From an uncultured Nitrospiraceae bacterium (GTDB lineage Bacteria; Nitrospirota; Nitrospiria; Nitrospirales; Nitrospiraceae), in contig CAWJWJ010000001.1 in assembly GCA_963846575.1 (NCBI GenBank), forward strand, positions 736,001-800,000: DNA of 64,000 bases, given 5' to 3'. This document shows positions 1 to 64,000 of the stretch, piece by piece (within the stretch, counting starts at the first letter, position 1; every line of letters starts with the position of its first letter). The position numbers and the translations under genes were made by a program. Below the pieces are notes generated by a model. It was not told the origin of the DNA. It saw only the letters and a list, made by a program, of their open reading frames with translations, and did no database searches.

Positions 1-144
1 GAGAACATGAAGAAACGTAGAGCCAGCCCCGACGGTGGGGGAGCGATCCCCCCGGGGGATGCGGAGCAACCGGACATGAAAGAGATGATGAAACAGTTCG
101 GCGAGATGATGAAAAAGAAGCAGTCGTCACAGGGCGGACAATAG
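1..144 (+). CDS. 3' end of a DUF4412-like protein, paralog of the next gene (partial)
   Basis: Frame 1 is open to TAG at 142-144; its C-terminus PDMKEMMKQFGEMMKKKQSSQGGQ resembles the next ORF's PDMDALMKQFGEAMKHGQPEGGR. Confidence 0.65.
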   Translation, partial: ENMKKRRASPDGGGAIPPGDAEQPDMKEMMKQFGEMMKKKQSSQGGQ

Positions 145-160
145 CGTGAAGGAGCTGGAT

Positions 161-970
161 ATGCGAGTTGCCTTGCTGGGACTGGTGGGAGGTATCCTGC
201 TGACCGTGAGTTCGTCGTGGGCGGGTGATTTTGAAGGAGTTATTGTTCTGAGGGAGATCGCTAATGGGACAAGCTCAGAACAGCAGTGGTTTCTCAAAGG
301 CGATCGGTTGCGGTTCGAGGAGGGCGGCTCCGACGGGGAGAAGGGTACCATGATCTTCGATGTCAAGAAGAGCGTCTTCTACAGCCTCCAGCATGACGAA
401 AAGATCTTTTTGGAGATATCGACCGATCAGGCTTCCACGGGCATGCATGACGCGGCGGACGACATGGTGGTCACCAAAACGGGGCGAAGTGAGAAAGTGG
501 CCGGCTATACGTGCGAGCTCTATCACGCCAAGAGCAGGTCGGACGGCGGCAGTAGCGAGCTCTGCATTGCCAGGGGGATTGGGAATGCAGCCTTGTTCAA
601 GGTGGCGAACTCCCGGGACGGAGGCAGCTCCATTTTCCCCGGCTGGATGCGTGAGATGTACAAGGATGGCGGGTTCCCGATTAAGGGCGTGGACCGCGAC
701 GATCGAGGGGAAGAAGAGTCACGCTGGGAAGCAGTGAAAATCGAAAAGAAGCGTCTCGACGACAGAATGTTTTTGCCTCCTCCGGACTATAAGAAGCAGG
801 ACCTGGCTGTAATGATGAATGGGATGCGGGGCGCCGGAGAAGGCTCCCAATCCCCTTCCGCGCGGGGCGAGAAGGAGAGGGGCGAGACTGATGATGCCCC
901 GGACATGGATGCCCTGATGAAGCAGTTTGGTGAGGCGATGAAACATGGACAGCCGGAGGGCGGCCGGTAA
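161..970 (+). CDS. secreted DUF4412-domain protein
   Basis: Signal peptide ending AGDFEGVI; KTGRSEKVAGYTC and F-x-PPxDY motifs; AAGGAG RBS before ATG161. Confidence 0.75.
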   Translation: MRVALLGLVGGILLTVSSSWAGDFEGVIVLREIANGTSSEQQWFLKGDRLRFEEGGSDGEKGTMIFDVKKSVFYSLQHDEKIFLEISTDQASTGMHDAADDMVVTKTGRSEKVAGYTCELYHAKSRSDGGSSELCIARGIGNAALFKVANSRDGGSSIFPGWMREMYKDGGFPIKGVDRDDRGEEESRWEAVKIEKKRLDDRMFLPPPDYKKQDLAVMMNGMRGAGEGSQSPSARGEKERGETDDAPDMDALMKQFGEAMKHGQPEGGR

Positions 971-1091
971 GGCCGCGTGGTATGGCTTCTCGCAGGCGAC
1001 GTCTGGCGGCAAACGTTCACCCGTCTGCGAAGTGAAGAGCTCTCGCGTTTCAGGAGGGTGTTCGCTCGCTGAGGCACGCATTTCCCCCACG

Positions 1092-1120
1092 TTGACACGG
1101 TCATTCCGGGAGCGTAGATA
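1092..1120 (+). promoter_or_regulatory. sigma70-like promoter (unit 1)
   Basis: TTGACA-17 nt-TAGATA. Confidence 0.45.
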
Positions 1121-1607
1121 GGGTGAGCGGCCCACGTCCAACTCGGTTAGTGGGAGACCGGACAGACCGCGCGGCTGCCGTCAAGATCTCCCTCAAATCC
1201 CACAAAGAGAGGAGGGTGGACGATGAACAATGATACGACTCCACCTGGCCAGTTCGGCCCGTCGATATGAAGGCGGGATCCCTTGCCTGTCATGCCGGCC
1301 GCTCCTCCGTCGGCCATACCTCACGGTAACAAAGACGCGGCACTCTGGCAGTGCCTATTGCGTCCAGATGCCTTTATCGGAACCTTCTGTCGGCATGTAG
1401 CTGGCCAACTCTACGGATTTGGATCCTGGTAGCAGACGAGGGATTTCTCGCACGTGTTCCTATTTCGACGGGTTGCTGGTGGGCCGTGACATCTAAAGTT
1501 GCACCCGGCGTCCTAAGCGCCCGGCACGAGCCTCGAAAAAAAGGGGCTCGTGCAGTCTTGACCAGGAACATGCAGTCAAGCGTAAATACCTAGGGTTGAT
1601 TTTAGGC

Positions 1608-1636
1608 TTGACAGAATTTTCTCAGGAGCGTAAGAC
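1608..1636 (+). promoter_or_regulatory. sigma70-like promoter (unit 2)
   Basis: TTGACA-17 nt-TAAGAC; shares GGAGCGTA with unit 1 at the same offset. Confidence 0.45.
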
Positions 1637-2013
1637 GGAATTGTAACTCTACGACGCTGTGTTAACCGTGACGAGGAATCGAGCGGTGCGCGCCCGTTCT
1701 TCATTCCTTGTCACTCCTCACACCGGGGAGGTTCACAGATGGAAGAACTTACGCCGCCGGACTAGAGTGGCCCGCAGAGATGTGGGCAGGTGTTTCGTCG
1801 GTCGTGCTGGCTGGTTTTTCTGTTGGCTTGTGCTTATGCACTCTCCAAAATTGGGATGTAAGCCACTAGAAGAGAAGAACCAAGTCAATCGCGAGGCACA
1901 CCAAGTATCCTGGGATCAAGGTATCCCCTGACGAAATCCCTGAATCCTAATTCTCGACCGGGTCTCACTGCAGTACCATTTACAATAAGAATTATCGGCG
2001 TCCCAAGCGCCAT

Positions 2014-2053
2014 CCACGGGCGACCTCCCACCGTAGTGTAGGGTCGCCCGTGG
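2014..2053. terminator. GC-rich hairpin, possible terminator
   Basis: CCACGGGCGACC / GGTCGCCCGTGG 12-bp stem. Confidence 0.4.
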
Positions 2054-2314
2054 CATTTTGTGCGCCTGCTTCACCTTTGTAACTTCCTGCGAGCCGTGAG
2101 TTCGAAGACGGCTATGATGAATGACAGGGAGTCGTCATCGCCCTGGGCTCGGCTCCTTCGGTGCTCACATGCTGAGCGGGGCCGCTTCATGCGGACGCCA
2201 ATCGCCGTGGAATTGCCGACAATGCTTTGTGATCCAGCCATCAACCTGCCTAAGACGAAGAGAGGGGTATGATAAAAGTCGATAAGGGGGCGTTCACTGT
2301 TACCCGGGGCAAAG

Positions 2315-2989
2315 CTAGATAAGATCGGGAAAGTCGGAAATGATTCCATCGACGCCGAGGTTCCTGAGGCGGCGAATATCCCCCGGATCATTGACCGTGT
2401 AAGTACAAACCACTCGTCCAAGGTTGTGATAGGTCTGAAGCAAGGCCGGGGTGAGGCTTGAATAGTGGAGCCCTACATGGGAGGCTCGCACCGCTACGAC
2501 GTCGGCAACGGGGTCTCGTGGAAGTGTACGGGGGAGTAAGACCATGAGTTTCGCCAAAGGATCCGTTTGTCGCACACGGTGTAGCTCATCGACGAGGAAC
2601 GAGGCATAGATGAGAGGTTCGCGGAAGCCGGTACGTTTTATGGTTGCGCAGGCGTCTTTCCCAATTCCTTCCACCTTGAGTTCAAGGATCAGGCCGATGC
2701 CGCCAGTCGCAACTTCCAGGGCCTCCTCCAGTGTGGGAATGCGTTGTCCGTTGCCTGCATCCAGCCGTTGCACTTGCTCAAGGGACATCCCTGCGACAAG
2801 CCCCGTCCTATTCGTGGTGCGATCGATGGTGTCGTCATGCAGCAGCACGAGATGGCCGTCGCTGGTCTCCCGCAGATCGACTTCAACGAAATCTGCGTGG
2901 AAAGAGCGGGCTTTCCATATAGCGGCGAGAGTATTCTCGGGGGCGTGGCCGGCAGCTCCCCGATGACCGATGCGAAGGGTGGAAGCGAT
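2315..2989 (-). CDS. glycerophosphodiester phosphodiesterase (probable ATC start)
   Basis: The frame upstream of the tracked ORF reads IGHRGAAGHAPENT..VEVDLR..SDGHLVLLHD; C-terminus GVDGIISDFP. Confidence 0.85.
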   Translation of the reverse strand: MASTLRIGHRGAAGHAPENTLAAIWKARSFHADFVEVDLRETSDGHLVLLHDDTIDRTTNRTGLVAGMSLEQVQRLDAGNGQRIPTLEEALEVATGGIGLILELKVEGIGKDACATIKRTGFREPLIYASFLVDELHRVRQTDPLAKLMVLLPRTLPRDPVADVVAVRASHVGLHYSSLTPALLQTYHNLGRVVCTYTVNDPGDIRRLRNLGVDGIISDFPDLI

Positions 2990-3275
2990 AACGACCTCGT
3001 GTAGGCGACAGGCTTGCGTCTCCCGCCAGGATCCTGTAGTGGATGTTGCGGGGGGAGACTTGTTGTTCTAGCTCTACTTCCCTACCATATTCCGCGTAGG
3101 TGTGCCAAGGAGATCGTAAGTATTCTTATAGGTGGGCAGCATGTATTAGCGTGCCTATCGGGTTATCCGATGATTCTAGGAGAACGGCCCCTCTCTCCGC
3201 AGATTCAATCAATCTGTCTATGTTCATCCGCCGGCACGTGAATGGTAGGTCGCCGGCGTCCGAAAGGAGGCTCCC

Positions 3276-3764
3276 ATGCTTGTTCAAGAAGTGATGTCGA
3301 CCGGAGTGGTGACAGCCAGACGCACCGATTCGGTCCGGTCCGTGGTGACGAAGATGCTGAGCCGTCACTGTGGCGCCATTCCCGTCGTGGAGGATGATGC
3401 CTTGTTGATCGGTATGGTCACGCTGCGTGATGTTCTGATCCCGCTCTACCCTAATTACGGCGAGTACTTGCATGACAACGTCCATAGCCGGGATTTTACC
3501 GAAATGGAGGAGGGGTATGGAGATGTGCTGAATCAGAAAGCGGAGGACGTCATGAGTTTGAATCCTCTGACTGTCTCGCCACGCACACCGGTGCTTGAAG
3601 CGGCCTCCTACATGGGCTTAAAAAACTTTAGACGCATCCCCGTGGTGGATAAAGGGAAGCTGGTGGGTATGGTCAGTGTCGGAGATGTCAATCGGGGCCT
3701 ATTCTTTACAAGAGGACATGTGCCGATCGAAGGCAACGCGGTTGCACAGCCCTCAACCCGATAG
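3276..3764 (+). CDS. CBS-domain pair protein
   Basis: Two CBS repeats (IPVV...GMV); AAAGGAGG RBS. Confidence 0.9.
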   Translation: MLVQEVMSTGVVTARRTDSVRSVVTKMLSRHCGAIPVVEDDALLIGMVTLRDVLIPLYPNYGEYLHDNVHSRDFTEMEEGYGDVLNQKAEDVMSLNPLTVSPRTPVLEAASYMGLKNFRRIPVVDKGKLVGMVSVGDVNRGLFFTRGHVPIEGNAVAQPSTR

Positions 3765-3855
3765 GCGGTTGCGAGAGCTCAGTCCAGGCTCGTATGATAG
3801 GGCCTTCTTACGGATGTACAGTCGGCAGGCTCGAGCTGCGGGCATAGGAGGTATG

Positions 3856-4206
3856 ATGGGATTGGCTGATCAGACATGTGTCCCTTGCCGGGGTGGGGTG
3901 CCGCCCTTGTCAACGGACCGCATCCAGGCGTTGTTGAAGGAACTCGGAACCGGATGGGCCTTGAGCCCCAACGGACATCTCGAACGGCTCTACACCTTCA
4001 AGGACTTTATGCAATCCCTGGCGTTTGCGAACAAGGTGGGTGCTGTGGCCGAGGCGGAAGGCCATCATCCCGATCTCCATGTGGCGTGGGGGAAGTGCAA
4101 GGTGGAGATCTGGACTCACAAGATCAACGGACTCACGGAGAGCGATTTTTATCTGGCTGCGAAGGCGGACCGCGAATTTGAGCCCTTCCGGGCGAGCGCG
4201 AACTAA
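3856..4206 (+). CDS. pterin-4-alpha-carbinolamine dehydratase
   Basis: CVPCRGG N-terminus; AEAEGHHPDL and WTHKINGLTESDF motifs. Confidence 0.92.
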   Translation: MGLADQTCVPCRGGVPPLSTDRIQALLKELGTGWALSPNGHLERLYTFKDFMQSLAFANKVGAVAEAEGHHPDLHVAWGKCKVEIWTHKINGLTESDFYLAAKADREFEPFRASAN

Positions 4207-4246
4207 GCCTCTCCCAGGCGTTTTGTTATGACCATCGAGGTTTCCC

Positions 4247-6106
4247 ATGACTGAGAGAGCCAGGGTGGCGCTTGTCAACATGCCGTTCGGTTTTTCGAAG
4301 TACCCGTCGATTCAATTGGGGACGCTCTCGGCGCTGTTGAAGTCCAAGGGCATCAGCGTTGATTGCCATCACCTTAACGTGCGCTTCGCGCACAAGATCG
4401 GGGTCCCGCTCTACGAGCTGATTTGCGAAAAACGCGCGCTCTTCGGAGAATGGCTCTTCTCCTATCTCCTGTTCCGCGACAACCCGAAACGTGCCGAATA
4501 CCCGCGGGTATTCAAGCCGGTATTAGAGCAGATTGCCCGGGAGAGCGGCCATCCGGTTTCGTTTTTTGAGGACATGGCCACACGCACGGCACCGCAGTTC
4601 CTCACCGGAGCGATGACCGCCATCGATTGGAGCCAGTACAAGATCGTCGGGTTTACCTCGACCTTCGATCAGAACGTGGCCAGCCTGACGATGGCCAAAC
4701 TCATCAAGGATTTGTACCCGGAGGTCAACATTGTTTTCGGAGGTGCTAATTTCGACGGTGAGATGGGGTTGGAATATTTTCGTGCGTTTCCGTTCATTGA
4801 CTATGTGGTTGTCGGCGAAGGCGAGGTCACCTTTCCCGCACTGGTCGACCATTTAGTGAACGACTCGATCGGGGCCTGCCCACCCGGTGTTATCCATCGA
4901 CAGCAGGGTCAAACTAAGTTTGAGCCCAATCCGGCTCTCTTCACGGAATTTGCTCAGATGGGTCCGCCGGACTACGACGACTACTATCATCTATTGGCCG
5001 AATTGGGTACGGAGGCGTCGCGCGGTCTGGATCGCATTCTCTTGTATGAAGGATCGCGCGGCTGTTGGTGGGGCGAGAAGCATCATTGCACGTTCTGCGG
5101 ACTGAATGCGCAGAGCATGAAGTTTCGTGCGAAATCCTCTGACCAAGTCGCCCGGGAGATGGCCTTCCTATCGAGCCGCTACGATACGACACGGTTTCGC
5201 CTGGTCGACAATATCATCGACATGAAATATATCGAACAGCTGTTCGGCACTTTTGCGGAGGACCGTCGCGATCTTGACGTGTTTATCGAGACGAAAAGCA
5301 ATTTGCAGAAGCATCAGATCCGCCAGTTGGCCGCGGGCGGGGTGAAATGCATGCAGCCGGGTTTGGAGAGCCTCAGCCAGCCGCAATTGCGCGCGATGGA
5401 CAAGGGCGTGACTCCGATGCAAAACCTGGTGTGTTTGAAGTGGTGCTTTTACTACCGGGTGGCCGTATCCTGGAATATTCTTCTGGGTTTTCCGGGAGAG
5501 ACCAATGATGACTACCGCCGCCAGATCGACTTGCTGCCGTCCCTGTTTCATCTCCAGCCGCCTGAAGGAGCGGGGAAGTTCTGGTTGGAGCGGTTCAGTC
5601 CGTACCATACCCGCCCGCACGAGTACGGCATCCGGATTACCGGTCCTGGTATGGCGTACTCCTACGTATACGATGCGAGGCAGGTGGATCTGACCAAGAT
5701 TTCCTATGACTTTGAGTACGAATTGGATGATTGGCCGGTCGATCCCCACGTCTATCAGGAATTGATGGAGACCGTGCAAGAATGGCAGCGACGGGCCGCC
5801 TCGTCGGACAAGCCGTTCCTGTATTATTCCAAAGCGTTCGACTATGTGACGGTGTACGACGGACGCACGGTGTCGGCTCCGACGCGTGAACGATTCGACT
5901 GGCCAGGCTCGGCGATCATCGATCTATGCAATGAAGCGCCCAGATCGCTGGACCATCTGCGGAGCGCGCTGCTGGAACAAGCCGAAGGCAAGGTCTCAGA
6001 GACTGTTTTGCAGGAATCGCTCACCCGATTGACGCAGAAGCGGATCCTTTATGAGGAGCGGGGGAAATACTTTACGCTGGCCATTCCCGAACATCCCTAC
6101 TGTTGA
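4247..6106 (+). CDS. B12-dependent radical SAM C-methyltransferase (RiPP maturation rSAM family)
   Basis: N-terminal B12-binding domain (VGFTSTFDQ, VFGGAN); SRGCWWGEKHHCTFCGLN CX7CX2C motif; WNILLGFPGE. Confidence 0.88.
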   Translation: MTERARVALVNMPFGFSKYPSIQLGTLSALLKSKGISVDCHHLNVRFAHKIGVPLYELICEKRALFGEWLFSYLLFRDNPKRAEYPRVFKPVLEQIARESGHPVSFFEDMATRTAPQFLTGAMTAIDWSQYKIVGFTSTFDQNVASLTMAKLIKDLYPEVNIVFGGANFDGEMGLEYFRAFPFIDYVVVGEGEVTFPALVDHLVNDSIGACPPGVIHRQQGQTKFEPNPALFTEFAQMGPPDYDDYYHLLAELGTEASRGLDRILLYEGSRGCWWGEKHHCTFCGLNAQSMKFRAKSSDQVAREMAFLSSRYDTTRFRLVDNIIDMKYIEQLFGTFAEDRRDLDVFIETKSNLQKHQIRQLAAGGVKCMQPGLESLSQPQLRAMDKGVTPMQNLVCLKWCFYYRVAVSWNILLGFPGETNDDYRRQIDLLPSLFHLQPPEGAGKFWLERFSPYHTRPHEYGIRITGPGMAYSYVYDARQVDLTKISYDFEYELDDWPVDPHVYQELMETVQEWQRRAASSDKPFLYYSKAFDYVTVYDGRTVSAPTRERFDWPGSAIIDLCNEAPRSLDHLRSALLEQAEGKVSETVLQESLTRLTQKRILYEERGKYFTLAIPEHPYC

Positions 6107-6143
6107 GCGTGCCTTGCTAACGGCTGGAACTGCTTCCGCCCAC

Positions 6144-6476
6144 CTACATCGACAATTTTTCAGCGACATTTCTCATCTGTACGCCATGCACGAGTGACGC
6201 GCCGCCGCGAATTGCACAGGCGACATGCACGGCTTCGGTCATCTCTTCCGTGTTCGATCCCTTTTCAAGGCAGGCTTGCGTGTAGGCATCAATGCAATAG
6301 GGGCACTGGACGGCATGCGCCACGCCAAGCGCTATGAGCGCCTTTTCGCGTTCCGTCAATGCGCCTTCGGCAAAGACAGCCGTGTAGTAGCTCATGAATT
6401 TTTCCCACAGGACCGGATTGCTTTTACCGATGTCTCCGAATTTTTCGAGATCCTTCGAATGATAATAGCAGTTCAT
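6144..6476 (-). CDS. AhpD/CMD-family peroxidase-like protein (arsenosugar-biosynthesis-associated type)
   Basis: ALTEREKALIALGVAHAVQCPYCIDAY; AIRGGASLVHGVQM. Confidence 0.85.
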   Translation of the reverse strand: MNCYYHSKDLEKFGDIGKSNPVLWEKFMSYYTAVFAEGALTEREKALIALGVAHAVQCPYCIDAYTQACLEKGSNTEEMTEAVHVACAIRGGASLVHGVQMRNVAEKLSM

Positions 6477-6563
6477 GGACAACCTCACAGCTAGGGAACG
6501 TGCTGAGTGCTTGGAGGAGAGACCTGGAATTCTTCATGGGTCGCAACTCAATTCGCGATGCTG

Positions 6564-6833
6564 CTAAGCATTTCCTTGGGGGGCTCCGTCAGTCTGAGCC
6601 AAATCGGCTGAAAACCGGTGCCCCACGATGGTGGTGACTTTGCTCATCAACTCCCCGAGCTCTTTCCACTCCTCTGCACTCAGGTCGGCCTTGATTTGAG
6701 GGTGAATGGCCCACTCGGCGTTTACAAGCTGTCCTTTTCTTGAGACGTGCACGTGTAACAGTTCTACGTCCCAAACATCCTGAGTTTTTGATGGAGCTGC
6801 GCCCGGTTTCTGCGGGGGGACTTGGGTGGCCAT
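6564..6833 (-). CDS. hypothetical protein (89 aa)
   Basis: AAGGAG RBS before ATG; protein-like composition. Confidence 0.6.
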   Translation of the reverse strand: MATQVPPQKPGAAPSKTQDVWDVELLHVHVSRKGQLVNAEWAIHPQIKADLSAEEWKELGELMSKVTTIVGHRFSADLAQTDGAPQGNA

Positions 6834-6973
6834 AGTATCAAAACTCCTTCGTTCTCGCACGTGAGCCTGGATGATACCGCATCGATCGCAGCGCTGTACA
6901 TCGGCGTGCCCGCATCGTTTTTCTCCAGCTATCGGAGTGAGTAGGAAGAGCCATCCCTGTCGACGAAGGCTGA

Positions 6974-7795
6974 TCAGTGGCAAGCTGAGTGAGGCCGGAG
7001 TATGTCCAATAGCGCCTCGTGAATAAGCCCATTCGTGGCGACAAGTTCCTGGCCATGGATAGAAAACGGTTTCTTGGTAATTCCGGAGACCATTCCGCCG
7101 GCCTCTCTGAGAATCACAATTCCTGCCGCCATGTCCCAAGGGCTGAGACGCACTTCCCAATAACCATCGAATCGCCCGGTAGCGACATAACAAAGGTCCA
7201 ACGCGGCTGAACCAGTGCGTCGCATCCCCTGGGCTTGGAGGGAAACGCGCGAGAAGTGATCGAGGTTATTATCGGGTGTATCCCGGATGTTGTAGGCAAA
7301 CCCGGTGACCATCAATGATTTGTCGAGCGTCTGAATGGCAGAGACGTGAATCGGCTCCCCGTTCAGACAAGCGCCTTCCCCTCGCGCAGCCGTGAACATT
7401 TCGTCTCGCACCGGGTCTAGCACAACACCCACGATGCACTCCCCGTCACGCTCGACCGCGATTGACACTGAATAAAAGGGGAACCCGTGGGCGAAGTTGG
7501 TTGTCCCATCGAGTGGATCAATCACCCATTGGTAGCGTGAGTCGACTCCTCCGCCTCGCCCGCCCTCTTCAGCAAGAATGCGGTGCGAAGGATGAGCTGC
7601 CAGAATTATTTGGACGATGCAGTCCTCCGCCCGTCGGTCCGCATCGGTCACGAGATTAATCGCGCCCTTGTATTCGATGCGAAATCCATCCCGTGCCTGT
7701 TCCTTCAGTAGCGTTCCTGCTGCGCGTGCCGCTCGCATCGCTGTTTCGAGCAAAACTGACTGATCTAGGAGGGGCTGGGAATTCAGATCAAGCAT
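6974..7795 (-). CDS. suhB: inositol monophosphatase family protein
   Basis: WVIDPLDGTTNFAHG, RRTGSAALDL, WDMAAG. Confidence 0.92.
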   Translation of the reverse strand: MLDLNSQPLLDQSVLLETAMRAARAAGTLLKEQARDGFRIEYKGAINLVTDADRRAEDCIVQIILAAHPSHRILAEEGGRGGGVDSRYQWVIDPLDGTTNFAHGFPFYSVSIAVERDGECIVGVVLDPVRDEMFTAARGEGACLNGEPIHVSAIQTLDKSLMVTGFAYNIRDTPDNNLDHFSRVSLQAQGMRRTGSAALDLCYVATGRFDGYWEVRLSPWDMAAGIVILREAGGMVSGITKKPFSIHGQELVATNGLIHEALLDILRPHSACH

Positions 7796-7983
7796 TACTT
7801 GTTACTCCTCTGGTGGCTGGTGCTAACGAGCCAGAACGGTGTAGGTCGCCCATAAGTATCATAACATATTGATTTATATAGATGTTAGTAGTGCTTCATC
7901 TTTTGCGGCAAGGCTTGATATAACATTGAGTGCATTCTAATTGTGCATGCATGTAATGCGATCAAATAGTAACATGCAGTGAC

Positions 7984-8012
7984 TTGACAGAAAACGATTC
8001 ACTTGCTATAAA
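7984..8012 (+). promoter_or_regulatory. sigma70 promoter with extended -10
   Basis: TTGACA-17 nt-TATAAA with TG before the -10; implies the CDS starts at GTG8041. Confidence 0.65.
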
Positions 8013-8040
8013 GCAAGTATGCTTTGTAAAGGACTTGCTT

Positions 8041-8550
8041 GTGGAAGAATTGACTGACATTCTGGTCGGCCTAGAACAGCGGATCAGCGCCTATCGGAAC
8101 CGCTATCAAGAGCTCGAGAAAAAGCGGCGGCGGCTCGATGACGAGATCGCCATGATCAGAAAATATCTGGAACTAGCCGAAACCCTCTATCGAGTTGAAG
8201 CAGACAAGGCAAAGCTAGCCAGTCTTTCCAGCCAAATCATCACCGATGAAAAAGGCATCCGTCCGCTTCCGGTCACGGATGTCACGGATCAATCGCGCGA
8301 GATTTTGCTTGGGAAAAGCAAGTATGTAGGAAAGAGTGTTCCCGAGGCTGCGTATCAGATCCTTCGGGAAGCCAGCCGTCCAATGCATGCAAAAGAATTA
8401 TTGCAGCGTCTATTGGAGGGAGGGTTACAGATCAAGGGAAAAACACCGTTAACATCGGTGGCCACGTCGTTGAAGCGGGATAAGCGGTTTCAGAAGGTCG
8501 GCCCCAATACCTTTGCTGTCATGACCCAGGAACTGACAGCGGTCGTATAG
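8041..8550 (+). CDS. coiled-coil plus C-terminal winged-helix (HARE-HTH-like) protein
   Basis: N-terminal heptad coiled coil; EAAYQILREASRPMHAKEL...GKTP..S......DKRF.KVGPNTF pattern. Confidence 0.75.
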   Translation: MEELTDILVGLEQRISAYRNRYQELEKKRRRLDDEIAMIRKYLELAETLYRVEADKAKLASLSSQIITDEKGIRPLPVTDVTDQSREILLGKSKYVGKSVPEAAYQILREASRPMHAKELLQRLLEGGLQIKGKTPLTSVATSLKRDKRFQKVGPNTFAVMTQELTAVV

Positions 8551-8598
8551 GGGGGGAATGTCACGTCAACTTTAAAAGTGTGAAGGGAGGTGAGAGTC

Positions 8599-8655
8599 TT
8601 GGCAACGAAGAAGGCAGCGAAGAAACCAGCGAAGAAGACCGCAAAGAAGAAGTAA
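8599..8655 (+). CDS. 18-aa Lys/Ala-rich micro-protein MATKKAAKKPAKKTAKKK
   Basis: Strong GGGAGGTG RBS, TTG start, histone-H1-tail-like sequence, terminator immediately downstream. Confidence 0.7.
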   Translation: MATKKAAKKPAKKTAKKK

Positions 8656-8672
8656 GTCCCACCAGGATTTAC

Positions 8673-8710
8673 ACGCCGGGGGTAAGGCCACTTATCCCCG
8701 GCGTTTTTTT
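8673..8710 (+). terminator. Rho-independent terminator
   Basis: ACGCCGGGGGTAAG-gcca-CTTATCCCCGGCGT followed by a T run. Confidence 0.85.
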
Positions 8711-8797
8711 GTGCCTTGTGCCAGTGAAATAACTGGGCACCGCCAGGGCGTGACGGACGGATCGTCTGGTCGAGAAGGCTAGGTGCTGAAGAGATGC

Positions 8798-9724
8798 TTA
8801 GACGGCAAGGGAGGGAGCCGGCCGAAGCAGTCCAATGGAAGGACGGGATTCATGAGCGGGAGCGCTATGTTCGGCAGTGATAAGGACCCATTTGTCGCGT
8901 TGCAAGAGGATTTGCTCGACGAGCCTGGTGTGCATGGCGTGGCCGGAGCGTTCAGCGACAATATGGCCGATGAAGGGGAAGCCGAGAAGAGCAATATCGC
9001 CAATCAAGTCCAGCACCTTGTGGCGAACAAACTCGTTCGGGAAGCGAAGGCCGGATTTATTGACGACACCATCTTTTGACAGAACGACTGTGTTCTCTAG
9101 GGTCCCGCCCTTCCCTAGTCCTCGTGACCACAAAGCCTCGACTTCGTGCAGGAATCCGAAAGTTCGTGCGGTCGCGATCTCTTCCTCGAAAGCCGAGGCG
9201 GTGCAGGTGTGCGTATAGGACTGAGTTTGGATCAACGGATGATCGTAGTGGATGGAGTACGTGATTCTCGGTGTGGAAGATGGTTCGATCCTGACACGAC
9301 GGGCGCCATCCACGACTTCGATAGGCTGCGTGATTTTCACATAGGACTGCCGACGAGCTTGGGATATCACCCCGGCTGTTCGAATGAGACGTACGAAGGG
9401 GCTCGAGCTCCCGTCCAGCACGGGAACTTCTCCGGCGTCGACTTCGGCGTAGACATTGTCGACTTCCATTCCGACCAAGGCGGCTAGGAGATGTTCGATC
9501 GTTTTGACTTGGTGACCATTTACGCTGATGGCAGTACAGAGTTCGGTCGGAACCTTATTAGTAACCGCAGCGGGCAGAAGGGTCTCTTCTGAGCCGGTCC
9601 GGTACACAAACACAATGCCTGTATTGGGAGGGGCCGGACGGAGTGTCAGTGTGACCGGCTGACCGGAGTGAAGCCCGATACCAGAACAGGATACTGAAGA
9701 ACCGATCGTCTGCTGAAACCGCAC
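8798..9724 (-). CDS. lpxC: UDP-3-O-acyl-N-acetylglucosamine deacetylase
   Basis: GIGLHSG, TIEHLLAAL, EFVRHKVLDLIGD, SGH motifs; GAGGAGG RBS before GTG. Confidence 0.96.
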   Translation of the reverse strand: MRFQQTIGSSVSCSGIGLHSGQPVTLTLRPAPPNTGIVFVYRTGSEETLLPAAVTNKVPTELCTAISVNGHQVKTIEHLLAALVGMEVDNVYAEVDAGEVPVLDGSSSPFVRLIRTAGVISQARRQSYVKITQPIEVVDGARRVRIEPSSTPRITYSIHYDHPLIQTQSYTHTCTASAFEEEIATARTFGFLHEVEALWSRGLGKGGTLENTVVLSKDGVVNKSGLRFPNEFVRHKVLDLIGDIALLGFPFIGHIVAERSGHAMHTRLVEQILLQRDKWVLITAEHSAPAHESRPSIGLLRPAPSLAV

Positions 9725-9756
9725 AGTGCCTCCTCTGTAATGTGACACACTAATCT

Positions 9757-9772
9757 AGCAATGCTTGTGCCA
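9757..9772 (-). promoter_or_regulatory. sigma54 -24/-12 promoter of lpxC
   Basis: Minus strand TGGCAC-AAGCA-TTGCT. Confidence 0.7.
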
Positions 9773-9787
9773 GCCAAGATAAATTTT

Positions 9788-9800
9788 CAAGTATTTGATT
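9788..9800 (-). promoter_or_regulatory. IHF-like site
   Basis: Minus strand AATCAA-ATAC-TTG matches WATCAANNNNTTR. Confidence 0.5.
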
Positions 9801-9968
9801 TATTGCAACATTCATATGCACTGGCCTGTCATGAATGTTGCTAAATTCACACAATTGTATCTTTTGGTGGGTGCTCGGAAGGCCAAAAAATTTGTCTTTT
9901 CAATGAGTTGCTGAATCGGGGCCGACACATACCTCAACTAGCAGTACTCTCCCGGCGTTCCTACAAAG

Positions 9969-10640
9969 CTAAGGCCTCGGTTCTAGTTCAATAAGACCCT
10001 TCCTGATAGCCAGAATGGCAGCTTGGGTGCGGTCATAGACCTGGAGTTTGTGGAAGATATTACGAACATGATTTTTAACGGTCTTTTCGCTCAGGTCCAA
10101 GCTGTTCGCAATCTCCTTATTGGTCTTCCCGTCTGCGACTAGCCTCAACACCGTAATCTCCCGTTCCGTCAGATCATGCTCGACCCAGGCCGGCTTTTTG
10201 CCTTTTTTCTGCGACATGAGGGAAAATTCGGCCAAAATTTTGCTCGCCACTGACGGGTGAATGAGCGACTCGCCTCGATAGATCGCTCGGATAGCGGCCA
10301 CGATTTGAGACGACTCCGAATCCTTAAGAAGATAGCCGGTGGCGCCAGCCCGCACGAGATCGAAAATGTATTGCTGTTCCTCGTACATCGTCAGGGCGAC
10401 AATGCCCATGTGAGGAAATTCCCGTTTGATTTGGCGTGTCGCTTCAATGCCGCCCATCCGTGGCATGCTGACATCCATCAGGATCACATCGGGCATGAGG
10501 GTTTTGGTTTTTTCGACGGCCTCCGCACCATCTTGTGCTTCACCGACGACATTGATGTCTTCTTTGGTCTTGAGTATGGCCGCAAGCCCCTCACGAACCA
10601 CCCGGTGATCATCGGCTATGAGGACCTTAATTTTTTCCAT
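9969..10640 (-). CDS. NarL/LuxR-family response regulator
   Basis: REC domain (IADDH, DVILMD) plus LuxR HTH (LTEREI...NKEIA..L.LSEKTVKNH). Confidence 0.95.
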   Translation of the reverse strand: MEKIKVLIADDHRVVREGLAAILKTKEDINVVGEAQDGAEAVEKTKTLMPDVILMDVSMPRMGGIEATRQIKREFPHMGIVALTMYEEQQYIFDLVRAGATGYLLKDSESSQIVAAIRAIYRGESLIHPSVASKILAEFSLMSQKKGKKPAWVEHDLTEREITVLRLVADGKTNKEIANSLDLSEKTVKNHVRNIFHKLQVYDRTQAAILAIRKGLIELEPRP

Positions 10641-11748
10641 TGCGAATGGTCTCCTTGTCGGCTAGTGGGACTCGCAACACGATCCGCGTGCCACGCCCCT
10701 TCTTCGAATCGATTGTGGCTTCTCCTCCCACCAGTCTTGCCCGTTCCAATATGCCGCGAATGCCGAAATGATCCCACTTCTCCGGGTCCCTGAGCACCGT
10801 GTCCATATCAAACCCGATCCCGTTGTCGGTGATCGTCACTTGCAACAGGTCGAGACGGATATCGAGTTGAACCGAGACTCGGCCGGCCTTGGCATGCTTC
10901 TGTACATTGCTCAGCGCCTCCTGCACGATTCGAAAAAGAAAAATTTTGGTTCGAGGGAACAGAATGGTTTCATCCCCTGTCACGGAACAGGCTGTCTTGA
11001 TGTGGTACTGAGTCTCGTACGATTTGAGGTAGTTGGTGAGCGCAGGGATCAACTCCATCTTGTCATAGTGCAATGGGCGCAAGTTGAAAATGACCTGCCT
11101 GGCTTCCTGAATCGCTAGTTTCAGCTGGGCTTTGGATTCTCGGATCGTGGCCAAGCTGGCCTTCGGATTTTTGCGCAGCAGCTCTTGGGAGAGTTCCAGT
11201 TTGAAATTGACGCCGGCGAGACTCTGGACCAGCCCATCGTGGATTTCGCACGCGATACGGGTGCGTTCCTCCGTCACTGCGGCTCCGGTTTCTTTGACAT
11301 AGAGGCGATACAGCGACTGATACTTATTCAGGGCTTTTTCGATGTCAGCCGTGGCGCGAATGCGGGCTTCGATCAATTGCCACATGAACTTCGCGCTGGC
11401 CCCTCCGATTACAGAGACACCCAGCCGGCGGATGTCTTGCAGGTATTCGCCCACTTCAGGGTTGCCCGAGACATCTATCACTAAGTCAACCGGCCCCATT
11501 TTCAGGAGTTGCCGGTAATTGCGGGTCACACGGATGTGCAACCGTCGGGCAAGGCCGAGACCGGGAGCTTCAGGGCTGATGTCTGCCACGCCGACGATCC
11601 TGACTAACGGATCGTTCGCGAAGATTTCCATCAACGCCGTGCCACCACGGCCTGCGCCAATGATCACCACATGCGTGGCTCCGGGCGCTCGTCGCCTGCT
11701 GGGCCGCAGGGCTTGCCGTCGTTCGCGCGTAGTTGGAGAGGTTGCCAT
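10627..11748 (-). CDS. soluble HisKA_3 histidine kinase with N-terminal Rossmann-like domain
   Basis: VVIIGAGRGG; EERTRIACEIHDGLVQSL; QEALSNVQKHA; DNGIGF. Confidence 0.9.
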   Translation of the reverse strand: MATSPTTRERRQALRPSRRRAPGATHVVIIGAGRGGTALMEIFANDPLVRIVGVADISPEAPGLGLARRLHIRVTRNYRQLLKMGPVDLVIDVSGNPEVGEYLQDIRRLGVSVIGGASAKFMWQLIEARIRATADIEKALNKYQSLYRLYVKETGAAVTEERTRIACEIHDGLVQSLAGVNFKLELSQELLRKNPKASLATIRESKAQLKLAIQEARQVIFNLRPLHYDKMELIPALTNYLKSYETQYHIKTACSVTGDETILFPRTKIFLFRIVQEALSNVQKHAKAGRVSVQLDIRLDLLQVTITDNGIGFDMDTVLRDPEKWDHFGIRGILERARLVGGEATIDSKKGRGTRIVLRVPLADKETIRNGKN

Positions 11749-11846
11749 GGGTTTGACGTAGGGGGGAACGGAACCCTTTCCCGTGCTGGCGCCCACCCTG
11801 CCTAAACGAGCGTTTCGATTCGAAACGGTGAGGGAAAGGGGAGGGC

Positions 11847-12311
11847 TTATCGCTCCCGGCGCTGCTGGGCCAGGGCTTTAATTTCGTCCATGAACTGGTC
11901 GATGTCTTTGAACTCTCGATAAACCGATGCGAACCTTACATAGGCGACTTGATCGAGCTGCGACAGCTCCTTCATAACTTCCTCGCCCACGGCCGTACTC
12001 ACGATTTCCGTCTCGCCCAGATCCTGAATGCGTTTTTCGATCCGATCAGTGACGGTTTCAATGGTGGCGGTGCTGATTGGGCGTTTTTCGCAAGCCTTTT
12101 TGAGCCCGGAGACGATTTTCCCCCGATCGAACGGTTCCCGGCGCCCGTCTTTTTTCACCACCGCCGGCATGGTCTCTTCGACACGTTCGTAGGTGGTATA
12201 GCGCCGCTTGCAGGATAAGCATTCGCGTCGCCGCCGGATGACCTCACCTTCCTTGGCCATCCGCGAGTCGACGACTTTGTCCTCCACATCGTCGCAGAAA
12301 GGACACTTCAC
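11847..12311 (-). CDS. nrdR: transcriptional repressor NrdR
   Basis: [24 protein letters not shown] cone; AYVRFASVY. Confidence 0.97.
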
Positions 12312-12326
12312 AGGCGAACGTCCTGC

Positions 12327-13604
12327 CTAAGCGGGAGACGAATCGTAGGCATGAAAGATGGGAAAACGGTTGCACAATGTTTTGGCCTGTGCCCGGACCT
12401 CGGCCTGAACCTGCTGGTCCTGGGGATGCTGCAGCACGCGATCGATGAGTGCCACTATTTCACGCATGTCTGCTTCGCGCATGCCGCGGGTCGAGACGAT
12501 AGGACTGCCGATCCGTATGCCGCTTGCCACGGCTGGAGGTTTCTCATCGTAGGGCACGGCATTTTTATTGACGATGATACCGGCGGCGTCCAGCGCGGCA
12601 TCAGCTTCTTTCCCGGTAATTCCCTTGTTGGTCAGATTCACCAGCATCAAATGAGTATCGGTCCCGCCCGACACAATCTTATAGCCCCGTTCGACTAGGC
12701 CTTGAGCCAGCGTTCGGGCGTTGGCGATCACCTGCTGCTGATACCGCTTGAATGCGGGCGACAAAGCCTCTTTGAAAGCGACGGCCTTGGCGGCAATCAC
12801 ATGCATGAGCGGACCGCCTTGGAGACCCGGGAAAATAATCTTATCGACGGCCTTGGCATGTTCGGCTTTGCACATGGTGACACCACCGCGAGGACCCCTC
12901 AGCGTCTTATGAGTCGTCGTCGTGACAAAGTCGGCATAGGGCACGGGGTTAGGATGCAACCCGGCCGCAATGAGTCCGGCAATATGTGCGATGTCGACCA
13001 GTAGATACGCTCCGACGGCCTTGGCGATCTCCTGAAACTTGGGGAAATCCAGCGTGCGGGCATAGGCGCTGGCACCCACCACCAGCATCCGGGGACGGCA
13101 TTCCTCGGCGAGCTTTCGGACCGCGGCATAGTCGATGGTTTCGGTCTGCCGGTCGACTCCATACGAGAATGCCCGAAAAATGATCCCGGAGAAATTGACC
13201 TTGCTGCCGTGGGTGAGATGTCCTCCTTGTGCAAGGTCTAACCCGAGAATCGTGTCGCCGGGTTTAAGCACGGCCAGGTATGCCGCCATATTGGCCTGCG
13301 ATCCGGAATGGGGTTGGACATTGACGTGCTCTGCGCCGAAGATCTGTTTGGCTCGTTCAATGGCCAGAGATTCAACCGTGTCAACATGCTGGCACCCACC
13401 GTAGTACCGCTTGCCGGGATAACCTTCGGCATACTTGTTGGTCATGAGACTGCCCTGTGCAGCCAGGACCGCTGGACTGGCGAAGTTCTCCGACGCGATC
13501 AACAGCAACTTGTCTCGCTGCCGCTGTTCTTCGGCGAGAATGGCTTCGTACGTCTCGGGGTCGGTCGATTTCAGCGCGTCCAACGAACCGGTCACATGCT
13601 GCAT
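12327..13604 (-). CDS. glyA: serine hydroxymethyltransferase
   Basis: [35 protein letters not shown]. Confidence 0.98.
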
Positions 13605-13659
13605 GGTTCCTCCGCGCGTGGCATCAGGTCTGATGGGCCACGCTTGATTCCGTAACGGC

Positions 13660-14142
13660 CTAAGCTGGGGTAGCTTCCGTTTCCGCTTCCGGTTCTTCTT
13701 GTTTTTTCACGACATGGACCGCAATGGTCGCGGTGACTTCGCGTGGGAGCTTGATGGCAATGGCAAAGGTTCCGAGTTCCTTGATGGGCTGGGCCAGCTG
13801 GATCTTGCGTCGATCTACAGTGAACCCCTGTTCGGCCAGTCCTTCTGCGATATCCTTGGCCGTCACGGACCCGAACATTTTATCGTCTTTTCCGACCTGG
13901 GCGGGGATGGTCAGGGATACCGCCGAGATTTTCTTGCCGTGTGTTTCGATGTCCTGCTTTTCCTTCTTGGCCTTTTCAGCGGCGGCTCGCTTGGCGTGTT
14001 CAAATTCTTTAATGTTCCGGCTATTGGCTTCTACAGCCTTCTTGCGGGGTAAAAGATAGTTTCGGGCAAACCCGCCCGAGACGTCTAAAAGGTCCCCGAG
14101 GTCGCCGACACCTTCGAGTGTTTCTTGGAGAATCACCTTCAT
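13660..14142 (-). CDS. rplI: 50S ribosomal protein L9
   Basis: [21 protein letters not shown]. Confidence 0.97.
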
Positions 14143-14172
14143 ACTGCAACTCCTTCTGTTGGAAAGGGAAAA

Positions 14173-14201
14173 AGCATACTGGGGGCCTCTGTAAAAGTCA
14201 A
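14173..14201 (-). promoter_or_regulatory. sigma70 promoter of rplI-glyA-nrdR
   Basis: Minus strand TTGACT-17 nt-TATGCT. Confidence 0.55.
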
Positions 14202-14361
14202 TTGATCAGGAGCGGCGTCGGCGGGGTTTCTTCACTCGTATGAGAAACTGAAAGGCAGGTGCTCACCGATCAATCCGGGCCGAAAATGTTGACCAAGGTG
14301 ACGCCTGCTGGACAGGTTCTTTCCCGAATCATTAAGATACGCCCCCCAGGGCGTTGGAGAA

Positions 14362-15828
14362 ATGTCGGGTATGACTACAATACCAAGCACCTTGCCGGAG
14401 CTCCTAGACAGTGTGGCTTCCCAATTGGAAGAGGACGCCGCGCGGTCGTCCCAACCTGGAATCGATCAGGCAGTTCCAGTTGTGCGTGGTCGATTGCTAC
14501 AGACAGTGGGGAATTTGCATCTCTATGAATTTTTCCTGGCTACGAGCCAGGTGATTGGGATCGACCTTGCGGTGACGGTGGTCCTGGGTGAGGACGACGA
14601 GCCGACCGAAGGCATAATCTTGCTTCAGGAAGGGGAGCGCCTGATTGTCCAAGCCTTCGATCTGATCGGAGACTCCGTACCTAACGCAACGCTCGTGCCG
14701 GACTTTAGTGGCCTGGCGCAGACGACTAGTGAGCGTTTGGTAGAGATGAGTAAGGCGGGTGGATCCTATACGCTCGGGCCGGCTGAACGGCTTGTACCGC
14801 TGCTAGAAGCGGGACAGTCAGGGCATCGTGGTGCCCTGGAGGCCTTAACTGCTACCTCGGTTTTAACTCCACTCTGGCATGACGATCCTACGGTTCGGCG
14901 GCAGAAGGTGGCCACGCTCGTCATTGAATTACTGCGTGCGAACAAACGCATTCTTCTGGTCACTCCCGATCACCTGAGTGCCGACACGATTACTCTCCTG
15001 ATTGCACGGGCAATGAAAGCGGCGGGATTGACGTTTAAAAGTTGGCTGAGTCGTTATGAGCTGGCCATCAGCAATGCCAGCGGGGGTATTCCCCTGCCGG
15101 AGTTGGGGTTCGAGGCCCAAATGCATCAGTTTTACGCCAAGTCCCGCTCCGACAAAGCGGTGCTGCGCAAGAAGTACGAACGGTTTCGTGAACTCACGCC
15201 ACTGCTCGCATACAAAGCCCAAAAACAACGAGACCTCGACGAGGTGCGCCTGCTGGAATGGCGATTGCTGACCCACTTGAGCGAATTGCAGGCGAAGGTT
15301 CACGAGATTGAGAAGACCCTGGCCGACTATGAGCAACTCCCGATTTGGAAGCGACTGTCCATGCAGGCGGTCGGAAAGAATGTCGAGACTTTGCGCGAGT
15401 ACCTGATCATCTATGAGCGGCAGAGCGCCGGTCTGCGCAAGGAAATCGACATTGCCAAGGAACGGATCAGCGAACTCGTTCCCGAAGCCGCGGTGCCGAG
15501 GGAGCTTAAACCTGAATTCGCCGAGCTCAAGGAAGAGGTCATTCGGTTGGGAGGCACGAAGAAAATTCGAGAACTGCTGTCGGCACAGGAGGATACCAAT
15601 CGACAGGCCTTTGTGCAGAATCGGCGGGTGATCGTTACCACCGCCGGGCGCGTGGCCGCGGATCCCTTGTTTCGCAGGGTGCGGTTCGATGTGCTGATTG
15701 CCGACGAAGCCCCGCAGATTCGCACAGCACCTCTGTTGGCCGCCGCCGGACTGGTCCGCGAGCGCATCGTGCTGAGCGGCGACCTGCGCGAAGTGACTGC
15801 GAATGGTCCGTGGCACCTCGCCGGTTAG
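14362..15828 (+). CDS. degenerate SF1 (Upf1/DNA2-like) helicase N-terminal half with coiled-coil insert
   Basis: KRILLVTP, VIVTT, FDVLIADEAPQ, LSGD; no Walker A and no second RecA domain. Confidence 0.6.
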   Translation: MSGMTTIPSTLPELLDSVASQLEEDAARSSQPGIDQAVPVVRGRLLQTVGNLHLYEFFLATSQVIGIDLAVTVVLGEDDEPTEGIILLQEGERLIVQAFDLIGDSVPNATLVPDFSGLAQTTSERLVEMSKAGGSYTLGPAERLVPLLEAGQSGHRGALEALTATSVLTPLWHDDPTVRRQKVATLVIELLRANKRILLVTPDHLSADTITLLIARAMKAAGLTFKSWLSRYELAISNASGGIPLPELGFEAQMHQFYAKSRSDKAVLRKKYERFRELTPLLAYKAQKQRDLDEVRLLEWRLLTHLSELQAKVHEIEKTLADYEQLPIWKRLSMQAVGKNVETLREYLIIYERQSAGLRKEIDIAKERISELVPEAAVPRELKPEFAELKEEVIRLGGTKKIRELLSAQEDTNRQAFVQNRRVIVTTAGRVAADPLFRRVRFDVLIADEAPQIRTAPLLAAAGLVRERIVLSGDLREVTANGPWHLAG

Positions 15829-15870
15829 GGCTTCTCTCATGGGGAGAGGGCAGATTTTCATCGGCTCACC

Positions 15871-15899
15871 TTGACGGGTTGGAGCCGATCAGCGATAAT
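15871..15899 (+). promoter_or_regulatory. tRNA promoter
   Basis: TTGACG-17 nt-GATAAT. Confidence 0.55.
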
Positions 15900-15916
15900 C
15901 CCACTCCATTTCTCAC

Positions 15917-16003
15917 GCCGAAGTGGCGGAACTGGCAGACGCACTGGTTTCAGGTACCAGCGCCCGTAAGGGTATCCGGGTTCAACTCCCGGCTTCGGCA
16001 CCA
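15917..16003 (+). tRNA. tRNA-Leu(CAG)
   Basis: GCCGAAG/CTTCGGC acceptor stem, CTGGT-TTCAGGT-ACCAG anticodon arm, long variable arm, GGTTCAACTCC T-arm, encoded CCA. Confidence 0.97.
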
Positions 16004-16079
16004 TCCTTTCTGCACTGCACCGACTTCCAGAACTCGCGAACAGGCAGGAGAGCGTCGTGGCACTAGCGTGTTCGACCCG

Positions 16080-16250
16080 CTCAATAGGGTCGTCGAGTTT
16101 TCGCAGCCTTGATCGGGCGGTAGCGCAAGAACAGTTCCACCATTGAATGGCCGACGATCTTCCTGATCGTTTCCTATCGATCCCAGCATCCGCTAGGTTT
16201 GTGACTCCCCGATGCCGGAGATGGTGAAGATGAAATTCCGGATGGTTTGA
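16080..16250 (-). pseudogene. tyrosine integrase C-terminal remnant
   Basis: LHHLRH.GVTNLADAGID, then a frameshift into TIRKIVGHS..ELFLRY (box II, GH and catalytic Tyr); adjacent to the tRNA 3' end. Confidence 0.7.
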
Positions 16251-16596
16251 GCCATGTACATGTCCCGAACGACGGGGCACGTGTCGCCATACTTCTTTCA
16301 TTCCTGTTCGAAGACCAGCCCTGGATGCGAGTGATGCCAGCTTGCTCCTATCCTGTTTCGTTTCGGTCAGGAAGCCAGGGCGAACGATTCTCGCCTTGTC
16401 CAGATCGGCCCGATCCCAGGTCAGGGCGAGAGCCCTCCGGCTGGTATCGGTATGGTAGCCAGTCAGCACAGGACAAGCTTGAACCAGCCCGGCGCCGGTC
16501 GCTGTATAACTATCTTTAGTCAAGGGGTGTCCAGAACTCCGATCTTTCTTGCCACGGGAACGTGGTCTCGTAGTATGTGACTAGGAGGGCACACCG

Positions 16597-16725
16597 ATGA
16601 ACGAACGTCCCGTGTATCCGAATACCTTCAACCAGGGTGCAATCATTGATCGCCGATTCCGCCTCCTTGCGCTGGCAAGCGCACTGGTAGCGGGAGGCCT
16701 CCTGACGTTCTATCTTCTGCAGTAG
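16597..16725 (+). CDS. 42-aa membrane micro-protein
   Basis: AGGAGG RBS; MNERPVYPNTFNQGAIIDRRFRLLALASALVAGGLLTFYLLQ with one C-terminal TM. Confidence 0.5.
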   Translation: MNERPVYPNTFNQGAIIDRRFRLLALASALVAGGLLTFYLLQ

Positions 16726-17517
16726 GGGTCAGGGCCCCCGTTCTTGCGTCGGCATGAGCGTACAACGTGTGAGCCAGGCATCGAGCAAGCCATCACCCGT
16801 CTTCGTCACCCTGGCAATAACTCCCACAGGTCGATCCCACCTCATAGCAACTACCCGCAGAAGTCCCGCAGAAGTGTAGGGTTATCTGCTGCCGCGTCAG
16901 AGCGACAGATTTCAGCTGTGTCGAACCTACCCCCAAATCGTTCCGGCATCGATCCCAAGTTCAATGAGCATCCTTGGCGGTGCCCGCAGGATCTTCCCAA
17001 TGCAAAAACACAACAAGTCCCCTTATTTCCTCGGAGGACGGCTAAGTTGGCAGAAAAGACAGTCGGCCCTCACGCTCTTTTGGATTTTCTTGTCCATCGG
17101 ATTTGCAATGGGGCTAACAATTGGTAAATTCGGGGTGAAAATCATTAAAAAGCGGCTATGGAAATATTATCGCCAGATTGTCGGCACCTGAGAACTCCTT
17201 GGAGGCAATCGGTGGTTTCATAGGGATACCTGTTGGATTTCTCTTCGGCTATCGAATCTGGAAGCTTGCCATGTTGCAAACCGGCTTCCTCACTCCGGCT
17301 CAGCTTGAGGCGCTCAACAAACCGGAAGAAGACTGATAAGAGGTCTTGAGCGTGGCTCATTACTGGAAAGCTGCAAAAGAGCGGATGTGGTAGCCTGCAT
17401 AAGCGCTTGTGGCCCCCTCTTGCCGACAGTCCCCAGGGCTTCGCCTAGTCGTGTGAACCTCCAGTCCGTGAGACTCTCGCTGGGAACCTACCATCTTCCA
17501 GCTCGAGAGGTTTTTGA

Positions 17518-17739
17518 ATGGGACAACACTGGGGGCTCTGCAAAAGTTGCAAGTGGTGGCAGATCGAACCGACAGCAACGATCGGTGATTCGACGGTCGG
17601 CTTATGCATTGAAGAGAAGCTGCAACCGTTTCAACTCAGTGTGTCCGGGAATAGTGGGTGCAATCGACAGGTGCAGGGCGAACCAGCCCGTGCAAAGGGA
17701 TCAGGGGCACAGCCTCCCACTGCGGAACCGGTGCGGTAA
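17518..17739 (+). CDS. small Cys-containing hypothetical protein
   Basis: GAGAGG RBS; CKSCKWW..GLC..GC pattern. Confidence 0.6.
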   Translation: MGQHWGLCKSCKWWQIEPTATIGDSTVGLCIEEKLQPFQLSVSGNSGCNRQVQGEPARAKGSGAQPPTAEPVR

Positions 17740-18013
17740 AACCACATCCCATATCAAAGGGATCCTTCGGCCCATCTGAACCCGAAGCCTAAATCCGAGA
17801 CTTCCGTTCTGTCGGGAGTCTGCCACCCAGGATGTGTGTCAGAGAGTTTTCGAATCATTCCCTCAGTGCGTGACCGCCTGCTCGTCGTTTACCCCAATCT
17901 TCTTCCCACTAGTCTGGTTCGACCGACCGGACCATACTGGCCTAGGGAACTCCTCGGACTATCCTAGCGTTCTTCCCAGGCCCGCTCGCGAGAAAACACA
18001 GTAGGATGTGGTT

Positions 18014-18133
18014 ATGACGCACGACTTTAGAGCGTGGTTTTTTCTCGTCGCTAGCTTTCTGCTCCTGTTGGTTATTTGTGGCCTCGCCATGGTGGGTCTG
18101 CTGACGAGGCCGTTGCGGTGGAGCGAGCGATGA
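18014..18133 (+). CDS. 39-aa single-TM micro-protein
   Basis: MTHDFRAWFFLVASFLLLLVICGLAMVGLLTRPLRWSER; AGGA upstream. Confidence 0.35.
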   Translation: MTHDFRAWFFLVASFLLLLVICGLAMVGLLTRPLRWSER

Positions 18134-18199
18134 CGTCCCGGCAGGGCAACATCCGGGATCGGGATGCGGATCTCACCTTTCTACGAAGGAGTGATAGGC

Positions 18200-18352
18200 A
18201 TGAACAACATAGTCGTGATTATTTTGATCCTGTTGCTGATCGGAGTACTTCCGACCTGGCCCTACAGCAGCGGCTGGGGATATTATCCGTCGGGCGGATT
18301 GGGGCTCATTCTCCTGATCGTGCTTATTCTCGCATTGACCGGTAGAATGTAG
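18200..18352 (+). CDS. DUF3309 family small membrane protein
   Basis: LLLIGVLPTWPYSSGWGYYPSGGLG signature; AAGGAG RBS. Confidence 0.9.
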   Translation: MNNIVVIILILLLIGVLPTWPYSSGWGYYPSGGLGLILLIVLILALTGRM

Positions 18353-18832
18353 GCCTTTTCCCGGGCAGGCTTCTTCTGCGACACCTCGGGAGACGATGTC
18401 ATCGTCGCGGGGCGAAATTGTCATGCAGTAGGACTGCCACGGTTGCTTCACTCGATCGGGAGCCGTCCTCCACCTTTCTAAAGAGGTGGCCACTTCTTGT
18501 TATTCTTTGAACTATCCTTGCCCAACGCGTCTGCTCCCCTGCGGTCCAACCCTTGCTACCTCGATGGCTACGTCTTGTACGGGGCGCATTATTCCAGAGA
18601 TCGGTGCGGAGCAACCGTGTCTGCTCTTGACTCCTTAAGCCTTCCACGCCACATTGCTGTGGAGGTGGCGGCCATGCATCTGTTGATGAGAGCGATCTTC
18701 ATCCGAAGTTCAGCAGGGCTGCTACATGTGGAAGGGCGCTCGCTCTTAACCGCGTTTGCCTCACGAACCGAATGTGGAGCGACCATCGCCGAAAGGAGAT
18801 GACGTAGCCCAAGCGGGCTGCATCATAAAACA

Positions 18833-19189
18833 ATGATACGAGCCAGGATACCAGTTCAGCACAGTTCCGACGGATTGTGGAAGACGGGGCAGTGTTCCAT
18901 CCAGATTGACTCTCTGCGACAGATCCCCCTTGCCGCCGTGTCCCCGGAGGAAACGTTAGAGGACCTCGTCGAAACCGTGATGGGGCAAGCCCTTCTCTCT
19001 CTCGATAAGAACGGACGACGAGGCACCTCGGAACCGATTCAATGGGAAATCATGGTGGATCGCGTGCCCCACTGTTATCGCTGCGTTCAGCCGCTGCGGC
19101 AGACACCAGGACCATCGGCTGAAGCGAGCGTTTCCCAGGCGTCCAAATGGACCTGCGAACAGTGTGGAACAACGATCCAATTGAGCTAA
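18833..19189 (+). CDS. hypothetical protein with CxxC..CxxC
   Basis: CYRC and CEQCG; no clear RBS. Confidence 0.35.
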   Translation: MIRARIPVQHSSDGLWKTGQCSIQIDSLRQIPLAAVSPEETLEDLVETVMGQALLSLDKNGRRGTSEPIQWEIMVDRVPHCYRCVQPLRQTPGPSAEASVSQASKWTCEQCGTTIQLS

Positions 19190-19745
19190 TCCCCCAGAAC
19201 GTGGCCCGCCGAACGGGTTTTGTTCTGCCAGGCTCTCGATTAGTCGATCAGTACCACGATCGCAGATTTCCTGACCAAGCTTTCCCCCGTTTCAGGACCA
19301 TGATTTACCGTGGCGCTTAACGTGCCGTTCGACTGCACTCTCATTCGATCCACGCTCCAGGAGCACCTTGGTGAAGAGGATGGTTCCTGGAACCCGGCTC
19401 CACCCGGAGACTATATTGCCCACCGTCTGGCCCCAGGTGTCCCTCGCGTTCATCGTGTTGTAGATCGTAGGTGCCTTCTCGTAACGGCCTTAGGGAGAGC
19501 CTCCAGCCGCACATTCATTGGACTACCTTCCGAGTGGTCTGCGTTCCAGTTCTTGCCCCACGAGCCGGGGCATCCGGCGTATCGATTCAAGGGAGAATGC
19601 GGCGAGTTGCCTGATTCGCCAATGACGTGAGCCGCTCGCTTTGTTATACTCCGCGCCTCGGTACCTGGCAGGGTATACTCGCTCCAAGCTCATATTCATG
19701 TATCACAGGCAGATATCTCTCATCTGTCCGCAGCTAGCGCTATAG

Positions 19746-20309
19746 ATGATTACGGGTTCATCCGAGCGGTTCTGGGTTGATCGTCCGGTCCCTCCCGAGG
19801 TGGCTGAGGCCTCCCGTAAGGGCATCGTGCTCGACATCGGCTGCGGATCGCTTAAGCAGATCGGCACAGTCGGCGTCGATCAGCGGGCGTTGCCAGGGGT
19901 GGATGTGATCTGCGACTTCGAGCGGGGCCTTCCTTTTCGGGAGAGTTCAGTTGCCGCCGTCTACTCCATACACTCAGTCGAACATATGCGGGACTTGATC
20001 GGCTTCATGGTCGATCTCTACCGGGTCTGCGCGCCTGGCGCGCGAGTGTATCTCAAGACGCCCTACTACACGTCGCGCAAGGCGTTTATTGACCCGACGC
20101 ATGTGCGCTTCATGACGGAAGAAAGTTTCGAGTACTTCAAATCGCCCAATTATTACGGGCTCAAGACCAACTTTCGCACCGTGTCAATCGAGTTCGCGAT
20201 GCGCAAACCCTTCAAGTATTTCCCCGCCTATCTGCAGAAACGCTGCCGCCGCTATTTATGGAACGTGTGCGAAGAAATGATGGTTATCCTGGAGGCGGTT
20301 AAACCGTAG
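19746..20309 (+). CDS. class I SAM-dependent methyltransferase-domain protein
   Basis: LDIGCG; HSVEH; DPTH motif. Confidence 0.85.
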   Translation: MITGSSERFWVDRPVPPEVAEASRKGIVLDIGCGSLKQIGTVGVDQRALPGVDVICDFERGLPFRESSVAAVYSIHSVEHMRDLIGFMVDLYRVCAPGARVYLKTPYYTSRKAFIDPTHVRFMTEESFEYFKSPNYYGLKTNFRTVSIEFAMRKPFKYFPAYLQKRCRRYLWNVCEEMMVILEAVKP

Positions 20310-20313
20310 TCAG

Positions 20314-21201
20314 ATGCCGGAACCGGTCGTCACGGTTGTGATTCCACTGTTTAATGCGCAGGACGTGATTCGGGACACCCTCGAGAGTGTATTGGCTCAA
20401 ACCTATGGGGGTTATGAGATCGTCATCATCGACGACGGGTCGACGGATGGCTCGGGCGATGTGATCCGTTCCTATGGTGATTGTCTTCGGTACATCCGGC
20501 AGCCTAACGGCGGAGTCGCCCAGGCACGAAATCGAGGGATCGCAGCCGCGCGGGGCCGCTACATTGCGCTGCTGGATCATGACGACTTGTGGGCGCCCGA
20601 CAAGCTGGCGAAGCAAGTGGCGGTACTCGATGCACAACCTGCTGTCGGGATGGTCGTGACGGATGTCGCGCACATTGATCGCGCCGGCCGTCCGCTGCAT
20701 CAGGTCGGCCCTGCCTACCAGCCGCAGCATGAATTCGCTCGCCTGTTTGTGCAGGGTTTTGTTCCGACGCCATCGGCGACGCTTATTCGCGCACACATCT
20801 TGAAAGCGATCAGCGGATTCGATGAACAGTTCAACAGCGCTGGCATGGACGATCACGAGTTGTGGACCAGGATCGCCGAGGCGACCACCATTATGGGCAT
20901 TGCCGAGCCCCTCACGTACCATCGCAATCGAGAGATAAAGCCGGCTGATATTGCGCTAGGTCATCGTCCACTGCTTATCAAGAAGCTCATGGTACGTTTC
21001 AGCCGGGAGCCTGTGAAGCGACGCTATCTCCAACGAGAGATGGCCTTCTATCTGGCCGACCAGGGGAAATATTTAATCAAAGGCGGGCAGTGCCGGGAAG
21101 GCCGATCTGTTCTGCTGAGCGGGCTCAGGTTAAGTCTTGGCGAGGGAAAAAGTCTCAAGGCGGCTTGGCGTTGTGTCTCCCGGCTCGCGCGGTCCTTCTG
21201 A
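20314..21201 (+). CDS. glycosyltransferase family 2
   Basis: VVIPLFN, IIDDGSTD, ARNRGI, LLDHDD. Confidence 0.93.
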   Translation: MPEPVVTVVIPLFNAQDVIRDTLESVLAQTYGGYEIVIIDDGSTDGSGDVIRSYGDCLRYIRQPNGGVAQARNRGIAAARGRYIALLDHDDLWAPDKLAKQVAVLDAQPAVGMVVTDVAHIDRAGRPLHQVGPAYQPQHEFARLFVQGFVPTPSATLIRAHILKAISGFDEQFNSAGMDDHELWTRIAEATTIMGIAEPLTYHRNREIKPADIALGHRPLLIKKLMVRFSREPVKRRYLQREMAFYLADQGKYLIKGGQCREGRSVLLSGLRLSLGEGKSLKAAWRCVSRLARSF

Positions 21202-22531
21202 GGAAATCCCATCGGTGAGACCTGTCTCGAAAGAAGTGGTTGCCGCCGCTCTGGCCGCGCTGAGCACAACATTGCCGTTCGCAGTCGGCATTTTAAAAAA
21301 CGGCCTGATCGAGGTGCTACTGCTGGTGCCGGTGGCGTGGTTCCTCGTGACGTCCCGGAAGGACCGGGCCGCCCCGGCTCTGCTTCTGCTGGTTTCGGTC
21401 TGCCTGACCGCCACGATCTGTGATCTCATCTTGCGTCCCATTCTCGGTGCCCGACTGCATTACTCACCGATGAATCAGTATCAGCGACGCCTACCGGCCC
21501 TGCCGATGCTGGGGCGGTGGGATGCTCTGGTGAATTTTTCGGGACCTGTCTATGGAGATCTGGCAGCCATGACCGGAGATCCGGCTTTTCGTGAGCCGCG
21601 TCACATTGAGTTTCGGACCGATGCGCTCGGGTTCCGTAATGACAAGGTGCCGGCTGCCGTCGACGTCATCGTTCTCGGAGACTCATTTGCCGCTGGTGTC
21701 GGAGTGACACAAACGGGAACCCTTGCGCCAAGGTTGGCGGCTCGCTATGGCCTGTCCGTCTATAATCTTTCCTATCCCGGAGGCCCCTACGACCAGTTCA
21801 TTAATTTTTCCCTTGAGGTGCCGAAGTTGATGCTCGCGGCAAAAGCGGAACTTGTTTGGACATTGTTTGCAGGCAACGACCTGGAGGATGATGGCGGGGA
21901 AATCTGGGAAATTGAAGCTTTGCCGTGGCAACGAGGCCTTTCGTCTGCGTTGGTGGCATACCGCACCTTTCGGGGACGATCGCCGCTCAGGCAGGGATGG
22001 AATGCTCTTCGGAGCCGTTGGAGAGGGATTTCACAGCAGGTGATCGTCCGTGCGCTGCCCGATGGCCGTCCCCTGCTGTTCTACGGTCCGCACGAAGTGT
22101 GGGGTGAACGTCCTCGCGCCGAAGTGGAACGACATCCCAATTTCGCCAAGCTTCGCAAGACCTTGCAGGCCATGAGAGCCGCGACTGATCGTATGGGGGT
22201 AGAAGTGTTTGTCGTCCTCTTGCCGACCAAGGGGGAAGTCTACCGTGAACTCTTGAATCCTCAGGCCGCGTCAGATGCCTCGGGCCCGTCGGGATTTGCG
22301 GAAGCAGTACTCGGCGCCTGCCGGGATGCCGGTCTTCGTTGCCGGGACAGCAAGCCCTATTTGCGGGAGACGGCCAGGCGACTCTATGCCGCCTCGCAGG
22401 ACTTGTTATGGTGGCGGGATGATACCCACATCAATGAGAGCGGTCACCAGGCTATTGCATCGTTTGTCGCGGAGGAACTTCGACAAACTCAGGGCCTCGG
22501 ACCGTTGCAGGACCACGATGAAAGGTCGTAG
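21137..22531 (+). CDS. membrane-anchored SGNH/AlgX-like acetyltransferase or hydrolase (start uncertain)
   Basis: N-terminal TMs; LGDSF, GND and DTH..GH motifs. Confidence 0.75.
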   Translation: MAREKVSRRLGVVSPGSRGPSEEIPSVRPVSKEVVAAALAALSTTLPFAVGILKNGLIEVLLLVPVAWFLVTSRKDRAAPALLLLVSVCLTATICDLILRPILGARLHYSPMNQYQRRLPALPMLGRWDALVNFSGPVYGDLAAMTGDPAFREPRHIEFRTDALGFRNDKVPAAVDVIVLGDSFAAGVGVTQTGTLAPRLAARYGLSVYNLSYPGGPYDQFINFSLEVPKLMLAAKAELVWTLFAGNDLEDDGGEIWEIEALPWQRGLSSALVAYRTFRGRSPLRQGWNALRSRWRGISQQVIVRALPDGRPLLFYGPHEVWGERPRAEVERHPNFAKLRKTLQAMRAATDRMGVEVFVVLLPTKGEVYRELLNPQAASDASGPSGFAEAVLGACRDAGLRCRDSKPYLRETARRLYAASQDLLWWRDDTHINESGHQAIASFVAEELRQTQGLGPLQDHDERS

Positions 22532-22635
22532 ATTGCCCGCGAGCGGAACCGTGTCACGGAATCGAGCGCAACCATATCTATCCCGGCAAGTCAGGTGTTC
22601 TTTGGCTGCTGGGGGCGCGGTCAGAAAGGATCAAC

Positions 22636-23052
22636 GTGAGTAGCACCTCGACCGTTCAAATCTACACCGATGGCAGCTGTCTCGGGAACCCTGGCCCGGG
22701 AGGCTGGGCCTACATCATTGTTCAGCAGGGAGGGCAACGAAACGAGGGGTCGGGTCACAGCAGAGACACCACCAATAACCGCATGGAAATGATGGCCGCC
22801 ATCGAGGCCTTGAAGGCCCTTACGCCCGCCCAATCCGTCGTACTCCATTCCGATTCTCAGCTGTTGATCAAGACCATGACCCTCGGCTGGAAGCGTAAGA
22901 AGAATCAGGATTTGTGGGCCGAGTTGGATCGGCTCTGCCTCGTCCATCGTGTCACCTGGCAGTGGGTGCGCGGTCATAACGGACATCCGGAAAACGAAGC
23001 GTGCGACAGCCTTGCGCAACGGGCCGCTTCTATCGCGCGGTCTTCGCGCTGA
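22636..23052 (+). CDS. rnhA: ribonuclease HI
   Basis: YTDGSCLGNPGPGGW, TTNNRME, WVRGHNGHPENEACD. Confidence 0.96.
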   Translation: MSSTSTVQIYTDGSCLGNPGPGGWAYIIVQQGGQRNEGSGHSRDTTNNRMEMMAAIEALKALTPAQSVVLHSDSQLLIKTMTLGWKRKKNQDLWAELDRLCLVHRVTWQWVRGHNGHPENEACDSLAQRAASIARSSR

Positions 23053-23074
23053 GAGCAGACTCAGAAAGGACGGC

Positions 23075-23275
23075 ATGCACCTCCTGAAAGTCGGCCGATT
23101 CCACATCAACCTTGCCTATATCCAGTTCATCCATGAAGAGCGTGAAGATTTCATTCTTCATTTCAGCGAAGGCGCGAACATTCGCACCACCAGCGTGGCG
23201 CGTAATTCTCCTGATGGGGAGCTGCTCCAGCGTTTCATGACTTCCCGACAATGGGAGGATCCGACACAGAAGTGA
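23075..23275 (+). CDS. small hypothetical protein (66 aa)
   Basis: AAAGGA RBS; globular composition. Confidence 0.6.
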   Translation: MHLLKVGRFHINLAYIQFIHEEREDFILHFSEGANIRTTSVARNSPDGELLQRFMTSRQWEDPTQK

Positions 23276-23618
23276 GTGCGTCTCGGTCCCGCCTACCTCC
23301 CGTCACCTCAAATATGCATGTGTCCGACCCGCTTCACCGCATCGCGTACGAGTGCGTACTGCCCCGTCTGCGTGAGCGAGTATCGTAATTGGATCGGGAT
23401 GTGGACTCCCTCAATCCCGAGCAGGCGGTGATGCTCCGCCCCGTTCGCACCTGTACTCAGCCCTTGCGCTGAGTGCTCCGCAGCGCAGGAGCACTGCTAT
23501 AAGTATATATTATCGACGGTCTATATATAATCAATTGGACTGATGATATGGGGCACTGTACCATCCACTCAGGTAGTGAATGTGAGAGCTCCAGTGAACA
23601 GTCCAAGCAGGAGGCAGC

Positions 23619-23978
23619 ATGCAAACTGTACACATAATAAGGGGTGGTTTGTTTGTGGCAGCCCTGTTCGTAGGCGGATGTGCCACAGACGTCATTGAGC
23701 GATCAGTTGTTGCGGCCCAGCCAAACCCCGCTCCTCGCGTGACACAGGAACAGGCTCGAGACTTGACTGCACAATATCAGCGCCAGGCCGCTGACATTCA
23801 AGAGCTGGCTCAGCGTGTGCAATGGGAGGCAGAATGGTACGCCGGAAAATATGGGGTGAATGACCGGCAGTCGGCCATGCGACGTACTCAGGCTCAGCAA
23901 CTGTGGGCTGAGGCTGCCGACGCAGAGCGGTTGGCCCGTGACTACAGACGGCAGGTGCCGCACGGCCAGATATATTGA
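23619..23978 (+). CDS. putative lipoprotein
   Basis: AGGAGG RBS; VGGC lipobox-like motif; helical body. Confidence 0.7.
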   Translation: MQTVHIIRGGLFVAALFVGGCATDVIERSVVAAQPNPAPRVTQEQARDLTAQYQRQAADIQELAQRVQWEAEWYAGKYGVNDRQSAMRRTQAQQLWAEAADAERLARDYRRQVPHGQIY

Positions 23979-24059
23979 CACCGTACGCGCAGGGTCACGA
24001 GGAGCGGCCGGCTTAATTGATCGCTCCTGTGACCGAGCGTCAGGAACAAGGAGGACAGC

Positions 24060-24538
24060 ACGAAGACGGATATCGGACTCACATCCCATGACAGACTGGT
24101 ATTACCGGGATACTGAAGACCCTTTTGGCGAATGAGTATGTGTTGTACACCAAGACACGTCACTTCCCATTGGACGTTCGGGGACTTCACTTTCATGACC
24201 TGCACAAATTCTTCGAGAGCCAGTACGAGGAATTGGATGAGGTCGTGGACGAAGTCGCCGAACGCATCCGTACGCGTAATGACGTGAGCCCGGGGACGTT
24301 GGCCGAGTTTACGCAGATGACGAGACTCAAGGAGCAGCCGGAGAAGCAACTTGCGGCGAAAGACATGATCGGGCAACTTCTGTCCGATCATGAATCTGTG
24401 ATCCGGCAGTTGCGCATGGACGTGGAAAAGGTGGGAGGCGAATACCATGACGCTGGGACGAATGATTTTTCTGACCGGTCTCATGGAGCAGCATGAAAAA
24501 AAATTGCCTGGATGCTCCGGGCGCATTTGGAGGAGTAA
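24060..24538 (+). pseudogene. dps: Dps/ferritin-like pseudogene
   Basis: AAGGAGG then ACG in place of ATG; LYTKTR, FHDLHKFFESQYEEL..VDEVAERIR; frameshifts near 24095, 24470 and 24500; ends AWMLRAHLEE*. Confidence 0.85.
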
Positions 24539-24759
24539 CCCGTCAATATCTGGGCGAAGGCCGACTTCCTGCAGAGGGCCCGCTTTCGCAGTGATTCCGG
24601 CTACGCCGCTCCAGCCTAAGACCTGGAGCGGAGCTCTCTCACGGAGGTGCCGGAGGATGTTGGAGACTGTTTCTGTGTCCCATAGAGGGAATAGTTGGAC
24701 GTCGAGCTTGTGGAGAGGATGATGCAGACCAGATGAAGGGGGAGGTGAGCCCGGGGCCG

Positions 24760-25173
24760 TTAAAGGCCGGCCCGCGCTGATGGCGAAGGGCTGGGGTTGC
24801 AGGTATTGTCCGTACAGCCATTTGCACGGCCGGTCAGCCGGAGGCGGTTCGTTGCAAACCACCCATAGGCCTTCACAATGAGCGGTTCTACAAAGGATAG
24901 TCGACTCAGCCGCGCGAGGCTGCGCAACCCGACCGCTTCCCACATACCTCGGAAAACTTCGACAGCCGTGATCACCCTCCCATCCGCCCAGCGGGCGTGA
25001 ATCACCGCGCTGAGATCCGTGACAGCGAGCCCGGTCGATGCGGCATCGTATGCAGCAGATGAGAAATCGCAAAAGGCGAGACGCCCATGCCTGTCCATCC
25101 ATCTCATCAGCGCAATTTCCCGAGCACAGATGGGACAGGCTCCGTCATAGAATACGGTCAACGGATAGGGCAT
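24760..25173 (-). CDS. DCC1-like thiol-disulfide oxidoreductase (DUF393)
   Basis: FYDGACPICARE motif; Y..FA.NR. Confidence 0.88.
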   Translation of the reverse strand: MPYPLTVFYDGACPICAREIALMRWMDRHGRLAFCDFSSAAYDAASTGLAVTDLSAVIHARWADGRVITAVEVFRGMWEAVGLRSLARLSRLSFVEPLIVKAYGWFATNRLRLTGRANGCTDNTCNPSPSPSARAGL

Positions 25174-25195
25174 CGTCTCGATGGGGATCGGCCGG

Positions 25196-26110
25196 TTATG
25201 CACGACTGACCCGCCTTGTGAGCTGATCTAGCTTCTCATCCAGTTCATCGAAAGTTCCCAGAGTCTCGATGCCCGATTCCACAAAATGCTGGCGCAGGGC
25301 GAGCGCGCCATGGCCGCCGGCGAGGAGCGTGGAAACGGGTTTCACACCATCCGCGAGGGCCTGAATCACTTCCGCTGCCACACGGTCGGGAAGAGCGACC
25401 GGGAAGGAAAGAATGGTGAGGTCCGGAGATACATTCCGGCAGAGATTAGTGAGGGCAGGGATCGGCACGTTGGCGCCCAAATAGTAGACTCGACATCCGC
25501 GCAAGCGGCATCGATAAGCAACGGTGAGGGCGGCGATGTCATGCTCTTCTCCCGGGGGACAGGCCACCACCACTTTAACGCCGAATTCAGCCACTGGGAG
25601 CTGGTTCATGGCTGAAAACACCTTTTGTTGTATTTGTTTCGTCACGTAATGCTCGATGGCTACATTCACCTGGCCATCGTGCCAGAGTTGCCCGACCTGT
25701 TCTTGTAGTGGCAGCAAAATGCCGTGGAGCGCCTCTTCAAACGGAACGACGGCCACCGCTCCGTTCAAACGTTTCTCAAACGTCACCCGGTCAAACGGGT
25801 GCAACGCCGAAACCAACTCTTGCAGCAGCCGGTTGAATGTATTGTCCACGAGGGTTGCCCGCGGCGCGGCATTCCGTACCCGGGTCATCAGTTCTTCGCG
25901 TCCGAGCTGGGCAAGGGCGCCGATCGAAGCGCCCGCGTCCAGTTGTTCTTTGAGATAACGCAACAGAGCGACATCCTCGTCCGAATAATTTCGATAACGA
26001 TTGGCGCCTCGTGTCGGTTGTAGCAGGCCAAAACGTCGTTCCCATACCCGAATCACATCGCGACTCAAACCAGTAAGCTTGGCAACTCTTTGAATTCTAT
26101 GGGTATTCAT
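25196..26110 (-). CDS. CarH/LitR-type MerR regulator with cobalamin-binding domain
   Basis: MerR HTH (IRVWERRFGLLQP.R), W-x9-EH (WHDGQVNVAIEH), B12 motif GEEHDI..YLGANVP. Confidence 0.9.
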   Translation of the reverse strand: MNTHRIQRVAKLTGLSRDVIRVWERRFGLLQPTRGANRYRNYSDEDVALLRYLKEQLDAGASIGALAQLGREELMTRVRNAAPRATLVDNTFNRLLQELVSALHPFDRVTFEKRLNGAVAVVPFEEALHGILLPLQEQVGQLWHDGQVNVAIEHYVTKQIQQKVFSAMNQLPVAEFGVKVVVACPPGEEHDIAALTVAYRCRLRGCRVYYLGANVPIPALTNLCRNVSPDLTILSFPVALPDRVAAEVIQALADGVKPVSTLLAGGHGALALRQHFVESGIETLGTFDELDEKLDQLTRRVSRA

Positions 26111-26119
26111 TGCTGTGAC

Positions 26120-26149
26120 AGTATAGCCTCGAAGTCTAATGTTTGTCAA
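26120..26149 (-). promoter_or_regulatory. promoter of the regulator gene
   Basis: Minus strand TTGACA-18 nt-TATACT; spacer contains ACATTAGAC. Confidence 0.6.
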
Positions 26150-26168
26150 ACATATTTGAGATTAACTA

Positions 26169-26226
26169 TTGACACATTGGACATTATGCCTTATACATTA
26201 GACATAGTCGCTACAAACATTGAACA
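26169..26226 (+). promoter_or_regulatory. divergent promoter plus tandem direct-repeat operator
   Basis: TTGACA at 26169; ACATTGGACA (26174), ACATTAGACA (26195), ACATTGAACA (26217). Confidence 0.65.
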
Positions 26227-26245
26227 GAGTGATGTGGAGGTGACC

Positions 26246-26620
26246 ATGGCAACGTCGGCATTGAGGGAGCTCGCAGGAAGTCATGACATGCTGGATCGGC
26301 ACCAGAACCCACTGCATGGGCAGGTCTGCGCCCGATGCGGCGGACTCATTGTTGGTGAGTTTTGTATGGATCTACTAAACGGCGCAGACGAATGGAACTG
26401 TCCCATTGGCCGTTGCGTGCAATGCGGTGACATCGTCGATCCGGTCATCCTTCGGAATCGGCAGCTCAGCCAGCGACAAGCAGTCCCGGATCGTTCCTCA
26501 AAGGCTCAACCCGGAAGGCGTTCCGTGGAGACTTCTGGTTCAGCAGCCGCTGATACCTGTCGCGTTTCTCCCCATTCTTCTTCAATGTCCCGAGAAAAGC
26601 TGGATAGCGCGGATCGGTAA
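26246..26620 (+). CDS. small zinc-ribbon protein
   Basis: GGAGG RBS; CARCGG..CVQCGDIVDPVILRNR. Confidence 0.75.
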   Translation: MATSALRELAGSHDMLDRHQNPLHGQVCARCGGLIVGEFCMDLLNGADEWNCPIGRCVQCGDIVDPVILRNRQLSQRQAVPDRSSKAQPGRRSVETSGSAAADTCRVSPHSSSMSREKLDSADR

Positions 26621-26772
26621 ATATGATTCAACTCATTGAAATGCTTGAGTCTGTCCAGGGTGGTCTACGTATTGCTGTACATAGCCTCGGTATCCTGTCT
26701 GATGGGAGAGGGCCAGGTGTTTCAGTAGCGAGCACCTGAGAGTATCGGTCTGTTCAAACAAGGAGGTTTCCT

Positions 26773-27735
<963 letters not shown>

Positions 27736-27802
27736 CTTGTAACCGTGAGGGGGGGCGGGCATCCGCCTCTCCAACCGGGCCCTGAGGGGCAGGAGGTCCA
27801 GC

Positions 27803-28861
27803 ATGACACATTTACGCAGCATCCTTGGCGTGGGGCTTGTCTCGGCGATGACCCTCTTGACTGGAACAGCGCAGGCGGACGACTCAATGATCCCCGCGGA
27901 CATGGTGTATATCGGCCATGGTCCCTCGGCCATGGGATTGGACAGAGAGGCAAAGGCAGAGTCCGGTCGCCGACTGACGGCCTACGATAAGCGAATGAAG
28001 AAACCCTGGGCGGCCGAGGCCTTCCACGACGAAGGGCCGGCCCACATGGTGTTTTTAGACTCGTTCCTCATTGATACCTACGAGGTGTCGAACAAAGGCT
28101 ATGGCGAGTTCATCAAGACAAGCGGTCATCCGGCTCCGGCTTACTGGGACGATCCTCGCCTGAACAAGCCCCAACAGCCAGTGGTCGGAGTGAACTGGTT
28201 CGATGCCAAAACCTACTGCGAGTTCCGCGGCAAACGGTTGCCGACGGAGGCAGAATGGGAGAAGGCCGCCCGTGGTCCATTCGGCAATTTCTATCCCTGG
28301 GGGAACGAACTCGATCCTCAAAAGGCCAATTACAACCGGCAGCAGGATGCCACCTGGCCGGTGGACTCGCATCCGGAGGGGGCCAGTTACTACGGCGCGT
28401 TCAACATGGCGGGCAATGCCTTTGAATGGGTTTCGGATTGGTACGACCCGAAATACTACGGAAGGCTGGAGACCATGGTGAATCCGGCCGGTCCGGAGAA
28501 GGCCGTATGGCTTGGAGGTACCGGCACCTACGTGGACCGGCTGACGGTGGGAGAGAAGCGGGTCATTCGCGGCGGGTCCTGGATCGCCGCGGAAGGGACC
28601 ATCCGCTCTACGCATCGGTTCTGGAACCATCCGCTCAACAACAGTTACGGCGTAGGACTCGGGTTTCGCTGCGCCAAGACGGCGCCGCCTGAGTTCGAGC
28701 AACAAATCAGAGACGCCTATATCACCGCCCTGGTGGAAATGGGACGGGAGAAATTTGGCGAAGCCCTGCAGGTTGTCAACCGCGGGTTGGCCATGGACCC
28801 CAAGAATGTTCAATTGTTGGAGTTGCGGCCTCTGATTGATCAATCCATGAAGCGGCCGTGA
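27803..28861 (+). CDS. secreted FGE-sulfatase-fold protein with TPR-like tail
   Basis: Same motifs; close paralog of 26773 (GHPAPAYWDDPRL, HRFWN..NNSYGVGLGFRC). Confidence 0.92.
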   Translation: MTHLRSILGVGLVSAMTLLTGTAQADDSMIPADMVYIGHGPSAMGLDREAKAESGRRLTAYDKRMKKPWAAEAFHDEGPAHMVFLDSFLIDTYEVSNKGYGEFIKTSGHPAPAYWDDPRLNKPQQPVVGVNWFDAKTYCEFRGKRLPTEAEWEKAARGPFGNFYPWGNELDPQKANYNRQQDATWPVDSHPEGASYYGAFNMAGNAFEWVSDWYDPKYYGRLETMVNPAGPEKAVWLGGTGTYVDRLTVGEKRVIRGGSWIAAEGTIRSTHRFWNHPLNNSYGVGLGFRCAKTAPPEFEQQIRDAYITALVEMGREKFGEALQVVNRGLAMDPKNVQLLELRPLIDQSMKRP

Positions 28862-28917
28862 GAGTGAATGTCTAAAGCTGAGTCCGGCTTACTGTTCAGC
28901 ACGACGGAGGCAGAGGA

Positions 28918-29286
28918 ATGACATACGCTAACGCATTCGCGCTCGTGGCTTTTTTGACGGTGTTCCTCAGCGCAGGGGCCCTCCGGGCAGGTCCGATCGA
29001 TGTGAGCCACCATCCCCATCCTGAGAAAATCCAGATGGTGCATGAGGCGGAGCATAGTGTGGACAAGGCCTGGGAGATCTATCATCGCGCGGCGCTCGGC
29101 GGCACGATCGCATCGCCTCTCCTGCAAGCGGAAATCGAGCAGCATCTACATGACGCACGGACCCTCGTGTCCCAGGCGCAACGGGCCGCTGATCGGGGAG
29201 ATACGGTCGGGGTGGAGCGCCTGGTCGGTGAAATCAAGATCCATACAGCCCAGGCAATAGAGGGGAGCAAGGAGCAGAAGCAATGA
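28918..29286 (+). CDS. secreted His-rich helical protein
   Basis: Signal peptide; HHPHPE..HEAEH; stop overlaps the next start (ATGA). Confidence 0.7.
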   Translation: MTYANAFALVAFLTVFLSAGALRAGPIDVSHHPHPEKIQMVHEAEHSVDKAWEIYHRAALGGTIASPLLQAEIEQHLHDARTLVSQAQRAADRGDTVGVERLVGEIKIHTAQAIEGSKEQKQ

Positions 29287-30146
29287 GATACCGTCAGGAA
29301 CTGGCAGCCACGAGATGGAGACGTATCGTTCCGGGGGTCACGACATTGGGTGTGGTCGTGATGACAGCGGCGCTCGCGGCAGCCGCTGCCGCTGAACTTG
29401 ATCCGGTTCCCATGGTGAACATAACCGCCGGACCGTTCCTGATGGGCACTCAAAGTCCGAAGGGTCGCGCCGACGAGTGGCCGCAACGAAGCGTGCACCT
29501 CGATGCGTTCGCCATCGATCAAGTTGAGGTGACCAATGAACGCTACCTGACGTTTGTCAAGGCGAGCGGCCATCGGAATCCGCCGAATCCGTATGACAGC
29601 GGACTTCTCCTGTCGGCCAAAGGAATCGAGCAGCTGCCTGTCGTGCAGGTGACCTGGTACGACGCGAAGGCCTATTGCGCCTGGGCTAAGAAACGTTTGC
29701 CGACGGAAGCGGAATGGGAAAAAGCGGCTCGCGGCACCGATGGACGCCATTTCCCGTGGGGCGAAGCTCAGCCCACCCACGGCATGGCGAATTTCGATCG
29801 CGAATGGGATGGAGTGAAGACCCTGCATGCGGTGGGTTCCCTGTCGGGAGGCGATTCGCCTTACGGGATCAAGGACTTGTCGGGCAACGCTCGCGAATGG
29901 GTGCAGGACTGGTATGAAGCCGACTATTACGCGACTGCGCCTGACAAGAATCCCCGGGGACCGGATAAGGGGATTGTTCGGGTGATTCGAGGAGGCTCCT
30001 GGCACAGCCCCATCTCGGATATCACGGCGACGTCACGCGGACGAGGTGGATTTGCGTTACAGACGCATGGCACCGGTTTCCGTTGTGCCCGCGGGGGAAA
30101 TGAACCGGATCAAGAGCAATCGATGTCTGAGGAAGTTGCGAAGTAA
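29283..30146 (+). CDS. secreted FGE-sulfatase-fold protein
   Basis: FLMG, PVVQVTW, RLPTEAEWEKAARG, DLSGNAREW, RGGSW, GFRC. Confidence 0.92.
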   Translation: MRYRQELAATRWRRIVPGVTTLGVVVMTAALAAAAAAELDPVPMVNITAGPFLMGTQSPKGRADEWPQRSVHLDAFAIDQVEVTNERYLTFVKASGHRNPPNPYDSGLLLSAKGIEQLPVVQVTWYDAKAYCAWAKKRLPTEAEWEKAARGTDGRHFPWGEAQPTHGMANFDREWDGVKTLHAVGSLSGGDSPYGIKDLSGNAREWVQDWYEADYYATAPDKNPRGPDKGIVRVIRGGSWHSPISDITATSRGRGGFALQTHGTGFRCARGGNEPDQEQSMSEEVAK

Positions 30147-30365
30147 ACAGCATGGAAGGATGTTGTCTTGAACAGAACTCGATCGTTCGTTCCTGGTGGA
30201 CGCACCGCTACTCCGCACGGTGCCTCCCGCTGAGGCGGATGGGTTCTTCTACACAGAAGGACTCATCCCCTCGGTGAGGCATGGGAATACACGAAGCATC
30301 CGACCCACAGCAGCCCGGTGAGACGACGCCCTGATGGAGGAGGTCATCGTATATGGGGAGTTCCA

Positions 30366-30716
30366 ATGGAAACACCTGGGACACCGGAAACAAACTCTTC
30401 CGCTTCGGAGCCGGGAGGCGAGATCTGTCCACGCTGCGGAGGGTTGTTGCTGACGCAGCATTACATTGACTTGCTCGATGATACCGGGGAAATCGATATT
30501 ACGGCCTGGCATTGCACCATCTGTGGCGAGGTACTCGACCCGGTGATTGTCAAGAATCGGCAGAGTCCAGCTCCGAATCTGCTGTATGGAACAAAGGAGC
30601 GGAAATACAGCCAAATGGTCACCGACATCATCGAGGAAAGTTCGTCGGATGGGACACAGGCATGTGAGGATGATGATGTTTCACCTGATGGGCCGGAAAA
30701 CGACCGCGGGGCGTAG
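30366..30716 (+). CDS. small zinc-ribbon protein (paralog of 26246)
   Basis: CPRCGG..CTICGEVLDPVIVKNR. Confidence 0.75.
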   Translation: METPGTPETNSSASEPGGEICPRCGGLLLTQHYIDLLDDTGEIDITAWHCTICGEVLDPVIVKNRQSPAPNLLYGTKERKYSQMVTDIIEESSSDGTQACEDDDVSPDGPENDRGA

Positions 30717-30748
30717 CCGACGACCACGGTGAACCGGAGGGTCAGCTC

Positions 30749-31657
30749 ATGAAAATCATTGTGGCCGGTGGAACAGGATTCATCGGCCAGGCTCTAGTCG
30801 ATGAATTGTCCGGCCAAGGACATGAAGTGGTCGTCCTGACGCGAAACTCAGGCCGGCCTTCTCAGGCATCAGTACGGTTCGTGGAATGGGACGCAGTCTC
30901 GTTAGGGTCCTGGAAGGACGAGTTCGCCTCCGCTGATGCGGTGGTCAATCTGGCCGGGGAGTCGATCGCCGAAGGTCGTTGGACCGAGGCTCGCAAGCGA
31001 TTATTGCTCAACAGCCGGCTTCTCGCGACCAGAGTCCTGGTCGCGGCGATGGCGGCACATGCTGGCCATCCCCTCGTCCTGATCAGCGCATCGGGCATCG
31101 GTTATTACGGGGCCAGTGACGATCGGTTGTTGGATGAAGGCGCCCCTCAGGGCCAAGGTTTTCTCGCCGACCTGTCAGCGGCGTGGGAAGCCGAGGCGTT
31201 GCGCGCGAGTCAGTCTGGGACGCGGGTCGTGCTCTTGAGGACAGGTATGGTGCTCGAAGCGGACGGGGGGGCGTTGCCAAAAATGTTGCTCCCCTTTCGG
31301 TTGTTCGCCGGAGGGCCGATCTCGCCCGGTACGCAGTGGGTCTCGTGGATTCACCGTAGAGACCACATCGGTCTGATTCAATGGGCTCTCACGACATCAG
31401 CTCTCTCCGGACCGGTGAATGCCGTGGCTCCCGAGGCCGTCATCATGAATGAGTTCTGTGCGACGCTCGGCACGGTGCTTCATCGTCCTTCGTGGCTGCC
31501 CGTTCCCGGCCTCGCCCTCCGGTTGGCGTTGGGTGAATTGGGCACGCTTCTGACGACCGGCCAGCATGTCGATCCTGCGAAGGCCCGTAGGGAGGGGTAC
31601 GTCTTTCGACATCCGAAGCTGGAGGAGGCCCTTCAGTCAATCGTGACGAAGGCGTGA
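30749..31657 (+). CDS. TIGR01777/YfcH-type NAD-dependent epimerase family protein
   Basis: GGTGFIG, VNLAGESIA.GRWT, SWIH..D, GPVN.VAP. Confidence 0.92.
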   Translation: MKIIVAGGTGFIGQALVDELSGQGHEVVVLTRNSGRPSQASVRFVEWDAVSLGSWKDEFASADAVVNLAGESIAEGRWTEARKRLLLNSRLLATRVLVAAMAAHAGHPLVLISASGIGYYGASDDRLLDEGAPQGQGFLADLSAAWEAEALRASQSGTRVVLLRTGMVLEADGGALPKMLLPFRLFAGGPISPGTQWVSWIHRRDHIGLIQWALTTSALSGPVNAVAPEAVIMNEFCATLGTVLHRPSWLPVPGLALRLALGELGTLLTTGQHVDPAKARREGYVFRHPKLEEALQSIVTKA

Positions 31658-31673
31658 GTAAGGAGCAACGGAT

Positions 31674-32156
31674 ATGGGGATCCTCATGGAATCCGTGACC
31701 CACTATGTTCACGCGCTTGCCCTCGCCATCCTCTTGGGCAAGGTGGTCTTGCTGTCGTTTGTGGTGGCCCCGATTCTCGCGAAGAATCTGGAAAGGGAGC
31801 CGTTCGGAACAGTCGTGCGCCAGCTGTTTCCCGCATATTACCTGTTGGGCATGGTCGCGGCTGCCGCGGGACTCGTGGCTTTGATCGGGATCGGCAGTCT
31901 GCGAGGGTTGAGTCCGGCATTGTTAGGCGCGGCGGGGATCTGGCTCGTGGTCCTGGTGGCCGAATCCTACTGCCGGTCGCCGTTGACGCCGCAGAGTAAC
32001 GCGATGCGGGACCGGCTCAAAGAACAGGAAGAGCAGGGTAACGTCGATCCCGCCCTGCAGGTGTCTTGGAATCGACTCCACCAGCGGTCCATTTATTTGA
32101 ATTCGGTCGTACTGTTCGGGGGGCTCTGTCTGTTGGGAATCGCGCAGCAATTCTAG
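31674..32156 (+). CDS. DUF4149/TMEM205-like membrane protein
   Basis: SFVVAP, LFP.Y, LH..S..LN motifs; 4 TM. Confidence 0.85.
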   Translation: MGILMESVTHYVHALALAILLGKVVLLSFVVAPILAKNLEREPFGTVVRQLFPAYYLLGMVAAAAGLVALIGIGSLRGLSPALLGAAGIWLVVLVAESYCRSPLTPQSNAMRDRLKEQEEQGNVDPALQVSWNRLHQRSIYLNSVVLFGGLCLLGIAQQF

Positions 32157-32178
32157 CTTCGATGAAGGAGACGAAGAC

Positions 32179-32658
32179 ATGAACAGGCACATCAATTGGT
32201 ATCTGGCATTCGGATTTTTGAGCCTCATCCTGATCCAGTCGCCTATGAGAGGACAGGAAATCCTGGCGGCCGGTGAAGCGGCTAATCCGGAATCGCAGGC
32301 TCAGCCATCGCGTGGATCCGAAGCGACGATTCCGGATGGTGTGATCGGAGTCTCGCTCCATGTTGGGGCGGAACGAGTGGGCGATACGGCGGTGCTCTAT
32401 GTCGCGCACGTGTTGCCCGAAGGCCCGGCGCAACGGGCCGGACTTAAGCAGGGTGATGAGATCACGACGGTGGATGGCGAGCCCGTGACCGGCAAGACGT
32501 ATGAACAAGTGGCCTTAATGGTGCGAGGGGCCGCCGGGTCGGTCGTCAAACTCGCCGTCAAGGGAGACGGAGGTTCTCGCGAGGTCTCCGTCACGCGCAC
32601 GGCCAGTCAAACGCTCTACAAGGGACAGATGGGATCGCACGGCGGCTCTGCCAAATAG
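32179..32658 (+). CDS. secreted PDZ-domain protein
   Basis: Signal peptide; GVIGV, PAQRAGLKQGDEITTVDG. Confidence 0.85.
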   Translation: MNRHINWYLAFGFLSLILIQSPMRGQEILAAGEAANPESQAQPSRGSEATIPDGVIGVSLHVGAERVGDTAVLYVAHVLPEGPAQRAGLKQGDEITTVDGEPVTGKTYEQVALMVRGAAGSVVKLAVKGDGGSREVSVTRTASQTLYKGQMGSHGGSAK

Positions 32659-32665
32659 GTGGTCT

Positions 32666-33190
32666 ATGTACAGGATGATCGCAATACTCGGATTATTCGT
32701 CGCTCTCGTGGCGGAACCGGCTGCGTACGCCCACGACCGGATGATCCAGACCGCCGGGGTATCCTCCGTTGAGCGGACCAAGGTCTACCTGATGGCCGGC
32801 GACTATCGCCGAGCGCTGGAAGCCTGTGAACGGGTCATTCAGGAATTGCCTTCGGTAGAAGGATACCTTCATCTCACATACGTGTATCAAGCCATTGATG
32901 CGTATCTGGAGCAATTGTCTCAAGACGAGAGCTGGATGGCGGTTGAACAGTTGTATCTCAATCTGGCCTACCGCCATACGGAGGATCTCGTCGATCCTCC
33001 CGGCGGCCTGGCCCGCATGGCCAAAGAGATGATTCAAACCAGCGTCCGGCAACAATCGGACCTCAGCGCCGCGATGGCGGCTCGTCTGGACAAAGCTGAG
33101 TCCGACCGGCTCTGGCAGGAGCAGACGAAGTGGCGGAAGGCACACCCCACCACGTGGTGGCGAGGTTTTCCTGATCCGTGGGTTCGTTGA
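32666..33190 (+). CDS. secreted helical (TPR-like) hypothetical protein
   Basis: Signal peptide; YLMAGDYRRALEAC. Confidence 0.7.
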   Translation: MYRMIAILGLFVALVAEPAAYAHDRMIQTAGVSSVERTKVYLMAGDYRRALEACERVIQELPSVEGYLHLTYVYQAIDAYLEQLSQDESWMAVEQLYLNLAYRHTEDLVDPPGGLARMAKEMIQTSVRQQSDLSAAMAARLDKAESDRLWQEQTKWRKAHPTTWWRGFPDPWVR

Positions 33191-33238
33191 TCAGCACGGG
33201 TGCTCAAGCGCAACGGTCTCGGACAAGGAGATCGAACT

Positions 33239-33670
33239 ATGGCCAGACACCGAACTGCAGGCGGTCTCGATATCAAACTGTTCGGAGCACTCTTTCTGCT
33301 CGTGGGACTGATTGATGTGCTCATCATTGAAATGTTCCCGGCCTATGAGCTGAAACTGTTCGGCGCCGCGGTCACGGGCCCGCTGGCCTATGTGGTCAAG
33401 CTGCATTCGCCGGCCGCGCATTTTCTGATCGGCTACGGGTTTCTGTTCCTGCGCCCATGGGCCTGGGGTCTGGCCATCGCCTATGGCGGCTTCGGCCTCA
33501 CGAGCGAATTGATGAACCAGGTTGCGTACGGAGTGCATCCCTTACGAACCGGCTTCATGGCTGCTACCGTGTTGTTCATCTGCTATGTGGCCTGGCGCCG
33601 CAACGTGTTTGTTGATTCCGCTCCCTCGCCCGGGCGCGTGGCCTCTTCATCGCCGGGGGTGCACTCATGA
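33239..33670 (+). CDS. membrane protein (4 TM)
   Basis: AAGGAG RBS; hydrophobic helices; stop overlaps the photolyase start. Confidence 0.75.
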   Translation: MARHRTAGGLDIKLFGALFLLVGLIDVLIIEMFPAYELKLFGAAVTGPLAYVVKLHSPAAHFLIGYGFLFLRPWAWGLAIAYGGFGLTSELMNQVAYGVHPLRTGFMAATVLFICYVAWRRNVFVDSAPSPGRVASSSPGVHS

Positions 33671-35112
33671 AGGGATTGGTCTGGTTTCGTCGCGACCTCC
33701 GGGTCCGTGACAATTCCGCCCTCTCAGCGGCCTGCGAAGAATGCCGGGAGATTGTCCCTTTGTTTGTATTCGATGAACCGCTGTTACGATCGCATGTATT
33801 CGGGTCGGCGAGCGTCACATTCATGCTGGGCTGTCTCGAGGAACTGAAGGCGTCCCTGGCCGCCCGAGGCCTCACGCTCGCGTGGCGGATCGGCGAGCCG
33901 ATCGACACAGTGCTGCAGACTGCCAAGGATCTCGCGGTCGATGCGGTGTATTGGAACCGTGACTACGAACCGGCCGCGCTGCATCGGGATCGCACGATTC
34001 AGCAGAGGCTGGCGCGCAAGGGTCGCACGGTGCGGACGTTTAAGGACCATGTGGTATTCGAGGCCGAAGAAGTGCGCGGATTGACCGGTGAACCGTTCCA
34101 GCGCTACAGCGCCTACCGTGATCGCTGGTGGGTGAAATGGAAGGCTGCGGCGCCGCCGGTCCTCCCCCTGCCCACGTTCAAGCCGGCGAATCCGGAAGGA
34201 CCGGTCCCGGATTCCCCGCTATGGCCTTCCGCAGCGGACCTCGGCTACCAGTCGGTGCCGATGTGGATCGAGCCCGGTGAACAAGCGGCGCGTGCCCGGC
34301 TGCAGTGGTTCCTGCGTGGACCGATCCATGACTATGTCAGCGGCAGAAACCTTCCGGCGAGCGACGGGACCTCCAGACTGTCTCCGCATTTACGATTCGG
34401 GACGATCTCCGCTCGCACCGCCATTCATGCGGCTCTGACCGCACTCTCGAAAGGCGGTGCGGTGTCACGTGCCGATGTCTACACATGGGTTGACGAACTT
34501 GTCTGGCGAGATTTTTTCCAACAGGTCTTGACCGCCTTTCCCGCCGTCGCCAACGGACCCTTTAAGAAGAAGCCGACCCTTCCCCCATGCCGGCCGGCAG
34601 GATCCGAGCGGGATCGATTATTCGCCGCCTGGTCCCAGGGTCTGACCGGCTATCCGATCGTGGATGCGGGCATGCGGCAGTTGAAGCAGACCGGCTGGAT
34701 GCACAACCGCGTTCGAATGGTCGTCGCCTCATTTCTCGTGAAGGATCTCCGGATCGACTGGCAGAGCGGCGAGCGGTATTTCATGCAGCAGCTTGTCGAC
34801 GGAGACCTGGCGGCGAACAACGGGAACTGGCAATGGTGCGCCTCGACCGGAACGGATGCCATGCAGGGCTACAGGATTTTCAATCCGCGGATTCAAAGCG
34901 AAAAGTTCGATCGAGAGGGCGAATATCTCCGGCGCTATGTACCGGAATTGAACGGCGTTCCGGCGAAATGGATTCATGAGCCGCATCTCATGCCCCGGGA
35001 GGAACAAGCACGGGCCGGATGCCGGATCGGCGAAGAGTACCCCGAACCCATCGTGGATCACCGGCAAGCCCGCCAGGAATACCTTGAACTAGGAAAGCAG
35101 AGGGCGACGTGA
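33667..35112 (+). CDS. phrB: deoxyribodipyrimidine photolyase (class I CPD/cryptochrome family)
   Basis: WFRRDLRVRDN, TSRLSPHLRFG, GYPIVDAGMRQL..TGWMHNRVRM, NNGNWQW. Confidence 0.95.
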   Translation: MKGLVWFRRDLRVRDNSALSAACEECREIVPLFVFDEPLLRSHVFGSASVTFMLGCLEELKASLAARGLTLAWRIGEPIDTVLQTAKDLAVDAVYWNRDYEPAALHRDRTIQQRLARKGRTVRTFKDHVVFEAEEVRGLTGEPFQRYSAYRDRWWVKWKAAAPPVLPLPTFKPANPEGPVPDSPLWPSAADLGYQSVPMWIEPGEQAARARLQWFLRGPIHDYVSGRNLPASDGTSRLSPHLRFGTISARTAIHAALTALSKGGAVSRADVYTWVDELVWRDFFQQVLTAFPAVANGPFKKKPTLPPCRPAGSERDRLFAAWSQGLTGYPIVDAGMRQLKQTGWMHNRVRMVVASFLVKDLRIDWQSGERYFMQQLVDGDLAANNGNWQWCASTGTDAMQGYRIFNPRIQSEKFDREGEYLRRYVPELNGVPAKWIHEPHLMPREEQARAGCRIGEEYPEPIVDHRQARQEYLELGKQRAT

Positions 35113-36065
35113 TGACGAACAGTCCCCTCCGTCTTGGCATCAGCCGTTGCCTGCTCGGGGAAGAAGTTCGGTTCGATGGCGGGCACAAGCGGGATGCTTT
35201 TCTGACGAATCTCCTGGGCCGGTACGTCGAGTGGGTGCCGGTCTGTCCGGAAGTCGAGGCCGGGCTGGGCACTCCTCGTGAAGCGATGCGGCTGGTTGGT
35301 AGCCCGGCCGAGCCCCGGCTGTTGACCATCAAGAGCGGACGAGATCACACCCGGGCGTTGGAAGCGATGACGGCCGCACGACTTCCTGAACTGGAGGAGT
35401 TGGACTTGTCCGGCTACGTGTTCAAGAAGGACTCTCCGAGCTGCGGCATCGAACGGGTTCGCATTTACAATGAACAGGGCATGCCGGGACGGAACGGAAT
35501 CGGACTATTTGCACGAGCCTACATGCAGCGATTTCCGATGATTCCGGTGGAGGAGGAAGGAAGGCTCTGCGATCCGCCGCTTCGGGAGAATTTCATTGAG
35601 CGGGTATTCTGTTATCGCCGGTGGCGCGATCTGAGTCAGAGTGGCGTGACCCGGCAGGCGGTGGTGCACTTCCACACGATCCATAAATACCTCCTGCTCG
35701 CCCATGATGCCCAGCGATATCGCCTCCTCGGACGGCTGGTGGCCGCGGCGAATGAGTATCGACCCAAGGATCTGGCGTTACGCTATGGCGAACTCTTCAT
35801 GCAGGCGTTGGCTGTGAAGGCGACCGTACGCAAGCACGTGAATGTGCTCCAGCATATCCTGGGATATTTCAAAGAGCGTCTGGCCCAGCAGGAGAGGGCT
35901 GAACTGATGAGCGTCATCGACGATTACCACCAGGGGCTCACGCCTCTGATCGTTCCTCTGACCTTGATCAAACACTATGTACAGATCTTTGACGTAGCCT
36001 ATATCCGGGATCAGGTCTATCTGAATCCCCATCCGAAGGAACTGATGCTCCGGAATCATGTATAG
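35109..36065 (+). CDS. DUF523-DUF1722 fusion (YbgA/RudS-like thio-pyrimidine desulfidase)
   Basis: GISRCLLGEEVRFDGGH, VCPEVE.GLGTPRE, SPSCG, EEEGRL, Q.YL.P.P.EL. Confidence 0.9.
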   Translation: MMTNSPLRLGISRCLLGEEVRFDGGHKRDAFLTNLLGRYVEWVPVCPEVEAGLGTPREAMRLVGSPAEPRLLTIKSGRDHTRALEAMTAARLPELEELDLSGYVFKKDSPSCGIERVRIYNEQGMPGRNGIGLFARAYMQRFPMIPVEEEGRLCDPPLRENFIERVFCYRRWRDLSQSGVTRQAVVHFHTIHKYLLLAHDAQRYRLLGRLVAAANEYRPKDLALRYGELFMQALAVKATVRKHVNVLQHILGYFKERLAQQERAELMSVIDDYHQGLTPLIVPLTLIKHYVQIFDVAYIRDQVYLNPHPKELMLRNHV

Positions 36066-36207
36066 CGCGGAGGGCCAGGTCATCGAGGCTTGCCTCGAAC
36101 ATGAAGCGGGTGTCGCAGGGAAAACATCAACCAGCAGGTTTGCAGGAAATCCGAAGGTCCCGGGTTGAGAGGGATCGAACAGGACAGGTAGCAAGGAGGA
36201 GTGGGCG

Positions 36208-36717
36208 ATGTCGACAAAAACAAGAGGCGTGATTTTGGTTGGCCATGGTGGAATCCCGAAGGACTGCCCACAGGACCTCGTGACGCGATTGAAACGGCTG
36301 GAAGCCCAACGCAGGGCCGCCAAGCTCCCACCCACGCCGGAAGAAAACGAATTAGACGCGAAGATCCGGCGATGGCCGCGGACCGCCGTGACGGAGCCCT
36401 ATCAAGCGGGTCTTGAAACCGTGGCGGCGCGACTCCGGACTCAATTGAATGGTGCGCTGTTTGCCGTTGCCTATAACGAGTTTTGCGCTCCGACTCTCGA
36501 AGAGGCGGTGGAGGATCTGGTGAAGCAAGGGGCGACGGACATTACGGTCACGACCACCATGTTTACCCCGGGCGGGTCGCATTCCGAGATCGAGATTCCG
36601 GAGATTCTCGAACAGCTTCAGAAACGGTACCCGTCCATCGACCTCCGTTATGCCTGGCCGTTTGATCTGGACCTCGTCGCAACCACTTTGGCTGAACAGA
36701 TCAAGCGATTTGCCTGA
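36208..36717 (+). CDS. CbiX/SirB-family chelatase-like protein
   Basis: ILVGHG, AYNEFCAPTL, PGGSHSE.EIP. Confidence 0.8.
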   Translation: MSTKTRGVILVGHGGIPKDCPQDLVTRLKRLEAQRRAAKLPPTPEENELDAKIRRWPRTAVTEPYQAGLETVAARLRTQLNGALFAVAYNEFCAPTLEEAVEDLVKQGATDITVTTTMFTPGGSHSEIEIPEILEQLQKRYPSIDLRYAWPFDLDLVATTLAEQIKRFA

Positions 36718-36852
36718 CCGGGTCGTGGCAAGGATGCCGCTCTCTAGTTCGCCTGGAGAGATGCGAGGCAGATGGGGCGATGCATCGGGGCCTGGTCAGG
36801 AATCCGTCCGGGTTTTCCCCTCGTAGTAGTAAACATAGGGAAGGAGTCCGTG

Positions 36853-37048
36853 ATGCACCCGGTGATCGAGCGATTTAAACAGATGTATCACCGATTGTTG
36901 CCCGGTCTGTGGGATTGTTGAGCGAGCGGTACGGCGACGACAGCGAGGCTGTCTACCAGCGGGACTAGTTCGATGCCGGTGGGATGTTGTACGAGCAGCT
37001 TCCGTTCAGCGGGTCGGTCATCGGGATCATCAGGGGCGAGTGTGAGCC
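36853..37048 (+). pseudogene. NTF2/SnoaL-like gene remnant
   Basis: AAGGAG RBS, MHPVIERFKQMY, then VYQRD*FDAGGMLYEQLP (family pattern YHRDYFD..MLYE..P); internal deletion and in-frame stop. Confidence 0.7.
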
Positions 37049-37819
37049 ATGCGGCGACTGCACGTAAAAGACCGTCGGGTCTGGGTCACGGGGGCCTCGG
37101 CCGGCATTGGCCGCGCGGTGAGTGTTGAACTGGTTCGTCGGGGGGCGAGGGTCATCGCCTCGGCGCGGAACGACGGAGCCCTTGCCGGGCTTGCCCGGGA
37201 ATGCGGTGACGATCGTGTCATCGCCCTTCCACTCGATGTGACGGACCGACAGGCCAACCAGCGCGCGGTGGATGAGATTCGCCGACGATGGGGCACTCTG
37301 GATATTGCCTTCTTGAACGCCGGTACCTGCGAGTATGTCGATGTCGCGACCTTTGATTGCGCACCCTTCGAACGCACGATGCGCACGAACTTCCTGAGCA
37401 TGGTGTATGGCATCGAGGCCGTACTACCGCTGCTGCGGCAGTCACCGTCCGCCCAGTTGGTGGGAATGAGCAGTACGGTCGCCTATGGCGGCCTGCCACG
37501 CTCCGAAGCCTACGGTGCGTCGAAGGCGGCCATCAAACATTTGTTCGAATCCCTGCAAGCCGATCTGTTCCCCGAAGGTATCAGCGTCTCCGTCGTCTGT
37601 CCGGGTTTCGTGCGTACCGCGTTAACCGACCGGAACGACTTTCCGATGCCCTTTCGCATCGAGGCCGAGGAGGCAGCTCGGCGGATCGTGGACGGGATCG
37701 AGCGCAGGCAGCCGGAGATTCATTTTCCCAAGCGATTCAGCCTGCCCTTCAAGCTGCTGACGCTGCTCCCGAGCCGGCTCTACATGCGATTGCTCTCAAC
37801 GATGGTGACGCAGCCATGA
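37049..37819 (+). CDS. short-chain dehydrogenase/reductase
   Basis: TGASAGIG, NAG, YGASK, PGFV.T.LT. Confidence 0.93.
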   Translation: MRRLHVKDRRVWVTGASAGIGRAVSVELVRRGARVIASARNDGALAGLARECGDDRVIALPLDVTDRQANQRAVDEIRRRWGTLDIAFLNAGTCEYVDVATFDCAPFERTMRTNFLSMVYGIEAVLPLLRQSPSAQLVGMSSTVAYGGLPRSEAYGASKAAIKHLFESLQADLFPEGISVSVVCPGFVRTALTDRNDFPMPFRIEAEEAARRIVDGIERRQPEIHFPKRFSLPFKLLTLLPSRLYMRLLSTMVTQP

Positions 37820-39075
37820 GAATTGCCATCATAGGAACCGGTATTGCGGGACTGACCGCGGCCCATCTGCTGCACCAGGCGCATGACCTCACCGTCTTCG
37901 AAGCAGGGGATTATATCGGGGGGCACACACATACGCTCGACGTTGAACATCAGGGACACACCTATGCGCTGGATACCGGGTTTATCGTGTTTAACGACTG
38001 GACCTACCCCAATTTCATTGCCCTGCTGGACCGCCTCCAGGTGGCGTCACAGCCGAGCGACATGAGTTTCAGTGTCCGTTGTGAACGGACCGGCCTGGAG
38101 TACAACGGCGCCACCCTGAACCGGCTGTTTGCTCAGCGACGTAATCTGTTGCGGCCGTCGTTTTATCGCATGATCCGGGACATCCTCCGCTTCAACCGGG
38201 AGTCGCTCGAACTCCTCGACGACCCTGGGACGGGACCGTCGCTGGGTACGTACTTGGAGCGGAACCGATATTCCCAGGCGTTTATCCAACACTACATTGT
38301 TCCGATGGGGGGGGCGATCTGGTCGGCCGGCCATGCCACGATGTGGGAGTTTCCCGCGCGGTATCTCGTCCAGTTTTTTAAGAACCACGGCATGTTATCG
38401 GTCAATGAACGACCGACGTGGCGAGTGGTCACGGGCGGCTCGCAACGGTATGTGGAAAAACTGGTGCGTCCGTTCCGTGATCGCATCCGACTGCAGTCTC
38501 CAGTGGAATCTATCAGCCGGGGTCCCGGTTGGGTTGAGGTGCGGGGACGTGACTGCGGCGGAAGCTATCGTACCGAACAATTCGACGGAGTCATTCTGGC
38601 CTGCCATAGCGATCAGGCGCTCGGACTCCTGGCCGACCCCTCACCGTTGGAAAAGGATATTCTGGGAGCCATTCCCTATCAGCAAAACGAGGCGGTCCTG
38701 CATACCGATCGTTCGCTCCTGCCGAGGCGTCGCCTCGCCTGGGCCTCCTGGAATTATCATCTGTCAGCCGTCCGGCCGGACCACGCGCTCGTGACGTACC
38801 ACCTGAATCAACTCCAGGGACTGTCGGCGTCCTGCGAATTCTGCGTCACTCTGAATCACACCGATACGATCGATCCGTCGGCGATCCTGAAACGGCTCAT
38901 CTATCACCATCCTCGCTACACCCCCGAGGCGATTGCCGCTCAACGACGGCATGGCGAAATCAACGGGAAGAACCGAACCTTTTACTGCGGTGCCTACTGG
39001 GGGTTTGGATTTCACGAAGACGGCATCACGAGTGCCATGGCGGCTTGCCGGAATCTGACGACGGTGGGCGCATGA
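37816..39075 (+). CDS. FAD-dependent oxidoreductase (UfaD-like desaturase)
   Basis: IAIIGTGIAGL, GGH.HT, DTGFIVFN..TYPNF, AWASWNY, GFHEDG. Confidence 0.9.
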   Translation: MRIAIIGTGIAGLTAAHLLHQAHDLTVFEAGDYIGGHTHTLDVEHQGHTYALDTGFIVFNDWTYPNFIALLDRLQVASQPSDMSFSVRCERTGLEYNGATLNRLFAQRRNLLRPSFYRMIRDILRFNRESLELLDDPGTGPSLGTYLERNRYSQAFIQHYIVPMGGAIWSAGHATMWEFPARYLVQFFKNHGMLSVNERPTWRVVTGGSQRYVEKLVRPFRDRIRLQSPVESISRGPGWVEVRGRDCGGSYRTEQFDGVILACHSDQALGLLADPSPLEKDILGAIPYQQNEAVLHTDRSLLPRRRLAWASWNYHLSAVRPDHALVTYHLNQLQGLSASCEFCVTLNHTDTIDPSAILKRLIYHHPRYTPEAIAAQRRHGEINGKNRTFYCGAYWGFGFHEDGITSAMAACRNLTTVGA

Positions 39076-39857
39076 AGAGCTGTGTCTATGAGGGGACCAT
39101 AAGGCACCGACGGACCGCGCCCATTCACCACGCGTTCCAATACCGAATCTTTATGATGTATCTCGATCTCGCCGAGCTGCCTACTGTGTTCCGGGGGCGA
39201 TATCTCTGGTCCGCGCACCGCCCCAATGTGGCCTGGTTCAGCCAGGCCGACCATCTCGGGACCCTGCTATTCCCATTGGACCGCAACGTCCGCGACCTCG
39301 TCGAGCTGAAAACCGGTCGGCGGCCAGCCGGTCCCATCCGTCTCCTGACGCATCTTCGGTACTTCGGGTACGGATTCAATCCGGTGAGTTTCTATTTTTG
39401 TTTCGACCCGCTCGATCAGCACGTGGAAACCATTGTTGCCGAAGTGAGCAATACGCCCTGGGGCGAACAACATTGCTATGTATTGGGAGCGGCCTTGGAC
39501 GAAGGCACCGGACGTCGTCACCGCTATCGCTTTGACAAGCAATTCCATGTGTCCCCTTTCATGGGCATGGACGTGGATTACGATTGGCGATTCGGGACGC
39601 CGGGCGCCGGACTGGGAATCCATATGGAAAATTTACAGGACGGGAGGCGGTTTTTCGACGCCACCATGATCCTGCGCCGTAAGGAGATCACGGGGCCCTC
39701 CCTCGCCCGGGTCCTGGTCCAGTATCCGATGATGACCCTGCGGGTCATCGCAGCCATTCACTGGCAAGCGTTGCGGTTGTGGCTCAAACGTTGTCCCTAC
39801 GTGCCCCATCCCAGCAGGCACAGGCCCACTATTCGCCCAGGGAGGATTTCCGGATGA
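39072..39857 (+). CDS. DUF1365 family protein (UfaO-like)
   Basis: HRR..P..H.F.Y, FNPVSFYFC, AEVSNTPWGE.H.Y, K.FHVSPF, IHWQAL.LW.K. Confidence 0.92.
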   Translation: MKSCVYEGTIRHRRTAPIHHAFQYRIFMMYLDLAELPTVFRGRYLWSAHRPNVAWFSQADHLGTLLFPLDRNVRDLVELKTGRRPAGPIRLLTHLRYFGYGFNPVSFYFCFDPLDQHVETIVAEVSNTPWGEQHCYVLGAALDEGTGRRHRYRFDKQFHVSPFMGMDVDYDWRFGTPGAGLGIHMENLQDGRRFFDATMILRRKEITGPSLARVLVQYPMMTLRVIAAIHWQALRLWLKRCPYVPHPSRHRPTIRPGRISG

Positions 39858-41161
39858 ACGACCTTGTGTCTGCCGAATGCCCTTCAAGGCTTGAAGATCG
39901 TCAGGTCACGGATGCCGCGAGTGAGCGTCGGCCAAGCCTGTCGATCACACTCGCGCGATCCCTGGTCTTTGCCCGCTTGCGACGGATCAGCCAGGGAACG
40001 ATGACGGTCGTCGAGGGCGAGCGTCGTACGGTCTTCGGGGACCCTTCCTTATCTTCCGCGCTCCGGCCGACTGTGATGATTCAGGATCCGCGCTGTTATG
40101 TGGACATAGCCTGGAGCGGGACTGTCGGAGCAGGGGGGAGTTACGCGCGTGGCGCCTGGCAGTGCGACGATCTCACGGCACTCATCCGATTGTTCGTCCT
40201 AAATCGGCAGCTGGTGGACGGCATGGAACGAGGGCTGGCTCGACTCTCCGCCCCGTTCTTCAGAGCCGTTCACCGACTGAGCCGGAATACCAAGGCAGGC
40301 AGCCGGCAGAACATTGCGGCCCACTACGATCTCAGCAATGAGTTTTTTTCGCTCATGCTGGACGGTGCCATGATGTATTCCTGCGCGTATTTCCAGCGTC
40401 CCGACAGTACGTTGGAGGAAGCTTCGCGCGCAAAGCTTGACTTGATCTGCCGGAAGCTTCACTTGGCCAGCCGTGATCATCTGCTGGAAATCGGGTCGGG
40501 GTGGGGCGGTCTGGCTTGCCATGCCGCTGAGACCTACCGCTGCCGTGTGACGACCACGACCATTTCACGGGCGCAGTACGACAGGGCTGTGCGTCGGGTT
40601 CGAGAGGCAGGGCTCTCCGATCGTGTCCAGGTGCTGTTGACCGACTATCGGGATCTGCCCGCTTTGGGTATCCAGTTCGATAAGCTGGTGTCCGTAGAAA
40701 TGATCGAGGCCGTGGGACATGAATACTACAACACCTTCTTCGAAACGTGCAGTCGATTGCTCAAGGCTGACGGGCTCATGCTTCTGCAAACCATCACCAT
40801 TGATGAACGGTACTATGAACGGGCGAAGAAATCGGTCGACTTTATCCAGCGCTTCATTTTTCCCGGTAGTTGCATCCCGTCAGTGAACACCTTGTGTCTT
40901 GCCATGGCGAAGGCCTCGGATTTAAGCCTGTTGCATCTTCACGACATCGGCGCGCACTACCCCCCCACATTACGGAGCTGGCGCCACAATATCCGACGGA
41001 ATCTGAAACAGGTGCGGCAGCTTGGACTCGGTCCCGAGTTTCTTCGCTTGTGGGAATTCTATCTTTCCTACTGCGAGGGAGGCTTTCTGGAGCGATCGAT
41101 TTCGACGGCTCACCTGCTATGTGCCAAGTCTGGTTGGCGTCAGAATTTGCTGCCAGGATAA
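39854..41161 (+). CDS. cyclopropane-fatty-acyl-phospholipid synthase family methyltransferase (UfaM-like)
   Basis: NIAAHYDLSN.FF, MYSCA, LLEIGSGWGG, S.EMIEAVG, FIFPG, W..YL.YCEGGF. Confidence 0.93.
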   Translation: MNDLVSAECPSRLEDRQVTDAASERRPSLSITLARSLVFARLRRISQGTMTVVEGERRTVFGDPSLSSALRPTVMIQDPRCYVDIAWSGTVGAGGSYARGAWQCDDLTALIRLFVLNRQLVDGMERGLARLSAPFFRAVHRLSRNTKAGSRQNIAAHYDLSNEFFSLMLDGAMMYSCAYFQRPDSTLEEASRAKLDLICRKLHLASRDHLLEIGSGWGGLACHAAETYRCRVTTTTISRAQYDRAVRRVREAGLSDRVQVLLTDYRDLPALGIQFDKLVSVEMIEAVGHEYYNTFFETCSRLLKADGLMLLQTITIDERYYERAKKSVDFIQRFIFPGSCIPSVNTLCLAMAKASDLSLLHLHDIGAHYPPTLRSWRHNIRRNLKQVRQLGLGPEFLRLWEFYLSYCEGGFLERSISTAHLLCAKSGWRQNLLPG

Positions 41162-41334
41162 ACCATCCACATCCGCCTCGCAGTCGCCTTCGTGGAACGC
41201 AGGGCCACCAGAGTGGCCTGGTAAAGACTGATTCCATCTGTGAGGCGACCTGTGTAGAATCAGCCGCCATGACAAGAAGGCGCAGGGAGCCCCGGCGCTT
41301 CAAGCAGACGGACCTCCTACGGAGTCTAATCGAT

Positions 41335-41904
41335 ATGATGGTGCAGGAAGAACTGATTGCTGCGTTTCACAAGACGCAGTCCTTTAACTGGGATCCGAAG
41401 GGTGGTTTTAAACTCGCGTCGGGTTTGACGAGTCCGTTTTATGTCGATTGCCGCACACTGATGGCATTTCCGCATGCACGTCGCCTGGTGGCGCAGTTGG
41501 CCTATGAGGTGACGGCTGATCTTGAGGTCGATTGTCTCGGAGGGTTGGAGATCGGGGCGATCTCCATTGCCACCAGCGTCTCAGACTTTGCCTATGCCGC
41601 GAGTCCCCGTCGAGATTGGCGGACGTTTTTTGTGCGGAAGCAGGCTAAGGACCATGGGCTGGGTCGTCTCGTCGAAGGAGTCGTTCATGCCGGTGATCGC
41701 GTCCTGATCGTCGATGATGTGCTCACGAGCGGTGGTTCGGTCCTCAAAGCCATCGCCGCGGCTCGCGAAGCGGGTCTTCAGGTGCGGGACGCGCTGGTTA
41801 TCGTTGACCGTAAGGAGCAGGATGGGCGGGCGCGTATTGAAAAGGAACAGGTCCGTGTGCGCAGTCTGCTGACCATCGATGATCTGATGAGGGCCCCTCG
41901 ATGA
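41335..41904 (+). CDS. pyrE: orotate phosphoribosyltransferase
   Basis: FKLASG..S.FY.D.R, VRK..KDHG, IVDDVLTSGGS. Confidence 0.88.
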   Translation: MMVQEELIAAFHKTQSFNWDPKGGFKLASGLTSPFYVDCRTLMAFPHARRLVAQLAYEVTADLEVDCLGGLEIGAISIATSVSDFAYAASPRRDWRTFFVRKQAKDHGLGRLVEGVVHAGDRVLIVDDVLTSGGSVLKAIAAAREAGLQVRDALVIVDRKEQDGRARIEKEQVRVRSLLTIDDLMRAPR

Positions 41905-41986
41905 GGTGGTTTTATGAGCATCGAGGTCCGATCGACATATGCCCCATGGTCAACGACGCATAGGCCGGTTCCCCCGATGGTTTGAT

Positions 41987-42298
41987 TCACTTGCATTGAA
42001 ACTGAATTCCCCAACGCCGCTCCTCCACCAGATCGTTCGACCCGGCGACAGGACTGGCCTGTCGCAATCGCCCCTTCGTTTCGCCTTCGCGGACGGTGAT
42101 GTAGCCCTTCGGGCATTTGTCCTCCATGAGGCGGGTCGCTTCCTTTCGAAAGGCGGAGAGCAGATTGCCCTGTTCCGCCCGATAGGGATAGACGACCACG
42201 CCGCCGTTGTCGAATTCTTTCACCAGCAGCGCTCCCTCCCCGCATCCCCACTGGGACAGCAACAGAGCCAGCAAACTGACCCTTGACCACCTTTTCAT
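41987..42298 (-). CDS. putative lipoprotein
   Basis: MKRWSR..LLLSQWGC; two further Cys. Confidence 0.65.
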   Translation of the reverse strand: MKRWSRVSLLALLLSQWGCGEGALLVKEFDNGGVVVYPYRAEQGNLLSAFRKEATRLMEDKCPKGYITVREGETKGRLRQASPVAGSNDLVEERRWGIQFQCK

Positions 42299-42358
42299 CG
42301 GACTCCTATCATAGAGTGTCGGTTGTCGTTGTTCCCCATGAGCAAAGGAGAGGTGACC

Positions 42359-42784
42359 ATGAGACATCTGGCGTTTCTCGCATGCACCATAGTTTTCTGT
42401 GGTCTGCTTCTTGATGGACCGCGGGAAAGCTTCGCAAACCATTCCTATGTCTTGAGTGTCCAACAGTTACGCGCCGGCCTGGTGAAGGCGCCGTCTACCA
42501 AGGCCAAAGGTTTTATCCTGGTAGACGTCAGATCTCCGGAGGAACATGCCTCCGGCATGATTCCAGGGACCGACCTCAACATTGATTTTCGAGAAATGAA
42601 GGCGCGGCACCGCGAGCTTGGCGCGAAGTTGGAGGATCATATCGTCGTGTACTGCCAATCCGGCCACAGAAGTAATATTGCCGCTGAGACATTGGCCGAT
42701 CTGGGTTATACGCATGTGTATAATGTCGAGGGCAGCATGAACGCCTGGACGGAAGCGGGGTTTCCTGTCGCACCTGCTCGGTAA
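42359..42784 (+). CDS. secreted rhodanese-like protein
   Basis: DVRSPEE, VYCQSGHRS, GSMNAW; N-terminal signal. Confidence 0.88.
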   Translation: MRHLAFLACTIVFCGLLLDGPRESFANHSYVLSVQQLRAGLVKAPSTKAKGFILVDVRSPEEHASGMIPGTDLNIDFREMKARHRELGAKLEDHIVVYCQSGHRSNIAAETLADLGYTHVYNVEGSMNAWTEAGFPVAPAR

Positions 42785-42795
42785 GACTGAAATGG

Positions 42796-43725
42796 TCATC
42801 GGCTGCGGGATGACGGTGAGGCGGGCGACGACGAAAGGCTTCGCATTCCGGTTCGCGGGCTAATGCCGATGACGGCGGGAAGGCCGATGTGGACCCCATT
42901 GTCGCCGTCCAGGAACGGGCGCCATTCGGCCGCGACCGTCGTCTCCCGAGCGGCGTGGAGCAGGTCGGGACTGGCGATGACGTCGGAGGAAGAGCCGCCG
43001 TCCATCGCCATGGCTTGCTGGATTGAGGGCATCCGTTGATGCAGGCAGTCGGCGAGGTCGTGAAGCGAGACGACATCCACCGTCTTGATCACGAGAATGC
43101 TCCCGGCACTGTCTTCCGCCACCACCGTTTGATAGGCGCGTTTCCCGCTGTCCCGAACCCTGGGTTTGCCGGTGCGGTCGAGCAGCATCAAGGATTGGGC
43201 GGCCTCGCGATAGCTCGGGGCTTCTTCCGCAAATCCCTCAAAAGCCAAGTCCAACACGCGAGCTTTCCTGAGTGAGTTGTCGGTCGGTTCCGCTGCGAAT
43301 AACCCCTGCCAGGAATGATGCTTCTTGCCGCCGAGTGAACGTCCTTCCTTCAGTAACAACCCCAAGTAGGAATAATCGCGGCGAAACAATCCGGCATTGA
43401 ACAGGATGTAGGCATCGGTACGTTGCTGCCACCCCTGAATCGAAAGCGGCGCAGGCAGCCCTTCGTCACGAAAGTGGTAAATCGAGAACCGGAAGCGTTC
43501 CGGATCGACCTGGACGATGAGCATCGAGGGAACCCGCGGGCAGGCGATCAGAGGATTCCAGAGCGTGACTTGAATCCCGGCGGTCAGTCGCTCCCAGGAT
43601 ACCTCACCCGCGGTCGCTGAGCCCGTGCAGGGAGCTGTGACGAGACAGGCGACGATGAAACAGGCGGAGAGAGACTTCAATCGGTGAATCAGGAGGTGAA
43701 TCTGCGGATGGTCGTTCAGCATCAA
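42796..43725 (-). CDS. phosphodiester glycosidase (NAGPA/DUF2233) family protein
   Basis: FNAGLF; AMAMDGGSSS motif; signal-like N-terminus. Confidence 0.75.
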   Translation of the reverse strand: MMLNDHPQIHLLIHRLKSLSACFIVACLVTAPCTGSATAGEVSWERLTAGIQVTLWNPLIACPRVPSMLIVQVDPERFRFSIYHFRDEGLPAPLSIQGWQQRTDAYILFNAGLFRRDYSYLGLLLKEGRSLGGKKHHSWQGLFAAEPTDNSLRKARVLDLAFEGFAEEAPSYREAAQSLMLLDRTGKPRVRDSGKRAYQTVVAEDSAGSILVIKTVDVVSLHDLADCLHQRMPSIQQAMAMDGGSSSDVIASPDLLHAARETTVAAEWRPFLDGDNGVHIGLPAVIGISPRTGMRSLSSSPASPSSRSR

Positions 43726-43852
43726 CCGCGGCTTCCTTCATCGGTCTGATACGTAGCGCTGTTCCCAGTTCTCTTAGACCTCAAGTATAAAAAGGATGGG
43801 CGCATGGGTCAATCGTCACGTGCGCATGCGGCAGACGAGCAACCACGGGGCG

Positions 43853-45493
43853 TTACGAGGCGCGGGCGGATCTCGGAGCAGCTCCGTATGGGGCTGACGG
43901 CTCGCGGGAAGTTCCGGGTCCGGGCGCGGAAGAGTCGAGCAGGGCACGGACCGTACGTAGCAGGATATCGGGCGTGAAAGGTTTTTGCAGGAACGTGGTT
44001 CGATGAGGGTCCATTCCTCTGTTTACGCAGATGTCGTCGAGGTAGCCGGACATGAAGAGCACCCTCAGATTCGGTTTGATGACCGCAAGATGTTGCGCCA
44101 GCTCGCGGCCGTTCATGCCGGGCATCACGACGTCGGTCAGGAGAAGGTCCACGTGAAGATTCTGCTGGGTGGCGGTCAGACAGGCCTCGACCCCGTTCCT
44201 CGCCTCGAGGACCTGATACCCGGTTTGGGCCAGCTGATGACGGACGAAATCGCGCACTCCCGGATCGTCTTCGACCACGAGGATGGTTTCTGAGGCGCGC
44301 CGGAGGCTGCCTGGCGGATCAGTGGCATTCTCGGGGACGGCTTGAGGCGTGGAGCGTGGCAGGTAGATATCGAAGGTGGTGCCATGCCCGACCTGGCTCC
44401 AGACATCGATTCCTCCTCCGCAGGTCGTCACGATGCCAAAGACGGTCGACAGTCCCAAGCCCGTGCCCTTATGTTCTTCCTTAGTGGTAAAAAATGGCTC
44501 AAACAAGTGGGCCAGGACATCCCCATCCATCCCGCATCCGCTGTCTGTGACGGTGAGCTTCACGTATTGTCCCAGAGGCAACGGTTGGAGATGGTGCATG
44601 GGCGTGCGCGTAAGTTCGGTCTGTGATATTTCAATTGCCAATAATCCGCCGTTTGGCATGGCATCCCTGGCATTCACGACGAGGTTCATAATGACCTGTT
44701 CGAGTTGGCCGGGATCGGCCTTTACATGACCGTCGTGCGGATCGGGTCGGATAACCAGCTGGATGTCTTCGCCGATCAGGTGCCGGAGCATGTTTTCGAC
44801 GTTGCCCAGGACCGTGTTGAGTGGAAACACCTTCGGCTCCAAGGTCTGTTTCCGGCTAAAGGCCATCAGTTGGCGGATCAGGGTAGCGGCTTGATCTCCC
44901 GCCTTCTGCATCTCTTCAATCTTGGCTCGCATGGGATTGGCTGGACCGAGTTCTCCCAGGAGGATCTGACTGTGTCCCATGATCACCGTCAGCAGATTAT
45001 TGAAATCGTGCGCGAGCCCTCCGGCAAGGCGGCCGACGGCTTCCATTTTCTGGGCCTGCCGGAATTGTTTTTCACTTGCGCGCAGGGCATCTTCCGCCCG
45101 TCGGCGTTCGAGCCGCTCTTCGAGGTCACGCAGCGTTCGTTTGATGGAAGGTATGAGGCGGCCCAGACGTTGCTTATAAATATAATCGGTGGCGCCCCGC
45201 TGCATGAGATCGATGGCGAATTCTTCACCCTGGGCGTTTGAGACGAACAGGAATGGGAGGTCAGGGTGCAGTGTGCGGGTCAGGGCTAGTGCGGCGGCGC
45301 CGTCCAGACCAGGGACCCCGGTGTCGGCGAGAATCAGACTGTATCCGTCCTGCCGTAGTGCGGCCAGAAACTCTTCTCGCGTCTGAACACGTTTCGGATG
45401 ACAGGTGATGCCGGCGCCTCGCAATGTCGCGCAGATCAAATCCGCGTCGACGGCATTGCTTTCGAGATGGATGAATCGAAGGGGATCAACCAT
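43853..45493 (-). CDS. hybrid histidine kinase (REC-HisKA-HATPase-REC)
   Basis: [42 protein letters not shown]. Confidence 0.94.
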
Positions 45494-45529
45494 GAAGTGT
45501 AGCGGGATGATGAAACTTGGAGAGGCGGT

Positions 45530-46000
45530 TCATGAGCTGGCCTGGCCGGTCCCTCGGTTCGCTCCCTCAGGAGGAGGTTCATTAATCATTCCCCAGAACA
45601 CCCCGAGTTCTTTTACCGCCTTGAGGAACTGGTGAAACTCGACGGGTTTTACCACATACGCATTGGCTCCAAGCGCGTAACTTTCGACGAGGTCCCGCTC
45701 TTCTCGGGATGACGTGAGCATCACGACCGGAATGGGTCTTAAGGCCGCATCGCCCTTGATCGTGCGAAGGACTTCGAGTCCGTCGACTTTGGGCATTTTC
45801 AAATCGAGGAGTACCACGGCGGGATTGCCCTGAAGGCGTGCCTTGAAATTCCCGCGGCAATACAAATAATCGAGCACTTCCGCCCCGTCGTGACAGAGGA
45901 TGACTTTGTCCGCGAGGTGATGCTCTTCCATGGCAGCCAGCGCCAGTTCGGCATCGCGGGGATTGTCTTCAGCCAGTAAAATCGGCTTGGAGGTGATCAT
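45530..46000 (-). CDS. single-domain response regulator (Rcp1-like)
   Basis: LLDLKMPKVDG, PVVMLTSS, SY.LGANAYVVKP. Confidence 0.93.
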   Translation of the reverse strand: MITSKPILLAEDNPRDAELALAAMEEHHLADKVILCHDGAEVLDYLYCRGNFKARLQGNPAVVLLDLKMPKVDGLEVLRTIKGDAALRPIPVVMLTSSREERDLVESYALGANAYVVKPVEFHQFLKAVKELGVFWGMINEPPPEGANRGTGQASS

Positions 46001-47511
46001 GCTGCAGGCCTTGTCATGGGCAAGCTGACGAAAAAGGTGGCGCCTTCTCCCAGGGCTCCTTCCGCCCATGTTTTTCCGCCGTGCCGGTGAACAATCCGGC
46101 GGACATTGGCCAGACCGATGCCGGTGCCGTCGAATTCATCGGCGCGATGGAGTCGCTGGAAGACACCGAATAATTTATTGGCGTAACGCATATCAAATCC
46201 TACCCCGTTGTCTCGTACGAACACCACAATTTCTTCCTGGCTGCTCTGCCGACTTCCGACCTCGATGGAGGCTTGAGGGCGGGTGCCGGTAAACTTGATT
46301 GCGTTGCTCACGAGATTCTCGAAGACCTGCCGTAACATCGCTGCATCCCCTATGACCTCGGGGAGTTGAGCGATTGTCCACGAGATCGTTCGATCTTGCA
46401 AGTCATGACGTAGATCGTGCAGCACCGACGCTATGAGCTGGTTCAGATCGACCTTGCCGTGCAGCATTTCCTGCCTGCCCATGCGGGAAAAGATCAGCAG
46501 ATCGTCGATAAGTTGCCCCATCCTGGTTGCTGATTCGGAAATCGTCTGCAGGTAGCGTTTGGCCTTGTCGTCCAGTGAGACGGCTGCGGCCTTGGAGAGC
46601 AGTGAGGCGTACCCGTCGATGTGGCGGAGCGGGGCCCGCAAATCATGCGAGACGGAATAACTGAAGGCTTCTAATTCTTTATTGGCGGCTTCCAGCAGTT
46701 CGCCGCGACGTTGGAGTTCGTCGGCCACCCGCCGGCGGGCGGTCACGTCATGGCGGATCAAATAGTACACGGCGGCGAGCAAGACGAACAGGAGGAGGGC
46801 TCCGATGATTAGCAGGATGATGCTGGAACGTGTGGTTGTGGTTGACTCGATCACCCGCTGCGCGAGGGCTTTGGTTTCCTCTTGCTCCATGTGGGTCTGC
46901 AAATGCCGGGCCGAATCGAGCTCGGTTTTGGCGACTCCGGCCAAGGCCATGGCCCGGACCGACTCAAATCCTTTGTGTTTCCGCTGTTGAATAGTCGTCT
47001 GTTCTTTCTGCAATTGCGCTGTGATCAATTGTTCAAGTTGATTGACTCGGGCCCGTTGGGGGTCCTCGGCGTCGGTCAGGTCTCGCAGATAGCCGAGATA
47101 TTCCGGTGCGCGCGTGCGAAGATTGTTGTAGGAGATCAGGTATTCATCGTCGCCGGTGACCAGGAACCGTCGATGCCCGTTCTCGGCCTCGTGCATGACT
47201 TCACCGGTCGCGGCCAGAGCTTGGATGAACTCGTGGCTTCGTTGATCCAATTGGCCGTTCCGTATCAGGATGGTCATATTGCGGTAGGAGATAGCGGAAA
47301 TCACCAGGATCCCGGCAAAGACGAGCCCGAATCCCGCCAGCACCCGATGTTCGATCGATCGGTCCTGAAAGGCGCGGACCACCCGGGCTAGAGACGGGTT
47401 CTGTTGCAGGAGGCGGTCAGCCCATGGCAAGGGGGGCAGTATAGTCTTGGGGTCGAGGTCGATGGCCTCCTGGCTGGTTGGTTCGTCCATATCCGTAGGA
47501 GATTCTCGCAC
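45997..47511 (-). CDS. CHASE3 sensor histidine kinase
   Basis: TM-CHASE3 (AE.G.R.FLVTG...YL..Y)-TM; FSYSVSHDLRAPLRH; LFGVFQRLH. Confidence 0.92.
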   Translation of the reverse strand: MRESPTDMDEPTSQEAIDLDPKTILPPLPWADRLLQQNPSLARVVRAFQDRSIEHRVLAGFGLVFAGILVISAISYRNMTILIRNGQLDQRSHEFIQALAATGEVMHEAENGHRRFLVTGDDEYLISYNNLRTRAPEYLGYLRDLTDAEDPQRARVNQLEQLITAQLQKEQTTIQQRKHKGFESVRAMALAGVAKTELDSARHLQTHMEQEETKALAQRVIESTTTTRSSIILLIIGALLLFVLLAAVYYLIRHDVTARRRVADELQRRGELLEAANKELEAFSYSVSHDLRAPLRHIDGYASLLSKAAAVSLDDKAKRYLQTISESATRMGQLIDDLLIFSRMGRQEMLHGKVDLNQLIASVLHDLRHDLQDRTISWTIAQLPEVIGDAAMLRQVFENLVSNAIKFTGTRPQASIEVGSRQSSQEEIVVFVRDNGVGFDMRYANKLFGVFQRLHRADEFDGTGIGLANVRRIVHRHGGKTWAEGALGEGATFFVSLPMTRPAA

Positions 47512-47644
47512 GGCTCATCCCGAATGAAGGCGTGGTTCGAAAACTTTAGCGCGGGGCGCTGGTGACTGCAAACCGTATTCTAACAGAGGGGGTCGGTAGG
47601 CGAAGGAAATAGAAGGAAATTGCGCGATCAGACAGGAATGCTGC

Positions 47645-49141
47645 TTAGCCTCCGAACGGTGCCACGGGTGGAGGGAGCGCGGCCGATGAGGCGACGAAAT
47701 TAGAAAACATCAGGGTCGCCGCGACGGCCCAATCCAGGAACGGTTGAGGATAAATCCCGATCACGAGGGTTCCGGCAAGTCCGACGTAGATCACTGCGCG
47801 CAAGGGGCCTGTGGTTTTAATGGGCGAGGAATCCAGTGGTTCAGTGATGTACATCTTCTTGACCACGATCAGGTAGTAGTACATCGAGATGACGATATTA
47901 ATGAGCCCGACTGTTATGAGCGTGTAGAGGCCTTCCTTAATGGCCGCGACGAAAATGTAGAGTTTGCCGATGAAGCCTGCAAGAGGAGGAACTCCTGCCA
48001 AAGACAGTAGGAAAATCAGCATGGCAAAGGCCAGGAAGGGCGACCGTCGATTGAGCCCGCTGTAGTCGTCGATTTCATCGCTGCCTATCGCATTACTGAT
48101 GGCCATGATGACCGCGAAGGCACCAAGATTCGCAAAAAGATAGGTCAGCAGATAGAACAAAATGGAGTCGGTCCCCATTTTTGTCCCTGCGGCCAAACCG
48201 ATCAGGACGTTTCCAACCTGCGCAATACCCGAATAGGCCAACAGTCGCTTAATATTTCGTTGGCTGATCGCCACGATATTGCCGTAGGTCATCGAGAGGA
48301 TGGAGGCCGCCACGAGGAGGAGGGCCCAGGCTGGCTTGAAGGTGGCCAGGGCAACCAGAAATAACCGGAGGAGAATGGCGAAGGCGGCCACTTTGGGGGC
48401 AATTGATAAGAAGGCGGTCACCGGAGTAGGGGCGCCCTGGTAGGTATCCGGGATCCATGAATGAAACGGTACTGCGCCGATTTTAAATCCGAGTGCGGCA
48501 AAAATGAGCAAATATCCGATGACGAGTCCGGTCGTCGGAGTGGCTGCGCTCATGTCCGAAAAGACCAGCTTCCCGGTTTCGCCGAATACCAGACTGATGC
48601 CGTACGCCAGCAACCCGGCCGCAAAGACTCCGAGAATGAAAAATTTCAGACCTGCTTCATTGGAAGCTATGTTGTCGCGCAGGTAGGACACCAGTACATA
48701 AAACCCAAAGGTCGCAAATTCGAGGGTTACAAAAAGGGACAGGAGATCGTTGGCCGAGGCCATGAACATCATGCCAAGCGCCGACACTGCAACTAGGAAA
48801 TAATATTCACCCCGGAAGAAGGAGAATCGGTGCACGTAATCGATCGAAAGGAGGATTACCAGGATCGTCGCCAGCAGGATCAAGACCTTGAAGAAGATGG
48901 CCAGACGATCCAGGACGAACATCTTACCGAACAAGGTGCCGGTTATGCCGGTGGCGTCGAACCAGGCCAGACAGGCCAGGGTGATGACCAGGCCCAGAAT
49001 GGTCAAGTAGGCCAGCTGCTCCTGTACGATCCGTTTTAGGGAAAAGTCGGCGATCAGGACGATACAGAGCCATACCGTGAGAAACATCTCCGGCAGCAAG
49101 AGTAGGAGGTCGCTGGCTGAAAGCGTCAAAGAAAACGTCAT
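47645..49141 (-). CDS. nuoN: NADH-quinone oxidoreductase subunit N
   Basis: EAGLKFF, FKIGAVPFHSWIPDTYQGAP, KRLLAYS. Confidence 0.95.
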   Translation of the reverse strand: MTFSLTLSASDLLLLLPEMFLTVWLCIVLIADFSLKRIVQEQLAYLTILGLVITLACLAWFDATGITGTLFGKMFVLDRLAIFFKVLILLATILVILLSIDYVHRFSFFRGEYYFLVAVSALGMMFMASANDLLSLFVTLEFATFGFYVLVSYLRDNIASNEAGLKFFILGVFAAGLLAYGISLVFGETGKLVFSDMSAATPTTGLVIGYLLIFAALGFKIGAVPFHSWIPDTYQGAPTPVTAFLSIAPKVAAFAILLRLFLVALATFKPAWALLLVAASILSMTYGNIVAISQRNIKRLLAYSGIAQVGNVLIGLAAGTKMGTDSILFYLLTYLFANLGAFAVIMAISNAIGSDEIDDYSGLNRRSPFLAFAMLIFLLSLAGVPPLAGFIGKLYIFVAAIKEGLYTLITVGLINIVISMYYYLIVVKKMYITEPLDSSPIKTTGPLRAVIYVGLAGTLVIGIYPQPFLDWAVAATLMFSNFVASSAALPPPVAPFGG

Positions 49142-50790
49142 CGAGGGGTCACCTTCGCAATGGCTTCGGCGGAACTAGATAGGGGTTCATTAACTGCCGT
49201 ATGGGGGCTCTGTATGGGGTGCTCCGCAATCGGGACGATTTTCGTAATACGGGCGATCAACGGGTCGACCCCCGAACGGACCACAGAATAAAGATGGCCC
49301 GGGAAAATTCCAAAGCTGATGCTCACGGTGATCATGATCAAAAGGGGCATACGGTCGATGACGGTGACTGCATCGTGAGAGTGACTGTATTTCTCCGCCA
49401 TCGGCCCGTAGAAGAGCCCGCGCATCATCTTGAAGAGGTAGGCCATGGTCAGGACAATACCCAGAACGGCGATGACGACCTGGAAGGGATACTTATTCCA
49501 GCTGCCGACGATGATCATGACTTCGGCGATAAAATTCACGGTGCCGGGCATGCCGATGGAGGCCATACATCCGATGACAAAGGCCGCGGAGATGAATGGC
49601 ATTCGATTGGACAATCCGCCCAGTGAGGGGATGTCCCGGGTGTGCGTTTGGTCATATACCCAGCCTGCCATGGCGAACAACATGCCCGTGGCCATGGCAT
49701 GAGCAAACATATAAATGACGGCTCCGCTCAGACTGATGTAGTCGAGCGCGGCCATGCCGAGGAAGACATAACCCATGTGACTCGAACTGGAATAGCCGAT
49801 CACATATTTGGTGTCCTTGGCGTAGTACGCGACCAATCCTCCATAGATGATGCTGAAGATGCAGAGGACGGCGGCAATCGGCATCAGTTCCCGCGTCGTC
49901 TCGGGAAGGATCTCAAAGGCGACACGGATGATGGAAAAGTGTCCTAGCTTCATCAACACGCCGGCATGCAGCATGCTGGTGGCTGCCGGAGCGGCGGCAT
50001 GTCCCACCGGAGACCAGGAGTGCAGCGGCCAGATCGGCGCGATCGACGCAAAACCGAAGAAAATCAGCAGCCAGATGACCGTGGCCAGAGGACCTGAGAA
50101 GTGAGCCTGTTCGCGGAGCACTAAAATGTCAAAGGTGTTGAGCCCTGAGAATTTATAAATGAGCAGAATGCCCATCAAGGCCGCCACGGCAAAGGCGGAG
50201 AGAAACAGGACCAGTTTCATCGCGGCGTACTCTTTGCTATTCGCGCCGAAATTGAAGATGAAGCCCACCGAGTCCCGCTGTTTCAGGCCTTCAGGGTCCG
50301 TCATCTCCAGATATTTCTTAGTGTGGCTCCCCCACATGCCCAGGAGGAGATACATGGGGATGACGGACATTTCATAAAAGAAATAGAGGAAGAAGAGATC
50401 CAGAGACATAAACACGCCGATTGTGGCGGCGGCCAGGATTAAGAGCCAGATGTAGAACTCTTTCACGCGATCTTTAATGTGCCACGAGACGAAGATCCCC
50501 GCGAAAAGCAGGATGGCGGAGGCGAGCACGAGTGGTGTGCCTATTCCGTCCACACCTAAATGCAGGGAGATGCCCAATTGGCGGGACCATTCGATACGCT
50601 GAATAAACTGAAAACCGCCCTTTAGCGGGTCATACGCGTAGAAAAGATAGAGTGAGGCAATCAAGGAGATGAAGGCGGAACCGGCCGCAATGCCTCGCAC
50701 CAAGGAGAGCTGGCGGTTCGACACGAATATCAGCGCCAGGGCTCCCGCAAAGGGAGCGAACAAAATGATGAGCAGTGTGTAATCAGCCAT
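49138..50790 (-). CDS. nuoM: NADH-quinone oxidoreductase subunit M (second, divergent copy)
   Basis: LGVDGI, FFYEMSVIPMY, PLHSWSP..HA.AP, LMKLG, GMPGTVNFIAE. Confidence 0.9.
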   Translation of the reverse strand: MADYTLLIILFAPFAGALALIFVSNRQLSLVRGIAAGSAFISLIASLYLFYAYDPLKGGFQFIQRIEWSRQLGISLHLGVDGIGTPLVLASAILLFAGIFVSWHIKDRVKEFYIWLLILAAATIGVFMSLDLFFLYFFYEMSVIPMYLLLGMWGSHTKKYLEMTDPEGLKQRDSVGFIFNFGANSKEYAAMKLVLFLSAFAVAALMGILLIYKFSGLNTFDILVLREQAHFSGPLATVIWLLIFFGFASIAPIWPLHSWSPVGHAAAPAATSMLHAGVLMKLGHFSIIRVAFEILPETTRELMPIAAVLCIFSIIYGGLVAYYAKDTKYVIGYSSSSHMGYVFLGMAALDYISLSGAVIYMFAHAMATGMLFAMAGWVYDQTHTRDIPSLGGLSNRMPFISAAFVIGCMASIGMPGTVNFIAEVMIIVGSWNKYPFQVVIAVLGIVLTMAYLFKMMRGLFYGPMAEKYSHSHDAVTVIDRMPLLIMITVSISFGIFPGHLYSVVRSGVDPLIARITKIVPIAEHPIQSPHTAVNEPLSSSAEAIAKVTPR

Positions 50791-50800
50791 GGTCTTCTTT

Positions 50801-52360
50801 TTACTTCGGCGGCATGTAGATGACGTGATTGACGGACGCCAGTTTTGCGCGATCCAGCCGATCGACAAGAGCTTGAATAGACCCGTTCATCATCCGCAGG
50901 AAGGGAGACGGATAGAGTCCGATCCACAAAATCATGACCGACAGCGACAAGGCAATGGTGATTTCCCGCATGTGCAAATCTTTGATGGCGGCTGAGACGT
51001 TCTTGGTCAATGGGCCGAGCATCGCCCGCTCGTAATACCAGAGGAAATAAGCTGCTCCAAAGATGACGCCTAGGACGGCGACCGCGCCATACCACCATTT
51101 GGCTTTAAAAGCACCTAACAAGATGAGGAATTCTCCCACGAACCCGTTCGTGCCAGGCAGCCCGATGGACGCCATCCCGATCAGAAGGAGGAAGGTGGCC
51201 AGGAGCGGGACTTGTTTTGCAAATCCTCCGAACGAGGACAGGTCAGAACTTTGCTGTCTGGTCGATAAAAATCCCGCCATGAAGAACAAACCGGCTGTGC
51301 TGAATCCCAGGTTGATCATGGTCAGGAGGCTACCCTGCAGGCCTTGAAAATTCAGCGCAAAGAGGCCGACCACGACGAAACCGAGGTGGCTGATGCTGCT
51401 GAATGCGAGGAGACGTTTGAAGTTCGATTGCACTAAAGCGACGACCGCGCCATAAAGAATCGCGGTGAGCGCCAATATCATGACGATGGAGACTACGCCC
51501 TCGCTTTTTGAAGCATCCGGCAGCAATGGAAAGGTAAAGCGAAGGAATCCATAGGTGCCCAATTTCATGCCCGCCAGCATGACGGCCATGCCGATAGGTC
51601 CTTCCACCAGGGCGTCCGGAAGCCAGGTATGGAATGGAAACACCGGCGCCTTAAAGGCAAATCCCATGAACATCAGCCAGAAAATCAGAATTTGCTGAGA
51701 GAGGGGAATCGGGACTGATAACAATTGCAGCAAGTCGAAGGAGTACACCTCATCGAGGTGATGGGTCACGGCCCATTGATGGTAGTTGATATCGAGCAGC
51801 GCGATGCCCACCAGCATAAACACGCTGCCGAGTAGGGTATAGAGCACATACTTGAGTGCCGCGTAATGGCGTTCTGGTCCCCCACCCCACAACTTAATCA
51901 AGAAGTAACTGGGGATGAGCATCAGTTCCCAGAAGACGAAGAATAAAATGAGGTCAATGGAGACAAAAATCCCGATGGTGGTGGTCTCAAGGGCGAGGAG
52001 CGCCATGAAATACAGCCGGATCTGGTTTCGGACGGTATCCCATGAATAGATCACGACCAGTACGGTCAGGAATGCTGTGAGGCCGACAAAGAGGACACTG
52101 ATACCATCGACCGCCAGGTGATAGCTGATGCCGAGTGCGGGCATCCAGCGGGCATGTTCGGCGAATTGCATCGCTGCGGAATCCGGCACGAAACGCAGCA
52201 ACACCAGGCTCGCGAGTGCGAGTTCTATGAGCGTGATGCCCAGAGCAGTCGTTTTGACGAGGTCATCGTCTTCGATCAACCAGAGGAGTGCCGCCCCAGC
52301 CAAGGGAAGAAAGATCAGATACGAGAGTATGGGAAAACCAAAACTGAACTCTTCAAGCAT
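50801..52360 (-). CDS. nuoM: NADH-quinone oxidoreductase subunit M
   Basis: FWELMLIP, FKAPVFPFHTWLPDA, GLPGTNGFVGEF. Confidence 0.94.
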   Translation of the reverse strand: MLEEFSFGFPILSYLIFLPLAGAALLWLIEDDDLVKTTALGITLIELALASLVLLRFVPDSAAMQFAEHARWMPALGISYHLAVDGISVLFVGLTAFLTVLVVIYSWDTVRNQIRLYFMALLALETTTIGIFVSIDLILFFVFWELMLIPSYFLIKLWGGGPERHYAALKYVLYTLLGSVFMLVGIALLDINYHQWAVTHHLDEVYSFDLLQLLSVPIPLSQQILIFWLMFMGFAFKAPVFPFHTWLPDALVEGPIGMAVMLAGMKLGTYGFLRFTFPLLPDASKSEGVVSIVMILALTAILYGAVVALVQSNFKRLLAFSSISHLGFVVVGLFALNFQGLQGSLLTMINLGFSTAGLFFMAGFLSTRQQSSDLSSFGGFAKQVPLLATFLLLIGMASIGLPGTNGFVGEFLILLGAFKAKWWYGAVAVLGVIFGAAYFLWYYERAMLGPLTKNVSAAIKDLHMREITIALSLSVMILWIGLYPSPFLRMMNGSIQALVDRLDRAKLASVNHVIYMPPK

Positions 52361-52384
52361 TGTGTGTCCAACAACTCCGCTGCG

Positions 52385-54388
52385 TCAGCGTGACGAATAG
52401 CCGGTGGAACCGGATCCCGTCCATATTAAGAGAATCACGTGCACGAGTATAAAGAGTCCGGCCACGATGATGGCCGCATATTGATGCACCATGCCGGTTT
52501 GGAGACGCCGCCATGAGCGTGCCAACAGGTGATTGGCATACCCAATAATATTCAAGAATGCGTAGACGACGTGTTTCTCCGTCCAGGTAATGAAGGCAGA
52601 GCTGGCGTCGGTGCCTCGGTCGACTGATCGGATCAGGCCGTCGATGACGGTGCGGTCGAACCAATCGCAGAATTGTCCCAAACGCTTCGTGGGTTCTACG
52701 AACAAGGTGTCGTAAAGCTCGTCGACATAGTACTTGTGGAGCAGCGTCCTGTAGACGCCGGGCACGCGGTTGGCCAGTGCGTCGGCGGTAGTGGAGTGCC
52801 CGCTGTAGAAATAATGTGCGAGGCCCCAGCCAAGCAGGGCTATGACGGTGGCGGTGCCCATCAAACTCAACATGAGTGCAGGGGCCGTGACATGTTCCTC
52901 CCCGCCCACCGCTGCGACCGAATGAAGGAAATGGTGAAACCAGCCGTTCTCCGGTGGCACACCGGGGAACCCACCGATGACCGACAGCGTCGCCAGGACC
53001 ACCAAGGGCCCGATCATAACCATGGGGGACTCATGGACATGTTCGGCGGTGTGATGGTCCATCCGGGAGGTTCCGTAGAATGTCAGGTACGTCAGGCGAA
53101 ACATATAGAACGATGTCAGAAAGGCACCGAACGCGGCCATCCCGTAGAGAAGATAGTGCTGATGGACGAAGGCATGGCCCATGATCTCGTCCTTACTCCA
53201 AAACCCTGCCAAGGGTGGAATCCCGGCTATTGCGATGGTGCCGATCAAGAAGAGCATGTGAGTCCATGGAATCTTGGACTTCAAGCCGCCCATTTTGCGG
53301 ATATCCTGTTCACCGGAGAGTGCGTGGATGACCGATCCGGCGGACAGAAAGAGGAGCGCTTTGAAAAAGGCGTGCGTCATGAGATGAAAGACTGCGGCGG
53401 TATAGGCGCCCAGGCCGCACCCCAGGAACATGTAGCCAAGTTGGCTCACTGTGGAGTAGGCAAGGACGCGCTTGATGTCGGTTTGGACCAGTCCGATCGT
53501 CGCGGCAAAGAGTGCCGTGAGTCCTCCGATCCAGGCGACGGTCGTCATGGCGACAGGTGACAGATCGAAGATTGCGTGGTTGCGAACAATCATATACACG
53601 CCGGCCGTGACCATGGTGGCGGCATGAATCAGGGCGCTGACCGGGGTAGGGCCTTCCATGGCATCGGGTAGCCAGGTGTAGAGCGGGAGTTGCGCCGATT
53701 TTCCAACCGCGCCGATCAGCAGGCAAAGCGCAATGGCCGTGGCCATCTCAGGCGACAGCTGAGCGGCATTTTGCATGACCTGGGTGTAGTCGAGCGTTCG
53801 AAAGTTGACGAACACGAGGAAGATCGCCAGGAGAAATCCGGCATCCCCGATCCGATTGACCACGAAGGCTTTCGTGGCGGCCTTGGCGGCGGAGACTTTA
53901 TCGTAGTAATAGCCGATGAGCAGATAGGAACAAAGTCCGACACCTTCCCAGCCGATGAACAGGACGACGTAGTTGTTGCCCATGACGAGCAACAGCATGG
54001 AGACCATAAATAGGTTCATGTACACAAAGAATCGGGTAAACCCAGATTCTCCGTGCATGTACCCTACCGAATACACATGGATGAGGAACCCCACGCCGGT
54101 GATGACCAGCAGCATGATGCAGGTCAGCGGATCGATCAAAAAGGCCAGATTGATGGTGAGATCGCCACCGAAGATCCATTTGTAGGCAACGACTTCTCGA
54201 GCCGCCCCCGTTCTCAAGATCTCAGTGAAGACCGCGAGCGAACAGAGGAAGGAAAGCAGGACGGAGCCCCATGCAAAGCGGTGCGCCAAATCGTGGGAAT
54301 AGCGGTGTCCGAGGAGGCCGTTCATCAGAACGGCCAGCAATGGAAACAGCGGAATCAGCTTAACGATTAGATCGATCGAGTCGGACAC
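52385..54388 (-). CDS. nuoL: NADH-quinone oxidoreductase subunit L with extended lateral helix
   Basis: GKSAQLPLYTWLPDAMEGPTPVSALIHAATMV; THAFFKALLF. Confidence 0.96.
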   Translation of the reverse strand: MSDSIDLIVKLIPLFPLLAVLMNGLLGHRYSHDLAHRFAWGSVLLSFLCSLAVFTEILRTGAAREVVAYKWIFGGDLTINLAFLIDPLTCIMLLVITGVGFLIHVYSVGYMHGESGFTRFFVYMNLFMVSMLLLVMGNNYVVLFIGWEGVGLCSYLLIGYYYDKVSAAKAATKAFVVNRIGDAGFLLAIFLVFVNFRTLDYTQVMQNAAQLSPEMATAIALCLLIGAVGKSAQLPLYTWLPDAMEGPTPVSALIHAATMVTAGVYMIVRNHAIFDLSPVAMTTVAWIGGLTALFAATIGLVQTDIKRVLAYSTVSQLGYMFLGCGLGAYTAAVFHLMTHAFFKALLFLSAGSVIHALSGEQDIRKMGGLKSKIPWTHMLFLIGTIAIAGIPPLAGFWSKDEIMGHAFVHQHYLLYGMAAFGAFLTSFYMFRLTYLTFYGTSRMDHHTAEHVHESPMVMIGPLVVLATLSVIGGFPGVPPENGWFHHFLHSVAAVGGEEHVTAPALMLSLMGTATVIALLGWGLAHYFYSGHSTTADALANRVPGVYRTLLHKYYVDELYDTLFVEPTKRLGQFCDWFDRTVIDGLIRSVDRGTDASSAFITWTEKHVVYAFLNIIGYANHLLARSWRRLQTGMVHQYAAIIVAGLFILVHVILLIWTGSGSTGYSSR

Positions 54389-54389
54389 G

Positions 54390-54692
54390 TTACCACTTCA
54401 AAAGATTCATTTCATCGACGTTAGTGGATATCTTGCCGCGGAATACGACAATGATGATGGCCAGCCCAATGGCTGCTTCCCCCGCTGCAATGGCGATGAC
54501 GAAGAGCGCCACGATCTGGCCCTGCATGGAGTCGAGATAATGGGAAAAAGCGACCAGGTTGATGGTGGCCGCGTTCAGCATGATCTCGACCGACATCAGC
54601 ACGATAATGAAATTGCGACGGATCAGCACACCGAGGAGCCCGGTTACGAACAGAATCAGACTCACAGTGACATATGCAGAAAGAGGAATCAT
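54390..54692 (-). CDS. nuoK: NADH-quinone oxidoreductase subunit K
   Basis: RRN.I..LMS.EIMLNA; AAGEAAIGLA. Confidence 0.95.
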   Translation of the reverse strand: MIPLSAYVTVSLILFVTGLLGVLIRRNFIIVLMSVEIMLNAATINLVAFSHYLDSMQGQIVALFVIAIAAGEAAIGLAIIIVVFRGKISTNVDEMNLLKW

Positions 54693-54700
54693 AGGTACCG

Positions 54701-55018
54701 TTATGAACTCGAAAGCTTGAGGGACACGATTCCCGTTATGATCAGCATGATGCTGAGAATTCGCCATCCGTCCCGTGATTCCCCGAAGAGGACCATACCG
54801 AGAACCGCCGTACCAGTGGCACCGATTCCAGTCCAGATAGCATAGCCGGTCCCCACGGGAATGGTTTTCAGTGCCATGGCAAGTAACCACACGCTTAACA
54901 GCATCGAGAGACTGAATAGGGTTGTCGGCCAGAGCCGTGAGAACCCTTCCGTATACTTCAAAGCAATGGCCCATCCGATTTCAAATATTCCTGCCATTAC
55001 CAAATACGTCCATGCCAT
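54701..55018 (-). CDS. sugE: SMR transporter, Gdx/SugE subtype
   Basis: MAW..L..AG.FE..WA..LKY.EGF; P.GT.YA.WTGIG. Confidence 0.9.
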   Translation of the reverse strand: MAWTYLVMAGIFEIGWAIALKYTEGFSRLWPTTLFSLSMLLSVWLLAMALKTIPVGTGYAIWTGIGATGTAVLGMVLFGESRDGWRILSIMLIITGIVSLKLSSS

Positions 55019-55030
55019 GGTTGCTTCGCT

Positions 55031-55555
55031 CTAACGATCTGCATTCCGTTTGGCTGCGGCTGGGGTTTTGGCCAAGACAATCGCGCCGACGATCGCCGCT
55101 GTCAGAAACATTCCGATAATCTCGAATTGAAGCAAGTATTCGCTGAACATCTTGATGCCGACGGCATGGGCATCTCCGTTTTGTAGGATGGCCGTCGCGG
55201 TGGCATCGCCCTTTACGCCACTGAACGGAGATTGCACCAGGAGGAATAAAAGGTACAGCAATCCAATGGCGGCAGGCGCCAACAGATACGGTGTCTTGGT
55301 ATGGAAGTACCGATCCTCGGTCTTGAGATTCAGTAACATGAGCACGAAGAGATAGAGGACTAAAATGGCTCCCGCATAGACGATCACTTGGACCGCCCAC
55401 AGAAATTCCGCATTCAGCATGATGAAGAGGCCGGACACGTGCAGCAATAGCGCCAGCAGTGCCAGGCCGCATTGGACCGGATGTTTCAGCGACACCGTCA
55501 GAATGCCGGCGACAATACTCACCACCGCAAAGTACGCGAAGAACACGAAGGCCAT
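55031..55555 (-). CDS. nuoJ: NADH-quinone oxidoreductase subunit J
   Basis: LNAEFL..VQVIVYAGAI.VL.LFV.ML; YLL.FE. Confidence 0.95.
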   Translation of the reverse strand: MAFVFFAYFAVVSIVAGILTVSLKHPVQCGLALLALLLHVSGLFIMLNAEFLWAVQVIVYAGAILVLYLFVLMLLNLKTEDRYFHTKTPYLLAPAAIGLLYLLFLLVQSPFSGVKGDATATAILQNGDAHAVGIKMFSEYLLQFEIIGMFLTAAIVGAIVLAKTPAAAKRNADR

Positions 55556-55566
55556 AACGGTATGAT

Positions 55567-56154
55567 TCAACTCAAGTGTTTGGGTTGCGACTGTGTGGGC
55601 TTGAGAACCGATTGCGGGAAATAATAGCGATACTCCCGGCTCTCCTCTGAATTCTTTTCCTGGTTATGGGCGTACAGATATTTCTTTGCGTCCTCAAGAT
55701 GGCGTTCGCCGATCTCATAGAGCCGCTTTTTGTCGAATAGGAGAGTGCGCTTGTCGTGAGTGGAGTATTCATACATTTTGGTCATTGCCAGCGCATTGAC
55801 GGGACAGGCTTCCACGCAGTAGCCACAAAACACGCACTTGGTAATGTCGATATAAAACTCGGTGGCATAACGCTGCAAGGGACGGCTAGGGTCTTCCTGG
55901 CTGATCACCTTGATGCAACGCGAAGGACACGCTGCCTCACAGAGGTCACAGCCCACGCAACGTTCCACGCCATCGTCGTAGCGTAGCAGTCCTAAGGCGC
56001 CGCGGTGACCGTCTGGAATAGTCCGCTGTTCGCGTGGGTATTGAAACGTGATCGGCCGATGGAACATGTGCTTGAAGGTGACCTTCATGGCGTCCCAAAT
56101 TTCATAGAACAACGCAGCCTGCAATACTTTTTTGGTCCACGCCCCGACACTCAT
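55567..56154 (-). CDS. nuoI: NADH-quinone oxidoreductase subunit I
   Basis: T.QYP.E; CVGCDLCEAACP; CVFCGYCVEACP. Confidence 0.95.
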   Translation of the reverse strand: MSVGAWTKKVLQAALFYEIWDAMKVTFKHMFHRPITFQYPREQRTIPDGHRGALGLLRYDDGVERCVGCDLCEAACPSRCIKVISQEDPSRPLQRYATEFYIDITKCVFCGYCVEACPVNALAMTKMYEYSTHDKRTLLFDKKRLYEIGERHLEDAKKYLYAHNQEKNSEESREYRYYFPQSVLKPTQSQPKHLS

Positions 56155-56199
56155 GCACATCACCCTCTGCCGACATTAGAAAGACGGACGAGCTTACTC

Positions 56200-58899
56200 T
56201 TACGTTCCGACCTTTTCAATCTGTACTCGTGTTGATTTGAAGTACGGGACTCCCGTCGCTGGGTCAGCCTCCACGGCCATCAAATCTTTGACCGGGGGCT
56301 CATTGAAATGTTCCGGATAGAAGCAGGATCCAGGGAGGACGTCCTGGTCCGCGCGCACGCCGACCTGCACGGCGCCCTGCTGCGAAGTCAACCGCACAAT
56401 GGATTGTTCGGTGAGCCCGAGTTGTTGCAAGTCAGAGGGATTCATCCTCACACGACCTGTGTTTGGCTCAATATTGATGAGCCCTGAGGCCCGCGTGGAC
56501 ATTTTCCCGGAGTGGTAGAGCAATTGGCCGGTCACCAGGGTAAATGGTCGTAGGCCATCCTGTACCTGGGGTTTGGTGCGATACCGAGCTCCGACTTCGG
56601 ACGCATAGCCGTTCGACAAATACGCGTCGGCTGAAGGTGTGACACGACGAGGTTGCCCGAGGTTATAGTAGCCAGGAAGCAGCTTCATGATTTCATTCTG
56701 TACGTCTTGTGCAGACTCATACGGCCATTCGTAGCCTAGTCCATTGGCCAATGAGGTCATGATATGCCAGTCCGGCAAACTTTCTCCGACCTGGTCGAGT
56801 GCCTGGCGCACGCGAAGGACTTTCCCTTCTAGATTGGTGAAGGTGCCATCCTTTTCGGCGTACGTTGCAGCAGGAAGGACGATGTGCGCCATTTGGGCCG
56901 TCTCAGTGAGAAAGGGATCTTGGACAATCAAAAGCTGCAACGTTTCGAGTGTCCCCTTCACATCTAGGGAAACCGGCAAGGTCGCCAAAGGATTTTCGCC
57001 GATGACATAAAGGGCCTTGATCTGCCCGTTTCGTATACGTGCCAGAATTTCTAAGAGATTCGCCCCACTGTCGCCAGCGGGAAGGGTCACATCCCAGGCT
57101 CTGCCGAATCGTTCGCGGGCACTAGGATCGTCAAAGCGTGCTTGTCCCGGCAGGAACTCCGGTGCCACCCCCATGTCCACGGCCCCTTGTTCATTGATTT
57201 CCTCGGTGACCGTCGTCACGCCACATCCTGGTTGACCCAGTTTGCCGGTCACCCAGGCGAGGTCTACGAGTTTCAGCACGTTCTGATAGCCGTTTGTCCG
57301 ACGGACGATGCCTTCCGCGCACAATGCGATGGCGCGCGGGGCTTCCGCGAAGATGGCCGCTACTTCTCGAATCTGTTCGACGGAAATTCCGGTTTGTGCC
57401 GACACCTGCTCCAATGAGACCTGCTCCATGGCCTGCTTTAATGCCGCCAAGGCTTGGGGGTGCCGCGTGGTACTCGGCTCATCAATGAGATCCTGCTCGA
57501 TGACGGACTTGACCAATCCATCGATGAGCAATCCTTCGGTGCCCGGCGTCACCAAGAGCGGATGTGAGGCGAGTTGAGCAATATTGGTGTTGGCCGAATC
57601 CACGACGATGACTTGTGCATGGTAGACGCGGATCGCTTCCTTGATGCGGACCGAGGTCAATGGATTGGTTTCCGTGATGTTGGATCCGATCACCAGCACG
57701 GCCTTGGCTTTGGTCAAGTCCTCCCAATCATTGAGAGGCCGGCCGATGCCCACAGCATGGCGCACGGCATGTACATAATTGAGGTGGCCGTAGCGGGCGC
57801 TGCTATCGAGTTGATTCGACCGGAAGCCGGCGCGCATGAGCTTCTGGAAAAGATACAGCTCCTCATTCGTGCACCGAGCAGTGATGAGCCCGGCAATTGA
57901 TTCCGGTCCGTGCTTGCGATGGATTTCTGACAGCCTGTCGATGACCGCCTGCATGGTTTCGAGCCACGGCGTTTCGGTCAGGGCATCTCCGCGGCGAACG
58001 AGAGGTTGCCGCAAGCGTTGTTCACTGTCGATGTATTGAAAACCAAATCGTCCGCGGACACAGATTCCACCATGGCCCTTGCTCGTCTCTGCGCGGTCGC
58101 CCCATTTATTCTTCCAGGACAGTGGTGAAGTAACTCGAACGACTTCCGTGTCCTTGGTCTCGAGGTGCATCTGGCAACCATCGCCGCAATAGTTGCAGGT
58201 GGTGGTGGTTTTCTTCATCTGCCAGGGTTTGTAAAGATATTTGGAGTACTTGTTCGTGATGGCGCCGACCGGACACACCGCCAGACAATCGCCGCAAAAT
58301 TCGCAAGCCAGCGGTTGATCGCCCTTTGGTACGACTTGATTAAAGCCACCCTTCTTCATGAACTGCAGAGCATCAATCATCAAGACGTCTTTGCAGACAT
58401 TTATGCACTCGGCGCAGGCTATGCAACGGTTCATATTGAAGTCGAGCACCAAGCTGCGTGTGTCTTCCGGGATGAATTTTTGTTTGGCATTGGCGAGGTT
58501 GGTTACGCCATGCTGAAAGGCCATGTCCTGTAGCTCGCAATGGCCGTCGGCATCGCAGACAGGGCAGTCGAGCGGATGAACAGAAAGATGCTTTTCAACT
58601 GCTTTCTTTCTAGCAGCGAAGAGGTCATCGCCTTCGGTGCGGACAACCATGCCGGCCGCGGCCTTGGCCGTACAGGAACGAACCGGCGCTTTCTTTCCTT
58701 CCTGCATGACGAGACACATGCCGCAGGATCCAAAGGGATCGAAGGTATAGTGATAGCACATGGCGGGAATGATCTTGCCCGTGCTGGCGATGACATCGTA
58801 GAGCGAGACACCGTCTTTTGCCGAGACCGTTCGTCCGTCTATGGACAGTTCGATCGTGGCGGCTTCGACGTCGGGATTGGTTGCTGGTTTCAAACCCAT
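56200..58899 (-). CDS. nuoG: NuoG/FdsA-like iron-sulfur subunit
   Basis: 2Fe-2S N-terminus; HPLDCPVC..C; two CxxCxxC motifs; CNYCGDGC; molybdopterin-oxidoreductase-like body. Confidence 0.85.
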   Translation of the reverse strand: MGLKPATNPDVEAATIELSIDGRTVSAKDGVSLYDVIASTGKIIPAMCYHYTFDPFGSCGMCLVMQEGKKAPVRSCTAKAAAGMVVRTEGDDLFAARKKAVEKHLSVHPLDCPVCDADGHCELQDMAFQHGVTNLANAKQKFIPEDTRSLVLDFNMNRCIACAECINVCKDVLMIDALQFMKKGGFNQVVPKGDQPLACEFCGDCLAVCPVGAITNKYSKYLYKPWQMKKTTTTCNYCGDGCQMHLETKDTEVVRVTSPLSWKNKWGDRAETSKGHGGICVRGRFGFQYIDSEQRLRQPLVRRGDALTETPWLETMQAVIDRLSEIHRKHGPESIAGLITARCTNEELYLFQKLMRAGFRSNQLDSSARYGHLNYVHAVRHAVGIGRPLNDWEDLTKAKAVLVIGSNITETNPLTSVRIKEAIRVYHAQVIVVDSANTNIAQLASHPLLVTPGTEGLLIDGLVKSVIEQDLIDEPSTTRHPQALAALKQAMEQVSLEQVSAQTGISVEQIREVAAIFAEAPRAIALCAEGIVRRTNGYQNVLKLVDLAWVTGKLGQPGCGVTTVTEEINEQGAVDMGVAPEFLPGQARFDDPSARERFGRAWDVTLPAGDSGANLLEILARIRNGQIKALYVIGENPLATLPVSLDVKGTLETLQLLIVQDPFLTETAQMAHIVLPAATYAEKDGTFTNLEGKVLRVRQALDQVGESLPDWHIMTSLANGLGYEWPYESAQDVQNEIMKLLPGYYNLGQPRRVTPSADAYLSNGYASEVGARYRTKPQVQDGLRPFTLVTGQLLYHSGKMSTRASGLINIEPNTGRVRMNPSDLQQLGLTEQSIVRLTSQQGAVQVGVRADQDVLPGSCFYPEHFNEPPVKDLMAVEADPATGVPYFKSTRVQIEKVGT

Positions 58900-58973
58900 C
58901 TAATTACCTCAAGTCAAAAGCAAACGGTGGCGGTGCACACCGCTCCGCGCTCTTTCCTTTGCTGTATCGGTCT

Positions 58974-60221
58974 TCATCGATCGCATTCCCCCATGACGAT
59001 ATCGTACGTTCCGAAGATCGTCACGGCATCGGCGATCATGTAGCCTTTCGACATATGATCGAACGCTCCCATGTGGATAAATGAGGGAGCGCGGATTTTC
59101 AGTCGGTACGGTTTGCCGCCGCCCGTGCTGACGATATAGAAACCTAACTCACCTTTGTGAGCCTCTGTCCCGCAATAGATTTCTCCCGGTGGAGCGTTGA
59201 ATCCTTGAGAGAACAATTTGAACTGCTGGATCATAGCTTCGAGGTTCGTGAACACCCGTTCTTTCGGAGGGAGCGTGACGCTGGGCACATCCGCCATAAT
59301 CGGCCCCTCCTGGATTTGCTCGAGACATTGGCGGATAATCTTGACGCTTTCATACAACTCTTGCACGCGAATCCAATACCGGTCATAGGTGTCACCGTTC
59401 TTGCCGACCGGGACGCTGAATTCACATTTTGGATAGGCCGAATAGGGTTCGTACTTGCGAAGATCGTAATCCACGCCCGATCCACGAAGAGTGGGTCCGC
59501 TTAACCCAAAACTCAACGCATCCTCCGCTGAAATCACCGCCACGCCCTTCGTTCGCGCGAGCCAAATGCGGTTCTTCTCTAGGAAGATCACGTACTCATC
59601 AATCTTCGGCGGAAAATAATCCAGAAATTGTTTCAGTTTGGCGAACAGGGACGGTGTGAAGTCCCGCTCTACGCCGCCGATCCGATACCAGCTGGTAGTC
59701 AGGCGGGCGCCACACAATTCATCAAACCAATCCAGAAGAATCTCACGATCTCGGAAGCAATAGAAAAACACGGTCATCGCTCCGATGTCGAGAGCTTGCG
59801 TGCCGAGCCAGAACTGGTGTCCGATAATGCGTTGGATTTCCGCAACGATCGTGCGCAGATATTCGGCGCGGTCAGGCACCGTGATGTTCATTAATTTTTC
59901 GACGGCACGACAGTAGGCGAAGTTGTTGTACATCGCGCAGACGTAATCAAGGCGGTCCGTGTGCGGGATGAACTGGTGATAGGTTCCTTCCTCCGCCAGC
60001 TTTTCCACGCCGCGATGGAGAAAGCCCATGACCGGCGTTGACTTGACAAGTCGCTCTCCCTCCAGTTCGAGAATCACCTTAAGCACTCCGTGCGTGCTGG
60101 GATGTTGCGGTCCCATGTTCAGCAGGAGTTCTTCGGTCCGGAGCGTCGGAAGCGTCTCGCTTTCAGGATGCTCGGGATCGACCCTATAGACTGTGGTTCT
60201 TTGATCTTCGAACTGTGCCAT
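58974..60221 (-). CDS. nuoD: NADH-quinone oxidoreductase subunit D
   Basis: LNMGPQHPSTHGVL, HRGVEK, DRLDY, GECDR. Confidence 0.97.
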   Translation of the reverse strand: MAQFEDQRTTVYRVDPEHPESETLPTLRTEELLLNMGPQHPSTHGVLKVILELEGERLVKSTPVMGFLHRGVEKLAEEGTYHQFIPHTDRLDYVCAMYNNFAYCRAVEKLMNITVPDRAEYLRTIVAEIQRIIGHQFWLGTQALDIGAMTVFFYCFRDREILLDWFDELCGARLTTSWYRIGGVERDFTPSLFAKLKQFLDYFPPKIDEYVIFLEKNRIWLARTKGVAVISAEDALSFGLSGPTLRGSGVDYDLRKYEPYSAYPKCEFSVPVGKNGDTYDRYWIRVQELYESVKIIRQCLEQIQEGPIMADVPSVTLPPKERVFTNLEAMIQQFKLFSQGFNAPPGEIYCGTEAHKGELGFYIVSTGGGKPYRLKIRAPSFIHMGAFDHMSKGYMIADAVTIFGTYDIVMGECDR

Positions 60222-60249
60222 GATTCTTCAATGCCTAAGGAAGTTCGCC

Positions 60250-60747
60250 CTAGCGCGTAGGCTCATCCAAGAACTCGAATGTATCCCGCCATCCTCTACC
60301 CCGGAGAGGAAAATCTTTGCGCAGAGGATAGCCTTCTTCATATTCGTCGGGCATCAAAATGCGGCGCAGGTCAGGGTGGTTGCGAAACCGGATCCCCATC
60401 ATGTCGTACACTTCGCGCTCCATGAAGTCGGCGCCTTTCCAAACATCAGTCAAGGAGTCCACGATGGCATCCGATTCTGGAACCCGAGTTTTGAGGCGGA
60501 TGCGCTGACGTGTCTGGATTGAATAGACCTCATAGACGACCTCGAATCGTTCCTCGTCATCAGGCCAATCCACCGAACTCACGTGGACAATATAATCAAA
60601 CCTCAACGACGGGTCGTCCCGGAGAAATCGGGCTACGTCGTGCAAGGATTCCCGCTTGACGATGACGGCCACATCTCCGCGCCACTCCGTTGTCTTGCTC
60701 ACCGCGCCGGGAAAAGTTTCCTGAACTCGTTTGACCAGCTCACTCAT
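60250..60747 (-). CDS. nuoC: NADH-quinone oxidoreductase subunit C
   Basis: EREVYDMMGI.F..HPDLRRIL; PLRKDFP. Confidence 0.96.
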   Translation of the reverse strand: MSELVKRVQETFPGAVSKTTEWRGDVAVIVKRESLHDVARFLRDDPSLRFDYIVHVSSVDWPDDEERFEVVYEVYSIQTRQRIRLKTRVPESDAIVDSLTDVWKGADFMEREVYDMMGIRFRNHPDLRRILMPDEYEEGYPLRKDFPLRGRGWRDTFEFLDEPTR

Positions 60748-60765
60748 CGACTCCGCTCCTACCGC

Positions 60766-61293
60766 TCACACCTTCAGGGCGTCCTTCACTTCTTTCGGCT
60801 GAGTGAGGAACACGCGTTTCTGCATGATGCGCTCTTGAAGCTTGAGAATGCCATCAAATAGGGCCTCTGGAGTCGGGGGACAGCCAGGCACATAAATATC
60901 CACCGGCACAAACCGGTCGACTCCTTGGACCACGCTATAACTGTCATAAATGTTGCCGGATGTGGCGCACGAGCCCATGGCAATCACATACTTCGGCTCC
61001 GGCATCTGGTCATAAATCTTGCGAATGACCGGAGCCATGCGTCGACAGACGGTACCGGCGACGATCATCAGATCGGATTGGCGCGGAGAGGCCCGAAACA
61101 CGCCCGCTCCATATCGATCCATGTCGTAACGGGAGGAAACTGCAGCGATCATTTCAATAGCGCAGCAGGCCAAACCAAATGTCATAGGCCATAAGGAACC
61201 CTTTCGAGCCCAGTTGACGGCCTTTTCAACGGTCAATGTAATGACATCGGGAGTTCCGTCCTTCTCGCGGCCTCCCAGCTGAATCAGTCCCAT
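60766..61293 (-). CDS. nuoB: NADH-quinone oxidoreductase subunit B
   Basis: [19 protein letters not shown]. Confidence 0.97.
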
Positions 61294-61667
61294 TCCAAAG
61301 CTCCTTTTCGCCAGGCATAGACATAGGCGACGAGGAAGAGTCCGATGAAAACCAACATTTCCACAAGCCCGATCAGACCGATCTTGTTGAACACGATGGC
61401 CCAGGGATACAAGAAGATGACTTCCACATCGAAAATGACGAACAGCATGGCGAAGATATAGTACCGAACGGGAAAAGGCATGCGAGCATCAGAAAATGGT
61501 TCAGAGCCGCATTCATAGGTAGACAGTTTCTCAGGCTCCGGATACCTGGGCTGAACGAAATAGCTGATCAATAGGGTGCCTGCGCCAAATGCAAAGGCGA
61601 TGAATACGAAGAGCAGAATAGGAAAATATCGGCTCAGGTATTCTAATAGCAGCTCTGAACCAGCCAT
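61284..61667 (-). CDS. nuoA: NADH-quinone oxidoreductase subunit A
   Basis: YECG, FVIFDVE..FLYPWA, KGALEW. Confidence 0.96.
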
Positions 61668-61719
61668 GGACACGAACCTTAATAGGTTTGAGGGCTTATA
61701 AGCTAATAAGGAGGACGGA

Positions 61720-61749
61720 ATCTTAGCCCTTGGCCATTTTTAATAGCAA
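61720..61749 (-). promoter_or_regulatory. candidate nuo promoter
   Basis: Minus strand TTGCTA-18 nt-TAAGAT. Confidence 0.4.
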
Positions 61750-61859
61750 GCGCACAAAGGACCTAGGCCATCAGTCCCTAAAGTCCTAGAATGCGAATAC
61801 TGTCCGATAGTTAGGAGGTCATCCGCATCTTGCCGGGGAGCCAATCCGAATAGCGGTAT

Positions 61860-62108
61860 CGTGAGCCCTCACGCCGGCGATTAGCTGGAGTGCGGTTTAT
61901 TCGCGGATCGTGGCATCATTTTGTTGGGCGGGGTTCTCAACTCACTTGGTGGAGACCCGGCAGTGATATCCCATTCGGAGGCCAGGGGGGTTGCAGGCCG
62001 AACTTTGGTTCTGCGGGGCACTTGAGTATTGATTCGCCGCTTCTCCGTTCCCATGCCCTGACCTCTCTCAACGCCACTGCACCAAGGGTTTTGCTAATAC
62101 GGCTCACG
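61860..62108 (-). ncRNA. candidate structured ncRNA (unassigned)
   Basis: Nested long-range complementary segments; TGnTATCGT extended -10 just upstream on the minus strand. Confidence 0.3.
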
Positions 62109-62238
62109 GCAGGTGCAGAAGTTACGATAGCACCCGCTGCCTGCATCAATCAAACGATCAGGCGGCCGTTCTGTTTCTTGACAACCTTCTGCTGTTTGAT
62201 AAGGTTGCTACAGGCAAACCCTCCCAGGTGTGATCACT

Positions 62239-63798
62239 ATGAGGATATTACCCATGCGCGCCAGTCTGATTATCCTATCTTGCAGCCTCGCGGCCACTAC
62301 GGCCATACCAACCTATGCTCAGAACGCTCAGAGCGTGCGGTTGGGTGAAGTCGCTTTGACCTTTGCCGCCGGGTCTATCAGGCAGGAGATGCCCTTGGAG
62401 GGAGTCGTCAATGTAATCACGGGGGATAATCAGACCTCCGGCAACCGAATGATGATCGGTTGGACGGGGACGGATACGCTATATCTCAAACTGAAAAATC
62501 CCGGTGACGCGGCCCTCGGCGATCTCTACACAGTCTACCGCCGCTCAAGTAAGGTGTTTCATCCCATCACTAAGCAGTACCTCGGGTATATCATCAACCG
62601 ACTGGGCGTAGTGGAAGTGATCCAATTGGATCCGAAGCTGGTTGGGGTGCGCGTCGTTCGATCTTACTCCCCGATTTCGCCTGGCGATGCGGTGATGCGG
62701 TTTACGCCGCCGGCTATGGAGCATGAGGTCGATACCGGTACGCCCGCAGGTGATGTCGAGGCGATGGTTATCGCATTGCAGGCCGACAAGAACATGTCAC
62801 TCGTATCTCAGGGAAATCTGGTCTACATCGACAGGGGACGAGCGGACGGTCTCCGCGCGGGTGATTTCCTGGAGGTGATTCGCACTGGTGGCGGCTTACC
62901 CGAGCGGAGGGTCGGCACTGTGAAAGTTCTCTCGACGGAGCCCCACACGGCCGCGACGGTGTTATCCCAAGCGACATCACGAGTGCTGGTTGGCGATCGA
63001 CTCCGGTCCAAAGCGGTATCTTTAATGGAGGCCATGTCGTCTGGAAGTGGGGACGCGAATGGTTCGTCAGCCCTTGTGCAGCGGGAGAAGGTAGCGAGTG
63101 TGGGAAGCGTGCCTCTTCCAGTAGATCCTCAATTCCTCAGCAACGTACGCATCGATCGCGCGCGTCGAGGGACGGTCATCAATCTGGATGACCTGGCGGA
63201 TCAGCTGGAGTATGAATCAGGAGAAGTGAAGGTGATGCCCGCGGGCATACCCATTCTCCAGCAGTTGACCGATTACTTAAAGGCGACGGCCCTCCATCAG
63301 CAGGTTCGAGTGGAAGGTCATTCTGACAATATGGAGATCGGTCCAACACTCAAGGGCCGGTTTCCCACCAATTGGGAGTTGTCCAAAGCGCGCGCGGCCG
63401 GTATCGTGCGATATCTCATCGAGAAGGGTGGCATGGACTCGGCCAAAATTTCTGCGGTTGGATATGGAGCCAGTCGCCCCGTCGCGAGCAATGCGACCGA
63501 TGAGGGCCGCAGGAAAAACCGCCGCATTGAGCTCGTCATCGAAACGTCTGAAGAGGTACCGACGGCACAGCCGGTGAGCACCCCTCTACCTGAGGAACGA
63601 TCCAACGCAGCGCAGGTGAGTTTTAACGAAACGGACGTGCAGCCGATTGATCAGGCAGGTTCGGCACCAACGCCCGCAACTTCGTTTGAACCTGCCGCTT
63701 CAGATGCACAGTTGGATCGTGGCGCTCCTCCTGCGGAAATGGCTCCACCCGGCGCGTCGACGGGAGCAGAGCCTACGACCGTTCAGCCTGGGTTATAG
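62239..63798 (+). CDS. secreted protein with FlgT-C-like beta domain and OmpA/MotB peptidoglycan-binding domain
   Basis: Signal peptide; VYIDRG..DGL..GD; VEGHSDN, NWELSKARA, GYGASRP, KNRRIE. Confidence 0.85.
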   Translation: MRILPMRASLIILSCSLAATTAIPTYAQNAQSVRLGEVALTFAAGSIRQEMPLEGVVNVITGDNQTSGNRMMIGWTGTDTLYLKLKNPGDAALGDLYTVYRRSSKVFHPITKQYLGYIINRLGVVEVIQLDPKLVGVRVVRSYSPISPGDAVMRFTPPAMEHEVDTGTPAGDVEAMVIALQADKNMSLVSQGNLVYIDRGRADGLRAGDFLEVIRTGGGLPERRVGTVKVLSTEPHTAATVLSQATSRVLVGDRLRSKAVSLMEAMSSGSGDANGSSALVQREKVASVGSVPLPVDPQFLSNVRIDRARRGTVINLDDLADQLEYESGEVKVMPAGIPILQQLTDYLKATALHQQVRVEGHSDNMEIGPTLKGRFPTNWELSKARAAGIVRYLIEKGGMDSAKISAVGYGASRPVASNATDEGRRKNRRIELVIETSEEVPTAQPVSTPLPEERSNAAQVSFNETDVQPIDQAGSAPTPATSFEPAASDAQLDRGAPPAEMAPPGASTGAEPTTVQPGL

Positions 63799-64000
63799 AT
63801 AACCGCGTCGGCTGGATTCTCTCCCGGGATGCCGGTCGCCCGACAAGTCTTCTGTTTTCAGGGTTCGCTCAGAAGCCTTCCGCAGTGCGAGATGCCCTGA
63901 ACCTCTTTCCATCTAGTCCGTCATTGTTGCCCATATCCTGTGTTGCTAGAATAGTGGATGCTCGACCAGCGTCCATCTGCGGCATCTACCGCTCCCGCTA

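Follow-up and report, generated by a model that had tools for sequence, protein, structure and literature searches.

A CarH-type regulator divergent from an exported arm and predicted photoprotection genes in Nitrospira, with a conserved RNA element at the expression step between them

Introduction

CarH/class I LitR regulators, described from Thermus thermophilus, Bacillus megaterium and myxobacteria (PDB 5C8D; PMC9304148), combine a MerR helix-turn-helix with a four-helix and a Rossmann B12 domain, carry the motifs W-x9-EH and ExH and the recognition helix RxWERRY, and are encoded in an autoregulatory layout with tandem repeats of the consensus TnnACA over the promoter; control of carotenoid genes is a trait of the group. 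The class II LitR of the Pseudomonas pmlR1 region, as portrayed in the available sections of PMC9758184, has no Rossmann B12 domain, and a LOV protein acts as its switch; this MerR regulator is found with phrB, SDR, FAD oxidoreductase, ufaM and RudS genes, and no crt genes are among those given there. RudS itself is a TudS-DUF1722 fusion encoded beside a photolyase and a MerR regulator (PMC11417400), and the UfaM/UfaD/UfaO set of Rhodobacter sphaeroides, with adjacent genes for a methyltransferase, an FAD oxidoreductase and a DUF1365 protein, is under ChrR/sigma-E control (PMC7380195).

Here we analyse a Nitrospira locus lying in a window of 64,000 nucleotides (the whole stretch of DNA studied), which a preliminary description had read as a photoprotection system coupled to an exported repair or metallo-maturation module. 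Its distal half, with photolyase, RudS and ufa-like genes, repeats the LitR light regulon of Pseudomonas, as far as this is set out in the available sections of PMC9758184 and PMC11417400, where the exported arm, chelatase and RNA element described below do not appear for the pmlR1 region (PMC9758184). What is new is the loss of the exported arm as a unit and its kinship with Nitrospinaceae proteins, the expression step behind its last gene, and a covarying RNA at that step. Our literature search returned neither a description of a Nitrospira light sensor nor a light/dark data set.

Results

The locus comprises 18 co-directional ORFs (26246..41161, + strand, gaps of -4 to 331 nt) and a divergent CarH-type regulator (25196..26110, - strand, 304 aa; MerR_1, B12-binding_2 and B12-binding), separated by a conserved TnnACA repeat array. 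Pfam and NCBIfam profile searches recovered, in place, every domain named in the preliminary description, and the regulator's domains and motifs bear out its assignment as a MerR/B12 protein. All three domains of CarH/class I LitR are present, in the same order and, in contrast to class II LitR, with both B12 domains, and the best PDB match is T. thermophilus CarH (5C8D, E 4e-29). The upper B12 motif is intact, including the His that follows the Trp (W143, H144, E153, H154), as is ExH (E188-x-H190), and the recognition helix reads RVWERRF. In the lower motif, published as D/ExHx2G/P-x41-SxT/V-x22-27-GG (PMC9304148), the His, Ser, GG and both spacings match, whereas two positions deviate, with Ala at H+3 and S-F-P (Pro at S+2); the NCBIfam CarH model NF052513 scores 130.4 bits, below its cut-off of 400. 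Adenosylcobalamin-dependent, light-reversed DNA binding would be expected by family analogy. Directly behind the regulator lies a gene for a DCC1-like thiol-disulfide oxidoreductase (24760..25203, - strand, PF04134, likely start 25173), found in 21 of 25 same-genus loci.

Unlike the described CarH systems, the run contains no carotenoid genes, and its first targets encode exported proteins. The absence of crt genes, noted earlier for the window, extends beyond it: no crtI-family gene scored above cut-off anywhere in the source genome, and none was found at E<=1e-40 in 30 genomes (the source genome and 29 relatives). Two SQS_PSY matches in the genome, judged by eye, are presumably hopanoid-type squalene synthases.

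The regulator has a predicted sigma-70 promoter (26120..26149, - strand; TTGACA-18-TATACT, 11/12) that is conserved among the aligned regions, and its start codon, ATG at 26110, follows immediately, so that a nearly leaderless transcript is predicted. The predicted CarH operator (26133..26226) contains TnnACA repeats at 26149 (-) and at 26169, 26178, 26192, 26199 and 26221 (+), conforming to the consensus of PMC9304148. It holds three copies of ACATTRRACA at 21/22-bp spacing and overlaps both predicted -35 boxes. A tandem 11-bp series is present as repeat, pseudo-repeat and repeat at 26199/26210/26221, and is clearer in loci L068-L070. All 32 aligned intergenic regions retain the operator, which is the only clustered ACATTRRACA site genome-wide; among the 11 loci whose regulator is divergent, it forms the densest TnnACA window in 10, the sole exception (G051) being without the arm, and no TnnACA array was seen at loci lacking a divergent regulator. 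A second promoter before the first exported gene was considered and rejected, as there is no conserved one, just a strong conserved Shine-Dalgarno sequence.

The run opens with zinc ribbon 1 (CxxC...CxxC; 26246..26620, +); with about 13 paralogs in the genome, zinc ribbons were discarded as specific markers. The exported arm then follows on the + strand: FGE1 (26773..27735), its paralog FGE2 (27803..28861; dispensable, present at 21 of 25 loci), a small three-helix protein of an unnamed family (28918..29286), and FGE3 (29283..30146), which overlaps the three-helix gene by 4 nt. The FGE proteins match formylglycine-generating enzymes (6MUJ, 2Q17, 1Y1E) and non-catalytic FGE-fold proteins in fold by sequence (E ~1e-34); they are exported, and the catalytic Cys pair is replaced, on which ground we rejected them as true formylglycine-generating enzymes. 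FGE1 instead has an invariant HRFWNxPxNNSYG loop, containing His, Trp, Asn and Tyr and shared with FGE2, and a helical C-terminal tail; the conserved loop of FGE3 differs. A structure model of FGE1 from a 12-row alignment reached pLDDT 42, too low to be interpreted.

The three-helix protein had been called His-rich, which holds here (9 His in 98 mature residues) but not across the family, where a single His is invariant among 36 orthologs. Like SmbP (PF16785, 3U8V) it is small, exported, helical and His-rich in the genus, and neighbours in the Atlas are automatically named SmbP (scores <0.9). We rejected this identity: PF16785 is unmatched, there are three helices rather than four and no conserved His ladder, and Foldseek gives a TM of 0.20 against 3U8V; a fold search returned nothing at E<=0.001. 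As the FGE proteins also lack the copper cysteines, the proposed metallo-maturation module finds little support.

Synteny of the arm with the regulator, anticipated in the preliminary description, is present in relatives. Across 52 family genomes, both occur in 30 and neither in 18; the remaining four disagree, in two cases at a contig end. A tree built from two proteins shows 19 clades without the arm, and 16 of them are also without any CarH-like gene. The arm is lost as a unit, mostly together with CarH. Co-loss of neighbours can arise through single deletions.

Between FGE3 and the distal genes lies a conserved two-hairpin RNA (30201..30275, +; P1 30201-30224 with loop 30208-30217, P2 30229-30275). 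In the alignment 96.4% of cells are paired, 12 of 23 pairs show two-sided changes, and 0 of 500 shuffles scored equally high; the counts of 300 G-U and 20 A-C cells point to the + strand. No Rfam family matched 30201-30275. A genome-wide repeat (there is one copy) and a classical U-tailed terminator (there is no U-tail) were both rejected. The element stands directly 5' of photolyase in G148 and G185 and is retained upon arm deletion in G015 and G036, a placement that fits a leader role as well as a 3' element role. Extra copies of the RNA adjoin an exported gene.

The published N. moscoviensis transcriptome (PMC6606698, Table S1), from a glass chemostat with illumination unstated, places arm genes at transcript ranks 8 (the FGE1 ortholog), 42 and 65, and the genes behind the arm 13-45-fold below FGE3. 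The run therefore does not act as a single unit. Distal transcript counts are low, and across nine samples only those of zinc ribbon 2 (znr2) and the epimerase track the arm. The FGE1 protein ranks 359 in nitrite-grown culture. In N. marina, a strain otherwise kept dark, though light for the bottles concerned is unstated, probable FGE1 is abundant (76-101 spectra) and unchanged by oxygen. The supplements of PMC6478695 contain no rows for genes of the locus.

The distal genes, all on the + strand, begin with znr2 (30366..30716, Pfam match), a TIGR01777 (YfcH-type) epimerase-family protein (30749..31657, above cut-off), a DUF4149 membrane protein (31674..32156, Pfam match), an exported single-PDZ protein (32179..32658, Pfam match), an exported TPR-like protein (32666..33190; weak TPR matches, one paralog) and a membrane protein of no known family (33239..33670; no profile match, present in 25/25 loci). 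They continue with a single-copy DNA photolyase (33667..35112; PF00875 and PF03441) and a RudS-type TudS-DUF1722 fusion (35112..36065), a predicted tRNA 4-thiouridine desulfidase (PMC11417400) with both Pfam matches above cut-off and Cys 13, 45 and 111 present; ThiI, which could make its substrate, is encoded in the genome. In a departure from the described setting, the RudS gene is also retained beside the CbiX-like gene in genomes that have no regulator or photolyase.

This CbiX/SirB-like chelatase (36208..36717), a single domain with a helical insert, matches SirB and CbiX structures, and its metal-binding pair H13/H125 is invariant in 38 sequences. Its gene occurs in 72 of 74 Nitrospirales genomes, many of them without the regulator. 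We rejected it as a B12-pathway chelatase because CbiD, the sole corrin-pathway marker examined, is missing. From znr2 to cbiX the order is conserved, each gene being present in 23-25 of 25 same-genus loci; relatives carry additional peroxidase-family genes within the run. A broken SnoaL-like remnant (36853..37034) precedes an accessory ufa-like block of SDR, FAD oxidoreductase, DUF1365 and CFA-type methyltransferase genes (37049..41161, Pfam). The CMAS, FAD oxidoreductase and DUF1365 genes occur together, as in the Ufa pathway, and a furan product is predicted; the likeness to R. sphaeroides (PMC7380195) is one of gene content. Unlike the sigma-E-controlled set, the block is accessory, since 11 of 25 same-genus loci have its FAD and DUF1365 genes; here it is partly decayed and lacks the chalcone-isomerase-like and DUF2878 genes found in relatives.

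Discussion

With intact upper B12 motifs and a repeat array facing the run, the regulator likely represses one long transcript. We think it probable, if only just, that light or lack of B12 releases this repression, and that the RNA element splits the output into an exported high-output tier and a low-output repair tier. Adenosylcobalamin derived from salvaged corrinoid would, as in the family, keep the regulator bound to the repeats that cover both promoters until photolysis frees it; the genome encodes corrinoid uptake and salvage and an adenosyltransferase, and CbiD was not found. The commoner upstream message might reflect a hairpin that halts read-through or one that shields a processed 3' end. 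The distal tier would limit photodamage through photolyase, removal of a UVA-sensitive tRNA base and metal insertion into photosensitising tetrapyrroles, and through furan fatty acids where present. In the least certain step of this scheme, the exported tier is most likely a non-catalytic periplasmic binding complex, with an invariant lectin-type pocket that would capture one fixed ligand, probably an electron-chain cofactor that is damaged or free in the periplasm, and with the three-helix protein as the partner of FGE3.

The photoprotection reading is thus upheld in part. The CarH-type regulator, the conserved operator over both promoters, the synteny of the arm with the regulator and the downstream genes for DNA, tRNA and membrane protection agree with it, and we infer light control of the run by analogy. 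The reading is weakened by the expression step, by the patchy ufa-like block and by the arm itself, which is abundant in cultures for which no light stress is reported and is kept in genomes that have neither photolyase nor operator.

These last observations are what a constitutive arm would produce, that is, an abundant periplasmic part of nitrite oxidisers which in Nitrospira sits under a leaky CarH promoter, light mattering mainly to the distal genes. We regard this as possible, if on balance unlikely. Besides the transcript ranks and the abundance of the FGE1 protein in both species, it draws on relatives of the arm in Nitrospina gracilis and Nitrospinaceae, where the photolyase, TIGR01777 and DUF523/1722 genes of N. 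gracilis Nb-211 have gene numbers far apart, and on metagenome locus L238, which has the gene order of the arm; of two metagenome scans, the first, queried with the N. gracilis protein, yielded no locus, and the second yielded one short Nitrospinaceae-like locus. In one genus (g12), moreover, 10 of 17 genomes carry the arm, none of the 17 a photolyase, and no operator array is present. Yet the in-line CarH paralog of that genus is never kept without the arm, despite retained genes in between, and in Nitrospira the operator lies immediately 5' of the arm, with no second promoter. Furthermore, FGE1 is absent from 33 of 80 genomes, five of which carry NxrA-sized molybdoenzyme genes, and is therefore not required for nitrite oxidation as such.

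A regulator sensing B12 more than light, whose apo form leaves the DNA at scarcity while arm and chelatase serve corrinoid or cobalt rescue, would suit a genome that salvages B12 without CbiD, the invariant His pair of the chelatase, the retention of the locus in photolyase-free genomes, and G051, where the regulator and the CbiX-like gene stand alone as a divergent pair. We consider it rather improbable: the motif residues serving photochemistry are intact, photolyase and RudS share the run, the run has no transporter, and the genes for B12 uptake are clustered at another place in the genome, without a top-ranking repeat array. N. moscoviensis has a separate annotated cbiX, and the CbiX-like gene is often kept without the regulator.

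PvdO is a periplasmic oxidoreductase. That the FGE-fold proteins, in a PvdO-like manner, act on a photo-oxidised small molecule by repairing or detoxifying it, with electrons handed on to cytochromes, is least likely of all, even with the invariant loop residues and a weak PvdO match in its favour, since that match falls far below cut-off, the catalytic Cys, a heme motif and a redox partner in the usual run are all absent, and 15-16 FGE-fold paralogs occur in the genome in unrelated settings. Also in its favour, a cytochrome c-FGE fusion and a NapC/NirT cytochrome lie beside an arm copy in G202.

Returning to the two-tier reading, we offer as a conjecture of low confidence that Nitrospira and Nitrospina share a dedicated and very abundant periplasmic cofactor-rescue complex of FGE1/2, the three-helix protein and FGE3, which would shield the nitrite-oxidising chain in their periplasm. 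The Nitrospira version would be under the control of a B12 photoreceptor and of a new class of cis-regulatory RNA whose invariant loop senses a ligand or protein. The locus brings together sensor, operator and targets that are testable in cultured strains, gives context to one top-transcribed, unannotated N. moscoviensis gene, and contributes a structured RNA not described before. Nitrite oxidisers are inhibited by light, which shapes nitrite profiles in the ocean and serves to suppress these organisms in wastewater treatment. Presence or absence of the locus across closed genomes directly predicts strain differences in light tolerance and, if the conjecture is true, light tolerance among nitrite oxidisers would be predictable from the patchy presence of the cofactor-rescue complex.

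A CarH-type regulator diverges from an 18-gene run

The host genome (two contigs, 4.2 Mb) is assigned to Nitrospira by named homologs, and domain searches of the window bore out all domains assigned in the preliminary description. The minus strand carries a MerR/B12 regulator (25196–26110) and a DCC1-like gene; the plus strand carries 18 ORFs (26246 to 41161). The absence of crt genes that had been described for the window also held genome-wide, with no crtI-family gene over the cut-off in the host genome, and no crtI-family match was obtained at E ≤ 1e-40 across 30 genomes. FGE-fold paralogs (15–16) and small zinc-ribbon paralogs (~13) occur in unrelated settings throughout the host genome. 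Elsewhere in the window, an NADH dehydrogenase-like gene cluster and a radical-SAM-like gene (47645–60221 and 4247–6106, by eye) and a single tRNA (15917–16000) were noted.

The regulator has the recognition helix motif RVWERRF and the B12 motifs W143-H144-x8-E153-H154 and E188-x-H190, the lower of which keeps the spacings, with Ala and Pro at two positions. Its closest solved structure is T. thermophilus CarH, and its score falls short of the NCBIfam CarH cut-off. The regulator is predicted to work like CarH, probably as a class I member.

CarH operators are described in PMC9304148 as tandem 11-bp nnnnTnnACAn repeats across the -35 or -10 box. Repeats of this type occur on both strands of the 135-bp intergenic region and are conserved in 32 of 32 aligned regions. 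The TnnACA density of this region (7 per 100 bp) is the genome maximum, tied with two other windows, and the region is the sole site in the genome with clustered ACATTRRACA. Of the 38 loci scanned, 11 have a divergent regulator, and in 10 of these the array is the highest-ranking TnnACA window; no array was seen at loci lacking such a regulator. In genome G051, the locus consists solely of the regulator and the CbiX-like gene, arranged as a divergent pair (L071:181-1771).

A host-genome cluster, judged by eye to serve corrinoid uptake and salvage, encodes an adenosyltransferase and CobS (two pieces). CbiD was not found in this genome. The cobS gene, and apparently cobU too, lies in pieces at about 1917200–1919800 of G000:C2, and a Dps/ferritin gene is broken near an A-run (window 24125–24520). 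These breaks may be assembly errors; this would matter for the intactness of B12 salvage.

Conservation of the locus and co-occurrence of arm and regulator

We compared gene order in 25 same-genus 20-kb loci, one of which stops at a contig break. The second zinc ribbon (30366..30716), epimerase, DUF4149, PDZ, membrane, photolyase, RudS and CbiX-like genes are present in all 25. Within the exported arm (26773–30146, plus strand), FGE1, the small gene and FGE3 are each in 23 loci and FGE2 in 21; the TPR gene is absent from one or two, and the FAD and DUF1365 genes are present in 11.

In a survey of 80 of 128 genomes, chosen for completeness and spread, FGE1 was found in 47 genomes; the small gene accompanied it in all of these and turned up once more as a fragment. 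Within the host's own family (52 genomes), 30 have both arm and regulator, two the regulator only, two the arm only (both at contig ends) and 18 neither. The second family (23 genomes) has both in ten, the arm only in five and neither in eight. A CarH-like gene is also absent in 16 of 19 arm-less clades on a coarse two-protein tree of 62 genomes, where a single deletion can remove neighbouring genes. In genus g12, however, the regulator is an in-line paralog set apart from the arm by retained genes, and it is never present without the arm; some of these paralogs lack the His of the EH pair, photolyase is found in 0 of 17 genomes, and no operator array was seen at g12 loci. Order-wide, 72 of 74 genomes carry the CbiX-like gene.

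Several other arrangements were observed. In G036 (L052), the arm is deleted between two zinc-ribbon paralogs, and the regulator, RNA element and distal genes remain. The second family has a second, in-line MerR/B12 paralog, placed between RudS and the CbiX-like gene (L069:15349-16317, L072-L075), and EB_dh-domain genes directly follow the CbiX-like gene in g12 (L107:4462-5415, L073, L074, L075; Pfam for L107 only). Five arm-less genomes have type II molybdoenzyme genes of about 1150 residues, scoring below the cut-off; this is the size of NxrA.

The exported proteins

The catalytic Cys pair is missing from each of the three FGE-fold proteins. FGE1 orthologs share 66–88% identity over two families and keep an invariant HRFWNxPxNNSYG loop, located where C-type-lectin-fold relatives have their ligand site. 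The small protein has a predicted three-helix fold (pLDDT 89) and one invariant His only. Its family comprises 77 representatives at E ≤ 0.001 among 1.84 billion, about ten of which, weak and long, look unrelated; named members among 17 representatives looked up are Nitrospirota, Nitrospina gracilis, Ca. Nitrohelix and a Nitrospinaceae bacterium. At locus L238, the order is FGE2-small gene-FGE3-FGE, with the same loop. Insertions into the run in relatives include thiol-peroxidase-like, glutathione peroxidase, DUF2867, cytochrome c-FGE, NapC/NirT and amoC genes; in G202 (L116:2053-4447), a cytochrome c-FGE fusion, a NapC/NirT cytochrome and a true SMBP gene are flanked by two arm copies.

A conserved RNA element at the point of transcript-level drop

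Between FGE3 and the second zinc ribbon lies a 75-nt two-hairpin RNA element (30201–30275). The 66 distinct copies show a column identity of 0.89 in P1, 0.96 in the loop and 0.80 in P2, against 0.44–0.47 in the flanks. Base pairing holds in 96.4% of cells, with two-sided changes in 12 of 23 pairs, for a structure derived from the same alignment; shuffles all scored lower, slid controls reached 40–51%, and the region has a folding z of -3.2. Rfam gave no match. A covariance model detected the element once in the host genome and in 15 of 40 genomes, all of its own family, two being weak or with a weak second match. The element lies upstream of photolyase in G148 and G185 and upstream of amoC in G290, where a lone amoC gene directly follows it in the operon (L117:9240-10040). 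Small zinc-ribbon-led gene strings hold further copies in G290, G240 and G229 (L321-L324), beside an exported gene that may be AmoD/PmoD-like.

Genes of N. moscoviensis were assigned by coordinates to rows of Table S1 of PMC6606698. Mean transcript values there are 6821 for FGE1 (rank 8), 2312 for FGE3 (rank 42), 1647 for the small gene (rank 65) and 629 for the regulator (rank 275). Behind the element, they are 180 for the second zinc ribbon, 51 for the epimerase, 84 for PDZ, 71 for TPR, 60 for photolyase, 46 for RudS and 69 for the CbiX-like gene. The element marks the point of the drop in transcript level, which suggests a possible causal role. No rows were seen in this table for the first zinc ribbon (26246..26620), FGE2, DUF4149 or the membrane gene; FGE2 is split in this genome. 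The culture was a glass reactor, and light or dark is nowhere mentioned in the paper. In PMC8407350, whose transcript columns reanalyse the PMC6606698 data, FGE1 ranks 359 in the proteome and the other locus proteins 1639–2086. In PMC8115632, an N. marina FGE protein (probably FGE1, judged by gene order and length only) located ten gene numbers away from a 169-aa CbiX protein has 76–101 spectra versus 2–22 for its neighbours. Distal-type genes of N. gracilis lie far apart in the PMC11428151 tables, and the arm was not identifiable among 15 of 24 'formylglycine' rows and two in a second file.

The distal tier and the regulon as a whole

The distal tier is already known biology. In earlier work, light induces phrB, SDR, FAD oxidoreductase and ufaM under class II LitR (PMC9758184), TudS-DUF1722 fusions such as RudS strip 4-thiouridine from tRNA and are located in light operons (PMC11417400), and DUF1365 is assigned to UfaO (PMC7380195). 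ThiI is encoded in the host genome. In the window, the first and last genes of the ufa-like block are gone, and a broken SnoaL gene is retained.

A search of openly accessible papers found no published description of the locus. That light controls the arm is an inference, as is any role for its proteins, and the regulon is a new variant.
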